Of a stretch of 64,000 nucleotides of DNA, positions 1 to 64,000 are shown one piece after another. Source of the stretch: Thalia democratica (taxonomy: Eukaryota); the NCBI GenBank assembly GCA_965202585.1, contig OZ241828.1, positions 17,856,001 to 17,920,000 of the forward strand, given 5' to 3'. The notes beneath the pieces were generated by a model, which ran no database searches, had not been told where the DNA came from, and saw nothing but the letters and a program-made list of their open reading frames with translations. The translations under genes were made by a program, and so were the position numbers. Every line of letters starts with the position of its first letter. The first letter of the stretch is position 1.

Positions 1-1290
1 GGCTTTTCCTTTAACAAAAGTAAGCATAGGCTTTTTTAAAGTAAAATGTTTAGAAGACCGTAAAAATTTTTCTAGTTTATTTAAAGCAAAAATAAAAAAA
101 GTGTAACGTAGCCAATTCATTAAACAACATATTTGCAAAGTTCTAACTGTTTTTTTTAAGAATTGTTTGTGTGAGAGTGCTTAAAAGTATGTCTTTAACT
201 TTAACAAAAGCAAGCATAGGCTTTTCCTTTAACAAAAGTAAGCATAGGCTTTTTTAAAGTAAAATGTTTAGAAGACCGTAAAAATTTTTCTAGTTTATTT
301 AAAGCAAAAATAAAAAAAGTGTAACGTAGCCAATTCATTAAACAACATATTTGCAAAGTTCTAACTGTTTCTGTTAAGAATTTTTTGTGTGAGAGTGCTT
401 AAAAGTATGGCTAATACTTTTACAAAAGTAAACATAGGCTTTTTTAAAGTAAAATGTTTAGAAGACCGTAAAAATTTTTCTAGTTTATTTAAAGCAAAAA
501 TAAAAAAAGTGTAACGTAGCCAATTCATTAAACAACATATTTGCAAAGTTCTAACTGTTTCTTTTAAGAATTTTTTGTGTGAGAGTGCTTAAAAGTATGT
601 CTTTTACTTTAACAAAAGCAAGCATAGGCTTTTCCTTTAACAAAAGTAAGCATAGGCTTTTTTAAAGTAAATTGTTTAGAAGACCGTAAAAATTTTTCTA
701 GTTTATTTAAAGCAAAAATAAAAAAAGTGTAACGTAGCCAATTCATTAAACAACATATTTGCAAAGTTCTAACTGTTTCTTTTAAGAATTGTTTGTGTGA
801 GAGTGCTTAAAAGTATGGCTTTTACTTTATTAAAAGCAAGCATAGGCTTTTCCTTAACAAAAGTAAGCATAGGCTTTTTTAAAGTAAAATGTTTAGAAGA
901 CCGTAAAAATTTTTCTAGTTTATTTAAAGCAAAAATAAAAAAAGCGTAACCTAGCTAATGCATTAAACAACATATTTGCAAAGTTCTAACTGTTTTTGTT
1001 AAGAATTGTTTGTGTGAGAGTGCTTAAAAGTATGGATTTTACTTTTTCAAAAGTAAGCATAGGCTTTTTTAATGTAAAACGTTTGGAAGACCCTAAACAT
1101 TTTTCTAGTTTATTTAAAGCAAAAATAAAAAAAACTTAACGTAGCCAATTCATTAAACAACATATTTGCAAAGTTCTAACTGTTTCTGTTGAGAATTGTT
1201 TGTGTGAGAGTGTTTAGAAATATGGCTAATATATTTACAAAAGCAAGCATAGGTGTTTTTAAATATAAAATTTTAAAAGACTGTAAAATT
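1..1290. repeat. Tandem satellite, 190-bp monomer with an optional internal 28-bp duplication (218-bp variant); runs off the left edge of the window
   Basis: Anchor GAAGACC recurs at 53, 271, 461, 679, 896 and 1086, and degenerately at ~1276 (spacings 218, 190, 218, 217, 190, 190). The sub-repeat AACAAAAG(C/T)AAGCATAGGCTTTTCCTTT is present once or twice per unit. Confidence 0.95.
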
Positions 1291-1796
1291 TTCAATACAC
1301 TAAATTTAAAAAAACTATATAAAAAAATAATATAGATTAAAAAGGTGTACTTATTACAATAGTTTAAGAGTATAAGAAAGGGTAAAAATTGGGAGTTTGA
1401 TAAAAAGAGGTTTATAACCTAAACTCAAAAGTGAATGGTAATAAACTTTTATATCATTATCGATTAAATTTTCTTATTTTTAGGGTTTTTTTTTTTTTCT
1501 ACATATGTTTATTTATTTATTTTTATTTATAAGTTTATATCATTGCATTAATTTTTACCGATTATTAATAAATTTTTTTATCAGTTATTATTAATATTAT
1601 TATTTTATTACAGTTAAATATTTCTAAATTTAATAGTTATACTTATTATTTCCTTTATCTATTTATATTATTAATTTTTATGAAATAGATCGATTATATA
1701 TATTTATTTTATTATTAATTTTATTGATGTTCATCTTTTTTTAATTTACATTATTTATAATTTTTTTTTTACATTTTATTTCATCATAAAAAAAAT

Positions 1797-1996
1797 AACC
1801 GCTAGGTGGCTCGTTTCGGGTTAGGTTTTTTGAGTCCGGTCCAGACTTATCAATCTTGATTAATAAAACATACTTCTAAAATTTAAAAAGTTCTTTCGTA
1901 AAGATTGACAAGTTTTAAAAAGTTCGTCGGTAGTTTGGCTTGATATATGCAAATTAGCAAAAGTTCGTCGAAAAAGTTCGTCAAAAAAGACGACTA
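1797..1996. mobile_element. Probable terminal fragment of a DNA transposon abutting the left end of the segmental duplication
   Basis: Locally GC-richer block with GGGTTAGG, three direct AAGTTCGTC repeats (~1920, 1961, 1974) and a terminal GACGACTA, after which homology to 15888 and 29528 begins. Family not identified. Confidence 0.4.
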
Positions 1997-4900
1997 TTTG
2001 TTTGAGCAATGCTTACAAATCTTAACTAACTTATTTTCCTTTCAAAAGATGATAAATACTCACATAATTAATTTACCAAACAAAAATTCGAGTTTATATA
2101 ATTAAAATAGAAATCAAAACCAACAAATGAAATTAATCAACTATCAAACCTAAATAAGATTATTAGAAGGAGCATACATTATTTAAAAGCTTTATTTTTT
2201 AATCATAGTTGTTGCAACTGCTAATAACTTTTTCTCTACTAAATTTTAGTACATTAAAACAGTTTATTATATTATAATAAATTTGACAAAATTAACATTG
2301 CTCAATATGAGAAAATACTGCACTATTTGTTGGTTTAGTAAGTTATACATATGTAACTTTAATAGTTATCAAGTTTGCTATGATAGACCGCTTAGATAAA
2401 CATTTTACTTTACTTTGATAATATCAATAAAAACATCTTTTTTCTTATGTTTAAAATAAACAGTAAATTTATAAACCAAAACTCTATTTAACCATAAAAA
2501 AAAAACCCCAAGCACTAAAGAAACACTTTGAATTTATTAAAAAAATTTCAGTATCAGATTATTTTCTATAAGTTGAACAAAACAGTTTTTAAATTATTTG
2601 TAATTGTAAATACTTACTTATTGTTTCACTTTGCATAGTCAATGAGATTTAGTGACAGAGAGGTCCACCGGTCAGTGATTTGTCATGGTCAGTGATCAAA
2701 TTTAAGAACAGAAACTGAAAAAAAAAAAAAAAGTTATAAATAATATAATACATAAAGTTGATTTAAACTGGTATTTTTATTAAAATAGTCATGTGTGTGC
2801 ATGTCTAACAACTTAAGTAAAGTACACACAACTGTTATGCTAACAGACATTATAAATTTGTTTAAAAAAACATAAAAATATTACTTTTAATAAATGTGTT
2901 TTACTCATTATAAATACAAACAAGTTGGTTTACATTAAAAATAATTCTCATAGTATAAAAACAACATTGCCACTCTATAAAACAAAAAACTATCCTTAGT
3001 GACCTTGTACAGTCTTAAGTCATCCTGTGCTTTTTTTCAAATCATATTAAAAATCTTAATTTAATTGAAATAAACTTTTCAAATCAATATGAATCATGTT
3101 TTAAAATAAAACAGGTTATAAAATATCAAAACATTGTTACTGGACCAACTTTATCTGTATCAAGATCTAGAAAAAAAAATAGCCTAAGACTTTTAAAAAC
3201 ATAAAACTATTTTGAGTTGTCCTTACTCAACCTTAGTTAGATTTAAAAAATTTAAACTCTGCTGAACAATATTGAGTATTTTGAATGTATGGCAAGCATG
3301 ATACAAAATACTTATAAACTTTTGGTAAAAATGAAAAGTATTAATAATTTGATCTATTTTTACAACATTACACTTATATAAAGATAAAATGTTTTAAGAG
3401 AAAGTGTTGCTTAAGAAAAAATTAATTTTATATATTTAGATATATAAATGTAAAAGTACTGGGTGTAAGGGACTGGGATGGGGGCTTATAAATTTATATG
3501 CTCATCTGTTTACCAGAGGTCTTAACTACTTTATCTACTTTATAGATAGCTGATGTATCAATTAAATGTTATTTGTCATCAGTCACCTAAAGGTTAGAAT
3601 TTTTTTTCTATACCCTTAATAGGTTTTAACCAAAACGCTTTGTAAAATTTTAGCATGGGTGGCATACTTTCAGAAAAAAAGAATAGTTTAAGTTTGTGTA
3701 TCAGGTTAAACCTTTTTTAAAAACTTGTAAATAGTTATATAAAATAGTTATTTACTGCTATGATCAAATTATATGTTAATGAAACTAAAGCTTTTAGCTT
3801 TTGTGTTTTACCAGGTAAAATGTATTATACTGTTATCTTAATCTTCAAATTACATACATGGTTTGTCTTATAGTATGGCTCTGTTTGATATATAAGAGTT
3901 GAACAACTCTAAGTTGTAGATAATAATACTATCATTGAAATATACTCACCACTGTACTATACCAAAAACTTGCAGAAATAAATTTATTGGGTGGATTATA
4001 TAAGAAGATATTCTTGTAAACAAACTTTCAAAACACTAGGTGCTTATTTCTTTTTTTAAGTATTCGCTGTTCAAATACTAGTCATATCACTTACAACAGT
4101 ATTGAGTATTGACATTCTATATGAAAAATATTTACTTTTTTTATAACCGATAAATATCAATATGTACGGAACCCAATTTACAAATTAACTTAAAAAAAAT
4201 TACGTTTAAAATAACCATGCTATAAAATTAAAAATCAAAAAAATTAAATTCTTGCAATATTCACAAATTTAAACATACTATCAAAAAATTACAAAATGTT
4301 AAATTTGACTAATAAAACTAGGTTTTAATAAAAACATTTTTAATAGATTTCTTTATAAAAATTGTTACAACAGAAAGTTATTTTTACATCTATAAAACTC
4401 GCACAAATAAACGTTTTAGAACGTTTGTATAATGTTTCAATTTTTTTTTAAATAGAGTAGTTTTATCCGTGAAAAACTATGTGAATGAAAGTTAAACTTC
4501 AAAACAGGAAAAGAAAGCAGTTACTAGTTAATGTTATATTTACCAGACCAAAAAAGTACAGAAAAACAAGTTTAATATTTTTTTGTTTAACAATACATAT
4601 GGTTGAAAAAGTTTAATTTTTGCTTCAGAATTTAAAGAATATTAAAATTTATTTTGGATTTTTTACATAACAGTTTATACCATATATTTTGAAATTTAAA
4701 AGCGTCAATTAGCCTAAACAAGTTAAAACGTCTTATTTTTGTATTGTATGTCTATAAAAAAAACAGTAGTTAAGTTGGTGTCTATTGTTAATGTTATTTT
4801 AGTTTATAAACTTTTCAGTTGTTGGTTTTATGAGTATACATGTAAAACCGCGGTTATTTTTCTTAATGATTTTTGTAAAAAAAAATATCTTTAAAACTTA

Positions 4901-5467
4901 ACTTTTATCAATACTTGTGCAAATGATATAAAAACTCCAAACTTAAATATTAAATTAATTCAATAACTGCTTACTTAGATGCTTTAAACAGCTTTCTTAT
5001 GATATGATTATGATATGATTATGATTTACTAAACTTAAGTAAAAGAAAAAAAATGTAGCATAATAAAGTTAAATAAGCATTTGTAAGCAAATTTTAAAAT
5101 TTTTCTAGTAACTAATATTGTTTCAAACATAAAAGTTTATGTAAAAAAAAAATTACAAAACGAATAGTAAAAACTTTTTTAACATTTTATATCATATATC
5201 AATATAAAACACAGCAAACAGCTTGATGAGTAGTGATGACACGACAATAAAGGAATTGCTTATTTATGGTTGATACTCATTTTTTCTTAAAAGTTTTATC
5301 TTCAATTTACTACTCTTTGTATTAGCACTTATATATGCTACCTTTTGTTAACTTCTTACACTTAAATAATGATTTAGCCGCCACTAATAGCTGTAATAGT
5401 GCACCAAGTAGTAGGTTAAATGAAATGCTAAGTATGTGGGGAAGTAGTGGTCACAAAACTTCGGCAA

Positions 5468-5557
5468 CAAGTAGTCCAAGTAATTGAACTATTTGTAGTC
5501 CAAGTAGTTGGACAACCTGTAGTACAATTAATTAAACAACCTGTAGTCCATGTAAAT
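5468..5557. repeat. 24-bp minisatellite (~4 units) with internal palindrome GTCCAA-GTAG-TTGGAC; also at 19347-19436 and 32986-33075
   Basis: Units TGTAGTCCAAGTAGTTGGACAACC, TGTAGTACAATTAATTAAACAACC and related variants read directly. Confidence 0.8.
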
Positions 5558-5634
5558 AAATGTTAAATAAAAATGTTGTATATTAATTTTTTTTTCATTT
5601 AAATAGATTTGAAATAATGACCAACAAAATTCAA

Positions 5635-6041
5635 TAGGATTATATCGGCTAGATCCGCATAGTAATTACTAACTGGGATACTGCCAGATCCAGATCTAAA
5701 AAGGGATTATCATGCTTGATCCGGTATATTAGTTATTTGAACAGCCCCGTCAAGGACAAATTTTATCTTGATTCGAACCGCCGATTAAAAACGTTGTCCA
5801 CTTTTATACTAAACTAAAAAAGAAATTATGTACTACCAGTAAATAAAGTTTAATAAGATTACCAAGTTCATAAGATTATAGTATTATAGTATATCGGCTA
5901 GATCCGTATAGTAATTTCTAACCGGATCTAAAAAGGGATTACCATGCTTGATCCTTAAACTTAATCCGGTATAGTAGTAATTTGTACTGCCCTGCCAAGG
6001 ACTAATTTTATCATGATCCGGACCGCCGATGCCCACCCCTA
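5635..6041. mobile_element. Two tandem degenerate hAT-like MITE remnants (5635-5806, ~5887-6041); single collapsed copy at 19514-19686 and 33153-33325
   Basis: Right end GCCGATGCCCACCCCTA (reverse complement TAGGGGTGGGCATCGGC, a hAT-type terminus), degenerate left end TAGGATTATATCGGC, and repeated GATCC(G) subterminal motifs. Confidence 0.5.
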
Positions 6042-6158
6042 TACTAAACTAAAAAAGAAGTTTTGTAATACTAGTAAATAAAGTTTAATAAACACTTAAA
6101 CATTTTGATAAAACACTTTATCACTATATGAACACATTGTTGCATACAAACAGATCTT

Positions 6159-7571
6159 TTAAATCGATACGGTTTCTAAGAACCATGGCACCTTGACGCA
6201 CGAAAACCTTTCTTTTGTTTGCATGGTCGCGCAGGGTTTTTTCGACCATTCGCTCCCATCAACGTCGTAACAAGCAACGTACGGCTCTCCGCTTTGAAAA
6301 ATTGCGATCACGCCTCCGAACGCCACCGCTCCGTGCACGGCCGTTTCCCACAGGTAAGGTGGCGATTTGATAGAAACGAAACTGCCGCCAACGTCGTCGA
6401 AAACCTCGCACTCTCCCGCTCCGTCCCCGAAAACATACAACTTTTGCCGCAAGGCCACCGTGTAGTGACGGCCCCTGCAGCGGATCATGCTCGGCATTGC
6501 CAGCCACTTGTCGTTGGCGTGATCGTAACGCTCCGCCCAGTTCAGCCTCTTGTGCTGCTGATCCATACCGCCGGTGACCACGACCGTTCCGTTGAAAAGC
6601 GCGCACGCTGTCACTGCCCTCGCGCCCACCTTCATTTCGGCCAGCTCTTTCCACTCGAAGCCGGCCGTGTCCAGTTGCAAGCAAGAGCCGTGGACGGGGT
6701 ACGGATATTCGGGAGACCAGCCCCCGAAAGTTAAAATTTTGTTGGCAACGGCGCAAACGGAAAAGCTGTGGCGCGCGTCGAAGGCGTCTGCCACTTTCGT
6801 CCACGTGTTGTTGGCTGGTGAGTACCTTTCAACGTACATTTCATAGTGCTCACAGCCATCTAAAACGTAAACTTCCCCTTCAATGCAAACTGCTTGGATA
6901 TCATGTCGTTCTGCCAGCATGGGGGGAAGAGCTTCTGCGCTTTTAAAATCGCACAACTGGATGACATCTCTGCAGTATTCGACGGGTTTAAAACCAGAGA
7001 GATACTTCAAATCTCCTAGAATTAGTAAGTTAGAACTTGCCCTATAAGAATAAAGGCTAATGCAATTGACTCCTAACTTATTACGAAAAAAAAAATTTTG
7101 ATCATGCAACACATCTTTGAACACTGTAATACCTTCATCAGTTTTGTAATACAATGAAGACTCTCTGAAAAGTCTTTTTAAAACACCTTTTGGTAGTGAG
7201 TAAACACGTAGTTTTAACAAAAGGTTTTTGGCAAACTTACCACGTTCATTAATTTTGTAAGTTAGCCAACTTTCGGCTGCACGAAGCACTTTAAGTTCTA
7301 ACTTTGCAAGTAAACTGGAACTTGAAAGTAGTTTTACTACAGAAATATATTCCAGTTCTAGAAAACTTATAGTTGCAACTACCAAAGTAAAGCACTCTTC
7401 CATGAAATTGATGGAAAATTTCGAAATTGTTTTTAAATCAAAAACTTCTGCTAATTTATACAACATAATTACATTTTTAGCAGAAAATTTTTCTTTTATT
7501 TTATTGTACCATTCTCTTTCACAACTCGTTGTGGTGTTAATAAAAATCTTCTTCTGTTTAATATAAAACAT
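6159..7571 (-). CDS. Intronless Kelch-like (degenerate BTB remnant, BACK, Kelch repeats) putative Cullin-3 substrate adaptor, 470 aa; only fully open copy
   Basis: BACK-like segment NVIMLYKLAEVFDL...FLELEYISVVKLLSSSSL...VLRAAESWL...LLLKLRV. Kelch repeats with GG/Y/W signature (VYVLDG..VERYSPANNTWTKVA; VVVTGG..AERYDHANDKWLAMPSM). True start uncertain because an in-frame TAG lies at 7587-7589. Confidence 0.85.
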   Translation of the reverse strand: MFYIKQKKIFINTTTSCEREWYNKIKEKFSAKNVIMLYKLAEVFDLKTISKFSINFMEECFTLVVATISFLELEYISVVKLLSSSSLLAKLELKVLRAAESWLTYKINERGKFAKNLLLKLRVYSLPKGVLKRLFRESSLYYKTDEGITVFKDVLHDQNFFFRNKLGVNCISLYSYRASSNLLILGDLKYLSGFKPVEYCRDVIQLCDFKSAEALPPMLAERHDIQAVCIEGEVYVLDGCEHYEMYVERYSPANNTWTKVADAFDARHSFSVCAVANKILTFGGWSPEYPYPVHGSCLQLDTAGFEWKELAEMKVGARAVTACALFNGTVVVTGGMDQQHKRLNWAERYDHANDKWLAMPSMIRCRGRHYTVALRQKLYVFGDGAGECEVFDDVGGSFVSIKSPPYLWETAVHGAVAFGGVIAIFQSGEPYVACYDVDGSEWSKKPCATMQTKERFSCVKVPWFLETVSI

Positions 7572-9184
7572 AACTCCATTTTTACCCTAATTATTACCTT
7601 TAAAAGAAAGTTTGATTAACATACTTTTTGTAAATTATAAACAAATTGATTTAAAACTCTCAAGTTAGTTTTTAGTTGCTGATAGAATTTAGGTTATTTT
7701 ACTATTTAACGTAAAAAGTAAGATCTTTTTAAACTTAATAACGTATACTACTGATCATAGTTTTTTTGGACTTTGGCAAATTTTATGTGTGTTATCTTGC
7801 TTGAGACACAGAAACATATTTAAGTTCAATAAAGAAAGTGTACTGTAAACATTTGTTGTTATTATATATTGAATAATATAAATGAATACTAGGTTATCGA
7901 AATTGAACTATTCAAATTACTTTTGAACTAATTTAAATTTTATATTTTAAATTATTAGCTTAACTGTATGATTAAATCAAAAAATTTGAAAACAACTTTA
8001 TTCTCCATTTTTCAATCCTTATGGAATTTAAAACTGTAACAGGATATCAACTTGATTACTGTTTAGATTTGGTTTGAAGTTTTGAGCTAAAAGTTAATTC
8101 AAGCGGTTAAGAGAAAGCTTGCAAATTAATATTTTATTTACTTATATATTATATAAATTTATATATCAAATAAAATAATACTTAGGGCACTTTGTCATTT
8201 TTTAGCTGTGACTGTTACTGGTTGTATGTATTTCCTTTTGTTTATTATGTTTACCATTTCGTATTTTACGAGAGCTTGTTATGTGAAGTTTCACTAAAAT
8301 TATGTGCTATAAAGTAAGTTATATGTTTATATAAATGAATAGCTTATTATAATTTGATAGTTTGTTTTTCATTAGAAGAAATAGGTAAATTAGTTAAACA
8401 AATAAATGAAGTTTAAAGTAATTGAAAAGTAAAATTACAAACTATTTGTTTACTGTAGTTTGCATAGAAACAAAAAATGTTGTGAAAATTTAGAAAGAAA
8501 TGCATTTGAAAGGGCATATTACGTAAGATGTATATTTTAAGAAAAAAAAATTTCGCTCAGTATTAGTGCTAAGCTTTTAGGGTGGAGGCGGGGACGTGGT
8601 GGTTACGGGAGAGCGACAGCGTGTGGTGAAGAACCCGTAAACTTTTTTAATTTTTTTTTTTCTAAAGTCGATATGGTGCAATCTTGTGGGTTTGCGACAC
8701 CTAGCGGATAAAAAAATTAGAAATTTAACTTTGATTTTTATTTAAAATAAACTAATTTCGCGATGTGTTTAAAATTCGTAATCAATTAGGCAGTTTTACA
8801 ATTTTTTTAGAATTCAGAGCTCAAAAACCTCGGGAACTTCTTTAAGATAATGGAAAGATTTACGGTTTTATATTTAATGAAAGATTAGCGTTATTATAAT
8901 GAACTAAAGTCTAAGTTATAACAAGTTTTTCAAAGTCAACAAGTTAAACTGCGTATATTATAAAATCTATGAAAAACTGTGAAAATTTATTAAATTTTAT
9001 TGCTTTGATTTTAAGTAAATGAGCTGTATTAAATTTATTTAAACTATAACAACATAAATAACAAGCTATTTAAAAACTAACATTAATTGAAGCAATTACA
9101 GCAAAAGCTAAACTACAAAGTAAAATTTCATTTTTAAGTGAACTAATTAATGTTTTTTTTTGAATTCGGATAAACTTAATAATA

Positions 9185-10300
9185 AATGCATATTTCTAAG
9201 TACAACATTTCTAAAACAGCACTCATTACAGCAGATTAATCAAGGTAATGGAGTACAATACAAAACCAGAAAAAGTTGGTTTGAATATTTATGTTAAGCT
9301 TAAAGCCTTGTGAAATTTTATATTTATTATCACGCTTCTATTACATAACTCGTAATTATTTGTCCTTTACAGTTCAAATAATATTTTTGTTTGATAGTAC
9401 GATTGTTATAATTAACTGTAGCCCGCCTAAAACTTTTCTTCTATGTTCCGCGAGCAACTACTTCTAGCAAAATCGATCTAACACTTGTAAAAGGTTGCCG
9501 TACGCTCTACTTCACAAATGTATAGCAAATAGTTTTTCTTGTAAACATTATTGTTGTTTTCTTTTTAAAGTTTGCAGTTTGTTTTAACACGCTAAAACGT
9601 ATTTTAAAAGAGCTATACATAAAAGCTGTATCTTAAATCAAGAAAAGCTGTATAGAAATCAGTAAAAGCTTAGAAATAGAGCAACGAATAAAACTTATGA
9701 AAAGTTGTTAACTCATGTTTGTTTGTTATTCAAAAAAAGAGATTTTTAAGTAAATTTTCTGTCTATGTATGAACTCATGTTAAATTTATTAAAAGTTTAC
9801 AATAAAAATGATTTTTTTTTTCAAAGCTTACAAAAGTTTCAGTAATTCTTCCACTTTCATTAAATACTAACGTACAAAATTAAAGGTTCGTATTTAACTA
9901 AACATAAATTTTTTTGAATCAAACATTGTTTGTTTTTTCTCTGGTTGGAGTAAACTTTACATATAAATGCATATAGTTCCTAAAACAGTAGTCATTACAG
10001 TCATAAAAGCAGATTAAGCAAGGCGATGGAGTAAAGTACCCACCCAGACAAAACGGGTCTGAATCTCGGCAAAACTTATATCAAGCTTAATTTTACATTA
10101 AACTTTTATTATAATTATCAGGCTTTTAATCAAAATTTGTAACCACTTATCCTTTATAGTTTAAAATCGTGTTTCTTATTGAATACAATTATTTCATGTA
10201 ACTTTAGCCCGCGGAAACTTTTTATATATTCTGCTCGCAACTCTTCCTAAAAAGAATGGCCTTTTACCTATAAAAGGTTGCCGTACCTTGTATTTTACTC
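9185..10300. repeat. Old diverged direct duplication (~9185-9520 vs ~9965-10300); repeated at ~22815-23940
   Basis: Shared ATGCATAT..CTAAAACAG..CATTACAG..GCAGATTAA.CAAGG..ATGGAGTA, TAGCCCGC and AAAGGTTGCCGTAC blocks about 780 bp apart. Confidence 0.75.
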
Positions 10301-12349
10301 GTGTAAAATAAATAGTCTATTTTCTAAATAGTATCAATTTTTTTTTATTATAAAATGTATTATCTATGTCTGGTGTACTACCTGACAAAAAGCAAGTCGT
10401 GTTTGTTATGCGCAAATTATAAGTAGTTTATAAAAAATATCACAGTAAAGTAATGTTCAAAAAATGTATAAATAATAGAAATTAAAAGTAGAACGGATTT
10501 TACATTAAAGTGTGTATTTTGATTTTAAAATTAGCCGCAATAAAATAAACTAAATATTAAATAAACTCTACTTAACAATTTATCTTTCAACTTGTCATAA
10601 GCAAAAAGCTAAATGTCTATTAATCGGAAGTTTGAAATAGTAGCTATAGCCAGTTAACATAAGCTTTAATTCTTTTTGAAAAAGATTCATTTAAGCACTG
10701 ACGATGTCTTTGACCGAAACTTAGTTTGTAAAATAAAATCTTGAAAGAATAAATTCATTATTTCTCCTATAGTAGCTAGTTAAGTGCTTTATCTGAACTC
10801 GAAATCGGTAAACTTAACATAATAATTCTAAAAGTTAAGTATTGAGTACACAGAGATTTTATAGAAACTAAATACCTATACAATAAAGATATCTTTAGAC
10901 CCCAACTAACATTATACAAGAAAGTATTTTTGTAGTTTTTTGTGTACGCAGTATATGTGTTTAAAGTTGTTTCAATTTAGTTGAAAAATAACCGAAAGGC
11001 TTGCGTTAAGTTTAAAATAACGAGCTGAAACAATTTTTTTATTAATTAAAATGACACAAAAGTTTCGTTGTTAAAATTTGTTGGTATACTGTAACTTTCT
11101 ACCAAAATTTATGTATAGTTTAGCAGTTTTAAATTAATCAAAGAGCTGCGTTTAAAGTTTTAAAAAAATACTTGGTATCCAGTTAAACTTCTCAATAACA
11201 GGTTCAGAATGATTAAGTAAAAACTAATAGATAATTTCTACTTATTTAAGCTATAATTTTCAGCTTCAAGCTGGGTAATAATTAAATTGTATTTTATCGC
11301 GTTCATGTGATTTCTTTAGCAAGTTTCTTACTTTTATAAGTTTATTATATAACCTCTAACTTATTTTGATAATATACTGCATTGACAAAAGTAAAAATAT
11401 ACAAAATACAACCAGGCTTGGTAGAAACAATTTCCAGCAAAGTTGCCATAAAAAGTGTCATTCGACTTTAGAACAAGTTAATTTCATTTATACTGTAGAA
11501 ATCAGATTTCATTATATAAAATTAGTAGCTTTTAACTTCCCAAGTTGCCAAAACACGACATTGTTAGAGTGAAAACTTGCAGTAGCTAATAACTCGTACT
11601 TTAATAGTGTTTATTCTACCAAAATTTAGTTTTAAAATAGGATATTTTAGTGATAGCTGCAGCCTGCAGTAATCTTATTCTTTATAAAGTGCAGCCCGTG
11701 AATAACTCAACATAGAAAAATGACTCTTTAATTGTCAAGTCTGCCAATTTAACTGATAAGGAAATGCTGTAGCTACATAACTTTTAATTGAAATTAACAC
11801 AAATTTAGTTTTTTTAGGAAAAATTCGTAATAAATTTTTGTTAGGTTTTCACACCAGAGCCCTACAGTGTTATTTGACGTGAGAACCTAAACAAATCACA
11901 ATATATTTTAATAACATGTTCATAGTTTATAAACAAGCACGAAGAAATTTGCAAAGCAGGTCCTTTTTTAAATACATACATGGACAGCAAAATATTTCAG
12001 TTTAAACGCCGTTGATCAAGAAAACAATAATTTTTTTGGAACCTTAACTACGTTCGTAAAATCTACCCTTCAGTCATGATATTAACAACTGCAAGACTAC
12101 CATGATGAAAAAACTAGTACATACTAATTATCTCGTTAAATATAATTAACCGAATTATGCTTATTAAACGTCTTGGTCTTTACCCTTTTTTTGTTCGATG
12201 CATATTCAACTTTTTATAACAACTTTAGTAAGGGGCTATTTCTTATCAGAATTATGCAGTGCACAAATAATTGTAAATACAAAACATTTAAATTGATTTT
12301 TCAACTTTTGTAACCTTATATTATTCTGTAACTTTATTTTAGATAAAAA

Positions 12350-15300
12350 ACAATTTATAACAGAACACAATTTATTTAATACACAAAAAAAACATAATAC
12401 TTGAAGATTGCATTCATTCCATGTTTTTCACACGTCCAACGTCAGCAACAAATGAAGACAATCGGAAAGACCTGTAAGAATAATATACAATTAATAAAAC
12501 GGAAAAATTATTGATGCTTTTTAAACTAAAAATTAGTAATATTTCATTTAATAATTAAAACACATTAGTGAACAGATGCCGTGAAAAGTGGCTAAAACTC
12601 AAATGTCAACGTAACATATAATAAAAATGCATCCTTCAAACTTGTAGCTTTTGCAGTCAAAACAACAGTTTATTAACAATTTACAAATAAAAAAATGCAA
12701 GCAAGCAATACAAACTAAATAAATTTATCAATTTTAATAATTAAACGTGTTCAAAGTTTAGATAAAATCATATAACTTAGCTATTAAATACCACAAAGAA
12801 ATAAATTATAGTTCTGTGAAACAAAATAGCTTCCACAGCTTCAAACTTTTTAATAACCTCTATTTCACAAGTACTATATTTTAGTCTCTTTAAAATTAAT
12901 TTTAGACTTGTAACAAAAATTATAGTAAAACAATAAAAAAACATACAAGTTTAAAATGTTAGCTACAAATTCTAAATGTTATTGAAAAATAACACCAGCT
13001 TTTTAATTTGACTTAAATCAGTTTATCTTAAAACTTATAAAATTTATACAAATGTAAACAACAAATAAATAAAGACGTTTGAATGATTAAAATTACCAAC
13101 ACTTTTTTTACTTTTAACAAGTTTGATTGAGCAATGCTTACAAATCTTAAATAACTTATTTTCTTTACAAAAGATAATAAGTACTCAAAAAATAAATTAA
13201 TAAAACAAAAATTCGAGTAAATTTGAAAAAATAATTATAACAGCAATCGAAACAAACGATATAAAATTTATAAATTATAAAATCTAAATAAGATAATTAG
13301 AAGGAGCATAGACTATTTAAAAGCTTTTTTTTTCAATCATAGTTGTCACAACTGTTATTAAATTTAGTAAATAAAAATTTATTTACATTAAAACAGATTA
13401 AAATATTATAATAAATTGGACAAAATAAAATGAGAAAATACTGCACTATTTGTTGGTCTAGTAATTTAAACAAATGTAATTTAATAACTCTCAAATTTGC
13501 TATGATACACCGCTAAGATAAACATTTTATTTAATTTTGGTTAAGTTAATAAATACATATTTTTTCTTTTTTTCAAAATAAACAGTCGATTTATAAATCA
13601 AAACTCTATTTAACTATATAAAACACCAAGCACTAAAGAAACACTTTGGATTTATTTAAAAAATTTCAGTATCAGATTATTTTTTCTATACGTTCAACAA
13701 AACAGGTTTTTAATTATTTGTAATTGTAATTACTTACTTATTGTTCCACTTCGCACAATTTATGAGATTTAGTGACAGAGAGGTCCACTGGTTCCGCATC
13801 AAGTGATTTGGCATCGGTGAACCAATTCAAGACACTGAAAAAAAATTATAAATATTACAATTCATAGAGTTGATTTAAACTGGTATTAAATATTTAGTAA
13901 AGCATTTTATTTAAACACAATAGATATATAGAATATGTAAAAATTTGTGGCCACATTGTTAAATATTAAGCATGTTCCATCACAATTGTCATTGTTTTCT
14001 TATGATTTCTTAATAAGATAACTAGCAAACTAAATTTCAATAAATTTCTTTAAAAATATAAAAACTAAGTATAATGTGCAACAGTTGTATGAAAAATGTT
14101 AGCAGGAATAATTAAAACGACATATTCTGTAAAAAAAGTTTTGAGGTTATTGTTCTGATAAGTTCAAATTTCTTAGTAAACTGAACTGTATACAGTAACC
14201 TCTCGCTTATTTACGCACATTGTGTCCACAGAAAAAGTGCGTAAAGATATGAAGGATCGTAAAGATACGAGAGGTATCAAATATACTTACTATAATGGCT
14301 GTTTTTTTATATTGCTTCTGGTTAAAAGCAGACTGGAGACTTTCCCATTTTTAACTATTTGTTTACTTTATTTATAAATATGAAAACAAAAGATAGAAAT
14401 ATACTTATATTTAAAAAAGGAAATTAAATTTTTATAAAACAATAGTACTTTTAAGGTTATAATCCAATTTTAAATAAATAACACTTGTAGAAAAATTCTA
14501 CTAATTTTAATAACAAGTAGATTTTATCTTTATATTTATTCATATGTGACTAGTTTTAATACTTAACATTTTATATTCTGTTCTACTTAGCAAATTCAAT
14601 TTATAATTGAGCATTGTTTACAATTAAGAAATGCTGTGGTGTTTATATTAAAATGTGCTTATATAACCTTATAGAAAAATATGCATTTGGTGCTATAATA
14701 GATTTCTTCTTTTGAATATTAGTATATAAAGAATAAGAAAAATGTTTAATAAAAATTGTTTGTTTTACAACAATTTTTTTTTAATTTGACCTTTGTCAAC
14801 AAAAGGATAAACTTGTCTTGCATGGAGTGCACTTTTTGCTAAGAAGTTTCATTTAATTTCATTTTTTGATGTTTATTCATATAAAGGGCAAGAGTGCTGT
14901 ATTATTTATCTGTGTCTTAAACTCTTATTATTCGAGTTTACTTTCATTATTTGACAAAGTCATATTTCTTACAGAATTTTAATTTAATCTCTTATTGTTA
15001 ACAACATTTCTGATATACTGAGGTATAACTAGATGTTTATCAACTTAGTAAAGGAACATAAGTTTACAAAGTCTAAAGATATATAGAGGTGAGTTAGCAT
15101 TTAAAAATATACAATAAACCTAACTTCAGCAATATTAAAAAAAAAAAGATCTTTTTAGAATTCTAAAATGCGTAACTAAACGAGAGTGCGTAACGTCACG
15201 AGTGCGTAAAGATCCGAGAGGTTACTGTAATTATTTCTTGACATTCAGATTAAAATGTCAAGTTGACTAAAAGCTTTGTAGATTGTTGTAGATGAAAAGT

Positions 15301-15496
15301 TTATAGAAGTTCAAATGACCAATTTTTAGAGAGCATATTTTTCTTTTATAAACTTTGTAAATTGAAACTGTGAAAAACACTCTTAAAAGTATTATTAATT
15401 TTAAACAACTAATTTTGTAATATGTACTATGATTACTTAATTTAAACTACTGATATGAAAACACACTGTTCAAATATTACTTACATTTCAGGCCAC
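12350..15496 (-). other. 3' part of an unannotated spliced gene: exon A 15496-15485 (12 nt), exon B 13834-13738 (97 nt, ends in TAA), exon C 12471-~12350 (3'UTR, AATAAA at 12376-12371)
   Basis: Minus strand: ttgttcaatacag|GTGGCCTGAAAT|gtaagt, tttttttcag|TGTC...CAATAA|gtaagt and ttattcttacag|GTC. A and B are phase-compatible and read WPEIVLNWFTDAKSLDAEPVDLSVTKSHKLCEVEQ*. Confidence 0.6.
14193..15227. mobile_element. Non-autonomous Tc1/mariner (pogo/Tigger-like) MITE, 1,035 bp
   Basis: TA|CAGTAACCTCTCG...CGAGAGGTTACTG|TA: 13-bp perfect TIR extending to ~26 bp (TTTACGCAC) with mismatches, TA target duplication, subterminal TGCGTAA repeats, no transposase ORF. Confidence 0.9.
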
Positions 15497-18400
15497 CTGT
15501 ATTGAACAATAAATTTTACTACTATTTTTTATGCTTTACTACACCACTATACATATTAAACACAACATTATAAGATACTAAGTTTTACAAGTACTATATT
15601 TTAGTCTCTTTAAACTTAATTGTAGATTTGTATACAATATATACAAGTTAACATGTAATAAAAAAGCATCCAACAAACTTGTAGCTTTTGCAGTCAAAAC
15701 TACAGTTTGATAAAAATTGACAAAAAATTAAATGCAAGCAAGCAATACAAACTAAATAAATTTATTAACTATAATAATTATATGTGTTTAAAGTTTAAAT
15801 AAAATCATATAACTTATAAATAAAGACGTTTGAATGATTTAAATTACCATTTTATTGAAATTAACAACACTTTTTACTTTTAACAAGTTTGTTTGAGCAA
15901 TGCTTACAAATCTTAACTAACTTATTTTCCTTTCAAAAGATGATAAATACTCACATAATTAATTTACCAAACAAAAATTCGAGTTTAAATTATTAAAATA
16001 GAAATCAAAACAAACAAATGAAATTAATCAATTATCAAACCTAAATAAGATATTAGAAGGAGCATATACTATTTAAAAGCTTTATTTTTTAATCATAGTT
16101 GTTGCAACTGCTAATAACTTTTTCTCTACTAAATTTAAGTACATTAAAACAGTTTAATATATTATAATAAATTTGACAAAATTTACATTGCTCAATATGA
16201 GAAATTACTGCAATATTTGTTGGTTTAGTAAGTTAATCATATGTAACTTTAATAGTTATCAAGTTTGCTATGATAGACCGCTAAGATAAACATTTTATTT
16301 AATTTTGGTTAAATTAATAAATACATATTTTTCCTTATGTTCAAAATAAACAGTCGATTTATAAATCAAAACTCTATTTAACTATATAAAACCCCAAGCA
16401 CTAAAGAAACACTTTGGATTTATTACAAAAATTTCAGTATCAGATTATTTTTTCTATATGTTCAACAAAACAGTTTTTAAATTATTTGTAGTTGTAAATA
16501 CTTACTTATTGTTTCACTTAGCATAATCAATGAGATTTAGTGACAGAGAGGTCCACATCAGTGATTTGTCATGGTCAATGATTTAATTTAAGAACAGAAA
16601 CTGAAAAAAAAACAAAGTTATAAATAATATAATACATAAAGTTGATTTAAACTGGTATTTTTATTAAAATAGTCATGTGTGTGCATGTCTAACAACTTAA
16701 GTAAAGTACACACAACTGTTTTGCAAACAGACATTATAAATTTGTATAAAAAAACATAAAAATATTACTTTTAATAAATGTGTTTTATTCATTATAAATA
16801 CAAACAAGTTGGTTTACATTAAAAAAAATTCTCATAGTATAAAAACAACATTGCCACTCTTTAAAACAAAAAACTATCCTTAGTGACCTTGTACAGTCTT
16901 AAGTCATCCTGTGCTTTTTTTCAAATCATATTAAAAATCTTAATTTAATTGAAATAAACTTTTCAAATCAATATAAATCATGTTTTAAAATAAAACAGGT
17001 TATAAAATATCAAAACATTGTTACTGGACCAACTTTATCTGTATCAAGATCTAGAAAAAAACTAGCCTAAGACTTTTAAAAACATAAAACTATTTTGAGT
17101 TGTCCTTACTCAACCTTAGTTAGATTTAAAAAATTTAAACTCTGCTGAACAATATTGAGTATTTTGAATGTATGGCAAGCATGATACAAAATACTTATAA
17201 ACTTTTGGTAAAAATGAAAAGTATTCTTAATTTGATCTATTTTTATAACATTACACTTATATAAAGATAAAATGTTTTAAGAACAAGTGTTGCTTAAGAA
17301 AAAATTAATTCTATATATTTAGATATATAAATGTAAAAGTACTGGGTGTAAGGGACTGGGGTGGGGGCTTATAAATTTATATGTTCATCTGTTTACCAGA
17401 GGTCTTAATCACTTTATCTACTTTATAGATAGCTGATGTATCAATTAAATGTTATTTGTCATCAGTCACCTAAAGGTTAGAATTTTTTCTATACCCTTAA
17501 TAGGTTTTAACCAAAACGCTTTGTTGAAATTTTAGCATGGGTGCCATACTTTCAGAAAAAAAGAATAGTTTAAGTTTGTGTATCAGGTTAAAACTTTTTT
17601 TAAAAACTTGTAAATAGTTATATAAAATAGTTATTTACTGCTATGATCAAATTATATGTTAATGAAACTAAAGCTTTTAGCTTTTGTGTTTTACGAGGTA
17701 AAATGTATTATACTGTTATCTTAATCTTCAAATTACATACATGGTTTGTCTTATAGTATGGCTCTGTTTGATATATAAGAGTTAAACAACTCTAAGTTGT
17801 AGTTAATAATACTATAATTGAAATATACTCACCACTGTACTATACCAAAAACTTGCAGAAATAAATTTATTGGGTGGATTGTATAAGAAGATATTCTTGT
17901 AAACAAACTTTCAAAACACTAGGTGCTTATTTCGTTTTAATAAGTATTCGCTGTTCAAATACTAGTCATATCACTTACAACAGTATTGAGTATTGACATT
18001 CTATATGAAAAATATTAACTTTTTTTATAACCGATAAATATCAATATGTACGGAACCCAATTTACAAATTAATTAAAAAAAAAAAACGTTTAAAATAACC
18101 AATCTATACAATTAAAAATCAAAAAAATTAAATTCTTGCAATATTCACAAATTTAAACATACTATCAAAAAATTACAAAATGTTAAATTTGACTAATAAA
18201 ACTAGGTTTTAATAAAAACATTTTTAATAGATTTCTTTATAAAAATTGTTACAACAGAAGTATTTATTTTTACATCTATAAAACTCGCACAAATAAACGT
18301 TTTAGAACGTTTGTATAATGTTTCAATTTTTTTTTTTAAATAGAGTAGTTTTATCCGTGAAAAACTATGTGGATGAAAGTTAAACTTCAAAACAGGAAAA

Positions 18401-19801
18401 GAAAGCAGTTACTAGTTAATGTTATATTTACCAGACCAAAAAAGTACAGAAAAACAAGTTTAATATTTTTTTGTTTAACAATACATATGGTTGAAAAAGT
18501 TTAATTTTTGCTTCAGAATTTAAAGAATATTAAAATTTATTTTTGGAATTTTTACATAACAGTTTATACCATATATTTTTAAATTTAAAAGCGTCAATAA
18601 ACCTAAACAAGTTAAAACGTCTTATTTTTGTATTGTATGTCTATAAAAATAAACAGTAGTTAAGTTGGTGTCTATTGTTAATGTTATTTTAGTTTATAAA
18701 CTTTTCAGTTGTTGGTTTTATAAGTATGCATGTAAAACCGCGGTTATTTTTCTTAATGATTTTTGTAAAAAAAATATCTTTAAAACTTAACTTTTATCAA
18801 TACTTGTGCAAATGATATAAAAACTCCAAACTTAAATATTAAATTAATTCAATAACTGCTTACTTAGATGCTTTAAACAGCTTTCTTATGATATGATTAT
18901 GATTTACTAAACTTAAGTAAAAGAAAAAAAATGTAGCATAATAAAGTTAAATAAGCATTTGTAAGCAAATTTTAAAATTTTTCTAGTAACTAATATTGTT
19001 TCAAACAAAAAAGTTTATGTAAAAAAAAAAATTACAAAACAAATAGTAAAAACTTTTTTAACTTTTTATATCATATATCAATATAAAACACAGCAAACAG
19101 CTTGATGAGTAGTGATGACACGACAATAAAGGAATTGCTTATTTATGGTTGATACTCATTTTTTCTTAAAAGTTTTATCTTCAATTTACTACTCTTTGTA
19201 TTAGCACTTATACATGCTACCTTTTGTTAACTTCTTACACTTAAATAATGATTTAGCCGCCACTAATAGCTGTAATAGTGCACCAGGTAGTAGGTTAAAT
19301 GAAATGCTAAGTAGGTGGGGAAGTAGTGGTCACAAAACTTCGGCAACAAGTAGTCCAAGTAATTGAACTATTTGTAGTCCAAGTAGTTGGACAACCTGTA
19401 GTACAATTAATTGAACAACCTGTAGTCCAAGTAAATAAATGTTAAATAAAAATGGTGTACATTAATTTTTTTTTCATACAAATAGATTTGAAATAATGAC
19501 CAACAAAATTCAATAGGATTATATCGGCTAGATCCGCATAGTAATTACTAATTGGGATACTGCCAGATCCAGATATAAAAAGGGATTATCATGCTTGATC
19601 CGGTATATTATTAATTTGAACAGCCCCGTCAAGGACAAATTTTATCTTGAATCGAACCGCCGATTAAAAACGTTGTCCACTTTTATACTAAACTAAAAAG
19701 AAATTTTGTAGTACTAGTAAATAAAGTTTAATAAACACTTAAACATTTCGACAAAACACTTTATTACTATATGAACACACTTTTGCATACAAACAGATCT
19801 T

Positions 19802-21206
19802 TTATATCGATATGGTTTCTAAGAACCATGGCACCTTGACGCACGAAAACCTATCTTTTGTTTGCATGGTCGCGCAGGGTTTTTTTCGACCATTCGCTCC
19901 CATCAACGTCGTAACAAGCAACGTACGGCTCTCCGCTTTGAAAAATTGCGATCACGCCTCCGAACGCCACCGCTCCGTGCACGGTCGTTTCCCACAGGTA
20001 AGGCGGCGATTTGATGGAAACGAAACTGCCGCCAACGTCGTCGAAAACCTCGCACTCTCCCGCTCCGTCCCCGAAAACATACAACTTTTGCCGCAAGGCC
20101 ACCGTGTAGTGACGGCCCCTGCAGCGGATCATGCTCGGCATTGCCAGCCACTTGTCGTTGGCGTGATCGTAACGCTCCGCCCAGTTCAGCCTCTTGTGTT
20201 GCTGATCCATACCGCCGGTGACCACGACCGTTCCGTTGAAAAGCGCGCACGCTGTCACTGCCCTCGCGCCCACCTTCATTTCGGCCAGCTCTTTCCACTC
20301 GAAGCCGGCCGTGTCCAGTTGCAAGCAAGAGCCGTGGACGGGGTACGGATATTCGGGAGACCAGCCCCCGAAAGTTAAAATTTTGTTGGCAACGGCGCAA
20401 ACGGAAAAGCTGTGGCGCGCGTCGAAGGCGTCTGCCACTTTCGTCCACGTGTTGTTGGCTGGTGAGTACATTTCAACGTACATTTCATAGTGCTCACAGC
20501 CATCTAAAACGTAAACTTCCCCTTCAATGCAAACTGCTTGGATATCATGTCGTTCTGCCAGCATGGGGGGAAGAGCTTCTGCGCTTTTAAAATCGCACAA
20601 CTGGATGACATCTCTGCAGTATTCGACGGGTTTAAAACCAGAGAGATACTTCAAATCTCCTAGAATTAGTAAGTTAGAACTTGCCCTATAAGAATAAAGG
20701 CTAATGCAATTGACTCCTAACTTATTACGAAAAAAAAGTTTTTGATCATGCAACACATCTTTGAACACTGTAATACCTTCATCAGTTTTGTAATACAATG
20801 AAGACTCACTGAAAAGTCTTTTTAAAACACCTTTTGGTAGTGAGTAAACACGTAGTTTTAACAAAAGGTTTTTGGCAAACTTACCACGTTCCTTAATTTT
20901 GTAAGTTAGCCAACTTTCGGCTGCACGAAGCACTAACTTTGCAAGTAAACTGGAACTTGAAAGTAGTTTTACTACAGAAATATATTCCAGTTCTAGAAAA
21001 CTTATAGTTGCAACTACCAAAGTAAAGCACTCTTCCATGAAATTGATGGAAAATTTCGAAATTGTTTTTAAATCAAAAACTTCTGCTAATTTATACAACA
21101 TAATTACATTTTTAGCAGAAAATTTTTAATTTATTTTATTGTACCATTCTCTTTCACAACTCGTTGTGGTGTTAATAAAAATCTTCTTCTGTTTAATATA
21201 AAACAT
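19802..21206 (-). pseudogene. Kelch-like copy 2, hybrid pseudogene
   Basis: Premature TAA at 21126-21128 (AAA GAA to AAT TAA), 9-bp in-frame deletion of ELK at 20933/20934, and T6 to T7 at 19880-19886 frameshifting the C-terminus. Confidence 0.85.
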
Positions 21207-24200
21207 AACTCCATTTTTACCCTAATTATTACCTTTAAAAGAAAGTTTGATTAACATACTTTTTGTAAATTATAAACAAATTGATTTAAAACTCTCAAGT
21301 TAGTTTTTAGTTGCTGATAGAATTTAGGTTATTTTACTATTTAACGTAAAAAGTAAGATCTTTTTAAACTTAATAACGTATACTACTGATCATAGTTTTT
21401 TTGGACTTTGGCAAATTTTATGTGTGTTATCTTGCTTGAGACACAGAAACATATTTAAGTTCAATAAAGAAAGTGTACTGTAAACATTTGTTGTTATTAT
21501 ATATTGAATAATATAAATGAATACTAGGTTATCGAAATTGAACTATTCAAATTACTTTTGAACTAATTTAAATTTTATATTTTAAATTATTAGCTTAACT
21601 GTATGATTAAATCAAAATATTTGAAAACAACTTTATTCTCCATTTTTCAATCCTTATGGAATTTAAAACTGTAACAGGATATCAACTTGATTACTGTTTA
21701 GATTTGGTTTGAAGTTTTGAGCTAAAAGTTAATTCAAGCGGTTAAGAGAAAGCTTGCAAATTAATATTTTATTTACTTATATATTATATAAATTTATATA
21801 TCAAATAAAATAATACTTAGGGCACTTTGTCATTTTTTAGCTGTGACTGTTACTGGTTGTATGTATTTCCTTTTGTTTATTATGTTTACCATTTCGTATT
21901 TTACGAGAGCTTGTTATGTGAAGTTTCACTAAAATTATGTGCTATAAAGTAAGTTATATGTTTATATAAATGAATAGCTTATTATAATTTGATAGTTTGT
22001 TTTTCATTAGAAGAAATAGGTAAATTAGTTAAACAAATAAATGAAGTTTAAAGTAATTGAAAAGTAAAATTACAAACTATTTGTTTACTGTAGTTTGCAT
22101 AGAAACAAAAAATGTTGTGAAAATTTAGAAAGAAATGCATTTGAAAGGGCATATTACGTAAGATGTATATTTTAAGAAAAAAAAATTTCGCTCAGTATTA
22201 GTGCTAAGCTTTTAGGGTGGAGGCGGGGACGTGGTGGTTACGGGAGAGCGACAGCGTGTGGTGAAAAACCCGTAAACTTTTTTAATATTTTTTTTTCTAA
22301 AGTCGATATGGTGCAATCTTGTGGATTTGCGACACCTAGCGGATAAAAAAATTAGAAATTTAACTTTGATTTTTATTTAAAATAAACTAATTTCGCGATG
22401 TGTTTAAAATTCGTAATCAATTAGGCAGTTTTACAATTTTTTTAGAATTCAGAGCTCAAAAACCTCGGGAACTTCTTTAAGATAATGGAAAGATTTACGG
22501 TTTTATATTTAATGAAAGATTAGCGTTATTATAATGAACTAAAGTCTAAGTTATAACAAGTTTTTCAAAGTCAACAAGTTAAACTGCGTATATTATAAAA
22601 TCTATGAAAAACTGTGAAAGTTTATTAAATTTTATTGCTTTGATTTTAAGTAAATGAGCTGTATTAAATTTATTTAAACTATAACAACATAAATAACAAG
22701 CTATTTAAAAACTAACATTAATTGAAGCAATTACAGCAAAAGCTAAACTACAAAGTAAAATTTCATTTTTAAGTGAACTAATTAATGTTTTTTTTTGAAT
22801 TCGGATAAACTTAATAATAAATGCATATTTCTAAGTACAACATTTCTAAAACAGCACTCATTACAGCAGATTAATCAAGGTAATGGAGTACAATACAAAA
22901 CCAGAAAAAGTTGGTTTGAATATTTATGTTAAGCTTAAAGCCTTGTGAAATTTTATATTTATTATCACGCTTCTATTACATAACTCGTAATTATTTGTCC
23001 TTTACAGTTCAAATAATATTTTTGTTTGATAGTACGATTGTTATAATTAACTGTAGCCCGCCTAAAACTTTTCTTCTATGTTCCGCGAGCAACTACTTCT
23101 AGCAAAATCGATCTAACACTTGTAAAAGGTTGCCGTACGCTCTACTTCACAAATGTATAGCAAATAGTTTTTCTTGTAAACATTATTGTTGTTTTCTTTT
23201 TAAAGTTTGCAGTTTGTTTTAACACGCTAAAACGTATTTTAAAAGAGCTATACAAAAAAGCTGTATCTTAAATCAAGAAAAGCTGTATAGAAATCAGTAA
23301 AAGCTTAGAAGTAGAGCAACGAATAAAACTTATGAAAAGTTGTTAACTCATGTTTGTTTGTTATTCAAAAAAAGAGATTTTTAAGTAAATTTTCTGTCTA
23401 TGTATGAACTCATGTTAAATTTATTAAAAGTTTACAATAAAAATGATTTTTTTTTTCATAGCTTACAAAAGTTTCAGTAATTCTTCCACTTTCATTAAAT
23501 ACTAACGTACAAAATTAAAGGTTCGTATTTAACTAAACATAAATTTTTTTGAATCAAACATTGTTTGTTTTTTCTCTGGTTGGAGTAAACTTTACATATA
23601 AATGCATATAGTTCCTAAAACAGTAGTCATTACAGTCATAAAAGCAGATTAAGCAAGGCGATGGAGTAAAGTACCCACCCAGACAAAACGGGTCTGAATC
23701 TCGGCAAAACTTATATCAAGCTTAATTTTACATTAAACTTTTATTATAATTATCAGGCTTTTAATCAAAATTTGTAACCACTTATCCTTTATAGTTTAAA
23801 ATCGTGTTTCTTATTGAATACAATTATTTCATGTAACTTTAGCCCGCGGAAACTTTTTATATATTCTGCTCGCAACTCTTCCTAAAAAGAATGGCCTTTT
23901 ACCTATAAAAGGTTGCCGTACCTTGTATTTTACTCGTGTAAAATAAATAGTCTATTTTCTAAATAGTATCAATTTTTTTTTATTATAAAATGTATTATCT
24001 ATGTCTGGTGTACTACCTGACAAAAAGCAAGTCGTGTTTGTTATGCGCAAATTATAAGTAGTTTATAAAAAATATCACAGTAAAGTAATGTTCAAAAAAT
24101 GTATAAATAATAGAAATTAAAAGTAGAACGGATTTTACATTAAAGTGTGTATTTTGATTTTAAAATTAGCCGCAATAAAATAAACTAAATATTAAATAAA

Positions 24201-25989
24201 CTCTACTTAACAATTTATCTTTCAACTTGTCATAAGCAAAAAGCTAAATGTCTATTAATCGGAAGTTTGAAATAGTAGCTATAGCCAGTTAACATAAGCT
24301 TTAATTCTTTTTGAAAAAGATTCATTTAAGCACTGACGATGTCTTTGACCGAAACTTAGTTTGTAAAATAAAATCTTGAAAGAATAAATTCATTATTTCT
24401 CCTATAGTAGCTAGTTAAGTGCTTTATCTGAACTCGAAATCGGTAAACTTAACATAATAATTCTAAAAGTTAAGTATTGAGTACACAGAGATTTTATAGA
24501 AACTAAATACCTATACAATAAAGATATCTTTAGACCCCAACTAACATTATACAAGAAAGTATTTTTGTAGTTTTTTGTGTACGCAAAAACGTATATGTGT
24601 TTAAAGTTGTTTCAATTTAGTTGAAAAATAACCGAAAGGCTTGCGTTAAGTTTAAAATAACGAGCTGAAACAATTTTTTTATTAATTAAAATGACACAAA
24701 AGTTTCGTTGTTAAAATTTGTTGGTATACTGTAACTTTCTACCAAAATTTATGTATAGTTTAGCAGTTTTAAATTAATCAAAGAGCTGCGTTTTAAGTTT
24801 TAAAAAAATATTTGGTATCCAGTTAAACTTCTCAATAACAGGTTCAGAATGATTAAGTAAAAACTAATAGATAATTTCTACTTATTTAAGCTATAATTTT
24901 CAGCTTCAAGCTGGGTAATAATTAAATTGTATTTTATCGTGTTCATGTGATTTCTTTAGCAAGTTTCTTACTTTTATAAGTTTATTATATAACCTCTAAC
25001 TTATTTTGATAATATACTGCATTGACAAAAGTAAAAATATACAAAATACAACCAGGCTTGGTAGAAACAATTTCCAGCAAAGTTGCCATAAAAAGTGTCA
25101 TTCGACTTTAGAACAAGTTAATTTCATTTATACTGTAGAAATCAGATTTCATTATATAAAATTAGTAGCTTTTAACTTCCCAAGTTGCCAAAACACGACA
25201 TTGTTAGAGTGAAAACTTGCAGTAGCTAATAACTCGTACTTTAATAGTGTTTATTCTACCAAAATTTAGTTTTAAAATAGGATATTTTAGTGATAGCTGC
25301 AGCCTGCAGTAATCTTATTCTTTATAAAGTGCAGCCCGTGAATAACTCAACATAGAAAAATGACTCTTTAATTGTCAAGTCTGCCAATTTAACTGATAAG
25401 GAAATGCTGTAGCTACATAACTTTTAATTGAAATTAACACAAATTTAGTTTTTTTAGGAAAAATTCGTAATAAATTTTTGTTAGGTTTTCACACCAGAGC
25501 CCTACAGTGTTATTTGACGTGAGAACCTAAACAAATCACAATATATTTTAATAACATGTTCATAGTTTATAAACAAGCACGAAGAAATTTGCAAAGCAGG
25601 TCCTTTTTTAAATACATACATGGACAGCAAAATATTTCAGTTTAAACGCCGTTGATCAAGAAAACAATAATTTTTTTGGAACCTTAACTACGTTCGTAAA
25701 ATCTACCCTTCAGTCATGATATTAACAACTGCAAGACTACCATGATGAAAAAACTAGTACATACTAATTATCTCGTTAAATATAATTAACCGAATTATGC
25801 TTATTAAACGTCTTGGTCTTTACCCTTTTTTTGTTCGATGCATATTCAACTTTTTATAACAACTTTAGTAAGGGGCTATTTCTTATCAGAATTATGCAGT
25901 GCACAAATAATTGTAAATACAAAACATTTAAATTGATTTTTCAACTTTTGTAACCTTATATTATTCTGTAACTTTATTTTAGATAAAAA

Positions 25990-28900
25990 ACAATTTATAA
26001 CTGAACACAATTTATTTAATACACAAAAAAAACATAATACTTGAAGATTGCATTCATTCCATGTTTTTCACACGTCCAACGTCAGCAACAAATGAAGACA
26101 ATCGGAAAGACCTGTAAGAATAATATACAATTAATAAAACGGAAAAATTATTGATGCTTTTTAAACTAAAAATTAGTAATATTTCATTTAATAATTAAAA
26201 CACATTAGTGAACAGATGCCGTGAAAAGTGGCTAAAACTCAAACGTCAACGTAACATATAATAAAAATGCATCCTTCAAACTTGTAGCTTTTGCAGTCAA
26301 AACAACAGTTTATTAACAATTTACAAATAAAAAAATGCAAGCAAGCAATACAAACTAAATAAATTTATCAATTTTAATAATTAAACGTGTTCAAAGTTTT
26401 GATAAAATCATATAACTTAGCTATTAAATACCACAAAGAAATAAATTATAGTTCTGTGAAACAAAATAGCTTCCACAGCTTCAAACTTTTTAATAACCTC
26501 TATTTCACAAGTACTATATTTTAGTCTCTTTAAAATTAATTTTAGACTAGTAACAAAAATTATAGTAAAACAATAAAAAAACATACAAGTTTAAAATGTT
26601 AGCTACAAATTCTAAATGTTATTGAAAAATAACACCAGCTTTTTAATTTGACTTAAATCAGTTTATCTTAAAACTTATAAAATTTATACAAATGTAAACA
26701 ACAAATAAATAAAGACGTTTGAATGATTAAAATTACCAACACTTTTTTTACTTTTAACAAGTTTGATTGAGCAATGCTTACAAATCTTAAATAACTTATT
26801 TTCTTTACAAAAGATAATAAGTACTCAAAAAATAAATTAATAAAACAAAAATTCGAGTAAATTTGAAAAAATAATTATAACAGCAATCGAAACAAACGAT
26901 ATAAAATTTATAAATTATAAAATCTAAATAAGATAATTAGAAGGAGCATAGACTATTTAAAAGCTTTTTTTTTCAATCATAGTTGTCACAACTGTTATTA
27001 AATTTAGTAAATAAAAATTTATTTACATTAAAACAGATTAAAATATTATAATAAATTGGACAAAATAAAATGAGAAAATACTGCACTATTTGTTGGTCTA
27101 GTAATTTAAACAAATGTAATTTAATAACTCTCAAATTTGCTATGATACACCGCTAAGATAAACATTTTATTTAATTTTGGTTAAGTTAATAAATACATAT
27201 TTTTTCTTTTTTTCAAAATAAACAGTCGATTTATAAATCAAAACTCTATTTAACTATATAAAACACCAAGCACTAAAGAAACACTTTGGATTTATTTAAA
27301 AAATTTCAGTATCAGATTATTTTTTCTATACGTTCAACAAAACAGGTTTTTAATTATTTGTAATTGTAATTACTTACTTATTGTTCCACTTCGCACAATT
27401 TATGAGATTTAGTGACAGAGAGGTCCACTGGTTCCGCATCAAGTGATTTGGCATCGGTGAACCAATTCAAGACACTGAAAAAAAATTATAAATATTACAA
27501 TTCATAGAGTTGATTTAAACTGGTATTAAATATTTAGTAAAGCATTTTATTTAAACACAATAGATATATAGAATATGTAAAAATTTGTGGCCACATTGTT
27601 AAATATTAAGCATGTTCCATCACAATTGTCATTGTTTTCTTATGATTTCTTAATAAGATAACTAGCAAACTAAATTTCAATAAATTTCTTTAAAAATATA
27701 AAAACTAAGTATAATGTGCAACAGTTGTATGAAAAATGTTAGCAGGAATAATTAAAACGACATATTCTGTAAAAAAAGTTTTGAGGTTATTGTTCTGATA
27801 AGTTCAAATTTCTTAGTAAACTGAACTGTATACAGTAACCTCTCGCTTATTTACGCACATTGTGTCCACAGAAAAAGTGCGTAAAGATATGAAGGATCGT
27901 AAAGATACGAGAGGTATCAAATATACTTACTATAATGGCTGTTTTTTTATATTGCTTCTGGTTAAAAGCAGACTGGAGACTTTCCCATTTTTAACTATTT
28001 GTTTACTTTATTTATAAATATGAAAACAAAAGATAGAAATATACTTATATTTAAAAAAGGAAATTAAATTTTTATAAAACAATAGTACTTTTAAGGTTAT
28101 AATCCAATTTTAAATAAATAACACTTGTAGAAAAATTCTACTAATTTTAATAACAAGTAGATTTTATCTTTATATTTATTCATATGTGACTAGTTTTAAT
28201 ACTTAACATTTTATATTCTGTTCTACTTAGCAAATTCAATTTATAATTGAGCATTGTTTACAATTAAGAAATGCTGTGGTGTTTATATTAAAATGTGCTT
28301 ATATAACCTTATAGAAAAATATGCATTTGGTGCTATAATAGATTTCTTCTTTTGAATATTAGTATATAAAGAATAAGAAAAATGTTTAATAAAAATTGTT
28401 TGTTTTACAACAATTTTTTTTTAATTTGACCTTTGTCAACAAAAGGATAAACTTGTCTTGCATGGAGTGCACTTTTTGCTAAGAAGTTTCATTTAATTTC
28501 ATTTTTTGATGTTTATTCATATAAAGGGCAAGAGTGCTGTATTATTTATCTGTGTCTTAAACTCTTATTATTCGAGTTTACTTTCATTATTTGACAAAGT
28601 CATATTTCTTACAGAATTTTAATTTAATCTCTTATTGTTAACAACATTTCTGATATACTGAGGTATAACTAGATGTTTATCAACTTAGTAAAGGAACATA
28701 AGTTTACAAAGTCTAAAGATATATAGAGGTGAGTTAGCATTTAAAAATATACAATAAACCTAACTTCAGCAATATTAAAAAAAAAAAGATCTTTTTAGAA
28801 TTCTAAAATGCGTAACTAAACGAGAGTGCGTAACGTCACGAGTGCGTAAAGATCCGAGAGGTTACTGTAATTATTTCTTGACATTCAGATTAAAATGTCA

Positions 28901-29136
28901 AGTTGACTAAAAGCTTTGTAGATTGTTGTAGATGAAAAGTTTATAGAAGTTCAAATGACCAATTTTTAGAGAGCATATTTTTCTTTTATAAACTTTGTAA
29001 ATTGAAACTGTGAAAAACACTCTTAAAAGTATTATTAATTTTAAACAACTAATTTTGTAATATGTACTATGATTACTTAATTTAAACTACTGATATGAAA
29101 ACACACTGTTCAAATATTACTTACATTTCAGGCCAC
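25990..29136 (-). other. Second copy of the unannotated spliced gene 3' part (exons 29136-29125, 27474-27378, 26111-~25990)
   Basis: Same splice sites and exon sequences as 12350-15496, offset by 13,640 bp. Confidence 0.6.
27833..28867. mobile_element. Second copy of the Tc1/mariner-type MITE (duplicated with the segment)
   Basis: Same TIRs, TA duplication and flanks as 14193-15227. Confidence 0.9.
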
Positions 29137-29527
29137 CTGTATTGAACAATAAATTTTACTACTATTTTTTATGCTTTACTACACCACTATACATATTAAA
29201 CACAACATTATAAGATACTAAGTTTTACAAGTACTATATTTTAGTCTCTTTAAACTTAATTGTAGATTTGTATACAATATATACAAGTTAACATGTAATA
29301 AAAAAGCATCCAACAAACTTGTAGCTTTTGCAGTCAAAACTACAGTTTGATAAAAATTGACAAAAAATTAAATGCAAGCAAGCAATACAAACTAAATAAA
29401 TTTATTAACTATAATAATTATATGTGTTTAAAGTTTAAATAAAATCATATAACTTATAAATAAAGACGTTTGAATGATTTAAATTACCATTTTATTGAAA
29501 TTAACAACACTTTTTACTTTTAACAAG

Positions 29528-32500
29528 TTTGTTTGAGCAATGCTTACAAATCTTAACTAACTTATTTTCCTTTCAAAAGATGATAAATACTCACATAATT
29601 AATTTACCAAACAAAAATTCGAGTTTAAATTATTAAAATAGAAATCAAAACAAACAAATGAAATTAATCAATTATCAAACCTAAATAAGATATTAGAAGG
29701 AGCATATACTATTTAAAAGCTTTATTTTTTAATCATAGTTGTTGCAACTGCTAATAACTTTTTCTCTACTAAATTTAAGTACATTAAAACAGTTTAATAT
29801 ATTATAATAAATTTGACAAAATTTACATTGCTCAATATGAGAAATTACTGCAATATTTGTTGGTTTAGTAAGTTAATCATATGTAACTTTAATAGTTATC
29901 AAGTTTGCTATGATAGACCGCTAAGATAAACATTTTATTTAATTTTGGTTAAATTAATAAATACATATTTTTCCTTATGTTCAAAATAAACAGTCGATTT
30001 ATAAATCAAAACTCTATTTAACTATATAAAACCCCAAGCACTAAAGAAACACTTTGGATTTATTACAAAAATTTCAGTATCAGATTATTTTTTCTATATG
30101 TTCAACAAAACAGTTTTTAAATTATTTGTAGTTGTAAATACTTACTTATTGTTTCACTTAGCATAATCAATGAGATTTAGTGACAGAGAGGTCCACATCA
30201 GTGATTTGTCATGGTCAATGATTTAATTTAAGAACAGAAACTGAAAAAAAAACAAAGTTATAAATAATATAATACATAAAGTTGATTTAAACTGGTATTT
30301 TTATTAAAATAGTCATGTGTGTGCATGTCTAACAACTTAAGTAAAGTACACACAACTGTTTTGCAAACAGACATTATAAATTTGTATAAAAAAACATAAA
30401 AATATTACTTTTAATAAATGTGTTTTATTCATTATAAATACAAACAAGTTGGTTTACATTAAAAAAAATTCTCATAGTATAAAAACAACATTGCCACTCT
30501 TTAAAACAAAAAACTATCCTTAGTGACCTTGTACAGTCTTAAGTCATCCTGTGCTTTTTTTCAAATCATATTAAAAATCTTAATTTAATTGAAATAAACT
30601 TTTCAAATCAATATAAATCATGTTTTAAAATAAAACAGGTTATAAAATATCAAAACATTGTTACTGGACCAACTTTATCTGTATCAAGATCTAGAAAAAA
30701 ACTAGCCTAAGACTTTTAAAAACATAAAACTATTTTGAGTTGTCCTTACTCAACCTTAGTTAGATTTAAAAAATTTAAACTCTGCTGAACAATATTGAGT
30801 ATTTTGAATGTATGGCAAGCATGATACAAAATACTTATAAACTTTTGGTAAAAATGAAAAGTATTCTTAATTTGATCTATTTTTATAACATTACACTTAT
30901 ATAAAGATAAAATGTTTTAAGAACAAGTGTTGCTTAAGAAAAAATTAATTCTATATATTTAGATATATAAATGTAAAAGTACTGGGTGTAAGGGACTGGG
31001 GTGGGGGCTTATAAATTTATATGTTCATCTGTTTACCAGAGGTCTTAATCACTTTATCTACTTTATAGATAGCTGATGTATCAATTAAATGTTATTTGTC
31101 ATCAGTCACCTAAAGGTTAGAATTTTTTCTATACCCTTAATAGGTTTTAACCAAAACGCTTTGTTGAAATTTTAGCATGGGTGCCATACTTTCAGAAAAA
31201 AAGAATAGTTTAAGTTTGTGTATCAGGTTAAAACTTTTTTTAAAAACTTGTAAATAGTTATATAAAATAGTTATTTACTGCTATGATCAAATTATATGTT
31301 AATGAAACTAAAGCTTTTAGCTTTTGTGTTTTACGAGGTAAAATGTATTATACTGTTATCTTAATCTTCAAATTACATACATGGTTTGTCTTATAGTATG
31401 GCTCTGTTTGATATATAAGAGTTAAACAACTCTAAGTTGTAGTTAATAATACTATAATTGAAATATACTCACCACTGTACTATACCAAAAACTTGCAGAA
31501 ATAAATTTATTGGGTGGATTGTATAAGAAGATATTCTTGTAAACAAACTTTCAAAACACTAGGTGCTTATTTCTTTTTTTAAGTATTCGCTGTTCAAATA
31601 CTAGTCATATCACTTACAACAGTATTGAGTATTGACATTCTATATGAAAAATATTTACTTTTTTTATAACCGATAAATATCAATATGTACGGAACCCAAT
31701 TTACAAATTAATTAAAAAAAAAAAACGTTTAAAATAACCAATCTATACAATTAAAAATCAAAAAAATTAAATTCTTGCAATATTCACAAATTTAAACATA
31801 CTATCAAAAAATTACAAAATGTTAAATTTGACTAATAAAACTAGGTTTTAATAAAAACATTTTTAATAGATTTCTTTATAAAAATTGTTACAACAGAAGT
31901 ATTTATTTTTACATCTATAAAACTCGCACAAATAAACGTTTTAGAACGTTTGTATAATGTTTCAATTTTTTTTTTTAAATAGAGTAGTTTTATCCGTGAA
32001 AAACTATGTGGATGAAAGTTAAACTTCAAAACAGGAAAAGAAAGCAGTTACTAGTTAATGTTATATTTACCAGACCAAAAAAGTACAGAAAAACAAGTTT
32101 AATATTTTTTTGTTTAACAATACATATGGTTGAAAAAGTTTAATTTTTGCTTCAGAATTTAAAGAATATTAAAATTTATTTTTGGAATTTTTACATAACA
32201 GTTTATACCATATATTTTTAAATTTAAAAGCGTCAATAAACCTAAACAAGTTAAAACGTCTTATTTTTGTATTGTATGTCTATAAAAATAAACAGTAGTT
32301 AAGTTGGTGTCTATTGTTAATGTTATTTTAGTTTATAAACTTTTCAGTTGTTGGTTTTATAAGTATGCATGTAAAACCGCGGTTATTTTTCTTAATGATT
32401 TTTGTAAAAAAAATATCTTTAAAACTTAACTTTTATCAATACTTGTGCAAATGATATAAAAACTCCAAACTTAAATATTAAATTAATTCAATAACTGCTT

Positions 32501-35304
32501 ACTTAGATGCTTTAAACAGCTTTCTTATGATATGATTATGATTTACTAAACTTAAGTAAAAGAAAAAAAATGTAGCATAATAAAGTTAAATAAGCATTTG
32601 TAAGCAAATTTTAAAATTTTTCTAGTAACTAATATTGTATCAAACAAAAAAGTTTATGTAAAAAAAAAAATTACAAAACAAATAGTAAAAACTTTTTTAA
32701 CTTTTTATATCATATATCAATATAAAACACAGCAAACAGCTTGATGAGTAGTGATGACACGACAATAAAGGAATTGCTTATTTATGGTTGATACTCATTT
32801 TTTCTTAAAAGTTTTATCTTCAATTTACTACTCTTTGTATTAGCACTTATACATGCTACCTTTTGTTAACTTCTTACACTTAAATAATGATTTAGCCGCC
32901 ACTAATAGCTGTAATAGTGCACCAGGTAGTAGGTTAAATGAAATGCTAAGTAGGTGGGGAAGTAGTGGTCACAAAACTTCGGCAACAAGTAGTCCAAGTA
33001 ATTGAACTATTTGTAGTCCAAGTAGTTGGACAACCTGTAGTACAATTAATTGAACAACCTGTAGTCCAAGTAAATAAATGTTAAATAAAAATGGTGTACA
33101 TTAATTTTTTTTTCATACAAATAGATTTGAAATAATGACCAACAAAATTCAATAGGATTATATCGGCTAGATCCGCATAGTAATTACTAATTGGGATACT
33201 GCCAGATCCAGATATAAAAAGAGATTATCATGCTTGATCCGGTATATTATTAATTTGAACAGCCCCGTCAAGGACTAGTTTTATCTTGAATCGAACCGCC
33301 GATTAAAAACGTTGTCCACTTTTATACTAAACTAAAAAGAAATTTTGTAGTACCAGTAAATAAAGTTTAATAAACACTTAAACATTTCGACAAAACACTT
33401 TATCACTATATGAACACATTGTTGCATACAATCAGATCTTTTATATCGATAAGGTTTCTAAGAACCATGGCACCTTGACGCACGAAAACCTATCTTTTGT
33501 TTGCGTGGTCGCGCAGGGTTTTTTCGACCATTCGCTCCCATCAACGTCGTAACAAGCAACGTACGGCTCTCCGCTTTGAAAAATTGCGATCACGCCACCG
33601 AACGCCACCGCTCCGTGCACGGTCGTTTCCCACAGGTAAGGCGGCGATTTGATGGAAACGAAACTGCCGCCAACGTCGTCGAAAACCTCGCACTCTCCCG
33701 CTCCGTCCCCGAAAACATACAACTTTTGCCGCGCGGCCACCGTGTAGTGACGGCCCCTGCAGCGGATCATGCTCGGCATTGCCAGCCACCTGTCGTTGGC
33801 GTGATCGTAACGCTCCGCCCAGTTCAGCCTCTTGTGCTGCTGATCCATACCGCCGGTGACCACCACCGTTCCGTTGAACATCTCGCACGCCGTCACCGCC
33901 CTCGCGCCCACCTTCATGTCGGCCAGCTCTTTCCACTTGAAGTCGGCCGTGTCCAGTTGCAAGCAAGAGCCGTGGACGGGGTACGGATATTCTGGAGACC
34001 AGCCCCCGAAAGTTAAAATTTTGTTGGCAACGGCGCAAACGGAAAAGCTGTGGCGCGCGTCGAAGGTGTCTGCCACTTTCGTCCACGTGTTACTGGCCGG
34101 TGAGTACCTTTCAACGTACAATTCATAGTGCTCACAGCCATCTAAAACGTAAACTGCCCCTTCAATGCAAACTGCTTGGATTTCATGTCGCTCTGCCAGC
34201 ATGGGGGAAGAGCTTCTGCGCTTTTAAAATCGCACAACTGGATGAAATCTCTGCAGTATTCGACGGGTTTAAAACCAGAAAGATACTTCAAATCTCCTAA
34301 AACTAGTAAGTTTAAACTTGCCCTATAAGAATAAAGACTAATGCAATTGACTCCTAACTTATTACGAAAAAAAAATTTTTGATCATGCAACACATCTTTG
34401 AACACTGTAATACCTTCATCAGTTTTGTAATACAATGAAGACTCACTGAAAAGTCTTTTTAAAACACCTTTTGGTAGTGAGTAAACACGTAGTTTCAACA
34501 AAAGGTTTTTGGCAAACGTACCACGTTCATTAATTTTGTAAGTTAACCAACTTTCGGCTGCACGAATTACTCTAAGTTCTAACTTTGCAAGTAAACTGGA
34601 ACTTGAAAGTAGTTTTACTACAGAAATATATTCCAGTTCTAGAAAACTTATAGTTGCAACTACCAAAGTAAAGCACTCTTCCATGAAATTGATGGAAAAT
34701 TTCGAAATTGTTTTTAAATCAAAAACTTCTGCTAATTTATACAACAGAATTACATTTTTAGCAGAAAATTTTTCTTTTATTTTATTGTACCATTCTCTTT
34801 CACAACTCGTTGTGGTGTTAATAAAAATCTTCTTCTGTTTAATATAAAACATAACTCCATTTTTATCCAAATTATTACCTTTAAAAGAAAGTTTTATTAA
34901 CATACTTGTTGTAAATTATAAACAAATTGATTTAAAACTCTCAAGTTAGTTTTTAGTTTCTGATAAGATTTAGATTATTTTACCATTTAACGTAAAAAGT
35001 AAGATCTTTTTAAACTTAATAACGTAAACTACTCATCATAGTATTTTTTTGACTTGTAAAGTTTATGTGTGTTATCTCACTTGAGACACAGAAACATATT
35101 TAAGTACATTAAAGAAAGTGTTCTATAAACATTAATTATAATTATATATTGTATAATATAAATATGTACTTGGTTTTCGAAATTGAACTATTCAAATTAC
35201 TTTTAAACTAATTTAAATTTTCCTTTTTAAATTATTAGCTTAACTGCATGACTTAGTCAAAATATTTAAAAATAATTTTATTCTCCATTTTTCAATCGTA
35301 ATGG
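29528..35304. repeat. Segmental duplication, partial copy 3; the Kelch gene and its upstream flank are more diverged
   Basis: Near-identical to 15888-19800 up to ~33430, then visibly more diverged. Homology to 7981-8025 ends after TTCTCCATTTTTCAATC..ATGG at ~35304. Confidence 0.9.
33441..34903 (-). pseudogene. Kelch-like copy 3, split by a 1-bp deletion
   Basis: G6 (6921-6926 in copy 1) is G5 at 34203-34207, splitting the gene into ORFs 34142-34903 and 33441-34202. Otherwise collinear, with an open 17-aa N-terminal extension. Could be a homopolymer sequencing error. Confidence 0.7.
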
Positions 35305-38096
35305 TAATGCATGTTTTGTTACTTTTATAAAACTACATTAAAAATTAAATAAAAATGCTCTTACTTGGTAAGGTAAATCTGTATACCGCTTCAATGTTTT
35401 TATTCTCTGTGTAACTTTTGATATTTTGCTGACATAGCTTCACAAATTTTTCCATATTGTGGCGGCAAAATGTTTTTTTATACTAATCTGAAATTATTAA
35501 AATAAGTTCTAACTCATATTTTATGAAAGTCTAAATAGTGTTAGTTTAGTATTAAGATCATGACTGAAATTAAAAACTGAAACTTAAACAAAAATCAATT
35601 TGTTTTTATTTTTGTTTTCAAGCAACTAACTAAATACTTTGTTAATTTTTATGAATAATTTTAAGGTTTTCGAAAACAAAAGTACAAACATTTTCTATTT
35701 TTACTTTCATTACATGTGAAAGTTTTACCACGATTAAAAAAAAATTAATTTTATTATAATAATGAATAGAAATTTTAAAGATTAAAAAGATTCTTTAAAG
35801 ATTTTACAACCTTCAAATCAAGAAACAATAAAAATAATAAACCAAACTAAATTTAAAGGAAACTAGTTTAACTACAGTGTTATTACATAGTGTTTAAAAA
35901 AATGAAAGAGATCAAAAACTTTGATTTAAAGTCTTATACTTTAATAAAATTGATATTCAATTTTTATTAAAATATTCACAGTGCTTGCAAGTAAATGTTT
36001 CTAGTTTCATAAGTACTATAGTTTCATATAAGTGTTAGATATATATATTTTTTAATATTAGGATAAGTTTTTTTTGGCTAAATAATAGTTTAATAGTCAT
36101 GTGGTTCTCAAATCTTCAAAAAAAAGCTTTAAATAAAGTTTTAATCATGAATATAGCCAACATCTTTTATTAAAAACGCATTTATATACCAACTTTGATT
36201 TTTATAAACAATTTTCTTATAATCTTCCTATAAAGATCTCCATATATAAAAATATAAAAAAAAATATTATTGAAAACAACAAAACAAAAAGAAAAACAAA
36301 CCTTCATTTATTAAGTATTTTTTGGTAAATTTAATATCAACTTTACTCATTATTAAAAAAGCAGACGACCTATTTACTCATGTTCTTTTCTAAACTTGGT
36401 TGCTAATTAAAAACTATTAACAATTATGAAATTTCTAAACACTAACATTGATTTTTAACGAAAATTCAGTTAACGTACACTTAGTAGTATTTAACTTTTT
36501 CGGAAAGTGATACTAATAAACTTCCAATCAAATCTTAAAGTACATTTTAACAAACTTCAGTAAAGACATGTGAATAAAAATCTCAAAAAAAAAAAAAAAA
36601 GTAACAAGATTTGTTTAGAGGCTTGGAATGAATGATTTCACCATCAACAAAAATAAACATTCTAAAATAAACTATATAGAAATTGTTTTTCTCGTAAAAC
36701 CAAGCATTATAGTTCAAAAGTGTATTAGCTATTGTGCTTTGTATTAAAAACTGGGGGCAGATTCAAACCTAGTAAGATTACTAGTATTAGATAGTATAAT
36801 TCTTTTATAAACAAAAAAACTAACTTGATAATTAATAAAAAATTAAATTGGGCTCTTTATAACTATACCTGTATAATAACAAAGTAAAATAATCAACAAA
36901 TTTATTATTTCTACAATTATTAATTCTTCTTTTAATCATAGCTTAAAGATTTTTTAAGAAATATCGAAGAAACAACAATTTTGATTATTATTAAGAAAAA
37001 TAAAAGTAAAAAAATCGGCCCTGTTTAATTTTTACTGAAACTTTCATGGTTCCTTTTATTAAGAACATTGTTTATCTTTTTTTTAGATAATAAACAACAA
37101 AACTAACAATTTTACAGAGTGTTACAAAACGTCAATTAAACAGACCTACACAAGAACAAGTATTACTTCAGGTTTGTCTAGTATTGAAACAAAAAAAATT
37201 TTCAATTGTATGTGATTAAAACTAGAGTATAAAACATTATAGAAAACTGGTGAAGTTACGATTAAGATAATGGTAAGGGTGGTGCTTCAGTAAGTTCTAG
37301 GTAGTAAGCTCTAAGGTAGCTTGGATTACCTGAAGTGTGTCAGTTGATTGCATTTTTTTATTTATTTATAAAGGCTGTATTTCTGAAAAACGGAAATCGT
37401 GCAAAATTGGAATTTTTCTGAAAAAATTATTTAAGCTTACAATCTAAAAAAAAATTAAAAAAAAATTGAAAAAAAAAAGCCTTACTAAAATCATTTTAGT
37501 AAGTTTAATTAAAAAAGAAAATTCAAAAAAAAAAAATATTTTTTTAGAAAAGATTGTATAAATAAGAAAAAACACATTTTTTTTAAATAGGCTTCACTTA
37601 AATAGTCAAACCCCAATTCAATAAGTTTATTTTTATTTAAAGACAAAGTACCGTTCTTTAGAATAAAAAAAAAAATTTAGCTACTGTTTGAAAAACTGTA
37701 AGTCATGGAGTTCAATTTAGATTTAGTAATATGACTTTAACTTTAGCACTCTAGTATTAGTAAAAAAAATGCAATTAAAAAGCAATTAAAACATGGTTAA
37801 AAATATTGAAAAGATAAAATAAATAAAGAAATAGTATTTATTAAAACAAAATTTAAAACTACAGTTAACAATAAGCAGTGGTTATCAATTTTTTTAAATT
37901 CTGTAAATAGTAAAAGTGTTGCCAATCTTTGAGTAAAAATAAAATCTGAAAGACCGACAACTTTCTTTAATCAACTTGAATTATAAATAATACCGAAATC
38001 ATTAAAGCAACTTGAATAAAATAATTAAGCTAGTTAGTTATAAAATATTAAAAAATTAAATAATTTTTAAAAAAGTAATTAGATAAAAAAAGGAAT

Positions 38097-38294
38097 CAGG
38101 TTCTCGAAAAAAACCTAAAAACTATCCTGGGTGAAAAAATTTAACTGGCCTGAGTAGTTCTGCGACTTGTAAAAATTTAAATAAGTTTGAGTTGTCCTGA
38201 TGTTTCAAAAACTTGAAACTTTCTGTTTTACTCTTATTTTCAAGGAGTTCTCTAAGTATAAGGCAACCCTGAGTAAGTTACTTACAGGGTTGCC
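38097..38294. mobile_element. Back-to-back hAT-type MITE termini (GGCAACCCTG 38262-38271; CAGGGTTGCC 38285-38294) with degraded element bodies on both sides; related remnant at ~39640-39715
   Basis: CAGGGTTGCCA is a typical hAT MITE terminus. Subterminal TCCTG/GGCCTGAGT repeats occur at 38120-38200 and 39640-39715. Confidence 0.55.
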
Positions 38295-41200
38295 ACTCGT
38301 TTTTCCAATTTATTTTCGGTTTTTTCAAATTTCTTCCAGATTTTTAAGGAACAAACCTTTTTTTCTATTTTACTTTTTAAGTTTAAAGTTTAATTGAATG
38401 TAAGAAAACTGTGTTAAAAAGTATAAAAACATTAAAAAATACTGTAAAGCTACTTTAAATCTATAAATAGTAAACAAATTTTGAGCATGACAAAATGTTT
38501 TATCTATGCAATAGATCTTTTATGACAATCCAAAGTTTTACTACTAAACATCTTAAAACTGTTGAAAGTTCCAGGTTTTTTGATTAAAATTCTAAGTGTT
38601 TTCGGTTTTTTCAAAATTACTCAAATTTAAGATTTTTCCAGTTCCTTTTAGCCTCAATTGTCAAATTACAGGCTATTCAAGGTTTCTTGGTATAAAGCCG
38701 ACCCCGTACTTATTAATTAATTCCTAACAAGACAATTTAATACTTAGTATATAATAACTATAATTAATGTCTTTTGGTTTTATTATTACAAAAGTTGTTT
38801 GGAAGGCTTAAAAATTGTATTAAAAAAAATATCTGTAAATAAACACATTTTGTTTATTTTTATTCGCTAATCCATAGCTACGTCTACAGTAAAACAATTA
38901 TTTGCACACTACTGTGCATTGTGTACATTTTCATAAAAAATAAATGAAACTGATTAACAATGTGCAAAAGTTTATTATAGGGTTTATGAAATGCATCATT
39001 CAATTCTTTTGCTAACAATACCAGTAATATTTTTTTTAAACATTTATATTAAAAGTTGAAAAATTAAAATCTAAAAGTTTTCTACTAGAAACTGCTCTAA
39101 AAAAGGACTATTCTTGAAAATCCTTAAATTAACACTGAAAAACCTCACCTGTAAATTATATTTGTAAGCTTTTATGTGTGAGCAAAAGTTGAAATTTCTT
39201 CATATTTTTGACTACAAACATAGAGTTTACAGCACAGTCCAAAAAGTTAATCAAATCAATTAACCAAAAAAAAATATTAATCAAAGAACTATTAATAAGA
39301 GTTATTTTGTTAAAACTTATATTAGAAATTTTATATCAATTTAGTTATTAATAAATTATTACTAAGTTAAAAATAAAAAAATTATTCATTGAAACCTGCT
39401 GTAGATAACAACAGTTAACTTATCAATACCTCTTAGACAATTACAAAGTTCTGTTTTATATATATCACTTTACTATAGAATTACCTTTAAAAGAAAAAAG
39501 CTGACTTTTCATTTAGTTTCAGTATATCAAGCTAGCCTAAGATTATGAGTAGTTAAAGAAAATGTATATGTAAACTAAGAATTATTATAACTATAACAAA
39601 ATTTAGAAAAAAGTAAAAAAAAAAACCTTTTAGTTAAAGGAAATATCCTGAGTTAATAAGAAATATAAAACTGGCCTGAGTGTTTTAAAATTTTTATACT
39701 AGCCTGATTTATTTTTAAAGTATGTCAATTCTGTATCTAGTTTAAGAAACAACAAAACTTAAAATAAATTAAAGTATTATAAGTATAAGTAAATTAAGTA
39801 AATTCAGTGAAGTTTAGTGTATCTGGAGTTATATTGGTAACAATAATAGTATTTGCATCCTTAACTTTAAAATAGTATCAAGGATGCATATACTAGAGGA
39901 TGCATATTAGAGTATTAGTAAGAAATTACTTTATTTATAACATAACTTATAACTTTAATTTAACTGTTTAAAATGATAAAATATAAAAGAAATAATATTT
40001 TTTAAGTAACAAATTAACAAATTGTGGTCAAAGATTTAAAAACTGTGAAAAGTAAATTAATTTTAAGCGTATGTGCAAACAAAACAACTTAAGATTTTTT
40101 TTTTAATAAAACTAATCTTTTTTTTATTTTATAGCCAACTGAATATTAAAAGTAGTTGGATGGAACTACCGAAACTAATATTTAATAAAAAAAAGATATA
40201 GATCATATTTATATAAAAATATCCTTAGGTCATTCAACAGTGATGTTTTTATAAAAGTCAATTTCAAGTTAGTACTTTGATAAACACTGAGTCATCAATG
40301 TGCAAATGTAAAAGTTCTTTTTAGGGTGCTGACATTCAACATTCAAAAATTTTGTTAATATAACGAATAATGATGGAAAGATAAATTTACGAGGGTTAAA
40401 TCAGCTTTATTAGCATTATTATGAAATATAAAAAAAGTACAAGTTTTAGATCTAATTATTTCCCTTTTCATAAAAGGTAGCAAAAATTTTATTCCAGAGA
40501 ACGGAATTTGAAAATAATTCAAATGCCAATCCAATGGATTTTTATTTTATTAAAGACAAAGGAGAATTCTCTATAATAACTATAAATGTTTTTAGTTAGG
40601 TTTAAAAATAAGGAAAAAAATGAATCTAAAGTTTGAAAATTATTCTAATTAAGCTAAATTAACGCTCGTAATAAATTTTGGATCCTTTGATATTTATCGT
40701 TAAAAAACTAATTTTTATCAAAAATTGCAAAATATAAATGAAATTAATATTCAATGTTTAAACATTTTCAATACTTATCATATAAAAATTGTTAAATATT
40801 TTTTAGACTGTCAAGTTCTTATCTAAAAACAGTGTAAAACATATAAGTCTTAAAATATTTTATTCCGTAATTACAATTTAAAATACATAGTATAATTTTC
40901 ACAGTTTTATAAATCTCGCAACATTAGTGTAAACACACCTTAAAATTTAACAATGCTATTTCGTTTATATATTTATCAGATTACACACTTTTTAGTAATA
41001 AAAATTATTTTTTAGTAAATTAACGTTTTTTCAAACATTATAAAATGTGATTAAACTAGTTGTTTGCTATTGTTAAACAAACAATCGCAAATAGGTTTCA
41101 GCATTGTCAATATTAAAAAGTATTGTGATGTGTCCTACGTTATAATAAAAATTGATCGAGAATCTTGTACTTTTAAAACCTAGACGAAAACTTGTAAACC

Positions 41201-42675
41201 TTGAGAAAATTTTCCATAATCCAGTGGCTATCCTGTTTAAATTTGTTGATTAAACTTATTTTGCTTTTTTTTTTCTTTTTTTTTAATATTTTTATTGTGT
41301 AGACACTAGAAATTATTAAAAATTCTAGCTAATTTTTTTTTAGTATTTTCATATTATATAAAGAAGTAGGATAGTTCATTTACTTAAAAGCTAGCTAACT
41401 AACTTTTAAATAAATAAAAAAGATGCAAGTTCTTTTAAAGTTAATTTTTCAATTTTTTTTTTTAGTTTATTTTCTATATTTTGAACTATTTCTTTACCAA
41501 TATGTTTCAGTACATTAGTACTTGTATTTTTAAAAAAAATTTGTAAAATTTAAAGAAAAATATCTTATTCTGAAAATTTTTAGAAATCTATATAATTGAT
41601 CTAACTCTAACCTTTCAGGAATGAAGCAACTTTATCATTAAGATTAACGTTTTTGTGTTATTACTTTAAATAAATTTGTTTTGTTTTTCATTTTTTCGTG
41701 TTGTTTTGAAGGAGCAGCCCATTCTTTGTTAAAACAGGATTAGCAACAAATATAAAAAATAAGTTCAAAATAAACTAGGTATATAAACAACAAATTATTA
41801 CAAAAATTTAAGATATTGTTTTTGAACTAAAATAAATAACTCAACAAAACATATAAACTAGGTTTATTAAAAAAATGTTGCAGCCTAGCTAGTGTATTTT
41901 TTAAACTATCACAGGTCATTTTAATAACTTAATTTTGTAAATTGTTTAAATACTGCAATGTACATTTCTATATCTTGTGTTAATTCTAATAAGTATGTAT
42001 TTTTTAAAATTAAATGTCCATTTGGTTAAGTACAGTAAGTATTTAGTTGGATTAGCAGTTTTTAAATTAATACATAAATAACAATTTCTAGATTTTTGTT
42101 TATAAAAAAAGTTTTATTTAATCAGATTTTGGGATATATGCAACTTTTGTGACTAAACTTATGCTTAGGTCTCTGTATAATTTTTAGCAAAACTTAGGTA
42201 ACTTTAATATTCTTCAAAAATCTTAGAATATTCTTAATGTCTGTAACGTTATTGATCTATTTTACCTATTAGAAGCTTAGGGCAGCTTGTTTTTATCAAA
42301 ACAAATCAAATAGTTTTTACATAATATTGAAAACTATAAAGATGACTGTGTTTTATTTTAATTTTCTAACTAATAGAAAGCTCGTAAGGTTTGTAAATGT
42401 TGCATTTAGCAAACAAAACGTAACAATAGTTTTTATAGTTACCAAATATTTTTGTAACCTGCTTTTTATTTACAAAAAAAGGATTTAAGTTTTAATATTA
42501 ACTATCTAACAAAATATTAACACACAAAGATTATTTAACTAGTTTAAATAATGTCTTACAAAACAATAAGAGTTTTTATTTATTACTCAGCATGAGCTTT
42601 TGAAAAAAGCGCATAAACATTATGTTTACTCTATCATTAAATTTATAGTTATTTAGCTTTCTAAAATTTTAAAGC

Positions 42676-42808
42676 TTTGCGTGAATGAAATAACAGATCA
42701 TTCGCTCGCTAAAAACATGAAGCAGCTAGGCAAGTATTAATGTTATCATCGCTCAACAAATTCATACCTAATTTAAGTTTTAGTTTGTGACAATATTTAG
42801 TGGCGTCT
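42676..42808 (+). promoter_or_regulatory. Bipartite element copy
   Basis: TTTGCGTGAATGAAATAACAGATCATTCGCTCGCTAAAAA; TGGCGTCT at 42801; spacing 105. Confidence 0.5.
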
Positions 42809-44272
42809 ATCGGCCATTATGCTATTTTATCTAAATTTTACTTATACTAAATCAAATTGATAAATAAAAGTTCTTAAATCTAAAACTTCAAATAATATAT
42901 TTCTTTTTCTATTTCCGTTATAATATCAAAAGAAGCTTCCGATTAAAAAAAGTAAAGTAAAATAACAGAAACTACAGACGTTCCTTACCTTTTGTTAAAT
43001 TGTATAAAAAAGTATTAAGAAATTGTAACTAACTTAAAATCATAAAAAAAGACGTTATCTTTTTAGCTGTAATTTTAAATTTTAATAAATAAAAATTGTC
43101 CAAGTAGCTATGACTTTTGTAACTTTAATACCTACAAAGTTCTAACTAAAATTCTATATTTATTTAGTTTTTTTAGTAGCGTAAACAAGTATACTTATAT
43201 ATATTTTAGTTTCTTTACTATATCATGAATTTATGTTATACATATAACAAAATTTATTCAACTAACAACAAAATTTTATAAATAGATACTTAAACTAATT
43301 TTAAATGACTAAACCTAAATTTTAATTTTAAACAAATAACTAATTTTCAACTTCACAACTTATGTAGTTATATAAGTTTATTACTTAAAATACAGATATA
43401 ATCAATGTAGTTAATATTTTTTAAGTGAATGCATTATACGTAGCATTTTATTTTTTGTTGTTTATATAGTTTAGAAATTGGAAATTTTGGCAAAAGAAAT
43501 AATTTAACGGCTAAGTTTGTTTGGTCTAACTCTACTGTTTATTGCCTGATTAGCAAAAGTTTCATAAAATTGTTTTTTTCGATGACTGTTTAATTTTTTT
43601 TTCATAAGTTTTATTGAATATCAGTTAAGTTTTATAGACTTAATATTTTTTTAGAAAATGGTTGTATTATTTAAACTTAATTATTTTCAACAGAGCTCAC
43701 TTGAAGAGGCTTAAAAAAAACAATTTATATATAAAATTCAGTTAAAAAAATCTAGAACGTACGTTGCACAAAACAAAATAAAGCTTTTAATCTTAAAGCT
43801 AGTACGATTTGAATTAAATAGCTCTTTGCTAAACAATGATACAAAAGTTGTACAAAGAAAAATTAACTTAATTATAAGACCAATATTTAGTAGAAATATT
43901 CAATACAAAAATCAATCTCGAACTTAATAAACAACAAAAATTCACAAAAGTACAATTAAGTGACTTTAAAATACTTTGAAGCATTCTCAAATATTTTAGT
44001 AATTGCTATGTAGGTGATCTCTTTAAAACAAACTAAAAACATACAACAAAAAAAAACATTTATAAAGATACTAAATCAAATATTTTTTTATAATTTGATA
44101 TTTATCTTTCAAAAGTACAAATTATTATCCTACAAGTACTACTATGTTGTTCTTAGGTAATTAAATTTCATAATCTCTATATGTGTTCGCAACTAATGGT
44201 AAAATTGTTATTCATTAGAAAAATAAAACTAAATCATTTATTATATTCAAAGATAAACATTGTTATTATAAT

Positions 44273-44404
44273 TTTTACGAGAATGATTTTTGATCTATTT
44301 CTCGCTACAAAATAAGATGCTAGCCTCATCGTACTGACTACAAATGTTAGTTTGATATATTTATAAAACTAAAGTATCAGTTTGTAAGTTATACAATAAC
44401 GTCA
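44273..44404 (+). promoter_or_regulatory. Bipartite element copy
   Basis: TTTTACGAGAATGATTTTTGATCTATTTCTCGCTACAAAA; TAACGTCA at 44397; spacing 105. Confidence 0.55.
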
Positions 44405-44907
44405 GTTGAATTGTAATTGTTTTTATGAAAATTTAATAAATTTTCTATTGACTGATTACTCTACTTACTAGTTTTACAAGTTACAGCTAAACATTTTTAT
44501 AAAAAAAATGTTATGTTGTATAAATCTAACTTTAGTTTTATGTTCCATATCAGTATAATTATTTAAAGTAAAAATAAGCCTTAAGAAATAAAAAGCAGTT
44601 ATCTTTTCTATAGATTAAAATAACTAAGTTGCTAAAGCATAAAAACTCACAAAAACAAATTTATCATGTTTTTGAATTTTTTTGCTCATTGATATTTTCA
44701 TAAATAGATTTAAAATGGTTTTTAACTTAAAGTGCATCTAGTTTGTACGGCCTCAATTTTACATAGGTCGTCAATTTCACACAGAGTCATATTTTACAGA
44801 GTTACTTTTGACCGAGTGGTCACTTTGTATGAAGTTTTATTTTTGCACGGTATATATAATGCAGTTGATGAAATTAACGTTATTAACTTTAACTAAAATT
44901 GTTAAAT

Positions 44908-44956
44908 ACTTATTGACCGTCAGGCGATCAACTTATTGCCTGACGGTCAATGAAGT
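44908..44956. other. Isolated GC-rich perfect inverted repeat (14-bp stem, extendable to ~21 bp)
   Basis: ATTGACCGTCAGGC (44912-44925), 12-nt loop, GCCTGACGGTCAAT (44938-44951). Confidence 0.85.
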
Positions 44957-45270
44957 TTCAAAAAGTGACATTTTTTCATTTGATAAAAAAAAATGATTGA
45001 CACTAAAATTTCAGGTTACTTAATTTTCAGGTGTTAAAACTTTTAAATTCAAATTTAACTTATTTGAACTCGTTCATTATTTTTTTATAACTTATTGCGA
45101 GAGTCATGTAGGAGATTGGTTTTAAGTTTACAATATTTACTTATTTAGAATATCGCTGATACCTACTTCAGTTCATCTACTTGAGTTCAAAACTAGTACT
45201 TGTGTTTTTTTATATTTTGTACTAAAATAAGTACAAGCGCGGTTTTAGTTTTATCAACTGAAAAAACAAC

Positions 45271-45402
45271 TTTGCGAAATGATTTATAAGATCAATTGCC
45301 TGATACAAATTTTAAAACAAAACACTAAGTTCAAAATTGAGTTTAACTTTTAATTTATATTTTAGATTTAAATTTTAATTTGTGTGTTTTTGAATAACGT
45401 CA
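45271..45402 (+). promoter_or_regulatory. Bipartite element copy
   Basis: TTTGCGAAATGATTTATAAGATCAATTGCCTGATACAAA; TTTGTGTGTTTTTGAATAACGTCA; spacing 105. Confidence 0.5.
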
Positions 45403-46552
45403 TAATTTATTTTAATAAAACGAAAGTTAAACTATTAACTTTGATTTTAAAAACTATGACAATTTTATATATGATTTAAAAGATAAAACACTAATAAATT
45501 TCAATTATCAAAAATTAGATAGTCGCAATTAGTGTTTACAGTGCAAACTTACAAAATACATTATCGTATTTTGTACTAAACAACAAAAAAAAACCATTTA
45601 ATTTATTAACATATGAACAGTTAGTTAAATATTACTGTAATAACAAAAAAAAACAATTTGCACTAGTACTTCATTTGTTCACGATAATGAAAATTTCTCT
45701 GTGTTAGTTTTTTGATAACGAAGTTATTCGTTTATGCATTGTAGCGAAGCTTTCCAGAAAATATTGTTTGTTTAGAAAATGATCTTATTACGATCTTAAA
45801 TGCCAAATATTGGCATGTCAGTTCTGAAAATTTCTATCGCAAAAATATAATTAAAACACTAACAAACTCTCGTATACTCTTAAAATAAATGTTCGATTAA
45901 CTAAAACTGAAACTTACCGTTACTGTAAAAAAATGTATTTAAGTAAAAAAAAAATCATATTAAGCTGATGAATTTCTTTGTTAAGTTTAAATTTGAACTT
46001 TAACTAAAATGCTATTTGATGAACAAAGTTACAACAGATAACTAAACAAACAAATAATCTCTACTTTTATAATATTTAAGTAGTTTAAGTGTAATTGTAG
46101 TTAAAGCCTTAACTATTGATAAACATACAAACATCATTTAATAGTTATGTTATTTAATAATTATTTCACTGCGTACCTTTGCATTTTTTAATCTAAAAAA
46201 GACTATTAAATTGAGTTTAAACTATTTGGACTAGCGATCATCAAATAAGTGACGAACAATGAACTTAAAAGACTAAGAAATGATTGAGCTTAAATTCCAT
46301 GTTAATTAATTTGCAGTTGTTAAAACTTTGAAAGCTTTAATTTTATTTAATTTGAACCCACCCATTATCGTTTTATATCCGATAATTTTTTTCGAGAGAT
46401 TTGTAGAAAATAAATATAAATTTACAGTCTATATTTATTTACAATAACCTTGATATATTTACTAAAAAATCTAAAAAAAAAATGGATTTTTTTATAATCT
46501 GTACTAAAATAAATACACGCACGCTGTATATTTTGTATTTTTACTGATAACA

Positions 46553-46685
46553 TTTTGCAACAACAATTTAAAAGATCGAATGTTGCTAAAATACTGTAAA
46601 GAAAAATGGATATTATAAAATTAAGTTTCCCTAATATTTCTTTTCTGGATTTTAACTATAATTTGTGTGGTTTAGAATAACGTCA
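46553..46685 (+). promoter_or_regulatory. Bipartite element copy (degenerate Box1)
   Basis: TTTTGCAACAACAATTTAAAAGATCGAATGTTGCTAAAA; TTTGTGTGGTTTAGAATAACGTCA; spacing 104. Confidence 0.45.
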
Positions 46686-47062
46686 TGTTGTATCTATGTA
46701 GAACTTAAGAAAATTTGATGATATTTTATTCAAAAAATATTTTACAAAACACATATGCAAGAATTTTTAGATTATTTTGATTAAATGAATAGAAAAGTTT
46801 TTTTTTATTAAAAATCTAAAATCTAAGTACTCGTGGCAAAACGTTTTCAAACTTAATAGCTAGTTATGACCTATTATAAATTTAAAACTGGTAAATAAGA
46901 AGTAAATAAAACCTTAAAATCTGACTATTTAAGATTGCAACTTATAACACAAGTTCGTTGTTAAACTTAAAAAATAAAAAAAAATTATTATAAATTTAAT
47001 GGAAAAAGCAAAAAATCTGAAATAAACGAAAAACTTCTTTTTTTTTTTTGACTTGATGGAAC

Positions 47063-47098
47063 AAGAGCTCCAGTGGGCCACCCTACGCGACGCCCCTG
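47063..47098 (-). mobile_element. Solo hAT-type MITE terminus
   Basis: GGGCCACCCTACGCGACGCCCCTG; the reverse complement CAGGGGCGTCGCGTAGGG resembles CAGGGGCGT-type hAT termini. No partner end found. Confidence 0.45.
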
Positions 47099-47493
47099 AC
47101 GCACTTTTTCAAGGTTATTAAACAGATTACATAAAAATTATTATCATGATATAAAAGCTTATCAGTTTATTTTTTTACATAAATAAAAGTTTTAACTAAT
47201 TTATTTGTCCGTTGTTTAATTTTCAGTCAGAACTTAATGAAACTTATATCAATCACATCGCTAAGATATCTAAAAAAAAAGATGATTTAGTAGGAAGCAA
47301 CTTTTCAATTCTGCATTAAATATAATAGACTATGAAAGTCATTAGCCAAATATTAGTGAAACGCTCAGACAAAGTTAGAGATTATAATTTAATGGTAATA
47401 CGTTAAGAACAAACGTTTAGTTGGTAGAAACGAAGTTTCATTGCTAAATTGCTTTTCAGGCACAATAGTAAACCGACAATTTTGTTGCAGCTG

Positions 47494-47521
47494 GGCGCTT
47501 TGGCAAGCGCCTGCTACTTAG
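47494..47521 (+). mobile_element. Possible Helitron 3' end (GC hairpin followed by a CTAG-like sequence)
   Basis: GGCGCTT-TGGC-AAGCGCC then TGCTACTTAG; terminal CTRR is imperfect. Confidence 0.3.
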
Positions 47522-49709
47522 AAGCTTGAAATGGCAACGACTTTACTAAATTTAAACGCTGATGATCATTACCGTGACAATGATTACTTCATATTGAGTT
47601 TTAAGTGGAAAGGCCGTTAATTGTCGGATATGTTTCATTTTTTAAATTAAAAATAAATCATAATATGTTTTTACTAAAGCAGTATAAAGATAATTATTAA
47701 AATAAAAACTACTACATTTTTCGCATTAAGATTTACAATTGGCAGAAGTTAATGTTTTAAATGATTACAACTTCAACACAAAGAGTAATTTGCTAAAACT
47801 ACTTGATTTTTATGATGTTTTTACCAAAGCCATACATCTTTGTATCTTTTTATTTAAAATGATTAGACAAAAAAAAAGCCCAAAAGAAAAAATATACTAT
47901 AAATAAAAACAAACTGAAAATTACGTAAGTATTTAAATTTAATATCAAATTAAATAATAAATATTTTAATATATAATTTAATAGTTTTTTGTGTTTAAAA
48001 TTTTATTTCAAATTTTAGTAAGATAGTTTTTAAGTGTAGTTAAAATTAGAATTTTGAATCATACTGATAAGTGTAACATAATAGCTGTTGAGAATATAAA
48101 TGAAAAATAAGTAATAACAAAATTATAACTTTACATTTTCTCATCGATTGTCCGGCTCCTGTTAATCTAAATGAAGTTAAATGAATAAAAACAATCAGTA
48201 ATTAAAAGTGGCTTCATAAACTTATAAAAATTGATATTGATACTAGATATTAAATATAACACAAAAGCTGCAACTAGTTGAACTAGTTCTTGTGATAATG
48301 ATTTTTCTTTTATAAACACTAACTCGGTTCTCTTTTGCAGGCGCATGTAATCTATTTTACAGGTTTGTTTATATGTACCTACTTGACATTAATATCTAAT
48401 AACTATATATTTCTTCCAAATTTTTTCATCAATGACGTTGTCCTATGAGCTGTATCCAAGTGGTGTATGACACGATAACCGCAAGGTTTGTTTATACCCC
48501 AGCTCTTAGTACTAAATAGTAAAATAATAAATATTAAATATAATATTAAACACATAAGAGAATATGTTATAAAGCTATTATAGAATCAAACAGTGTTTAC
48601 ATTTTAATTATAAAAATTAAACAATTTTAGTGTCTAAACAATAGTTATGAACTAAAGTAGAATTAAATTAATTTTAATGCTAAGTATTGGTAACAAACTA
48701 TAGATTAAGTCTGGTACCTCAAAAAAACAATTTTTTGTTTTTCTCTTTGGATAAAATATAAAAAAATAAATTGTTATATAGAATTACATTAAACAAAAAG
48801 TAACCAATTTTAAACTTTAATCGATGTTGCATTGTTTGATACGATTGTCAGCCAATAGTGTTCTTCATGTGTTTCTATGGTAATTAATATTTACCAGTTA
48901 CGTTAAAAAAACAGTTAAACAAATTATTTGATTTAATTTAATCGCACTTTTTATTATACTAAAAGAACCTTTTGCTTCAATTCAAACTTAATAATGCTTT
49001 ATACTATATGACTGTTACATAAGATACTCATTTTACAAACTTTTACAGTAAAGTCAGATGGTTTAATCAGTATAAATCGGATCAATTATATAAATATCAA
49101 AAAATAATAGTTCAATAGATTTAATATTACATAAAAATGTTAACAAAAATAAATTCTAAAATAGGCTATATTAGCAATTTATAACTAATTTATAATACTT
49201 GTAAAAAATACTTTGCTTCAATCGCCCATTAAAGTTTAATATTGAAAATATCTAAACAATGAAATTTTATAAGTTTTTGAGGTTTTTAAAATTTTATGAT
49301 TATTATATTTAACAAAAAACGTTATATATAAAATGCTTACATATTTAAGAATAAATAATTAACTAAATCTCTAAGTTTTTTTACTCTATAAGTTTTAACT
49401 TTAAAACGTTCAAGTTTTAATGATTGGTTAAACAATTTTGTAGTTGTAGTCAAACAAAAATGAAATAATAGTTTTATATACTTAATTTAATACAAAATTA
49501 TATATAGCACTTGGTATCAGAAGAAAGTCTAAAACTTTTTTTTAATTACTTTCGCCAATGATTTTTCTTTCCATAGAAATATTATTTTTAGTCCTCAAAA
49601 TTTAATTTTTTTTCACACAATGATGTAATAATACAAACGGTTAACTCGACATTTAAGTAACTATCGTAATATAATATTCATAAATTTAATTTAATAATTT
49701 ATACTTAGG

Positions 49710-49874
49710 TTTACAAGAATGATACAACAGATCAATTTCTCGCTACAAAACTTTTTAATAAGATTTTTAAGTAAATAAATAATATGCACGAATTTTATAA
49801 AAATATTTAATCAAAATAACACAAAATATAAACCATTTTGTGTCAAAAATTTCTGTGTGTCTTAAATGACGTCA
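49710..49874 (+). promoter_or_regulatory. Bipartite element copy (long spacer)
   Basis: TTTACAAGAATGATACAACAGATCAATTTCTCGCTACAAAA; TGTGTGTCTTAAATGACGTCA at 49867; spacing 137. Confidence 0.5.
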
Positions 49875-50156
49875 TTTTGGGCATAAAATCTCTTATCAAC
49901 CAATAAATAGTAAAATTATTTTATACTAAAGTTAATAAAAGTTTATATGCAGCTTGTTCTAAGATAATTGAAAAGTATGAAAGATGTAACATTATATTAA
50001 AAAGAGTTTTTGCTTTTTTTACAATATTTAAATGCTAACTTGACTACCTTCAACACTTATCAATGAAAATAAAGTTATTTTTATAAGTTAAATAAAGTTG
50101 TTTTGATGATGATTTTTGGTTTTTTTATTGAATTTAATCATTTTTTAAGCACTCAC

Positions 50157-50291
50157 TTACGTCAAATATTAACACAAAAGTTAAAGCTTCATTATTTTGT
50201 TTATATAAAATCAGAATTGTTGAAATTGCAAAGCTTCTGTGTTTATTCTAATTTATAACGAGAATTTTATCTTTTGTATTATTCTCGTAAA
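50157..50291 (-). promoter_or_regulatory. Bipartite element copy
   Basis: TTACGTCA at 50157; ATAACGAGAATTTTATCTTTTGTATTATTCTCGTAAA; spacing 107. Confidence 0.5.
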
Positions 50292-51672
50292 TTAATAATC
50301 TGAAGTCTTTTTAGTATAAAATAAAATTACATTGTCTACTTTAAAAGCCGTTTTTTGTTTTGACGGCTATAGCAAAAACCTTTTTTTTGTAAAATTTTTC
50401 AATTTTTTCTAAACAACAGATTCGTTTATAGAATTTTTTTTTAGGAACAACACTAAATACTATGCACTTAATGAATATAAGCTGTAAATTAGTATAAAGT
50501 TAAATATAAATTATAGTGACAATACTTCTACAAGATATACTTTTCTATAAATTAAATGTTTAAAGTATTTAAATTGTATAAAAATACAATTTTATTATTT
50601 ACTGTGCACTCCTTTTGTACACAACCAAAAAAAAAAAGAATTAAGTTTATTTTTTTAATAAGTATAACATAAAAATTTATTGAATCCAAGTACTTATAAC
50701 ACTTTTTCTTAGTTCACCAGTTGCTATTGTTAAAAGAAGTATTTTAAATAAACTAAAATAAAAAACATTGCTAGAGATTAATATGCCTTTTTCACATTTT
50801 TAAAGTAGAGCAGTAAAAGTTTTTGATGGTTTTAAAATGTTATACAGTGACGACTTATAACGAAAATAACCAAATTGTAGCAAATTAAAATCAAATTAAG
50901 ACAAAGTAAGTTCAGCGAGTCACATTTACATGCTCCCAGGCTGCAGAATTTTCTTTCACCGTTTTTATTCAACTAAAGAATTAAGTTTTTGTTTACTAGA
51001 AAAGAATAGTACATTACATATTAAGATTTTGTATTCTGTTTTTAAGCTAGTTTCAATTTATTTGTATTTCAAAGATTTTGATATACCTGAGAAATTTTAG
51101 AGAGTTATCTAGTAGAGAGCTATAATATATTTAATTTCTTTTATTAAACTCTTCTACACAAAATACTCTACTATTGCAAACAAAAAATATTATGCAACCC
51201 AACTGAAACAATCTAAAGAATTGTATTAAACTATATAGTTACTTGTCTCAACTAATTTTTCGAAGTTTACTGTAGTATAAGCTTATTTAAATAATGATAT
51301 TGGTTCAAATTATATATTTTTTTTATTAGGTTTTCATGGAAAAATAATTTAAAACTTGTTAAGTCTGATTTACTATTTTATTATACTTAATAAAGTCGGA
51401 TTTTTTTTGAACCGTAACCTGGTAGTAAATAAAATATTAAATTTGTACCTAAATTATTTTTTATACTTTTAACTATAAAAATTTTACAACTGAAATAAAT
51501 GTAGAAAATCGCTAATAAAAAATATATGTTAAAACTTTGTTATTTTAAAACTAACACTTCTATAATTCAATGTTGAGTTAAAAGTTTAAATATAATGTAA
51601 ATTAATATAAACTAACTACAATTTGCAACTCAACGTGAACTTATAAAAAAATCTAGAAAATCAATTCAGAAA

Positions 51673-52104
51673 ATGGAGGGAAATGATAGAAATAGGAGAG
51701 AATACTTGGGTTTCGTGGTCTTTGATTCGTAGTGATGCAGAAACGTAAAAAACATTTTTTGAGTTGAAAGTTTTAATGCAAATAAATTATGAAGATGTCA
51801 CAGTATTGGATACTGATAATTTTCAAAATCAAAAATAAGAGCTTTAACTGCTGATTAAAGAGCAAGAACAGCTTCAAGATCAACTGAACCAGGAGTATAA
51901 TATTTTTTTAAATTATCTTTTATGAAACAATTCAAGTTAAACGAAAACTAGATATTAATATGTCTGACATAGACGATGAGGAACAATTGATTCTTTTTTA
52001 TCAGAAATTGAACCTTCAAAGAGGATTGACTCGTGAAAGAATTCAGCAATTTAAACAATTTACAGCTGACTAGTCATTTGTTGGTGATCAGTGTGTAATG
52101 CTTA
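51673..52104 (+). pseudogene. Decayed intronless gene: coiled-coil/acidic region leading into the start of a RING-H2-type zinc finger, truncated at the first CxxC
   Basis: Reconstructed across stops and frameshifts: MEGNDRNRREYLGFVV..LIRSDAET*KTFFELKVLMQINYEDVTVLDTDNFQNQK*EL*LLIKEQEQLQDQLNQEY..YETIQVKRKLDINMSDIDDEEQLILFYQKLNLQRGLTRERIQQFKQFTAD*SFVGDQCV(I)C. Purine-rich, codon-like composition against an AT background. Confidence 0.65.
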
Positions 52105-53185
52105 AGTTAAAAAAGAATGTAAACGAGAGTATTTTATCTGTAAAATGTTTAATTATATTGTATTGTTTCAGCTTTTGATAATAAACGTTGCTAGTTTCAA
52201 TTTTGTCAATAAATCTGACTACTACAGTAAAAAATAAAATATGGCATTTCATTTAAAAATTGTTTCATAATGACGTGATAATTAATTCTTGTTTTTCAAG
52301 TTGAAATATTCTTCTTTGGGGAAGCTAATTCTATTATAAACTTCTCGTTGGAATTACATGAACACATACGTAAAATAATGTAAGAACTTTTTTCTTTTAG
52401 CTTACGTTTAAATACGTTTAAGAGGTTGTATATAAGAAGTAAAGAATTTAGCTAAACAACATTGAACGAAGGAGAAAGAGATAAAACGAGATAAAAATTT
52501 AGGTTATTGTCAACAAATTTACTTTGTTTCTTTTATTAGTTTATTTATCCCTGATTATCTTTTTAAACTCAAATTGTGCCAGTGAATTAGTTAAGCCATG
52601 ATGGGTTTAGTTTTAGCTAGGCTAACAATAACTTTATCACTTTAATGTGTTTAAATTATTCTTTTTATTTCATTAAATCATGTTTTATAACATATGTAAT
52701 ATTCTAGTTGGTTTTTTACATACTACTAAAAGTACTAATTTAGACGTCTGATAAAATACGCTCATTTATTAATTTTAGTACAAAATACTTAACAAAAGCA
52801 AGTAATATACTTAAGATATAAACATATATTAAGTAAAGCAAAATTTCACCTCCGTTTTAAGTGAGCTAAAAATTAGTCTCAATTGAAAGCGTTTATAGTT
52901 TTATTCAGAGCTCAGTTTTAATCAAATAATAGCTCTGCTAATAATTTAAACGAGTGAACTTTAAATTTTGTATACTATTACCAGATAATAAAGTGAAAAA
53001 AAAACTATTGAAAATCTGCACATTTTAAAATTAATTTTCAAATAAGATAAACATTCTTTTAAAAGTAACTGGTAAGCTTGAAACAACAAACAAAATCTTC
53101 AAAATTAGTCAGTTTACGAAATTTCAAGCAACTTCAAGTTTTTAATGGAACACATTTTTTTATATAAAATATCTAAAACACTAAG

Positions 53186-53326
53186 TGACGTCACTAGATA
53201 GAAACACAGTTAAATGTTGCAATCTAATAGATTAAAAAATAAACAAAACTACTAATAAAAAACAGAAGTGCACTAACTAATCAAATTTTAGGCGAGATGT
53301 TGATCTTTTATATCATTCTCGCAAAA
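53186..53326 (-). promoter_or_regulatory. Bipartite element copy
   Basis: TGACGTCA at 53186; GGCGAGATGTTGATCTTTTATATCATTCTCGCAAAA; spacing 112. Confidence 0.55.
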
Positions 53327-54266
53327 TATAATAGCACAAAAAATGCAGTTTTGTATAGTTAAGAAAGTAAAGAAAAAATTTTGGACGATTGACTGTCATT
53401 AGCATTAGTTTTTCCCAGCAATATCAATAAGTAAAAGTTATAATTTTTTTTTAGTCCTGAAAAACTTTAATTAAACCTTTGAAAGAATCTCTTAAACATA
53501 TAAATAGAAAAACATAAAGTAGTGTAAACAAAAATTAAATATTTCAAAAATCAATTATGTATTATGTACATACAAAAAAAATCAAAACTGAAACATTGTG
53601 AATTTTAAAAGTAAAACAAAAAAAACAAAATTTAAAGCCCATAGAACATCAACATAAACGAACTGAAAATTTTTTTAAAATTAATCAATTACGACTTCTT
53701 AATACAAGACAAAAGGGGTAACTGAGAAGTTAATCTACCGATTGAAACATTGCTTATTTCAATACTTCTAAAAAGTAACTATGTTAGATTACAAAAAACA
53801 CATATAAAATTTGATCAAAGCATAATATTCTAGAAGTAAACAATTTTATGTAATTTTCAAAAACCTCAAATTTAACCCTAAACATATTTCAGTTAAATAA
53901 TATATTTATACATTGAAATCTAAACCAGAGGTTATCATTAATTATAACAAAAACAAATCAAAACAATTTATATAAAAATGCTATAACTTCTAAGGTTAAA
54001 AGTTTTACTAACGTTTTTTATACTATTTGTTTAAAAAAAAAATGCGTTATGGGGCTAATAATTTAACAAACAATATCTTGGTAAGTATTTTTTAAACAAA
54101 CTATTAGGCTCAAACAAAATATTTTATTAAACGGTAATAGTATAGTTTCTTGTTTTTTGTAAAATATTATCCATGTATAATATTCAAATATTACTTAAAC
54201 GTAAATATTTTATTATACCAACTATTTTCCAAAATTTACCTGTTTTTCAAATGATATGTTGTTACG

Positions 54267-54400
54267 TTTTGCGAGAATGAAAAGGAGATCTGTACTCACT
54301 ACAAATTTTTCTTTTCCAAAATTTCCAAAGTGTTTTTACACTACTTTCACTTCATAAACTACGTTATAGTAACTATTTGTGCGTCTTTCAAATGATGTCA
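54267..54400 (+). promoter_or_regulatory. Bipartite element copy
   Basis: TTTTGCGAGAATGAAAAGGAGATCTGTACTCACTACAAA; TTTGTGCGTCTTTCAAATGATGTCA; spacing 106. Confidence 0.55.
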
Positions 54401-57400
54401 CATAATGAGTTTAACATTTTCTAATAAAGTTTTACAAGTTTATCACTGCTTGGAAATAATTAATGAGTTTTTGTTTAGAATTATATCTTAAACTTTTTCA
54501 ATTTAAACAGTACGAACAAATGTTTGAACAGAAAACTAACATTTAATTACTATAGCTCTTAGAGTTAGTAATAATAAACAAGATTAATTTTAAAATATTA
54601 AAATGACTAGAACTTTTGCTAACGGTATTTACTAAAGAAAACTAAAAAACAATTTTTCTGAAATTTAAAACTAAACTATAGTAAATTTTTAAAATAGATT
54701 ATCTTACAAAATTAGTAAATAAAACCATTTCTAGTTTAAATTTAAACTTAACTCTGATTAAAACTATAAAAAATATCATTTTTGAAGTAAGATAATTTTC
54801 TAGTTAAATACAAGGGCAGAGAAAAAAACAGAAAACAAAATTTAAACAAGAAACGTTTAGTTTTATTTAAATATTGTTAGTTTAGTATAAAAAAGTAATT
54901 TGATTAGATTTGAATCGTAAAATCCTGTCATAAACAAAACATTTTTTTATGTTGGTATTGTGTAACGTGGAACAACTGTTAAGTAATTAAATAAGTTTAT
55001 TTTTTGGATTTATTTGTATTATAACTAACAAAAGTTATAAATGTAGATTAAGTATGTAGAATCCTACATGATGCTTCTACTAGTTTAAAAGTGTGTAAAA
55101 GTATTTAATTATTTGTGCTGTTTTCGTAATCAAAAACCAAACTATATTTGAACTTCGTTTTTGAAATATACATACAAACTGTTAATTCATTAAAAATAAA
55201 AAGTTTACCAAAAGCATATAACTAATAAACTGATTAATATTATTAGCGGAAAACAATGTTGAGACAGTTGTTTGCATAAAATAAAGAACTAGTAAAAAGT
55301 ACACATGTTTGTTTGAAAACAAACAAAAATAATGGTGGTAAACAGAGTGTAAAAAAAAAGGAAAAATTTACTAATTAATGTATAGTTTCTGTTTGCTGAC
55401 CTATATTGACCTTTTGGATAATAAAACTTTCTTTTCGTTCTTAAAACTAATTACTTAAAATTAAAATAAGTTTATAAAAGTTTTCAGAGATTTACAGCAA
55501 GTAAATAATTATGTGCTTAGTTCAAAACAAAAATTGTAGTGATAATTGACCTTTTATATAAATATCCTAATAATTTACCGAATAGAAACATCATAAAAAA
55601 GTTAGCGTGTAATATTTTTAGCATGAAACCTTTATCAACATATTTTTTAACTATTTTTTAGGTTGATTGCTAAAAGCGTAAACTACAGTTTCATAAGTAA
55701 AGCGTAGTTACAGATTTTGTTAGTTGTATGGTTTTAGTATGGTTTAAAAATTTGATGTAGTCTTTTAAATAATTTTTTCTAAGCAGGAAACAAAGTTAAA
55801 GTAATTTTTTAATTAAAAACATTGAGAATATGCTAAAACGAGTAACAATTAAAACTACAAAACTTTTTAACAAACTTAATGATTAATGATAATAAACACA
55901 TTACAAGCAATAGTACTGTAGAAATATTTGTACTGGTTCAGTTTCTGATAAAGCTTTTGTCAATAAAGCTTAGAAGTACTATTGAAAATTGAAAGTTTGC
56001 AGTTTTATACAAAAACTTGTAACATAATGACGTAATAAAGAATACTTACTAAAAAATTACATTATTCTTCTTTGGTTGAAAATAAATATTTTCAAACTTG
56101 GTTCTTGAAGTTCATGAATATAGTTTTGAATTTATATTCAGTTTTTTTTTTCTCTTAGAGTAATAGTTTTATATTTGTAATTCGTTTAAGAGTTTTGTAT
56201 ATATAGCATAAAATTTCTATTTATCAAAATTAAACGGTTGTTTTTAAGAAGCAGGAACTACAAAGAGGTAACAATTTAGAATTATGTAAATAAACTTACT
56301 ATTGCTTTGTAATTAATATTATTTAGTTGCTTTGAGTTTTTAATTACTCATACTTGATATCAGACAACTAATTACATAATAATAACTGGTTTTATTTTAA
56401 GTCAATATAATAGCGACTTCAGCAGTATTTTTAATGTATATTGGAATTAAATAAAACTTTTGCAAAATATCTTTGTCTTTTTCCTTTGAACTTGTTCATA
56501 TGCTATAATATTAAATAGTCTGTTTGAAACATTTGTGTTATGTCCTGGACAAGACATAAAAATTTGTGGTTTACGACTTGGTAAATGAAAAGATTTGCCA
56601 TGTATTAGGTTTTGCAGAAAACTTTATAGACGCTTGTTTTTTTAGTTGAAAAAACAATTCAATTTATTTAAGTTAGGACATTAAACATATAATGCTTGTT
56701 TAAAAAATAAGATTTTAAAGTTTGAAATTAACCTTAAGACAAAATGTAGTATAAAAGTAATTTCTACTTAATAAATGGACATTTTAGTTGTTTATTATTT
56801 ACTTTGTAATCTTAGATACAAGATAACGTCATTTAAAAACACACAAGTTTTACATTCATTACTTTGGTTATATATTTACAACTTTCCCAATTAAATTTTC
56901 CTTATAATATAGTTTATTAATTTGTAGCGACAATTTATATCGTTCACGCAAAACTTTCCTCGATAGAATCAAAATAATTTTACGGGCCAAACGATTTTAT
57001 ATTTTTTAAACATTGGCGGACTTAGTATATTTTCATTCCTATAAACATTTTCCAACCGAAGTATAGACTTACCTTATAACTACCTGGTTTTAAGCGACAA
57101 ATAATCATTCTTTGAATAAAAACGACCGGAAAGAAACAAAAAATAAAAGCGCGTTTTATTATATTACTACTATCTATATAATATTTAATTACTTATAAAA
57201 AATAGTATTTTTAGCTTTAGTCTCAATCAGTAAGCATAGTTTAGTTCAAGAAATAGTTTAGTTTAATTAGTAAAATATTCTTGCTTGTCAAGTATTATTA
57301 TCTAATACATAAGGTTTATCTAGTAACAACCGTCTCTAATTTTACTTTTATTAGTTTTTGCAAATTCATCGTTTGGTTTTTTAATAAGAAAAAAATAAAA

Positions 57401-58060
57401 CTTAAAGTATAACTTAAAAATATGTGTTAAATAAAAAAGAAATACTTTAATTTGTAGCGAGTAAGCAACTTCTAAGTTATTAAATTTTTAATACTCAGAA
57501 AAAGTACTAATTTAAGGAAAATGGTTAGGCTCATAGTTTTAATTTGGTTTAATTGACAAAAAGTAAATATTTAGGTTGACTACTCAACCGGCAATGAGTA
57601 CCTAACAAATGCGTACTTAAGCGAAAGATTACTGCTCATAATAACTGTACTTTGAAGATATTTTCCTCTAATTAAGTACGTTAGTATTCTAATGAGAAAA
57701 TTATCTATCTATCATAAATGCGAAAATAGTTCACTGAAAATTAATGAAAACATGTTGTGCTTTATTTTGTTTGAAGTGTTTATTAATTTTTTGAACAAAA
57801 AGGGTTTTTAAATAAGAAAAGAAGAATAATTAAAGCATAACTCAAAATATTGAGTTAAATTAAAAAATAAAAATTGTAGCAAGAAAGCAACGTTTAGGTT
57901 GTTAAAATTTTAGCAATTCAATATATAAAGTTAAACATTTGTTTTAAAGCTTTTCACAAACACAAAAGCTTGCGAATTTAGAACTTAGAAATTATATTTA
58001 AGAATTTTAGCAAAAGAAAAAAAATCAAGTCACATTATTTATATTATGACTGTTTGATTA

Positions 58061-58199
58061 TTTTACGAGAATGATAAAAGGATCGATTTTTCGTTAAAAA
58101 TATAGTTTGATAATGGAAATACTCGTTTATACTTTAAAATGGCTTTATTTTATATCCCTTCCTATCATTTTTGAACTTGTGTGCATTTGTGTGACGTCA
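58061..58199 (+). promoter_or_regulatory. Bipartite element copy
   Basis: TTTTACGAGAATGATAAAAGGATCGATTTTTCGTTAAAAA; TGACGTCA at 58192; spacing 111. Confidence 0.55.
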
Positions 58200-59003
58200 C
58201 TTTATGATTAAATACTGATTTTTAAAAATTTATATTTATTATTTTAATTTTATAAAATTGCTCTGCACTGTGTACTGTGATAACATTGAAAATGATAATT
58301 TTATATGAGTTTATTTTTTAAAAAAGTGTTCCGAAATTTTTTAGACTTAAAGAAGAAAATGCTTAATAAACTTGTAATAAGATAAGTTGAAATAAATAAT
58401 ATATAGTAAAATACGATATTATAATTAAAACTAAAACTTAAGGGAAACGTTTTTGCAACTGCATTAAATTTACATGCAAATATTCTCTCATTTGGCTTCT
58501 TAAAAAACGATTTGAAACTTTACTAACTAAATAACTGCAGTTTTTGTTTATTTAAAAAACTATACAATCAACAATTAAATGACCAACTTATTTTAGTTAA
58601 AAAATCATAAGTTAAAGTACCAGTGTATCGTCACAATAATTAAAGTTTTATTAAGTTATATTGAAAGTAACACACTTTTACTAAACAAAAATGGCAACAC
58701 TAAAAGAAGAACGACAAAAGTTTTTATAACTACAAATCTTTTAGGAAAATATCAAGCGTTATAGTTATATAAAATACAGTATTTCTAAATTACACTAAGT
58801 TTAATCACTTGACACAAATTTAATAAACTATTTAATTCAATTATTTCTTTTATAAAAAATTTTGTTTTATAAATTTTTATAAACTTGTGCTCTTAAGACA
58901 CTGTTAGAAATAAAAATTTCAAGTTAGACAAAATTTAATTTAAATAAAAGCAATAAATTTATACTAAACTTAAACAGTAAAACGTTTAAGTACCTTAGTC
59001 TTA

Positions 59004-59126
59004 TGACGTCATTATATTAATTAAAGCTAAAATTTAAATACTTTTAAAAAGCTACAGATTTAAATATTCTCCATTTAAATATCTAAATTTTAAACGAGAA
59101 TTTGATCTTTTTTATCATTCTCGTAA
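59004..59126 (-). promoter_or_regulatory. Bipartite element copy; a second degenerate minus copy follows at 59204-59331
   Basis: TGACGTCA at 59004; AACGAGAATTTGATCTTTTTTATCATTCTCGTAAA; spacing 96. Confidence 0.55.
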
Positions 59127-59583
59127 ATCAGTTTATGTTATGAATGTTATGAAAAAATATGAGCTGTATTTTATTTAAAAACTTTTAAATTTTTAGCTCT
59201 TTTTCACGTCATAATAACTTACCACAAGTTTAACATGTTATTTTTTAATCTATTAAATTAGTAAAAAAATGATGATCAATACACATATTTATAAATTTGT
59301 AATGAATTTAAGCAATTTTTATTCTCGTAAAGTTTTTAGTGTTCGAAAAATAATAAAAAGTTAACAACTACATTGATTAAAGTTTATTATGCTTCGTTAT
59401 AATGTTTATACTATCTTAGTATTTGTTATTAAATATGATCTTTATTAATTTATAGCAGAAAAATTGTACTGCAACAATAAAACTACATAACTTTTATTCT
59501 TTTAAAACATTTTGTAGCAAAAAATTTTCTATTTATTAAAAGAAGCAGAAATATTTTACTTTAAAAAGGACTTAAACCAATAG

Positions 59584-59718
59584 TTACGAGAATGATATAG
59601 TAGATCAATTTCTCGTTATAAATTAACAAAGCAAAGCTTCTACATATGAATTTTAGTGATACTGTTTTTCATATATAAAATAATAAATGATAAACTTATG
59701 TGTAAATATATGACGTCA
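59584..59718 (+). promoter_or_regulatory. Bipartite element copy; an internally shortened copy follows at 59885-59995
   Basis: TTACGAGAATGATATAGTAGATCAATTTCTCGTTATAAA; TGACGTCA at 59711; spacing 108. Confidence 0.55.
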
Positions 59719-61319
59719 GTGAGTGCTTAAAAAATTCTTAAATGCAATAAAAAAAACAAAAATCATCATAAAATGAAAATTATCGCGCTTAAACAAATTT
59801 TTGTAAGAAGAAAAGCTGGATGATAAAATTCAGTAAACTTATGAAATTTGTCTTCTTTTTCTAGAGTATATTTTATATATAATGTTACGACTAAGTTTCT
59901 CGTTTAAAATACACATATTACTAGAAAAAAACATTTCATATAAATTTAGATTCAAAATAGTTAAGCTACGACTTGTGTGTAATTAAATGACACCACTTAC
60001 TGCTGAAAAAATTATTTTAATGAGTAAAAAAACTAAATAAGTGGTCAGCTTTCTTAAAACTTTTATAAAATTTAATGAAGTTACTGTTTTTTTTTTTTTT
60101 TTTTAAAAACCTACTTTTATATGATTTGTAAAAGTAAATCTTAATTTAAACAGAAATAATTTTAAGCAAATTTAAAATAATAGAAATTTTCTATAGATTA
60201 TATTTAATAGTTATATGTATTGGAAAAAATTTATTTGTCAAAATTTATTAAAAATACTGAAAAAATAAACTTATAGATTTTTTTAAGTTAATGTGTTTAA
60301 TTAGATGTAGAAATGTAAAACGAAATGTCTACCTAAGACAAAAACTAATGTCCGATTAAACAACTTATTAATATGACTGTAAGTAAAATGTATGATTAAA
60401 AAACAGTCAAATGTAAAAGTGTAAAACATATGGCTATTTTACTAAAACTGAACAAAACTACTTATTTAAACCAAAGTCTGACTGTAACTAAAACTACGAC
60501 ATGTGTTAATTTGCCATCTCAGTAAAATCCTGCAACATCTGTTGATATTTTTCTGAATTATATATAGTTTATAGTTAAATTATTATACAATGTCAAAACA
60601 TGTTATAACGTCGATGCTTTAAAATGAATCAACTAAGCCAATAAATTACAAAAGAGAAATTTAGAGGTCGTTTTATCATTATAAATATGCCAGAAATGCA
60701 CAACTATTTATATTGAATAAACTTACATTGCAAAATCAAATGTTTACATGAGAGTTCACCTGTATATTAAAAATAATTTGCTTAAAACAAGTAAAACAAT
60801 AGGATTGCTTGTTGATATTAGCTTTTATTTTTATCAAAGCATAAAAGTCAAAGTAACGTTTTAATGTTATGCCATTACATTTGACTTAATTTATATACTT
60901 TTTGTGAACAAAAATTTAAAGAATGAAATATTTTGTTTGAAACATTACAATATTTTGAATAAATGTAGTTTTCAAAGTTAGAATACAAATCAATCAATAA
61001 AAAAGCACTACCATTCGCAAAATAGTTAAGTAGTTGAATATTTGAAACAATTATTTTCAAAATTGAATAATATATAAACTTTATAAGTGTAAGCTTAGTA
61101 GTACAAACAAAACTGTTTAGTAAAACATATAACAGTATCTTTAAAAACATCTTGGGTAAAGTATTAGGCTTACACAAAATATTACATTTAACAGTCATTT
61201 TATATTTTGTAAGTTATTTTTTATTTACAATGTTTAGATATTGCTGAAACACAAAAACCTATAGTAGTTTTAACTATTTTATTAAAATTATTTATTTTCC
61301 CAAAATATATTCAACTAAG

Positions 61320-61452
61320 TTTTACGAGAATGGTAAAAGAGATCAGTTTCTCGCTACAAATTATTTTCTGTAAAAACCATCCAATGCTTTTAACTAGTTT
61401 TAATTTAAATATTATAATGAATGTTTTTTTGTGTCTTTTTAAAGTTACATTA
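61320..61452 (+). promoter_or_regulatory. Bipartite element copy (strong Box1, decayed Box2)
   Basis: TTTTACGAGAATGGTAAAAGAGATCAGTTTCTCGCTACAAA; TTGTGTCTTTTTAAAGTTACATTA; spacing 104. Confidence 0.5.
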
Positions 61453-63340
61453 CTGAACATTTTTGACACCTTTTAACAAAGGTTTTGTATAAAAAGTTAT
61501 AAGTGCTTAATAAGGTGTGGTTTATAATTTTATGCAAAAAATGCTATTAAATGGTTAACATAAATGTTTAAAATATAAATTAATTTAAATCTACATAGGT
61601 TTAAGCAGTTATAGTAATGAACAATACTGTTTTGGGAAAAAATTGAAATTAGTAGATTTTTTTTTTAATTTCTTTACTTTAAAAATCTAAGAAATAAATT
61701 TCATTGAAATTTATAACAAACTATAGTTGAAACAAAAACTAAACTGAATAAATAAATTAGCAGTTCTACTCAAAACTCAAACTTATCTCTGATTAAAGCA
61801 CAACAAAACTTTTACTTTTGATTAGGACGATTGTTTTAAATATACACAAGGGTTAAAAATATAGCTGTTTATTTCAATATAAACAATTAACATTTAGTTT
61901 TAGTTTTAAGTAGAACTGTTTTTACTTAATAATTCTTTTAAACACTTATGATAAAGCTGATAATTTCAAATGAAAATTATAAAAAAAAGTATTCAGCGGC
62001 TTACAGTAAGTGAGCAACAATTAACTTATTTTAAATAAGTGGGACACCTTCTCCTCATAAAGTATTAAATAGAATCACAACAAAAAATAGATGAGTAGCA
62101 ATTTTAACATAATACCTTAATCACCATACTTTTAAAGTGCCGAAATTTGTCTTTCATTTATCAAGTTTAGGTTAATTGTTTAAAGCTCAGACAATCAAAA
62201 GTAGCTTATCACAAGGACAGTGTAGTTAAAGTTTAATAAATAGAATGGTTAATTTCAATTTTGTTATTCTTAAATAACTTATTCTAAGCAATTAAGAAAG
62301 TCAAAGACAGCTTTGTTGTTAAAGAAATATTAAATATATATTAAAACGATTAACAAATAAAACGAAACACATTTTTATAATAAACATAAGAACTAATGAT
62401 AATAAGCACATTAGAAGAAAAAGTATTTTATATATTAACTTTAAAACTTTTTTTCTTTTTAAATTTTTGATAAAACTTAAGTTTGAACTATTTGACAGTT
62501 TGAATTACTATTAATAAAGATCATAAATATCAGTGAATTTTAAAAGTTTGTAGTTTTATTCAAAATTTGCAACATAATGACGTAATAAAGATACTTGTTA
62601 TGACGAGTACATCATTCTTTTGTTAAAAATAACTTGGTTCTTGCATAACGTGCACATGGTTAAAAATTTATATTCAGCTGTCAATTAGCTTATAATTAAA
62701 GTCTTTTATTTTGACACGTTTAAGAATTTATATATGACATAAAATTCAACTTTTTAAAGTTAAACTGTTGTTTTTAAAAATCAAGGATAAAAAAATGTAA
62801 TGATTAAGAATTTTGTCAATTAACTTACTATTGTTTTGTTTATCAATTAATGTATATAAGCTAGAAGTTTGTTGTTTAAAATCTTTCAGACAATAGAAAA
62901 ACATTTTTAAAATTATGATATGGGTTTATTTAAGCAAATGTTGGAACTATAACTTTTTTAAATATTATTTTAAGCAAAAATATCAACAAAATTGATCTAC
63001 GAGAATAGTTTAAATTACCAATATCTTATTTTAAGTTGAACTTGTTACACCTATCCAAATTTTTAAACTAAGCACAGTGTATATAAAATATAGTCAAGCT
63101 TTAGTTTGTGATTTTAAATACTGATGTCATGTAAACTTAAAGTATTTTTTTAAAGTTTTTTAAGTTGAATAGACAATTCAATTTGTTAAAGTGAAAAATT
63201 TAAACATCTAGTGTGTCTTTTGAATTTTAGAACTTAAAATTTTAATTGAACAATAAGAAAACAAAATATAGTTTAAAAGTAGTTTCTGCTTAAATAAAAT
63301 TTTAATTAGTTCTTTAATTTTTGTAATCTTAGATACAAAA

Positions 63341-63473
63341 TAACGTCACTTAGAGACACACAAGTTTTAAAATCATTTATATATACATATTTTAACGACA
63401 CTTTTAATATATTTAAAGCTTTATTTTAAAATAGTTTTTGTGAAACTTGATCTTTTATAACATTCTCGCAAAA
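63341..63473 (-). promoter_or_regulatory. Bipartite element copy; paralog at 56824-56953, facing plus copy at 62998-63129, lone Box1 at 63586-63622
   Basis: TAACGTCACTTAGAGACACACAAG; TTGTGAAACTTGATCTTTTATAACATTCTCGCAAAA; spacing 104. Confidence 0.55.
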
Positions 63474-64000
63474 CGTTATCAGTCAAAAACAAAATAATTC
63501 TGCTTTCCAAATTTTTATATATTTTTCAAGCATTGGCGGGAGTACATTTTCTAGCGCTAGTATAGACTTACGTTATAACTATCTGTTTGTAGCGACACTT
63601 GATCTATTACATCATTTGTGTAATAAAAAAGACCAGAGAGAAACAAAATGAAAAGCGCATAACAGTATATTACTTTTATCGATATAAAAATTAATTATCT
63701 AAGAAAACATTTGTTGTTGGAGATTTAGTCTCAATAACTTAATCATAGTTTAGTTCAAATAATAGTTTAACTTAATTAGTAAAATATGTTTGTTTGTCAA
63801 GTATAATTATCTATTATATTATATTTATTTTACTTTTTGTTAGTTTTTGCAAATTTATTGTTTTCTTGTTTTAATAAAATAAAGTTATTTAATATATTCA
63901 CTTAAACTTAAAATACTAATCTATTACTGAAAATATAAGACTACAATGTGTTTGTTTAGCAGAAAATTAAGGAAAAATATTTGGTTTGTAATTTTACTTT

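Follow-up and report, generated by a model that had tools for sequence, protein, structure and literature searches.

What are the bipartite elements that recur over the last third of this stretch, and what might they do? The preliminary description had reported about 17 of them, each pairing a long imperfect palindrome (Box1) with a CRE-type palindrome (Box2) at a fixed spacing of about 105 bp, and had proposed promoters, a chromosome-structural unit and a DNA elimination signal as candidate roles. We refer below to the whole 64-kb stretch of DNA analysed as the window.

Composition and spacing of the units

Searching with a profile HMM built from 72 units (nhmmer, E <= 0.01) returned 18 matches at 42663-63626 of the window, 11 on the + strand and 7 on the - strand, with the boxes where they had been placed before. 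Sixteen of the 18 matches cover all or almost all of the unit from Box1 to Box2; two contain Box1 only. The matches are as follows, distances being GATC-to-Box2.

42663-42830, + strand: unit 1, degenerate Box1 AGATCATTCGCTCG, Box2 TGGCGTCT (E = 3.1e-17; distance 105)
44267-44423, + strand: unit 2, Box2 TAACGTCA (E = 1.1e-17; distance 105)
45267-45411, + strand: unit 3, Box2 TAACGTCA (E = 1.7e-16; distance 105)
46544-46699, + strand: unit 4, degenerate Box1 (E = 1.1e-10)
49698-49894, + strand: unit 5, exact Box1 right arm and exact TGACGTCA (E = 3.6e-18; distance 137, the spacer exceeding the usual length by about 30 bp)
50136-50297, - strand: unit 6, Box2 TGACGTAA, facing the Box2 of unit 5 about 280 bp away (E = 2.9e-23; distance 107)
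53162-53336, - strand: unit 7, exact TGACGTCA (E = 2.8e-23; distance 112)
54252-54418, + strand: unit 8, Box2 TGATGTCA (E = 3.7e-16)
55503-55583, - strand: partial unit, Box1 end only (model positions 8-89; weak, E = 0.01)
56805-56962, - strand: unit 9, Box2 TGACGTTA (E = 5.4e-18)
58049-58218, + strand: unit 10, exact TGACGTCA, member of an 8-copy subfamily with flanks still alignable (E = 3.6e-23; distance 111)
59003-59134, - strand: unit 11, exact TGACGTCA, short spacer (E = 1.4e-13; distance 96)
59572-59740, + strand: unit 12, the best copy, with Box1 at 59587-59615, TATA-like TATATAAAA at 59672-59680, TTATGTGT at 59696-59703 and TGACGTCA at 59711-59718 (E = 8.8e-24; distance 108)
59895-60016, + strand: partial unit lacking Box1 (model positions 45-174; E = 1.8e-08)
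61306-61465, + strand: unit 13, good Box1, decayed Box2 TTACATTA (E = 4.9e-20)
62984-63151, + strand: unit 14, Box2 TGATGTCA (E = 2.3e-13)
63319-63482, - strand: unit 15, Box2 TGACGTTA (E = 9.2e-20)
63562-63626, - strand: partial unit, Box1 only (E = 2.4e-04)

Each unit is a non-coding module of ~150 bp in the AT-rich genome of a marine animal, and per-column information identified three blocks that alone are informative: Box1, a TATA-like block and Box2. Box1 is the family-specific palindrome CGAGAATGATATAAAAGATCAATTTCTCG of 29 bp (up to ~40 bp), with the outer arms TTTTACGAG/CTCGT(T)AAAA. The TATA-like block, cnGTTTTATATAAA, follows ~46-50 bp past Box1 and sits 37-46 bp upstream of Box2, which begins ~28-32 bp past the block. 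Box2 itself consists of TTGTGTG-N7-9-TGACGTCA and a further ~16 nt that are less strongly conserved (a weak 3′ extension, nTnnGyGCTTAAAA). Measured from the first base of Box1 through this extension, the unit is about 145-150 bp long, approximately one nucleosome. Exact copies of TGACGTCA number five in the window, all at 49867-59718, compared with 0.3 expected from shuffles, and allowing one mismatch gave 21 matches against 8.7 expected.

The GATC-to-Box2 distances counted earlier (105, 105, 105, 137, 107, 112, 111, 96 and 108) were reproduced, and the spacing is indeed constrained; however, it forms a unimodal band of about +/-5 bp with no fixed value, and it is not helically phased. Among 68 units, the end of Box1 lies 83-103 bp from the start of TGACGTCA (mode 91-93), with a single outlier at 124. 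The spacers had been described as AT-rich and unalignable, which holds for their unconserved sequence (information per column ~0) but overlooks the positioned TATA-like block within them. With Box2 as reference, TATAWAW occurs in 12/68 and 14/68 units in the two 6-bp bins that cover -48 to -37, where 1.4 units per bin are expected; G+C falls to 3-10 % at the block, and a G/C bump lies immediately 5′ of it in the Box1-to-Box2 orientation. The surroundings, formerly called CpG-poor, have GC-poor flanks but are not depleted in CpG (observed/expected about 0.8-1.1).

Conservation and genome-wide layout

Comparison of diverged paralog pairs (15-16) gave identities of 0.85-0.88 for Box1 and 0.75-0.80 for Box2, whereas spacer identity was 0.59-0.66 and flank identity 0.65-0.75 in the same pairs; the least conserved stretch is the part of the spacer adjoining Box1 (0.59). 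Spacer length differs between paralogs by 3.7 nt, compared with 7.0 nt in flank windows of equal size. The earlier proposal of selection on motif and spacing is therefore upheld by box identity (0.80-0.88 vs 0.59-0.66 in the spacer) and by a spacer length held between paralogs, and the comparison supports the view that boxes and spacing behave as if selected, unlike uniform repeat decay. Nor did the paralogs reveal any transposon structure, in agreement with the claim that transposon decay is not responsible. Upstream and downstream flanks evolve alike in these pairs, so no gene body can be seen beside the units on either side.

The density of one copy per kb estimated previously is close to that within the window (~1 per 1.2 kb) but not to that across the 220 kb examined (~1 per 2.6 kb). 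The window and the following 200 kb (264 kb) contain 85 profile matches; neighbouring units are 0.3-20 kb apart, and their strand order looks random. Genome-wide, the Box1 pattern has 248 matches compared with 6 for the control, and Box1 with TGACGTCA at 90-120 bp has 112 compared with 0. Almost all Box1-family matches fall in two multi-Mb clusters of chromosome C4 (15.1-18.9 and 87.8-92.2 Mb), and extrapolation puts the family at about 1,100 units. The Box2 composite alone has 353 matches (control, 1), clustered on at least three chromosomes, C1 and C2 as well as C4; the Box1 family lies inside a wider superfamily. In one sister array the palindrome is CTGTCT-N5-AGACAG; the TTAAAA tail recurs there, as does a TATA-like run at an equal distance. 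The layout is consistent with transcription units that belong to a locally amplifying family, and a Box2 composite common to arrays on other chromosomes fits a shared core promoter with family-specific upstream sites. The units are surrounded by gene-poor DNA, in which the ORFs comprise BACK-Kelch genes, orphans and a fragment that, judged by eye only, is reverse-transcriptase-like.

This distribution does not suit the suggested analogy to a CDEI-CDEII-CDEIII centromere: approximately a thousand copies occupy both strands of several chromosome arms in multi-Mb arrays, hundreds of them on the arms of C4, whereas a point centromere has one functional copy per chromosome. The signal for breakage or elimination that was also raised before has no support and is a poor fit with one copy every 1-3 kb.

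Proposed promoter modules and rival readings

Searches for a product were negative. ORFs are not in excess around the units, whichever side or strand is considered, and we found no conserved peptides near them, no tRNA and no RNA folding signal in the spacer. Rfam 15 returned nothing at gathering score over the window and nothing at E <= 1 over 42000-64000; a described structured RNA was rejected on this account, and the statement that this is not a described element stands, the literature searched likewise containing no match. An snRNA-type promoter was also rejected, as the element preceding this genome's U6 genes is another one (CACGCAAACATCCGTAG, followed after about 25 nt by TATATATA). 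In nine U6 copies, the 77-nt upstream region lacks Box1, and only CACGCAAAC resembles Box2, its distance from the TATA box being different. U1 5′-end loci show neither box, although this set consists mostly of chance 12-mers.

Of the roles proposed earlier, independent promoters remain the best reading and gain from the TATA-like block, whereas the snRNA-type version fails on U6. We tentatively favour the interpretation, drawn from sequence features, that each unit acts as an autonomous, TATA-containing promoter module and yields a short non-coding transcript of unconstrained sequence. The positioned TATA-like block strengthens this reading, and its distance to TTGTGTG is the usual one from TATA to start. 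A dimeric sequence-specific protein would bind the Box1 palindrome, TBP/TFIID the TATA-like block and a bZIP factor (CREB/ATF-type) TGACGTCA, with transcription predicted to start about 30 bp from the TATA-like block. The block reads equally well on both strands, and base composition is not skewed on either side of the units; the Box1-to-Box2 direction is slightly favoured, in which case TTGTGTG would contain the start and the CRE palindrome would lie at about +10 to +20. The predicted product is a short or unstable non-coding transcript, free in sequence, and by analogy the arrays may act like the scattered clusters of mini-promoters from which nematode piRNAs are made.

A small run, possibly RNA (X8, contigs only), counts against the promoter reading, having given just spurious ~20-nt matches over 57900-63800. 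So do the different long palindromes that sister arrays always carry at the same distance: they are odd for ordinary transcription-factor sites, and the pattern hints at a structural role of the dyad. In classical promoters the order is a CRE near -70, then TATA near -30. The same order is obtained if the unit is read in the opposite way, as a tiny RNA gene with a promoter made of TGACGTCA, CACACAA and the TATA-like block, a start ~30 bp past that block and an RNA of about 60 nt, in which an unconstrained 5′ segment of 15-25 nt and then an A/U-rich stretch precede the Box1 hairpin, with hairpins differing by array. We consider this unlikely, although it would account for a Box2 composite common genome-wide beside a dyad that differs between arrays (e.g. 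CTGTCT-N5-AGACAG), for a dyad that is always palindromic yet variable in sequence, as expected of an RNA or DNA hairpin, for Box1 folding better than shuffled sequence (mean z = -2.2) and for the low conservation of the spacer adjoining Box1. Against it, Box1 arms show no compensatory changes beyond the effect of CpG decay and no G-U asymmetry (42 wobble-compatible changes on one strand, 49 on the other), and, on the strand transcribed in this reading, T-runs in the pre-hairpin AATTTTTAA and in the loop CTTTTAT would stop Pol III. The different U6 element and the lack of an Rfam match count against it too, as does the X8 result. More doubtful still is an extension in which the arrays form a genome-encoded, germline-style repertoire of thousands of tiny guide-like RNAs, each driven by its own copy of the shared CRE+TATA promoter and ending, after a hypervariable segment of 15-25 nt, in a hairpin specific to its family; these might be made unit by unit like nematode piRNAs, in another architecture and lineage.

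That the units are instead protein-binding modules (enhancer, insulator, origin or chromatin-organising), with no need for transcription, is possible but improbable, if marginally less so than the reversed RNA gene. A palindrome-binding dimer and a bZIP factor would sit about one nucleosome length apart, in keeping with the extent of the unit, and both main boxes are palindromic, as for dimeric DNA-binding proteins; sequence is conserved and pairing is not, and folding, ORF and Rfam tests gave no sign of a product. The Box1 arms also resemble the baculovirus hr palindrome GTTTTACAAGTAGAATTCTACTCGTAAAGC, which co-occurs with CRE motifs (PMC13513840), but the likeness spans about 9 nt only, and hr are tandem ~72-bp viral units whereas the units here lie 0.3-20 kb apart in host-like DNA. 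A positioned TATA-like block suits a promoter rather than an insulator, and approximately a thousand near-identical sites, one per 1-3 kb, would stand in gene-poor DNA without obvious targets. Remnants of a short mobile element (MITE, Helitron or foldback) with surviving protein-binding ends are very unlikely. High copy number on both strands, a hairpin-forming Box1 such as occurs at Helitron or IS200-like ends and subfamilies with alignable flanks speak for them; however, a decaying transposon loses all parts alike, which is not the case here, none of 17 indels between paralogous segments is bounded by the unit, and no empty site was found. Terminal inverted repeats or a CTRR-type end at a fixed distance from the boxes are lacking, nothing conserved outside the boxes marks a terminus, and the Box1 family is nearly confined to its two clusters on one chromosome rather than dispersed.

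Comparison with known systems

The module is compact and its geometry fixed (a 29-bp palindrome, a TATA-like block and a CRE). If the modules are working promoters, the genome would contain about a thousand independent mini transcription units or more, spread over several families and with products free to vary, a layout that to our knowledge is so far well documented only for nematode piRNAs; this would be a second, independent case of how genomes build and maintain unit-transcribed non-coding RNA repertoires. If untranscribed, they would be one of the most extensive arrays that any animal genome has of a composite protein-binding module with constrained spacing, and would suggest a chromatin or replication system specific to the lineage.

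Protocadherin- and olfactory-receptor-style arrays similarly retain a conserved promoter element per amplified member while the rest diverges, but they contain long coding exons, of which the ORF and peptide searches gave no hint here. The snRNA-type promoters (DSE/PSE/TATA) are likewise multipartite, with fixed spacing, short non-coding genes and a TATA at a fixed distance from another element; the genome's own U6 element nevertheless differs and is not accompanied by Box1. Baculovirus hr combine 30-bp imperfect palindromes with CRE/TRE-like sites and act as enhancers (PMC13513840). They share with the units an imperfect ~30-bp palindrome paired with CRE-type bZIP sites in repeated modules, and their outer arms, TTTTAC(A/G)AG ... 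CTCGTAAA, nearly match those of Box1, an analogy only. However, hr are tandem ~60-75-bp repeats of viral genomes, conserved at 72-90 % over the whole unit, while the present units are dispersed over Mb of host-like DNA, with unconserved spacers and a TATA-like block; no viral genes were found among the ORFs examined around them.

Type-I piRNAs of nematodes are 21 nt long, start with U and derive from capped precursors of ~26-30 nt, with the Ruby motif about 40 nt upstream of the small RNA. The core of this upstream motif at type-I (21U-RNA) loci is CTGTTTCA (PMC3597512), which is absent from the consensus and logos of the 68-72 units, where a palindrome, a TATA-like block and a CRE are found instead. 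The unit here is also longer (about 150 vs about 60 bp) and sparser (about 1 per 1-3 kb vs several per kb). The two systems nevertheless have in common hundreds to thousands of autonomous, non-coding mini-units on both strands in a few Mb-scale clusters, with a conserved upstream motif in fixed geometry and unconstrained sequence between and beyond the motifs.

Composition of the units

The preliminary description had reported ~17 bipartite elements, each joining a palindrome to a CRE, at 42676-63622 of the window; a profile built from 72 units returned 18 matches at 42663-63626, bearing out both the number and the extent. Halves of the palindrome recur on both strands only past 42 kb, and the exact CRE palindrome TGACGTCA occurs five times in the window, all at 49867-59718, versus 0.3 copies expected. 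Alignment of 11 copies gave the consensus TTTACGAGAATGATAnAAAAGATCAAnTTCTCG (Box1), a spacer of ~90 nt and TTGTGTG-N7-9-TGACGTCA (Box2). The previously listed GATC-to-Box2 distances were reproduced wherever they were measurable (105, 105, 105, 137, 107, 112, 111, 96 and 108).

The genome sequence read comprised the window, the next 200 kb and twenty 3-kb loci, with the sister arrays and a second cluster covered by samples only. The first profile detected 85 units over the window and the 200 kb that follow, lying on both strands in near-random order. Within these 264 kb, units found by the profile contain 26 of the 35 copies of TGACGTCA, and one more copy, at 59004, forms Box2 of unit 11; three actin loci hold one copy in total (L003).

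As the preliminary description had proposed, a per-column comparison of boxes and spacer located the information content in Box1 and Box2, with a weaker contribution from ~16 nt 3′ of Box2 (nTnnGyGCTTAAAA). The end of Box1 lies 83-103 bp from TGACGTCA (mode 91-93). Stacking the spacers by Box2 revealed a third element, a T-rich/TATA-like block (cnGTTTTATATAAA) positioned 37-46 bp upstream of TGACGTCA; TATAWAW is present in two adjoining 6-bp bins in 12/68 and 14/68 units, against 1.4 expected per bin. G+C content is 3-10 % at this block, with a small G/C bump on its Box1 side. The 'TATA-like' TTAAAAAT directly after Box1 is better assigned to the palindrome, of which it would form the weak outer arm (TTTTA...T-TAAAA). 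A k-mer search from -400 to +700 found no further conserved box outside the unit.

Conservation and genomic distribution

Paralog comparison used ~28 pairs whose flanks are still alignable. In diverged pairs, identity was 0.85-0.88 for Box1 and 0.75-0.80 for Box2, versus 0.59-0.66 for the spacer and 0.65-0.75 for both flanks, and between subfamilies the boxes are the sole alignable parts; the earlier observation that boxes persist as spacers become mostly unalignable stands. Spacer length differs between paralogs by a mean of 3.7 nt, compared with 7.0 nt for 92-bp flank windows. This pattern is evidence for selection acting on the boxes and on their spacing, as the preliminary description had inferred. 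Flank divergence is similar upstream and downstream of the units, and hence no gene body is visible. The claim that the boxes survive in CpG-poor DNA did not hold: in 42000-64000 and in the sequence flanking 50 units, the observed/expected ratio of CpG is 1.3-1.8 within units and ~0.8-1.1 in the AT-rich flanks, which are GC-poor yet not depleted of CpG.

Genome-wide, the Box1 pattern CGAGAATGAT-N3-8-GATC returned 248 matches (6 for the reversed control), and Box1 followed by TGACGTCA at 90-120 bp returned 112 (0 for the control). Nearly all of this family is on chromosome C4, at 15.1-18.9 Mb and in a second cluster at 87.8-92.2 Mb, the latter carrying the variants CGAGAATGATGAAAAAGATC and TGAGACATCA. 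Since 19 exact Box1 matches correspond to 85 profile matches in the 264-kb sample, extrapolation puts the size of the family at roughly 1,100 units. The Box2 composite by itself is more widespread (353 matches versus 1 for the control) and forms clusters on C1, C2 and other parts of C4 that lack Box1. A sister array type carries a CTGTCT-N5-AGACAG dyad; all three copies read have a TTAAAAC-like tail and, ~45-53 bp beyond, a TATA-like run. Box2 and the TATA-like block look like the common part of a wider superfamily and the palindrome like its family-specific part. A metagenome scan for homologues yielded 21 chance matches on GC-rich bacterial contigs, none with Box2, and a literature search found nothing relevant on the motif or on TGACGTCA enrichment in exons.

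Genes and other features of the locus

The window covers 17856001-17920000 of chromosome C4 in an assembly totalling 801.8 Mb, and its G+C content outside genes is ~22-24 %. Positions 1-41 kb hold a 13.64-kb unit in three tandem copies (97-100 % identity), each with one BACK-Kelch gene, which marks the genome as that of an animal; the third copy, split into two 253-aa ORFs, is probably broken. Kelch genes seem to be the sole recognisable genes embedded in this C4 cluster.

Features of the Kelch loci
Window 6159-7571, 19851-21101 and 33441-34903: BACK-Kelch ORFs of the tandem triplication; BTB domain absent from the ORF
L021:7792-9210 (C4:18097792-18099210), minus strand: additional BACK-Kelch ORF, 473 aa, within a unit-free 20-kb stretch of the array
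Window 35060-35205, minus strand: putative decayed unit recognised by eye, TCAATTTCGAAAA ... 93 bp ... CTGTGTCTCAAGTGAGATAAC; counterparts at about 7.8 kb and 21.4 kb

The element at 35060-35205 lies ~170 bp 5′ of a Kelch ATG and is oriented toward the gene. We regard its reading as a degenerate unit copy upstream of the Kelch genes as unsupported: its spacing is right (~93 bp), but it gave no profile match even at E <= 50.

Several repeats were also recorded. At the left edge of the window (1-1333) is a tandem repeat whose spacing alternates between 190 and 218 bp; it comprises six overlapping 300-nt copies of 74-97 % identity. Insertions of two sizes show clean presence/absence among paralogous segments, ~565 bp (L006:784-1353 and L018:3171-3736; 84784-85353 and 207171-207736 when the window and the following 200 kb are joined) and ~2.4 kb (L008:5713-L009:2132; 109713-112132 joined); they probably represent genuine transposons that have no relation to the units. 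An ORF fragment at L010:1613-2008 was judged by eye to be reverse-transcriptase-like.

Candidate promoters and alternative readings

The units are most simply read as an array of autonomous candidate promoters for non-coding transcripts of unconstrained sequence, because promoter-like distances are kept between the palindrome, the CRE palindrome and the TATA-like block positioned between them, and all else is changeable. Transcription from Box1 to Box2 is the slightly favoured prediction, given that TTGTGTG follows the TATA-like block by 28-32 bp, that the G/C bump is on the Box1 side of this block and that conservation extends past Box2. Base composition showed no skew on either side of the units that would mark a transcribed strand. 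No public RNA run contained the stretch. Words of one actin gene were present in marine metatranscriptomes and in unlabelled runs; when four of these runs were compared with the array stretch, the putative RNA sets among them gave only spurious matches of ~20 nt, a result that is no evidence of silence.

Transcription in the opposite direction would place CRE, TATA and start in the classical order, account for the presence of some palindrome at the same place in every array and yield a ~60-nt RNA ending in a Box1 hairpin. Box1 alone does fold better than shuffles, as any palindrome must. An RNA stem is not borne out: the arms of Box1 show no compensatory change beyond what CpG decay explains, and G-U-compatible changes total 42 for one strand and 49 for the other. 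Sequence rather than pairing is kept, which favours recognition of Box1 at the DNA level. The unit, about one nucleosome in length, is possibly a non-transcribed protein-binding module. Descent from a mobile element was rejected: 0/17 indels between paralogous segments are bounded by a unit, termini are absent, decay is non-uniform and copies are not dispersed.

Protein-coding genes behind the module were likewise dismissed, there being no ORF excess upstream or downstream on either strand; no peptide is conserved across subfamilies, and 42-64 kb holds a single 107-aa ORF without a Pfam match. Rfam gave no match at gathering score or E <= 1, no tRNAs were found, and spacers fold no better than shuffles (z-scores ~0), arguing against known RNAs and against a spacer hairpin or pre-miRNA. 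Box2 was also rejected as a splice site, with AG before it in only 13/68 units and GT after it in only 10/68. The snRNA-type promoter suggested previously was abandoned, as U6 genes carry a different upstream element (CACGCAAACATCCGTAG, ~25 nt, TATATATA) and no Box1; matches to a U1 probe were mostly chance 12-mers. The U6 genes are themselves clustered, often as inverted pairs (C8:39.30-39.43 Mb, C10:10.5-12.6 Mb and C6:57.8-58.0 Mb); the C6 copies score lower and differ in their upstream region, which is AT-rich, and could thus be either variant genes or pseudogenes.

Homeodomains of the posterior Hox/Cdx class likewise prefer CTCGTAAAA as their binding site. The palindrome of baculovirus hr elements, GTTTTACAAGTAGAATTCTACTCGTAAAGC, co-occurs with CRE motifs (PMC13513840). 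Its outer arms match those of Box1, and the hr elements offer a striking analogy to the units described here.
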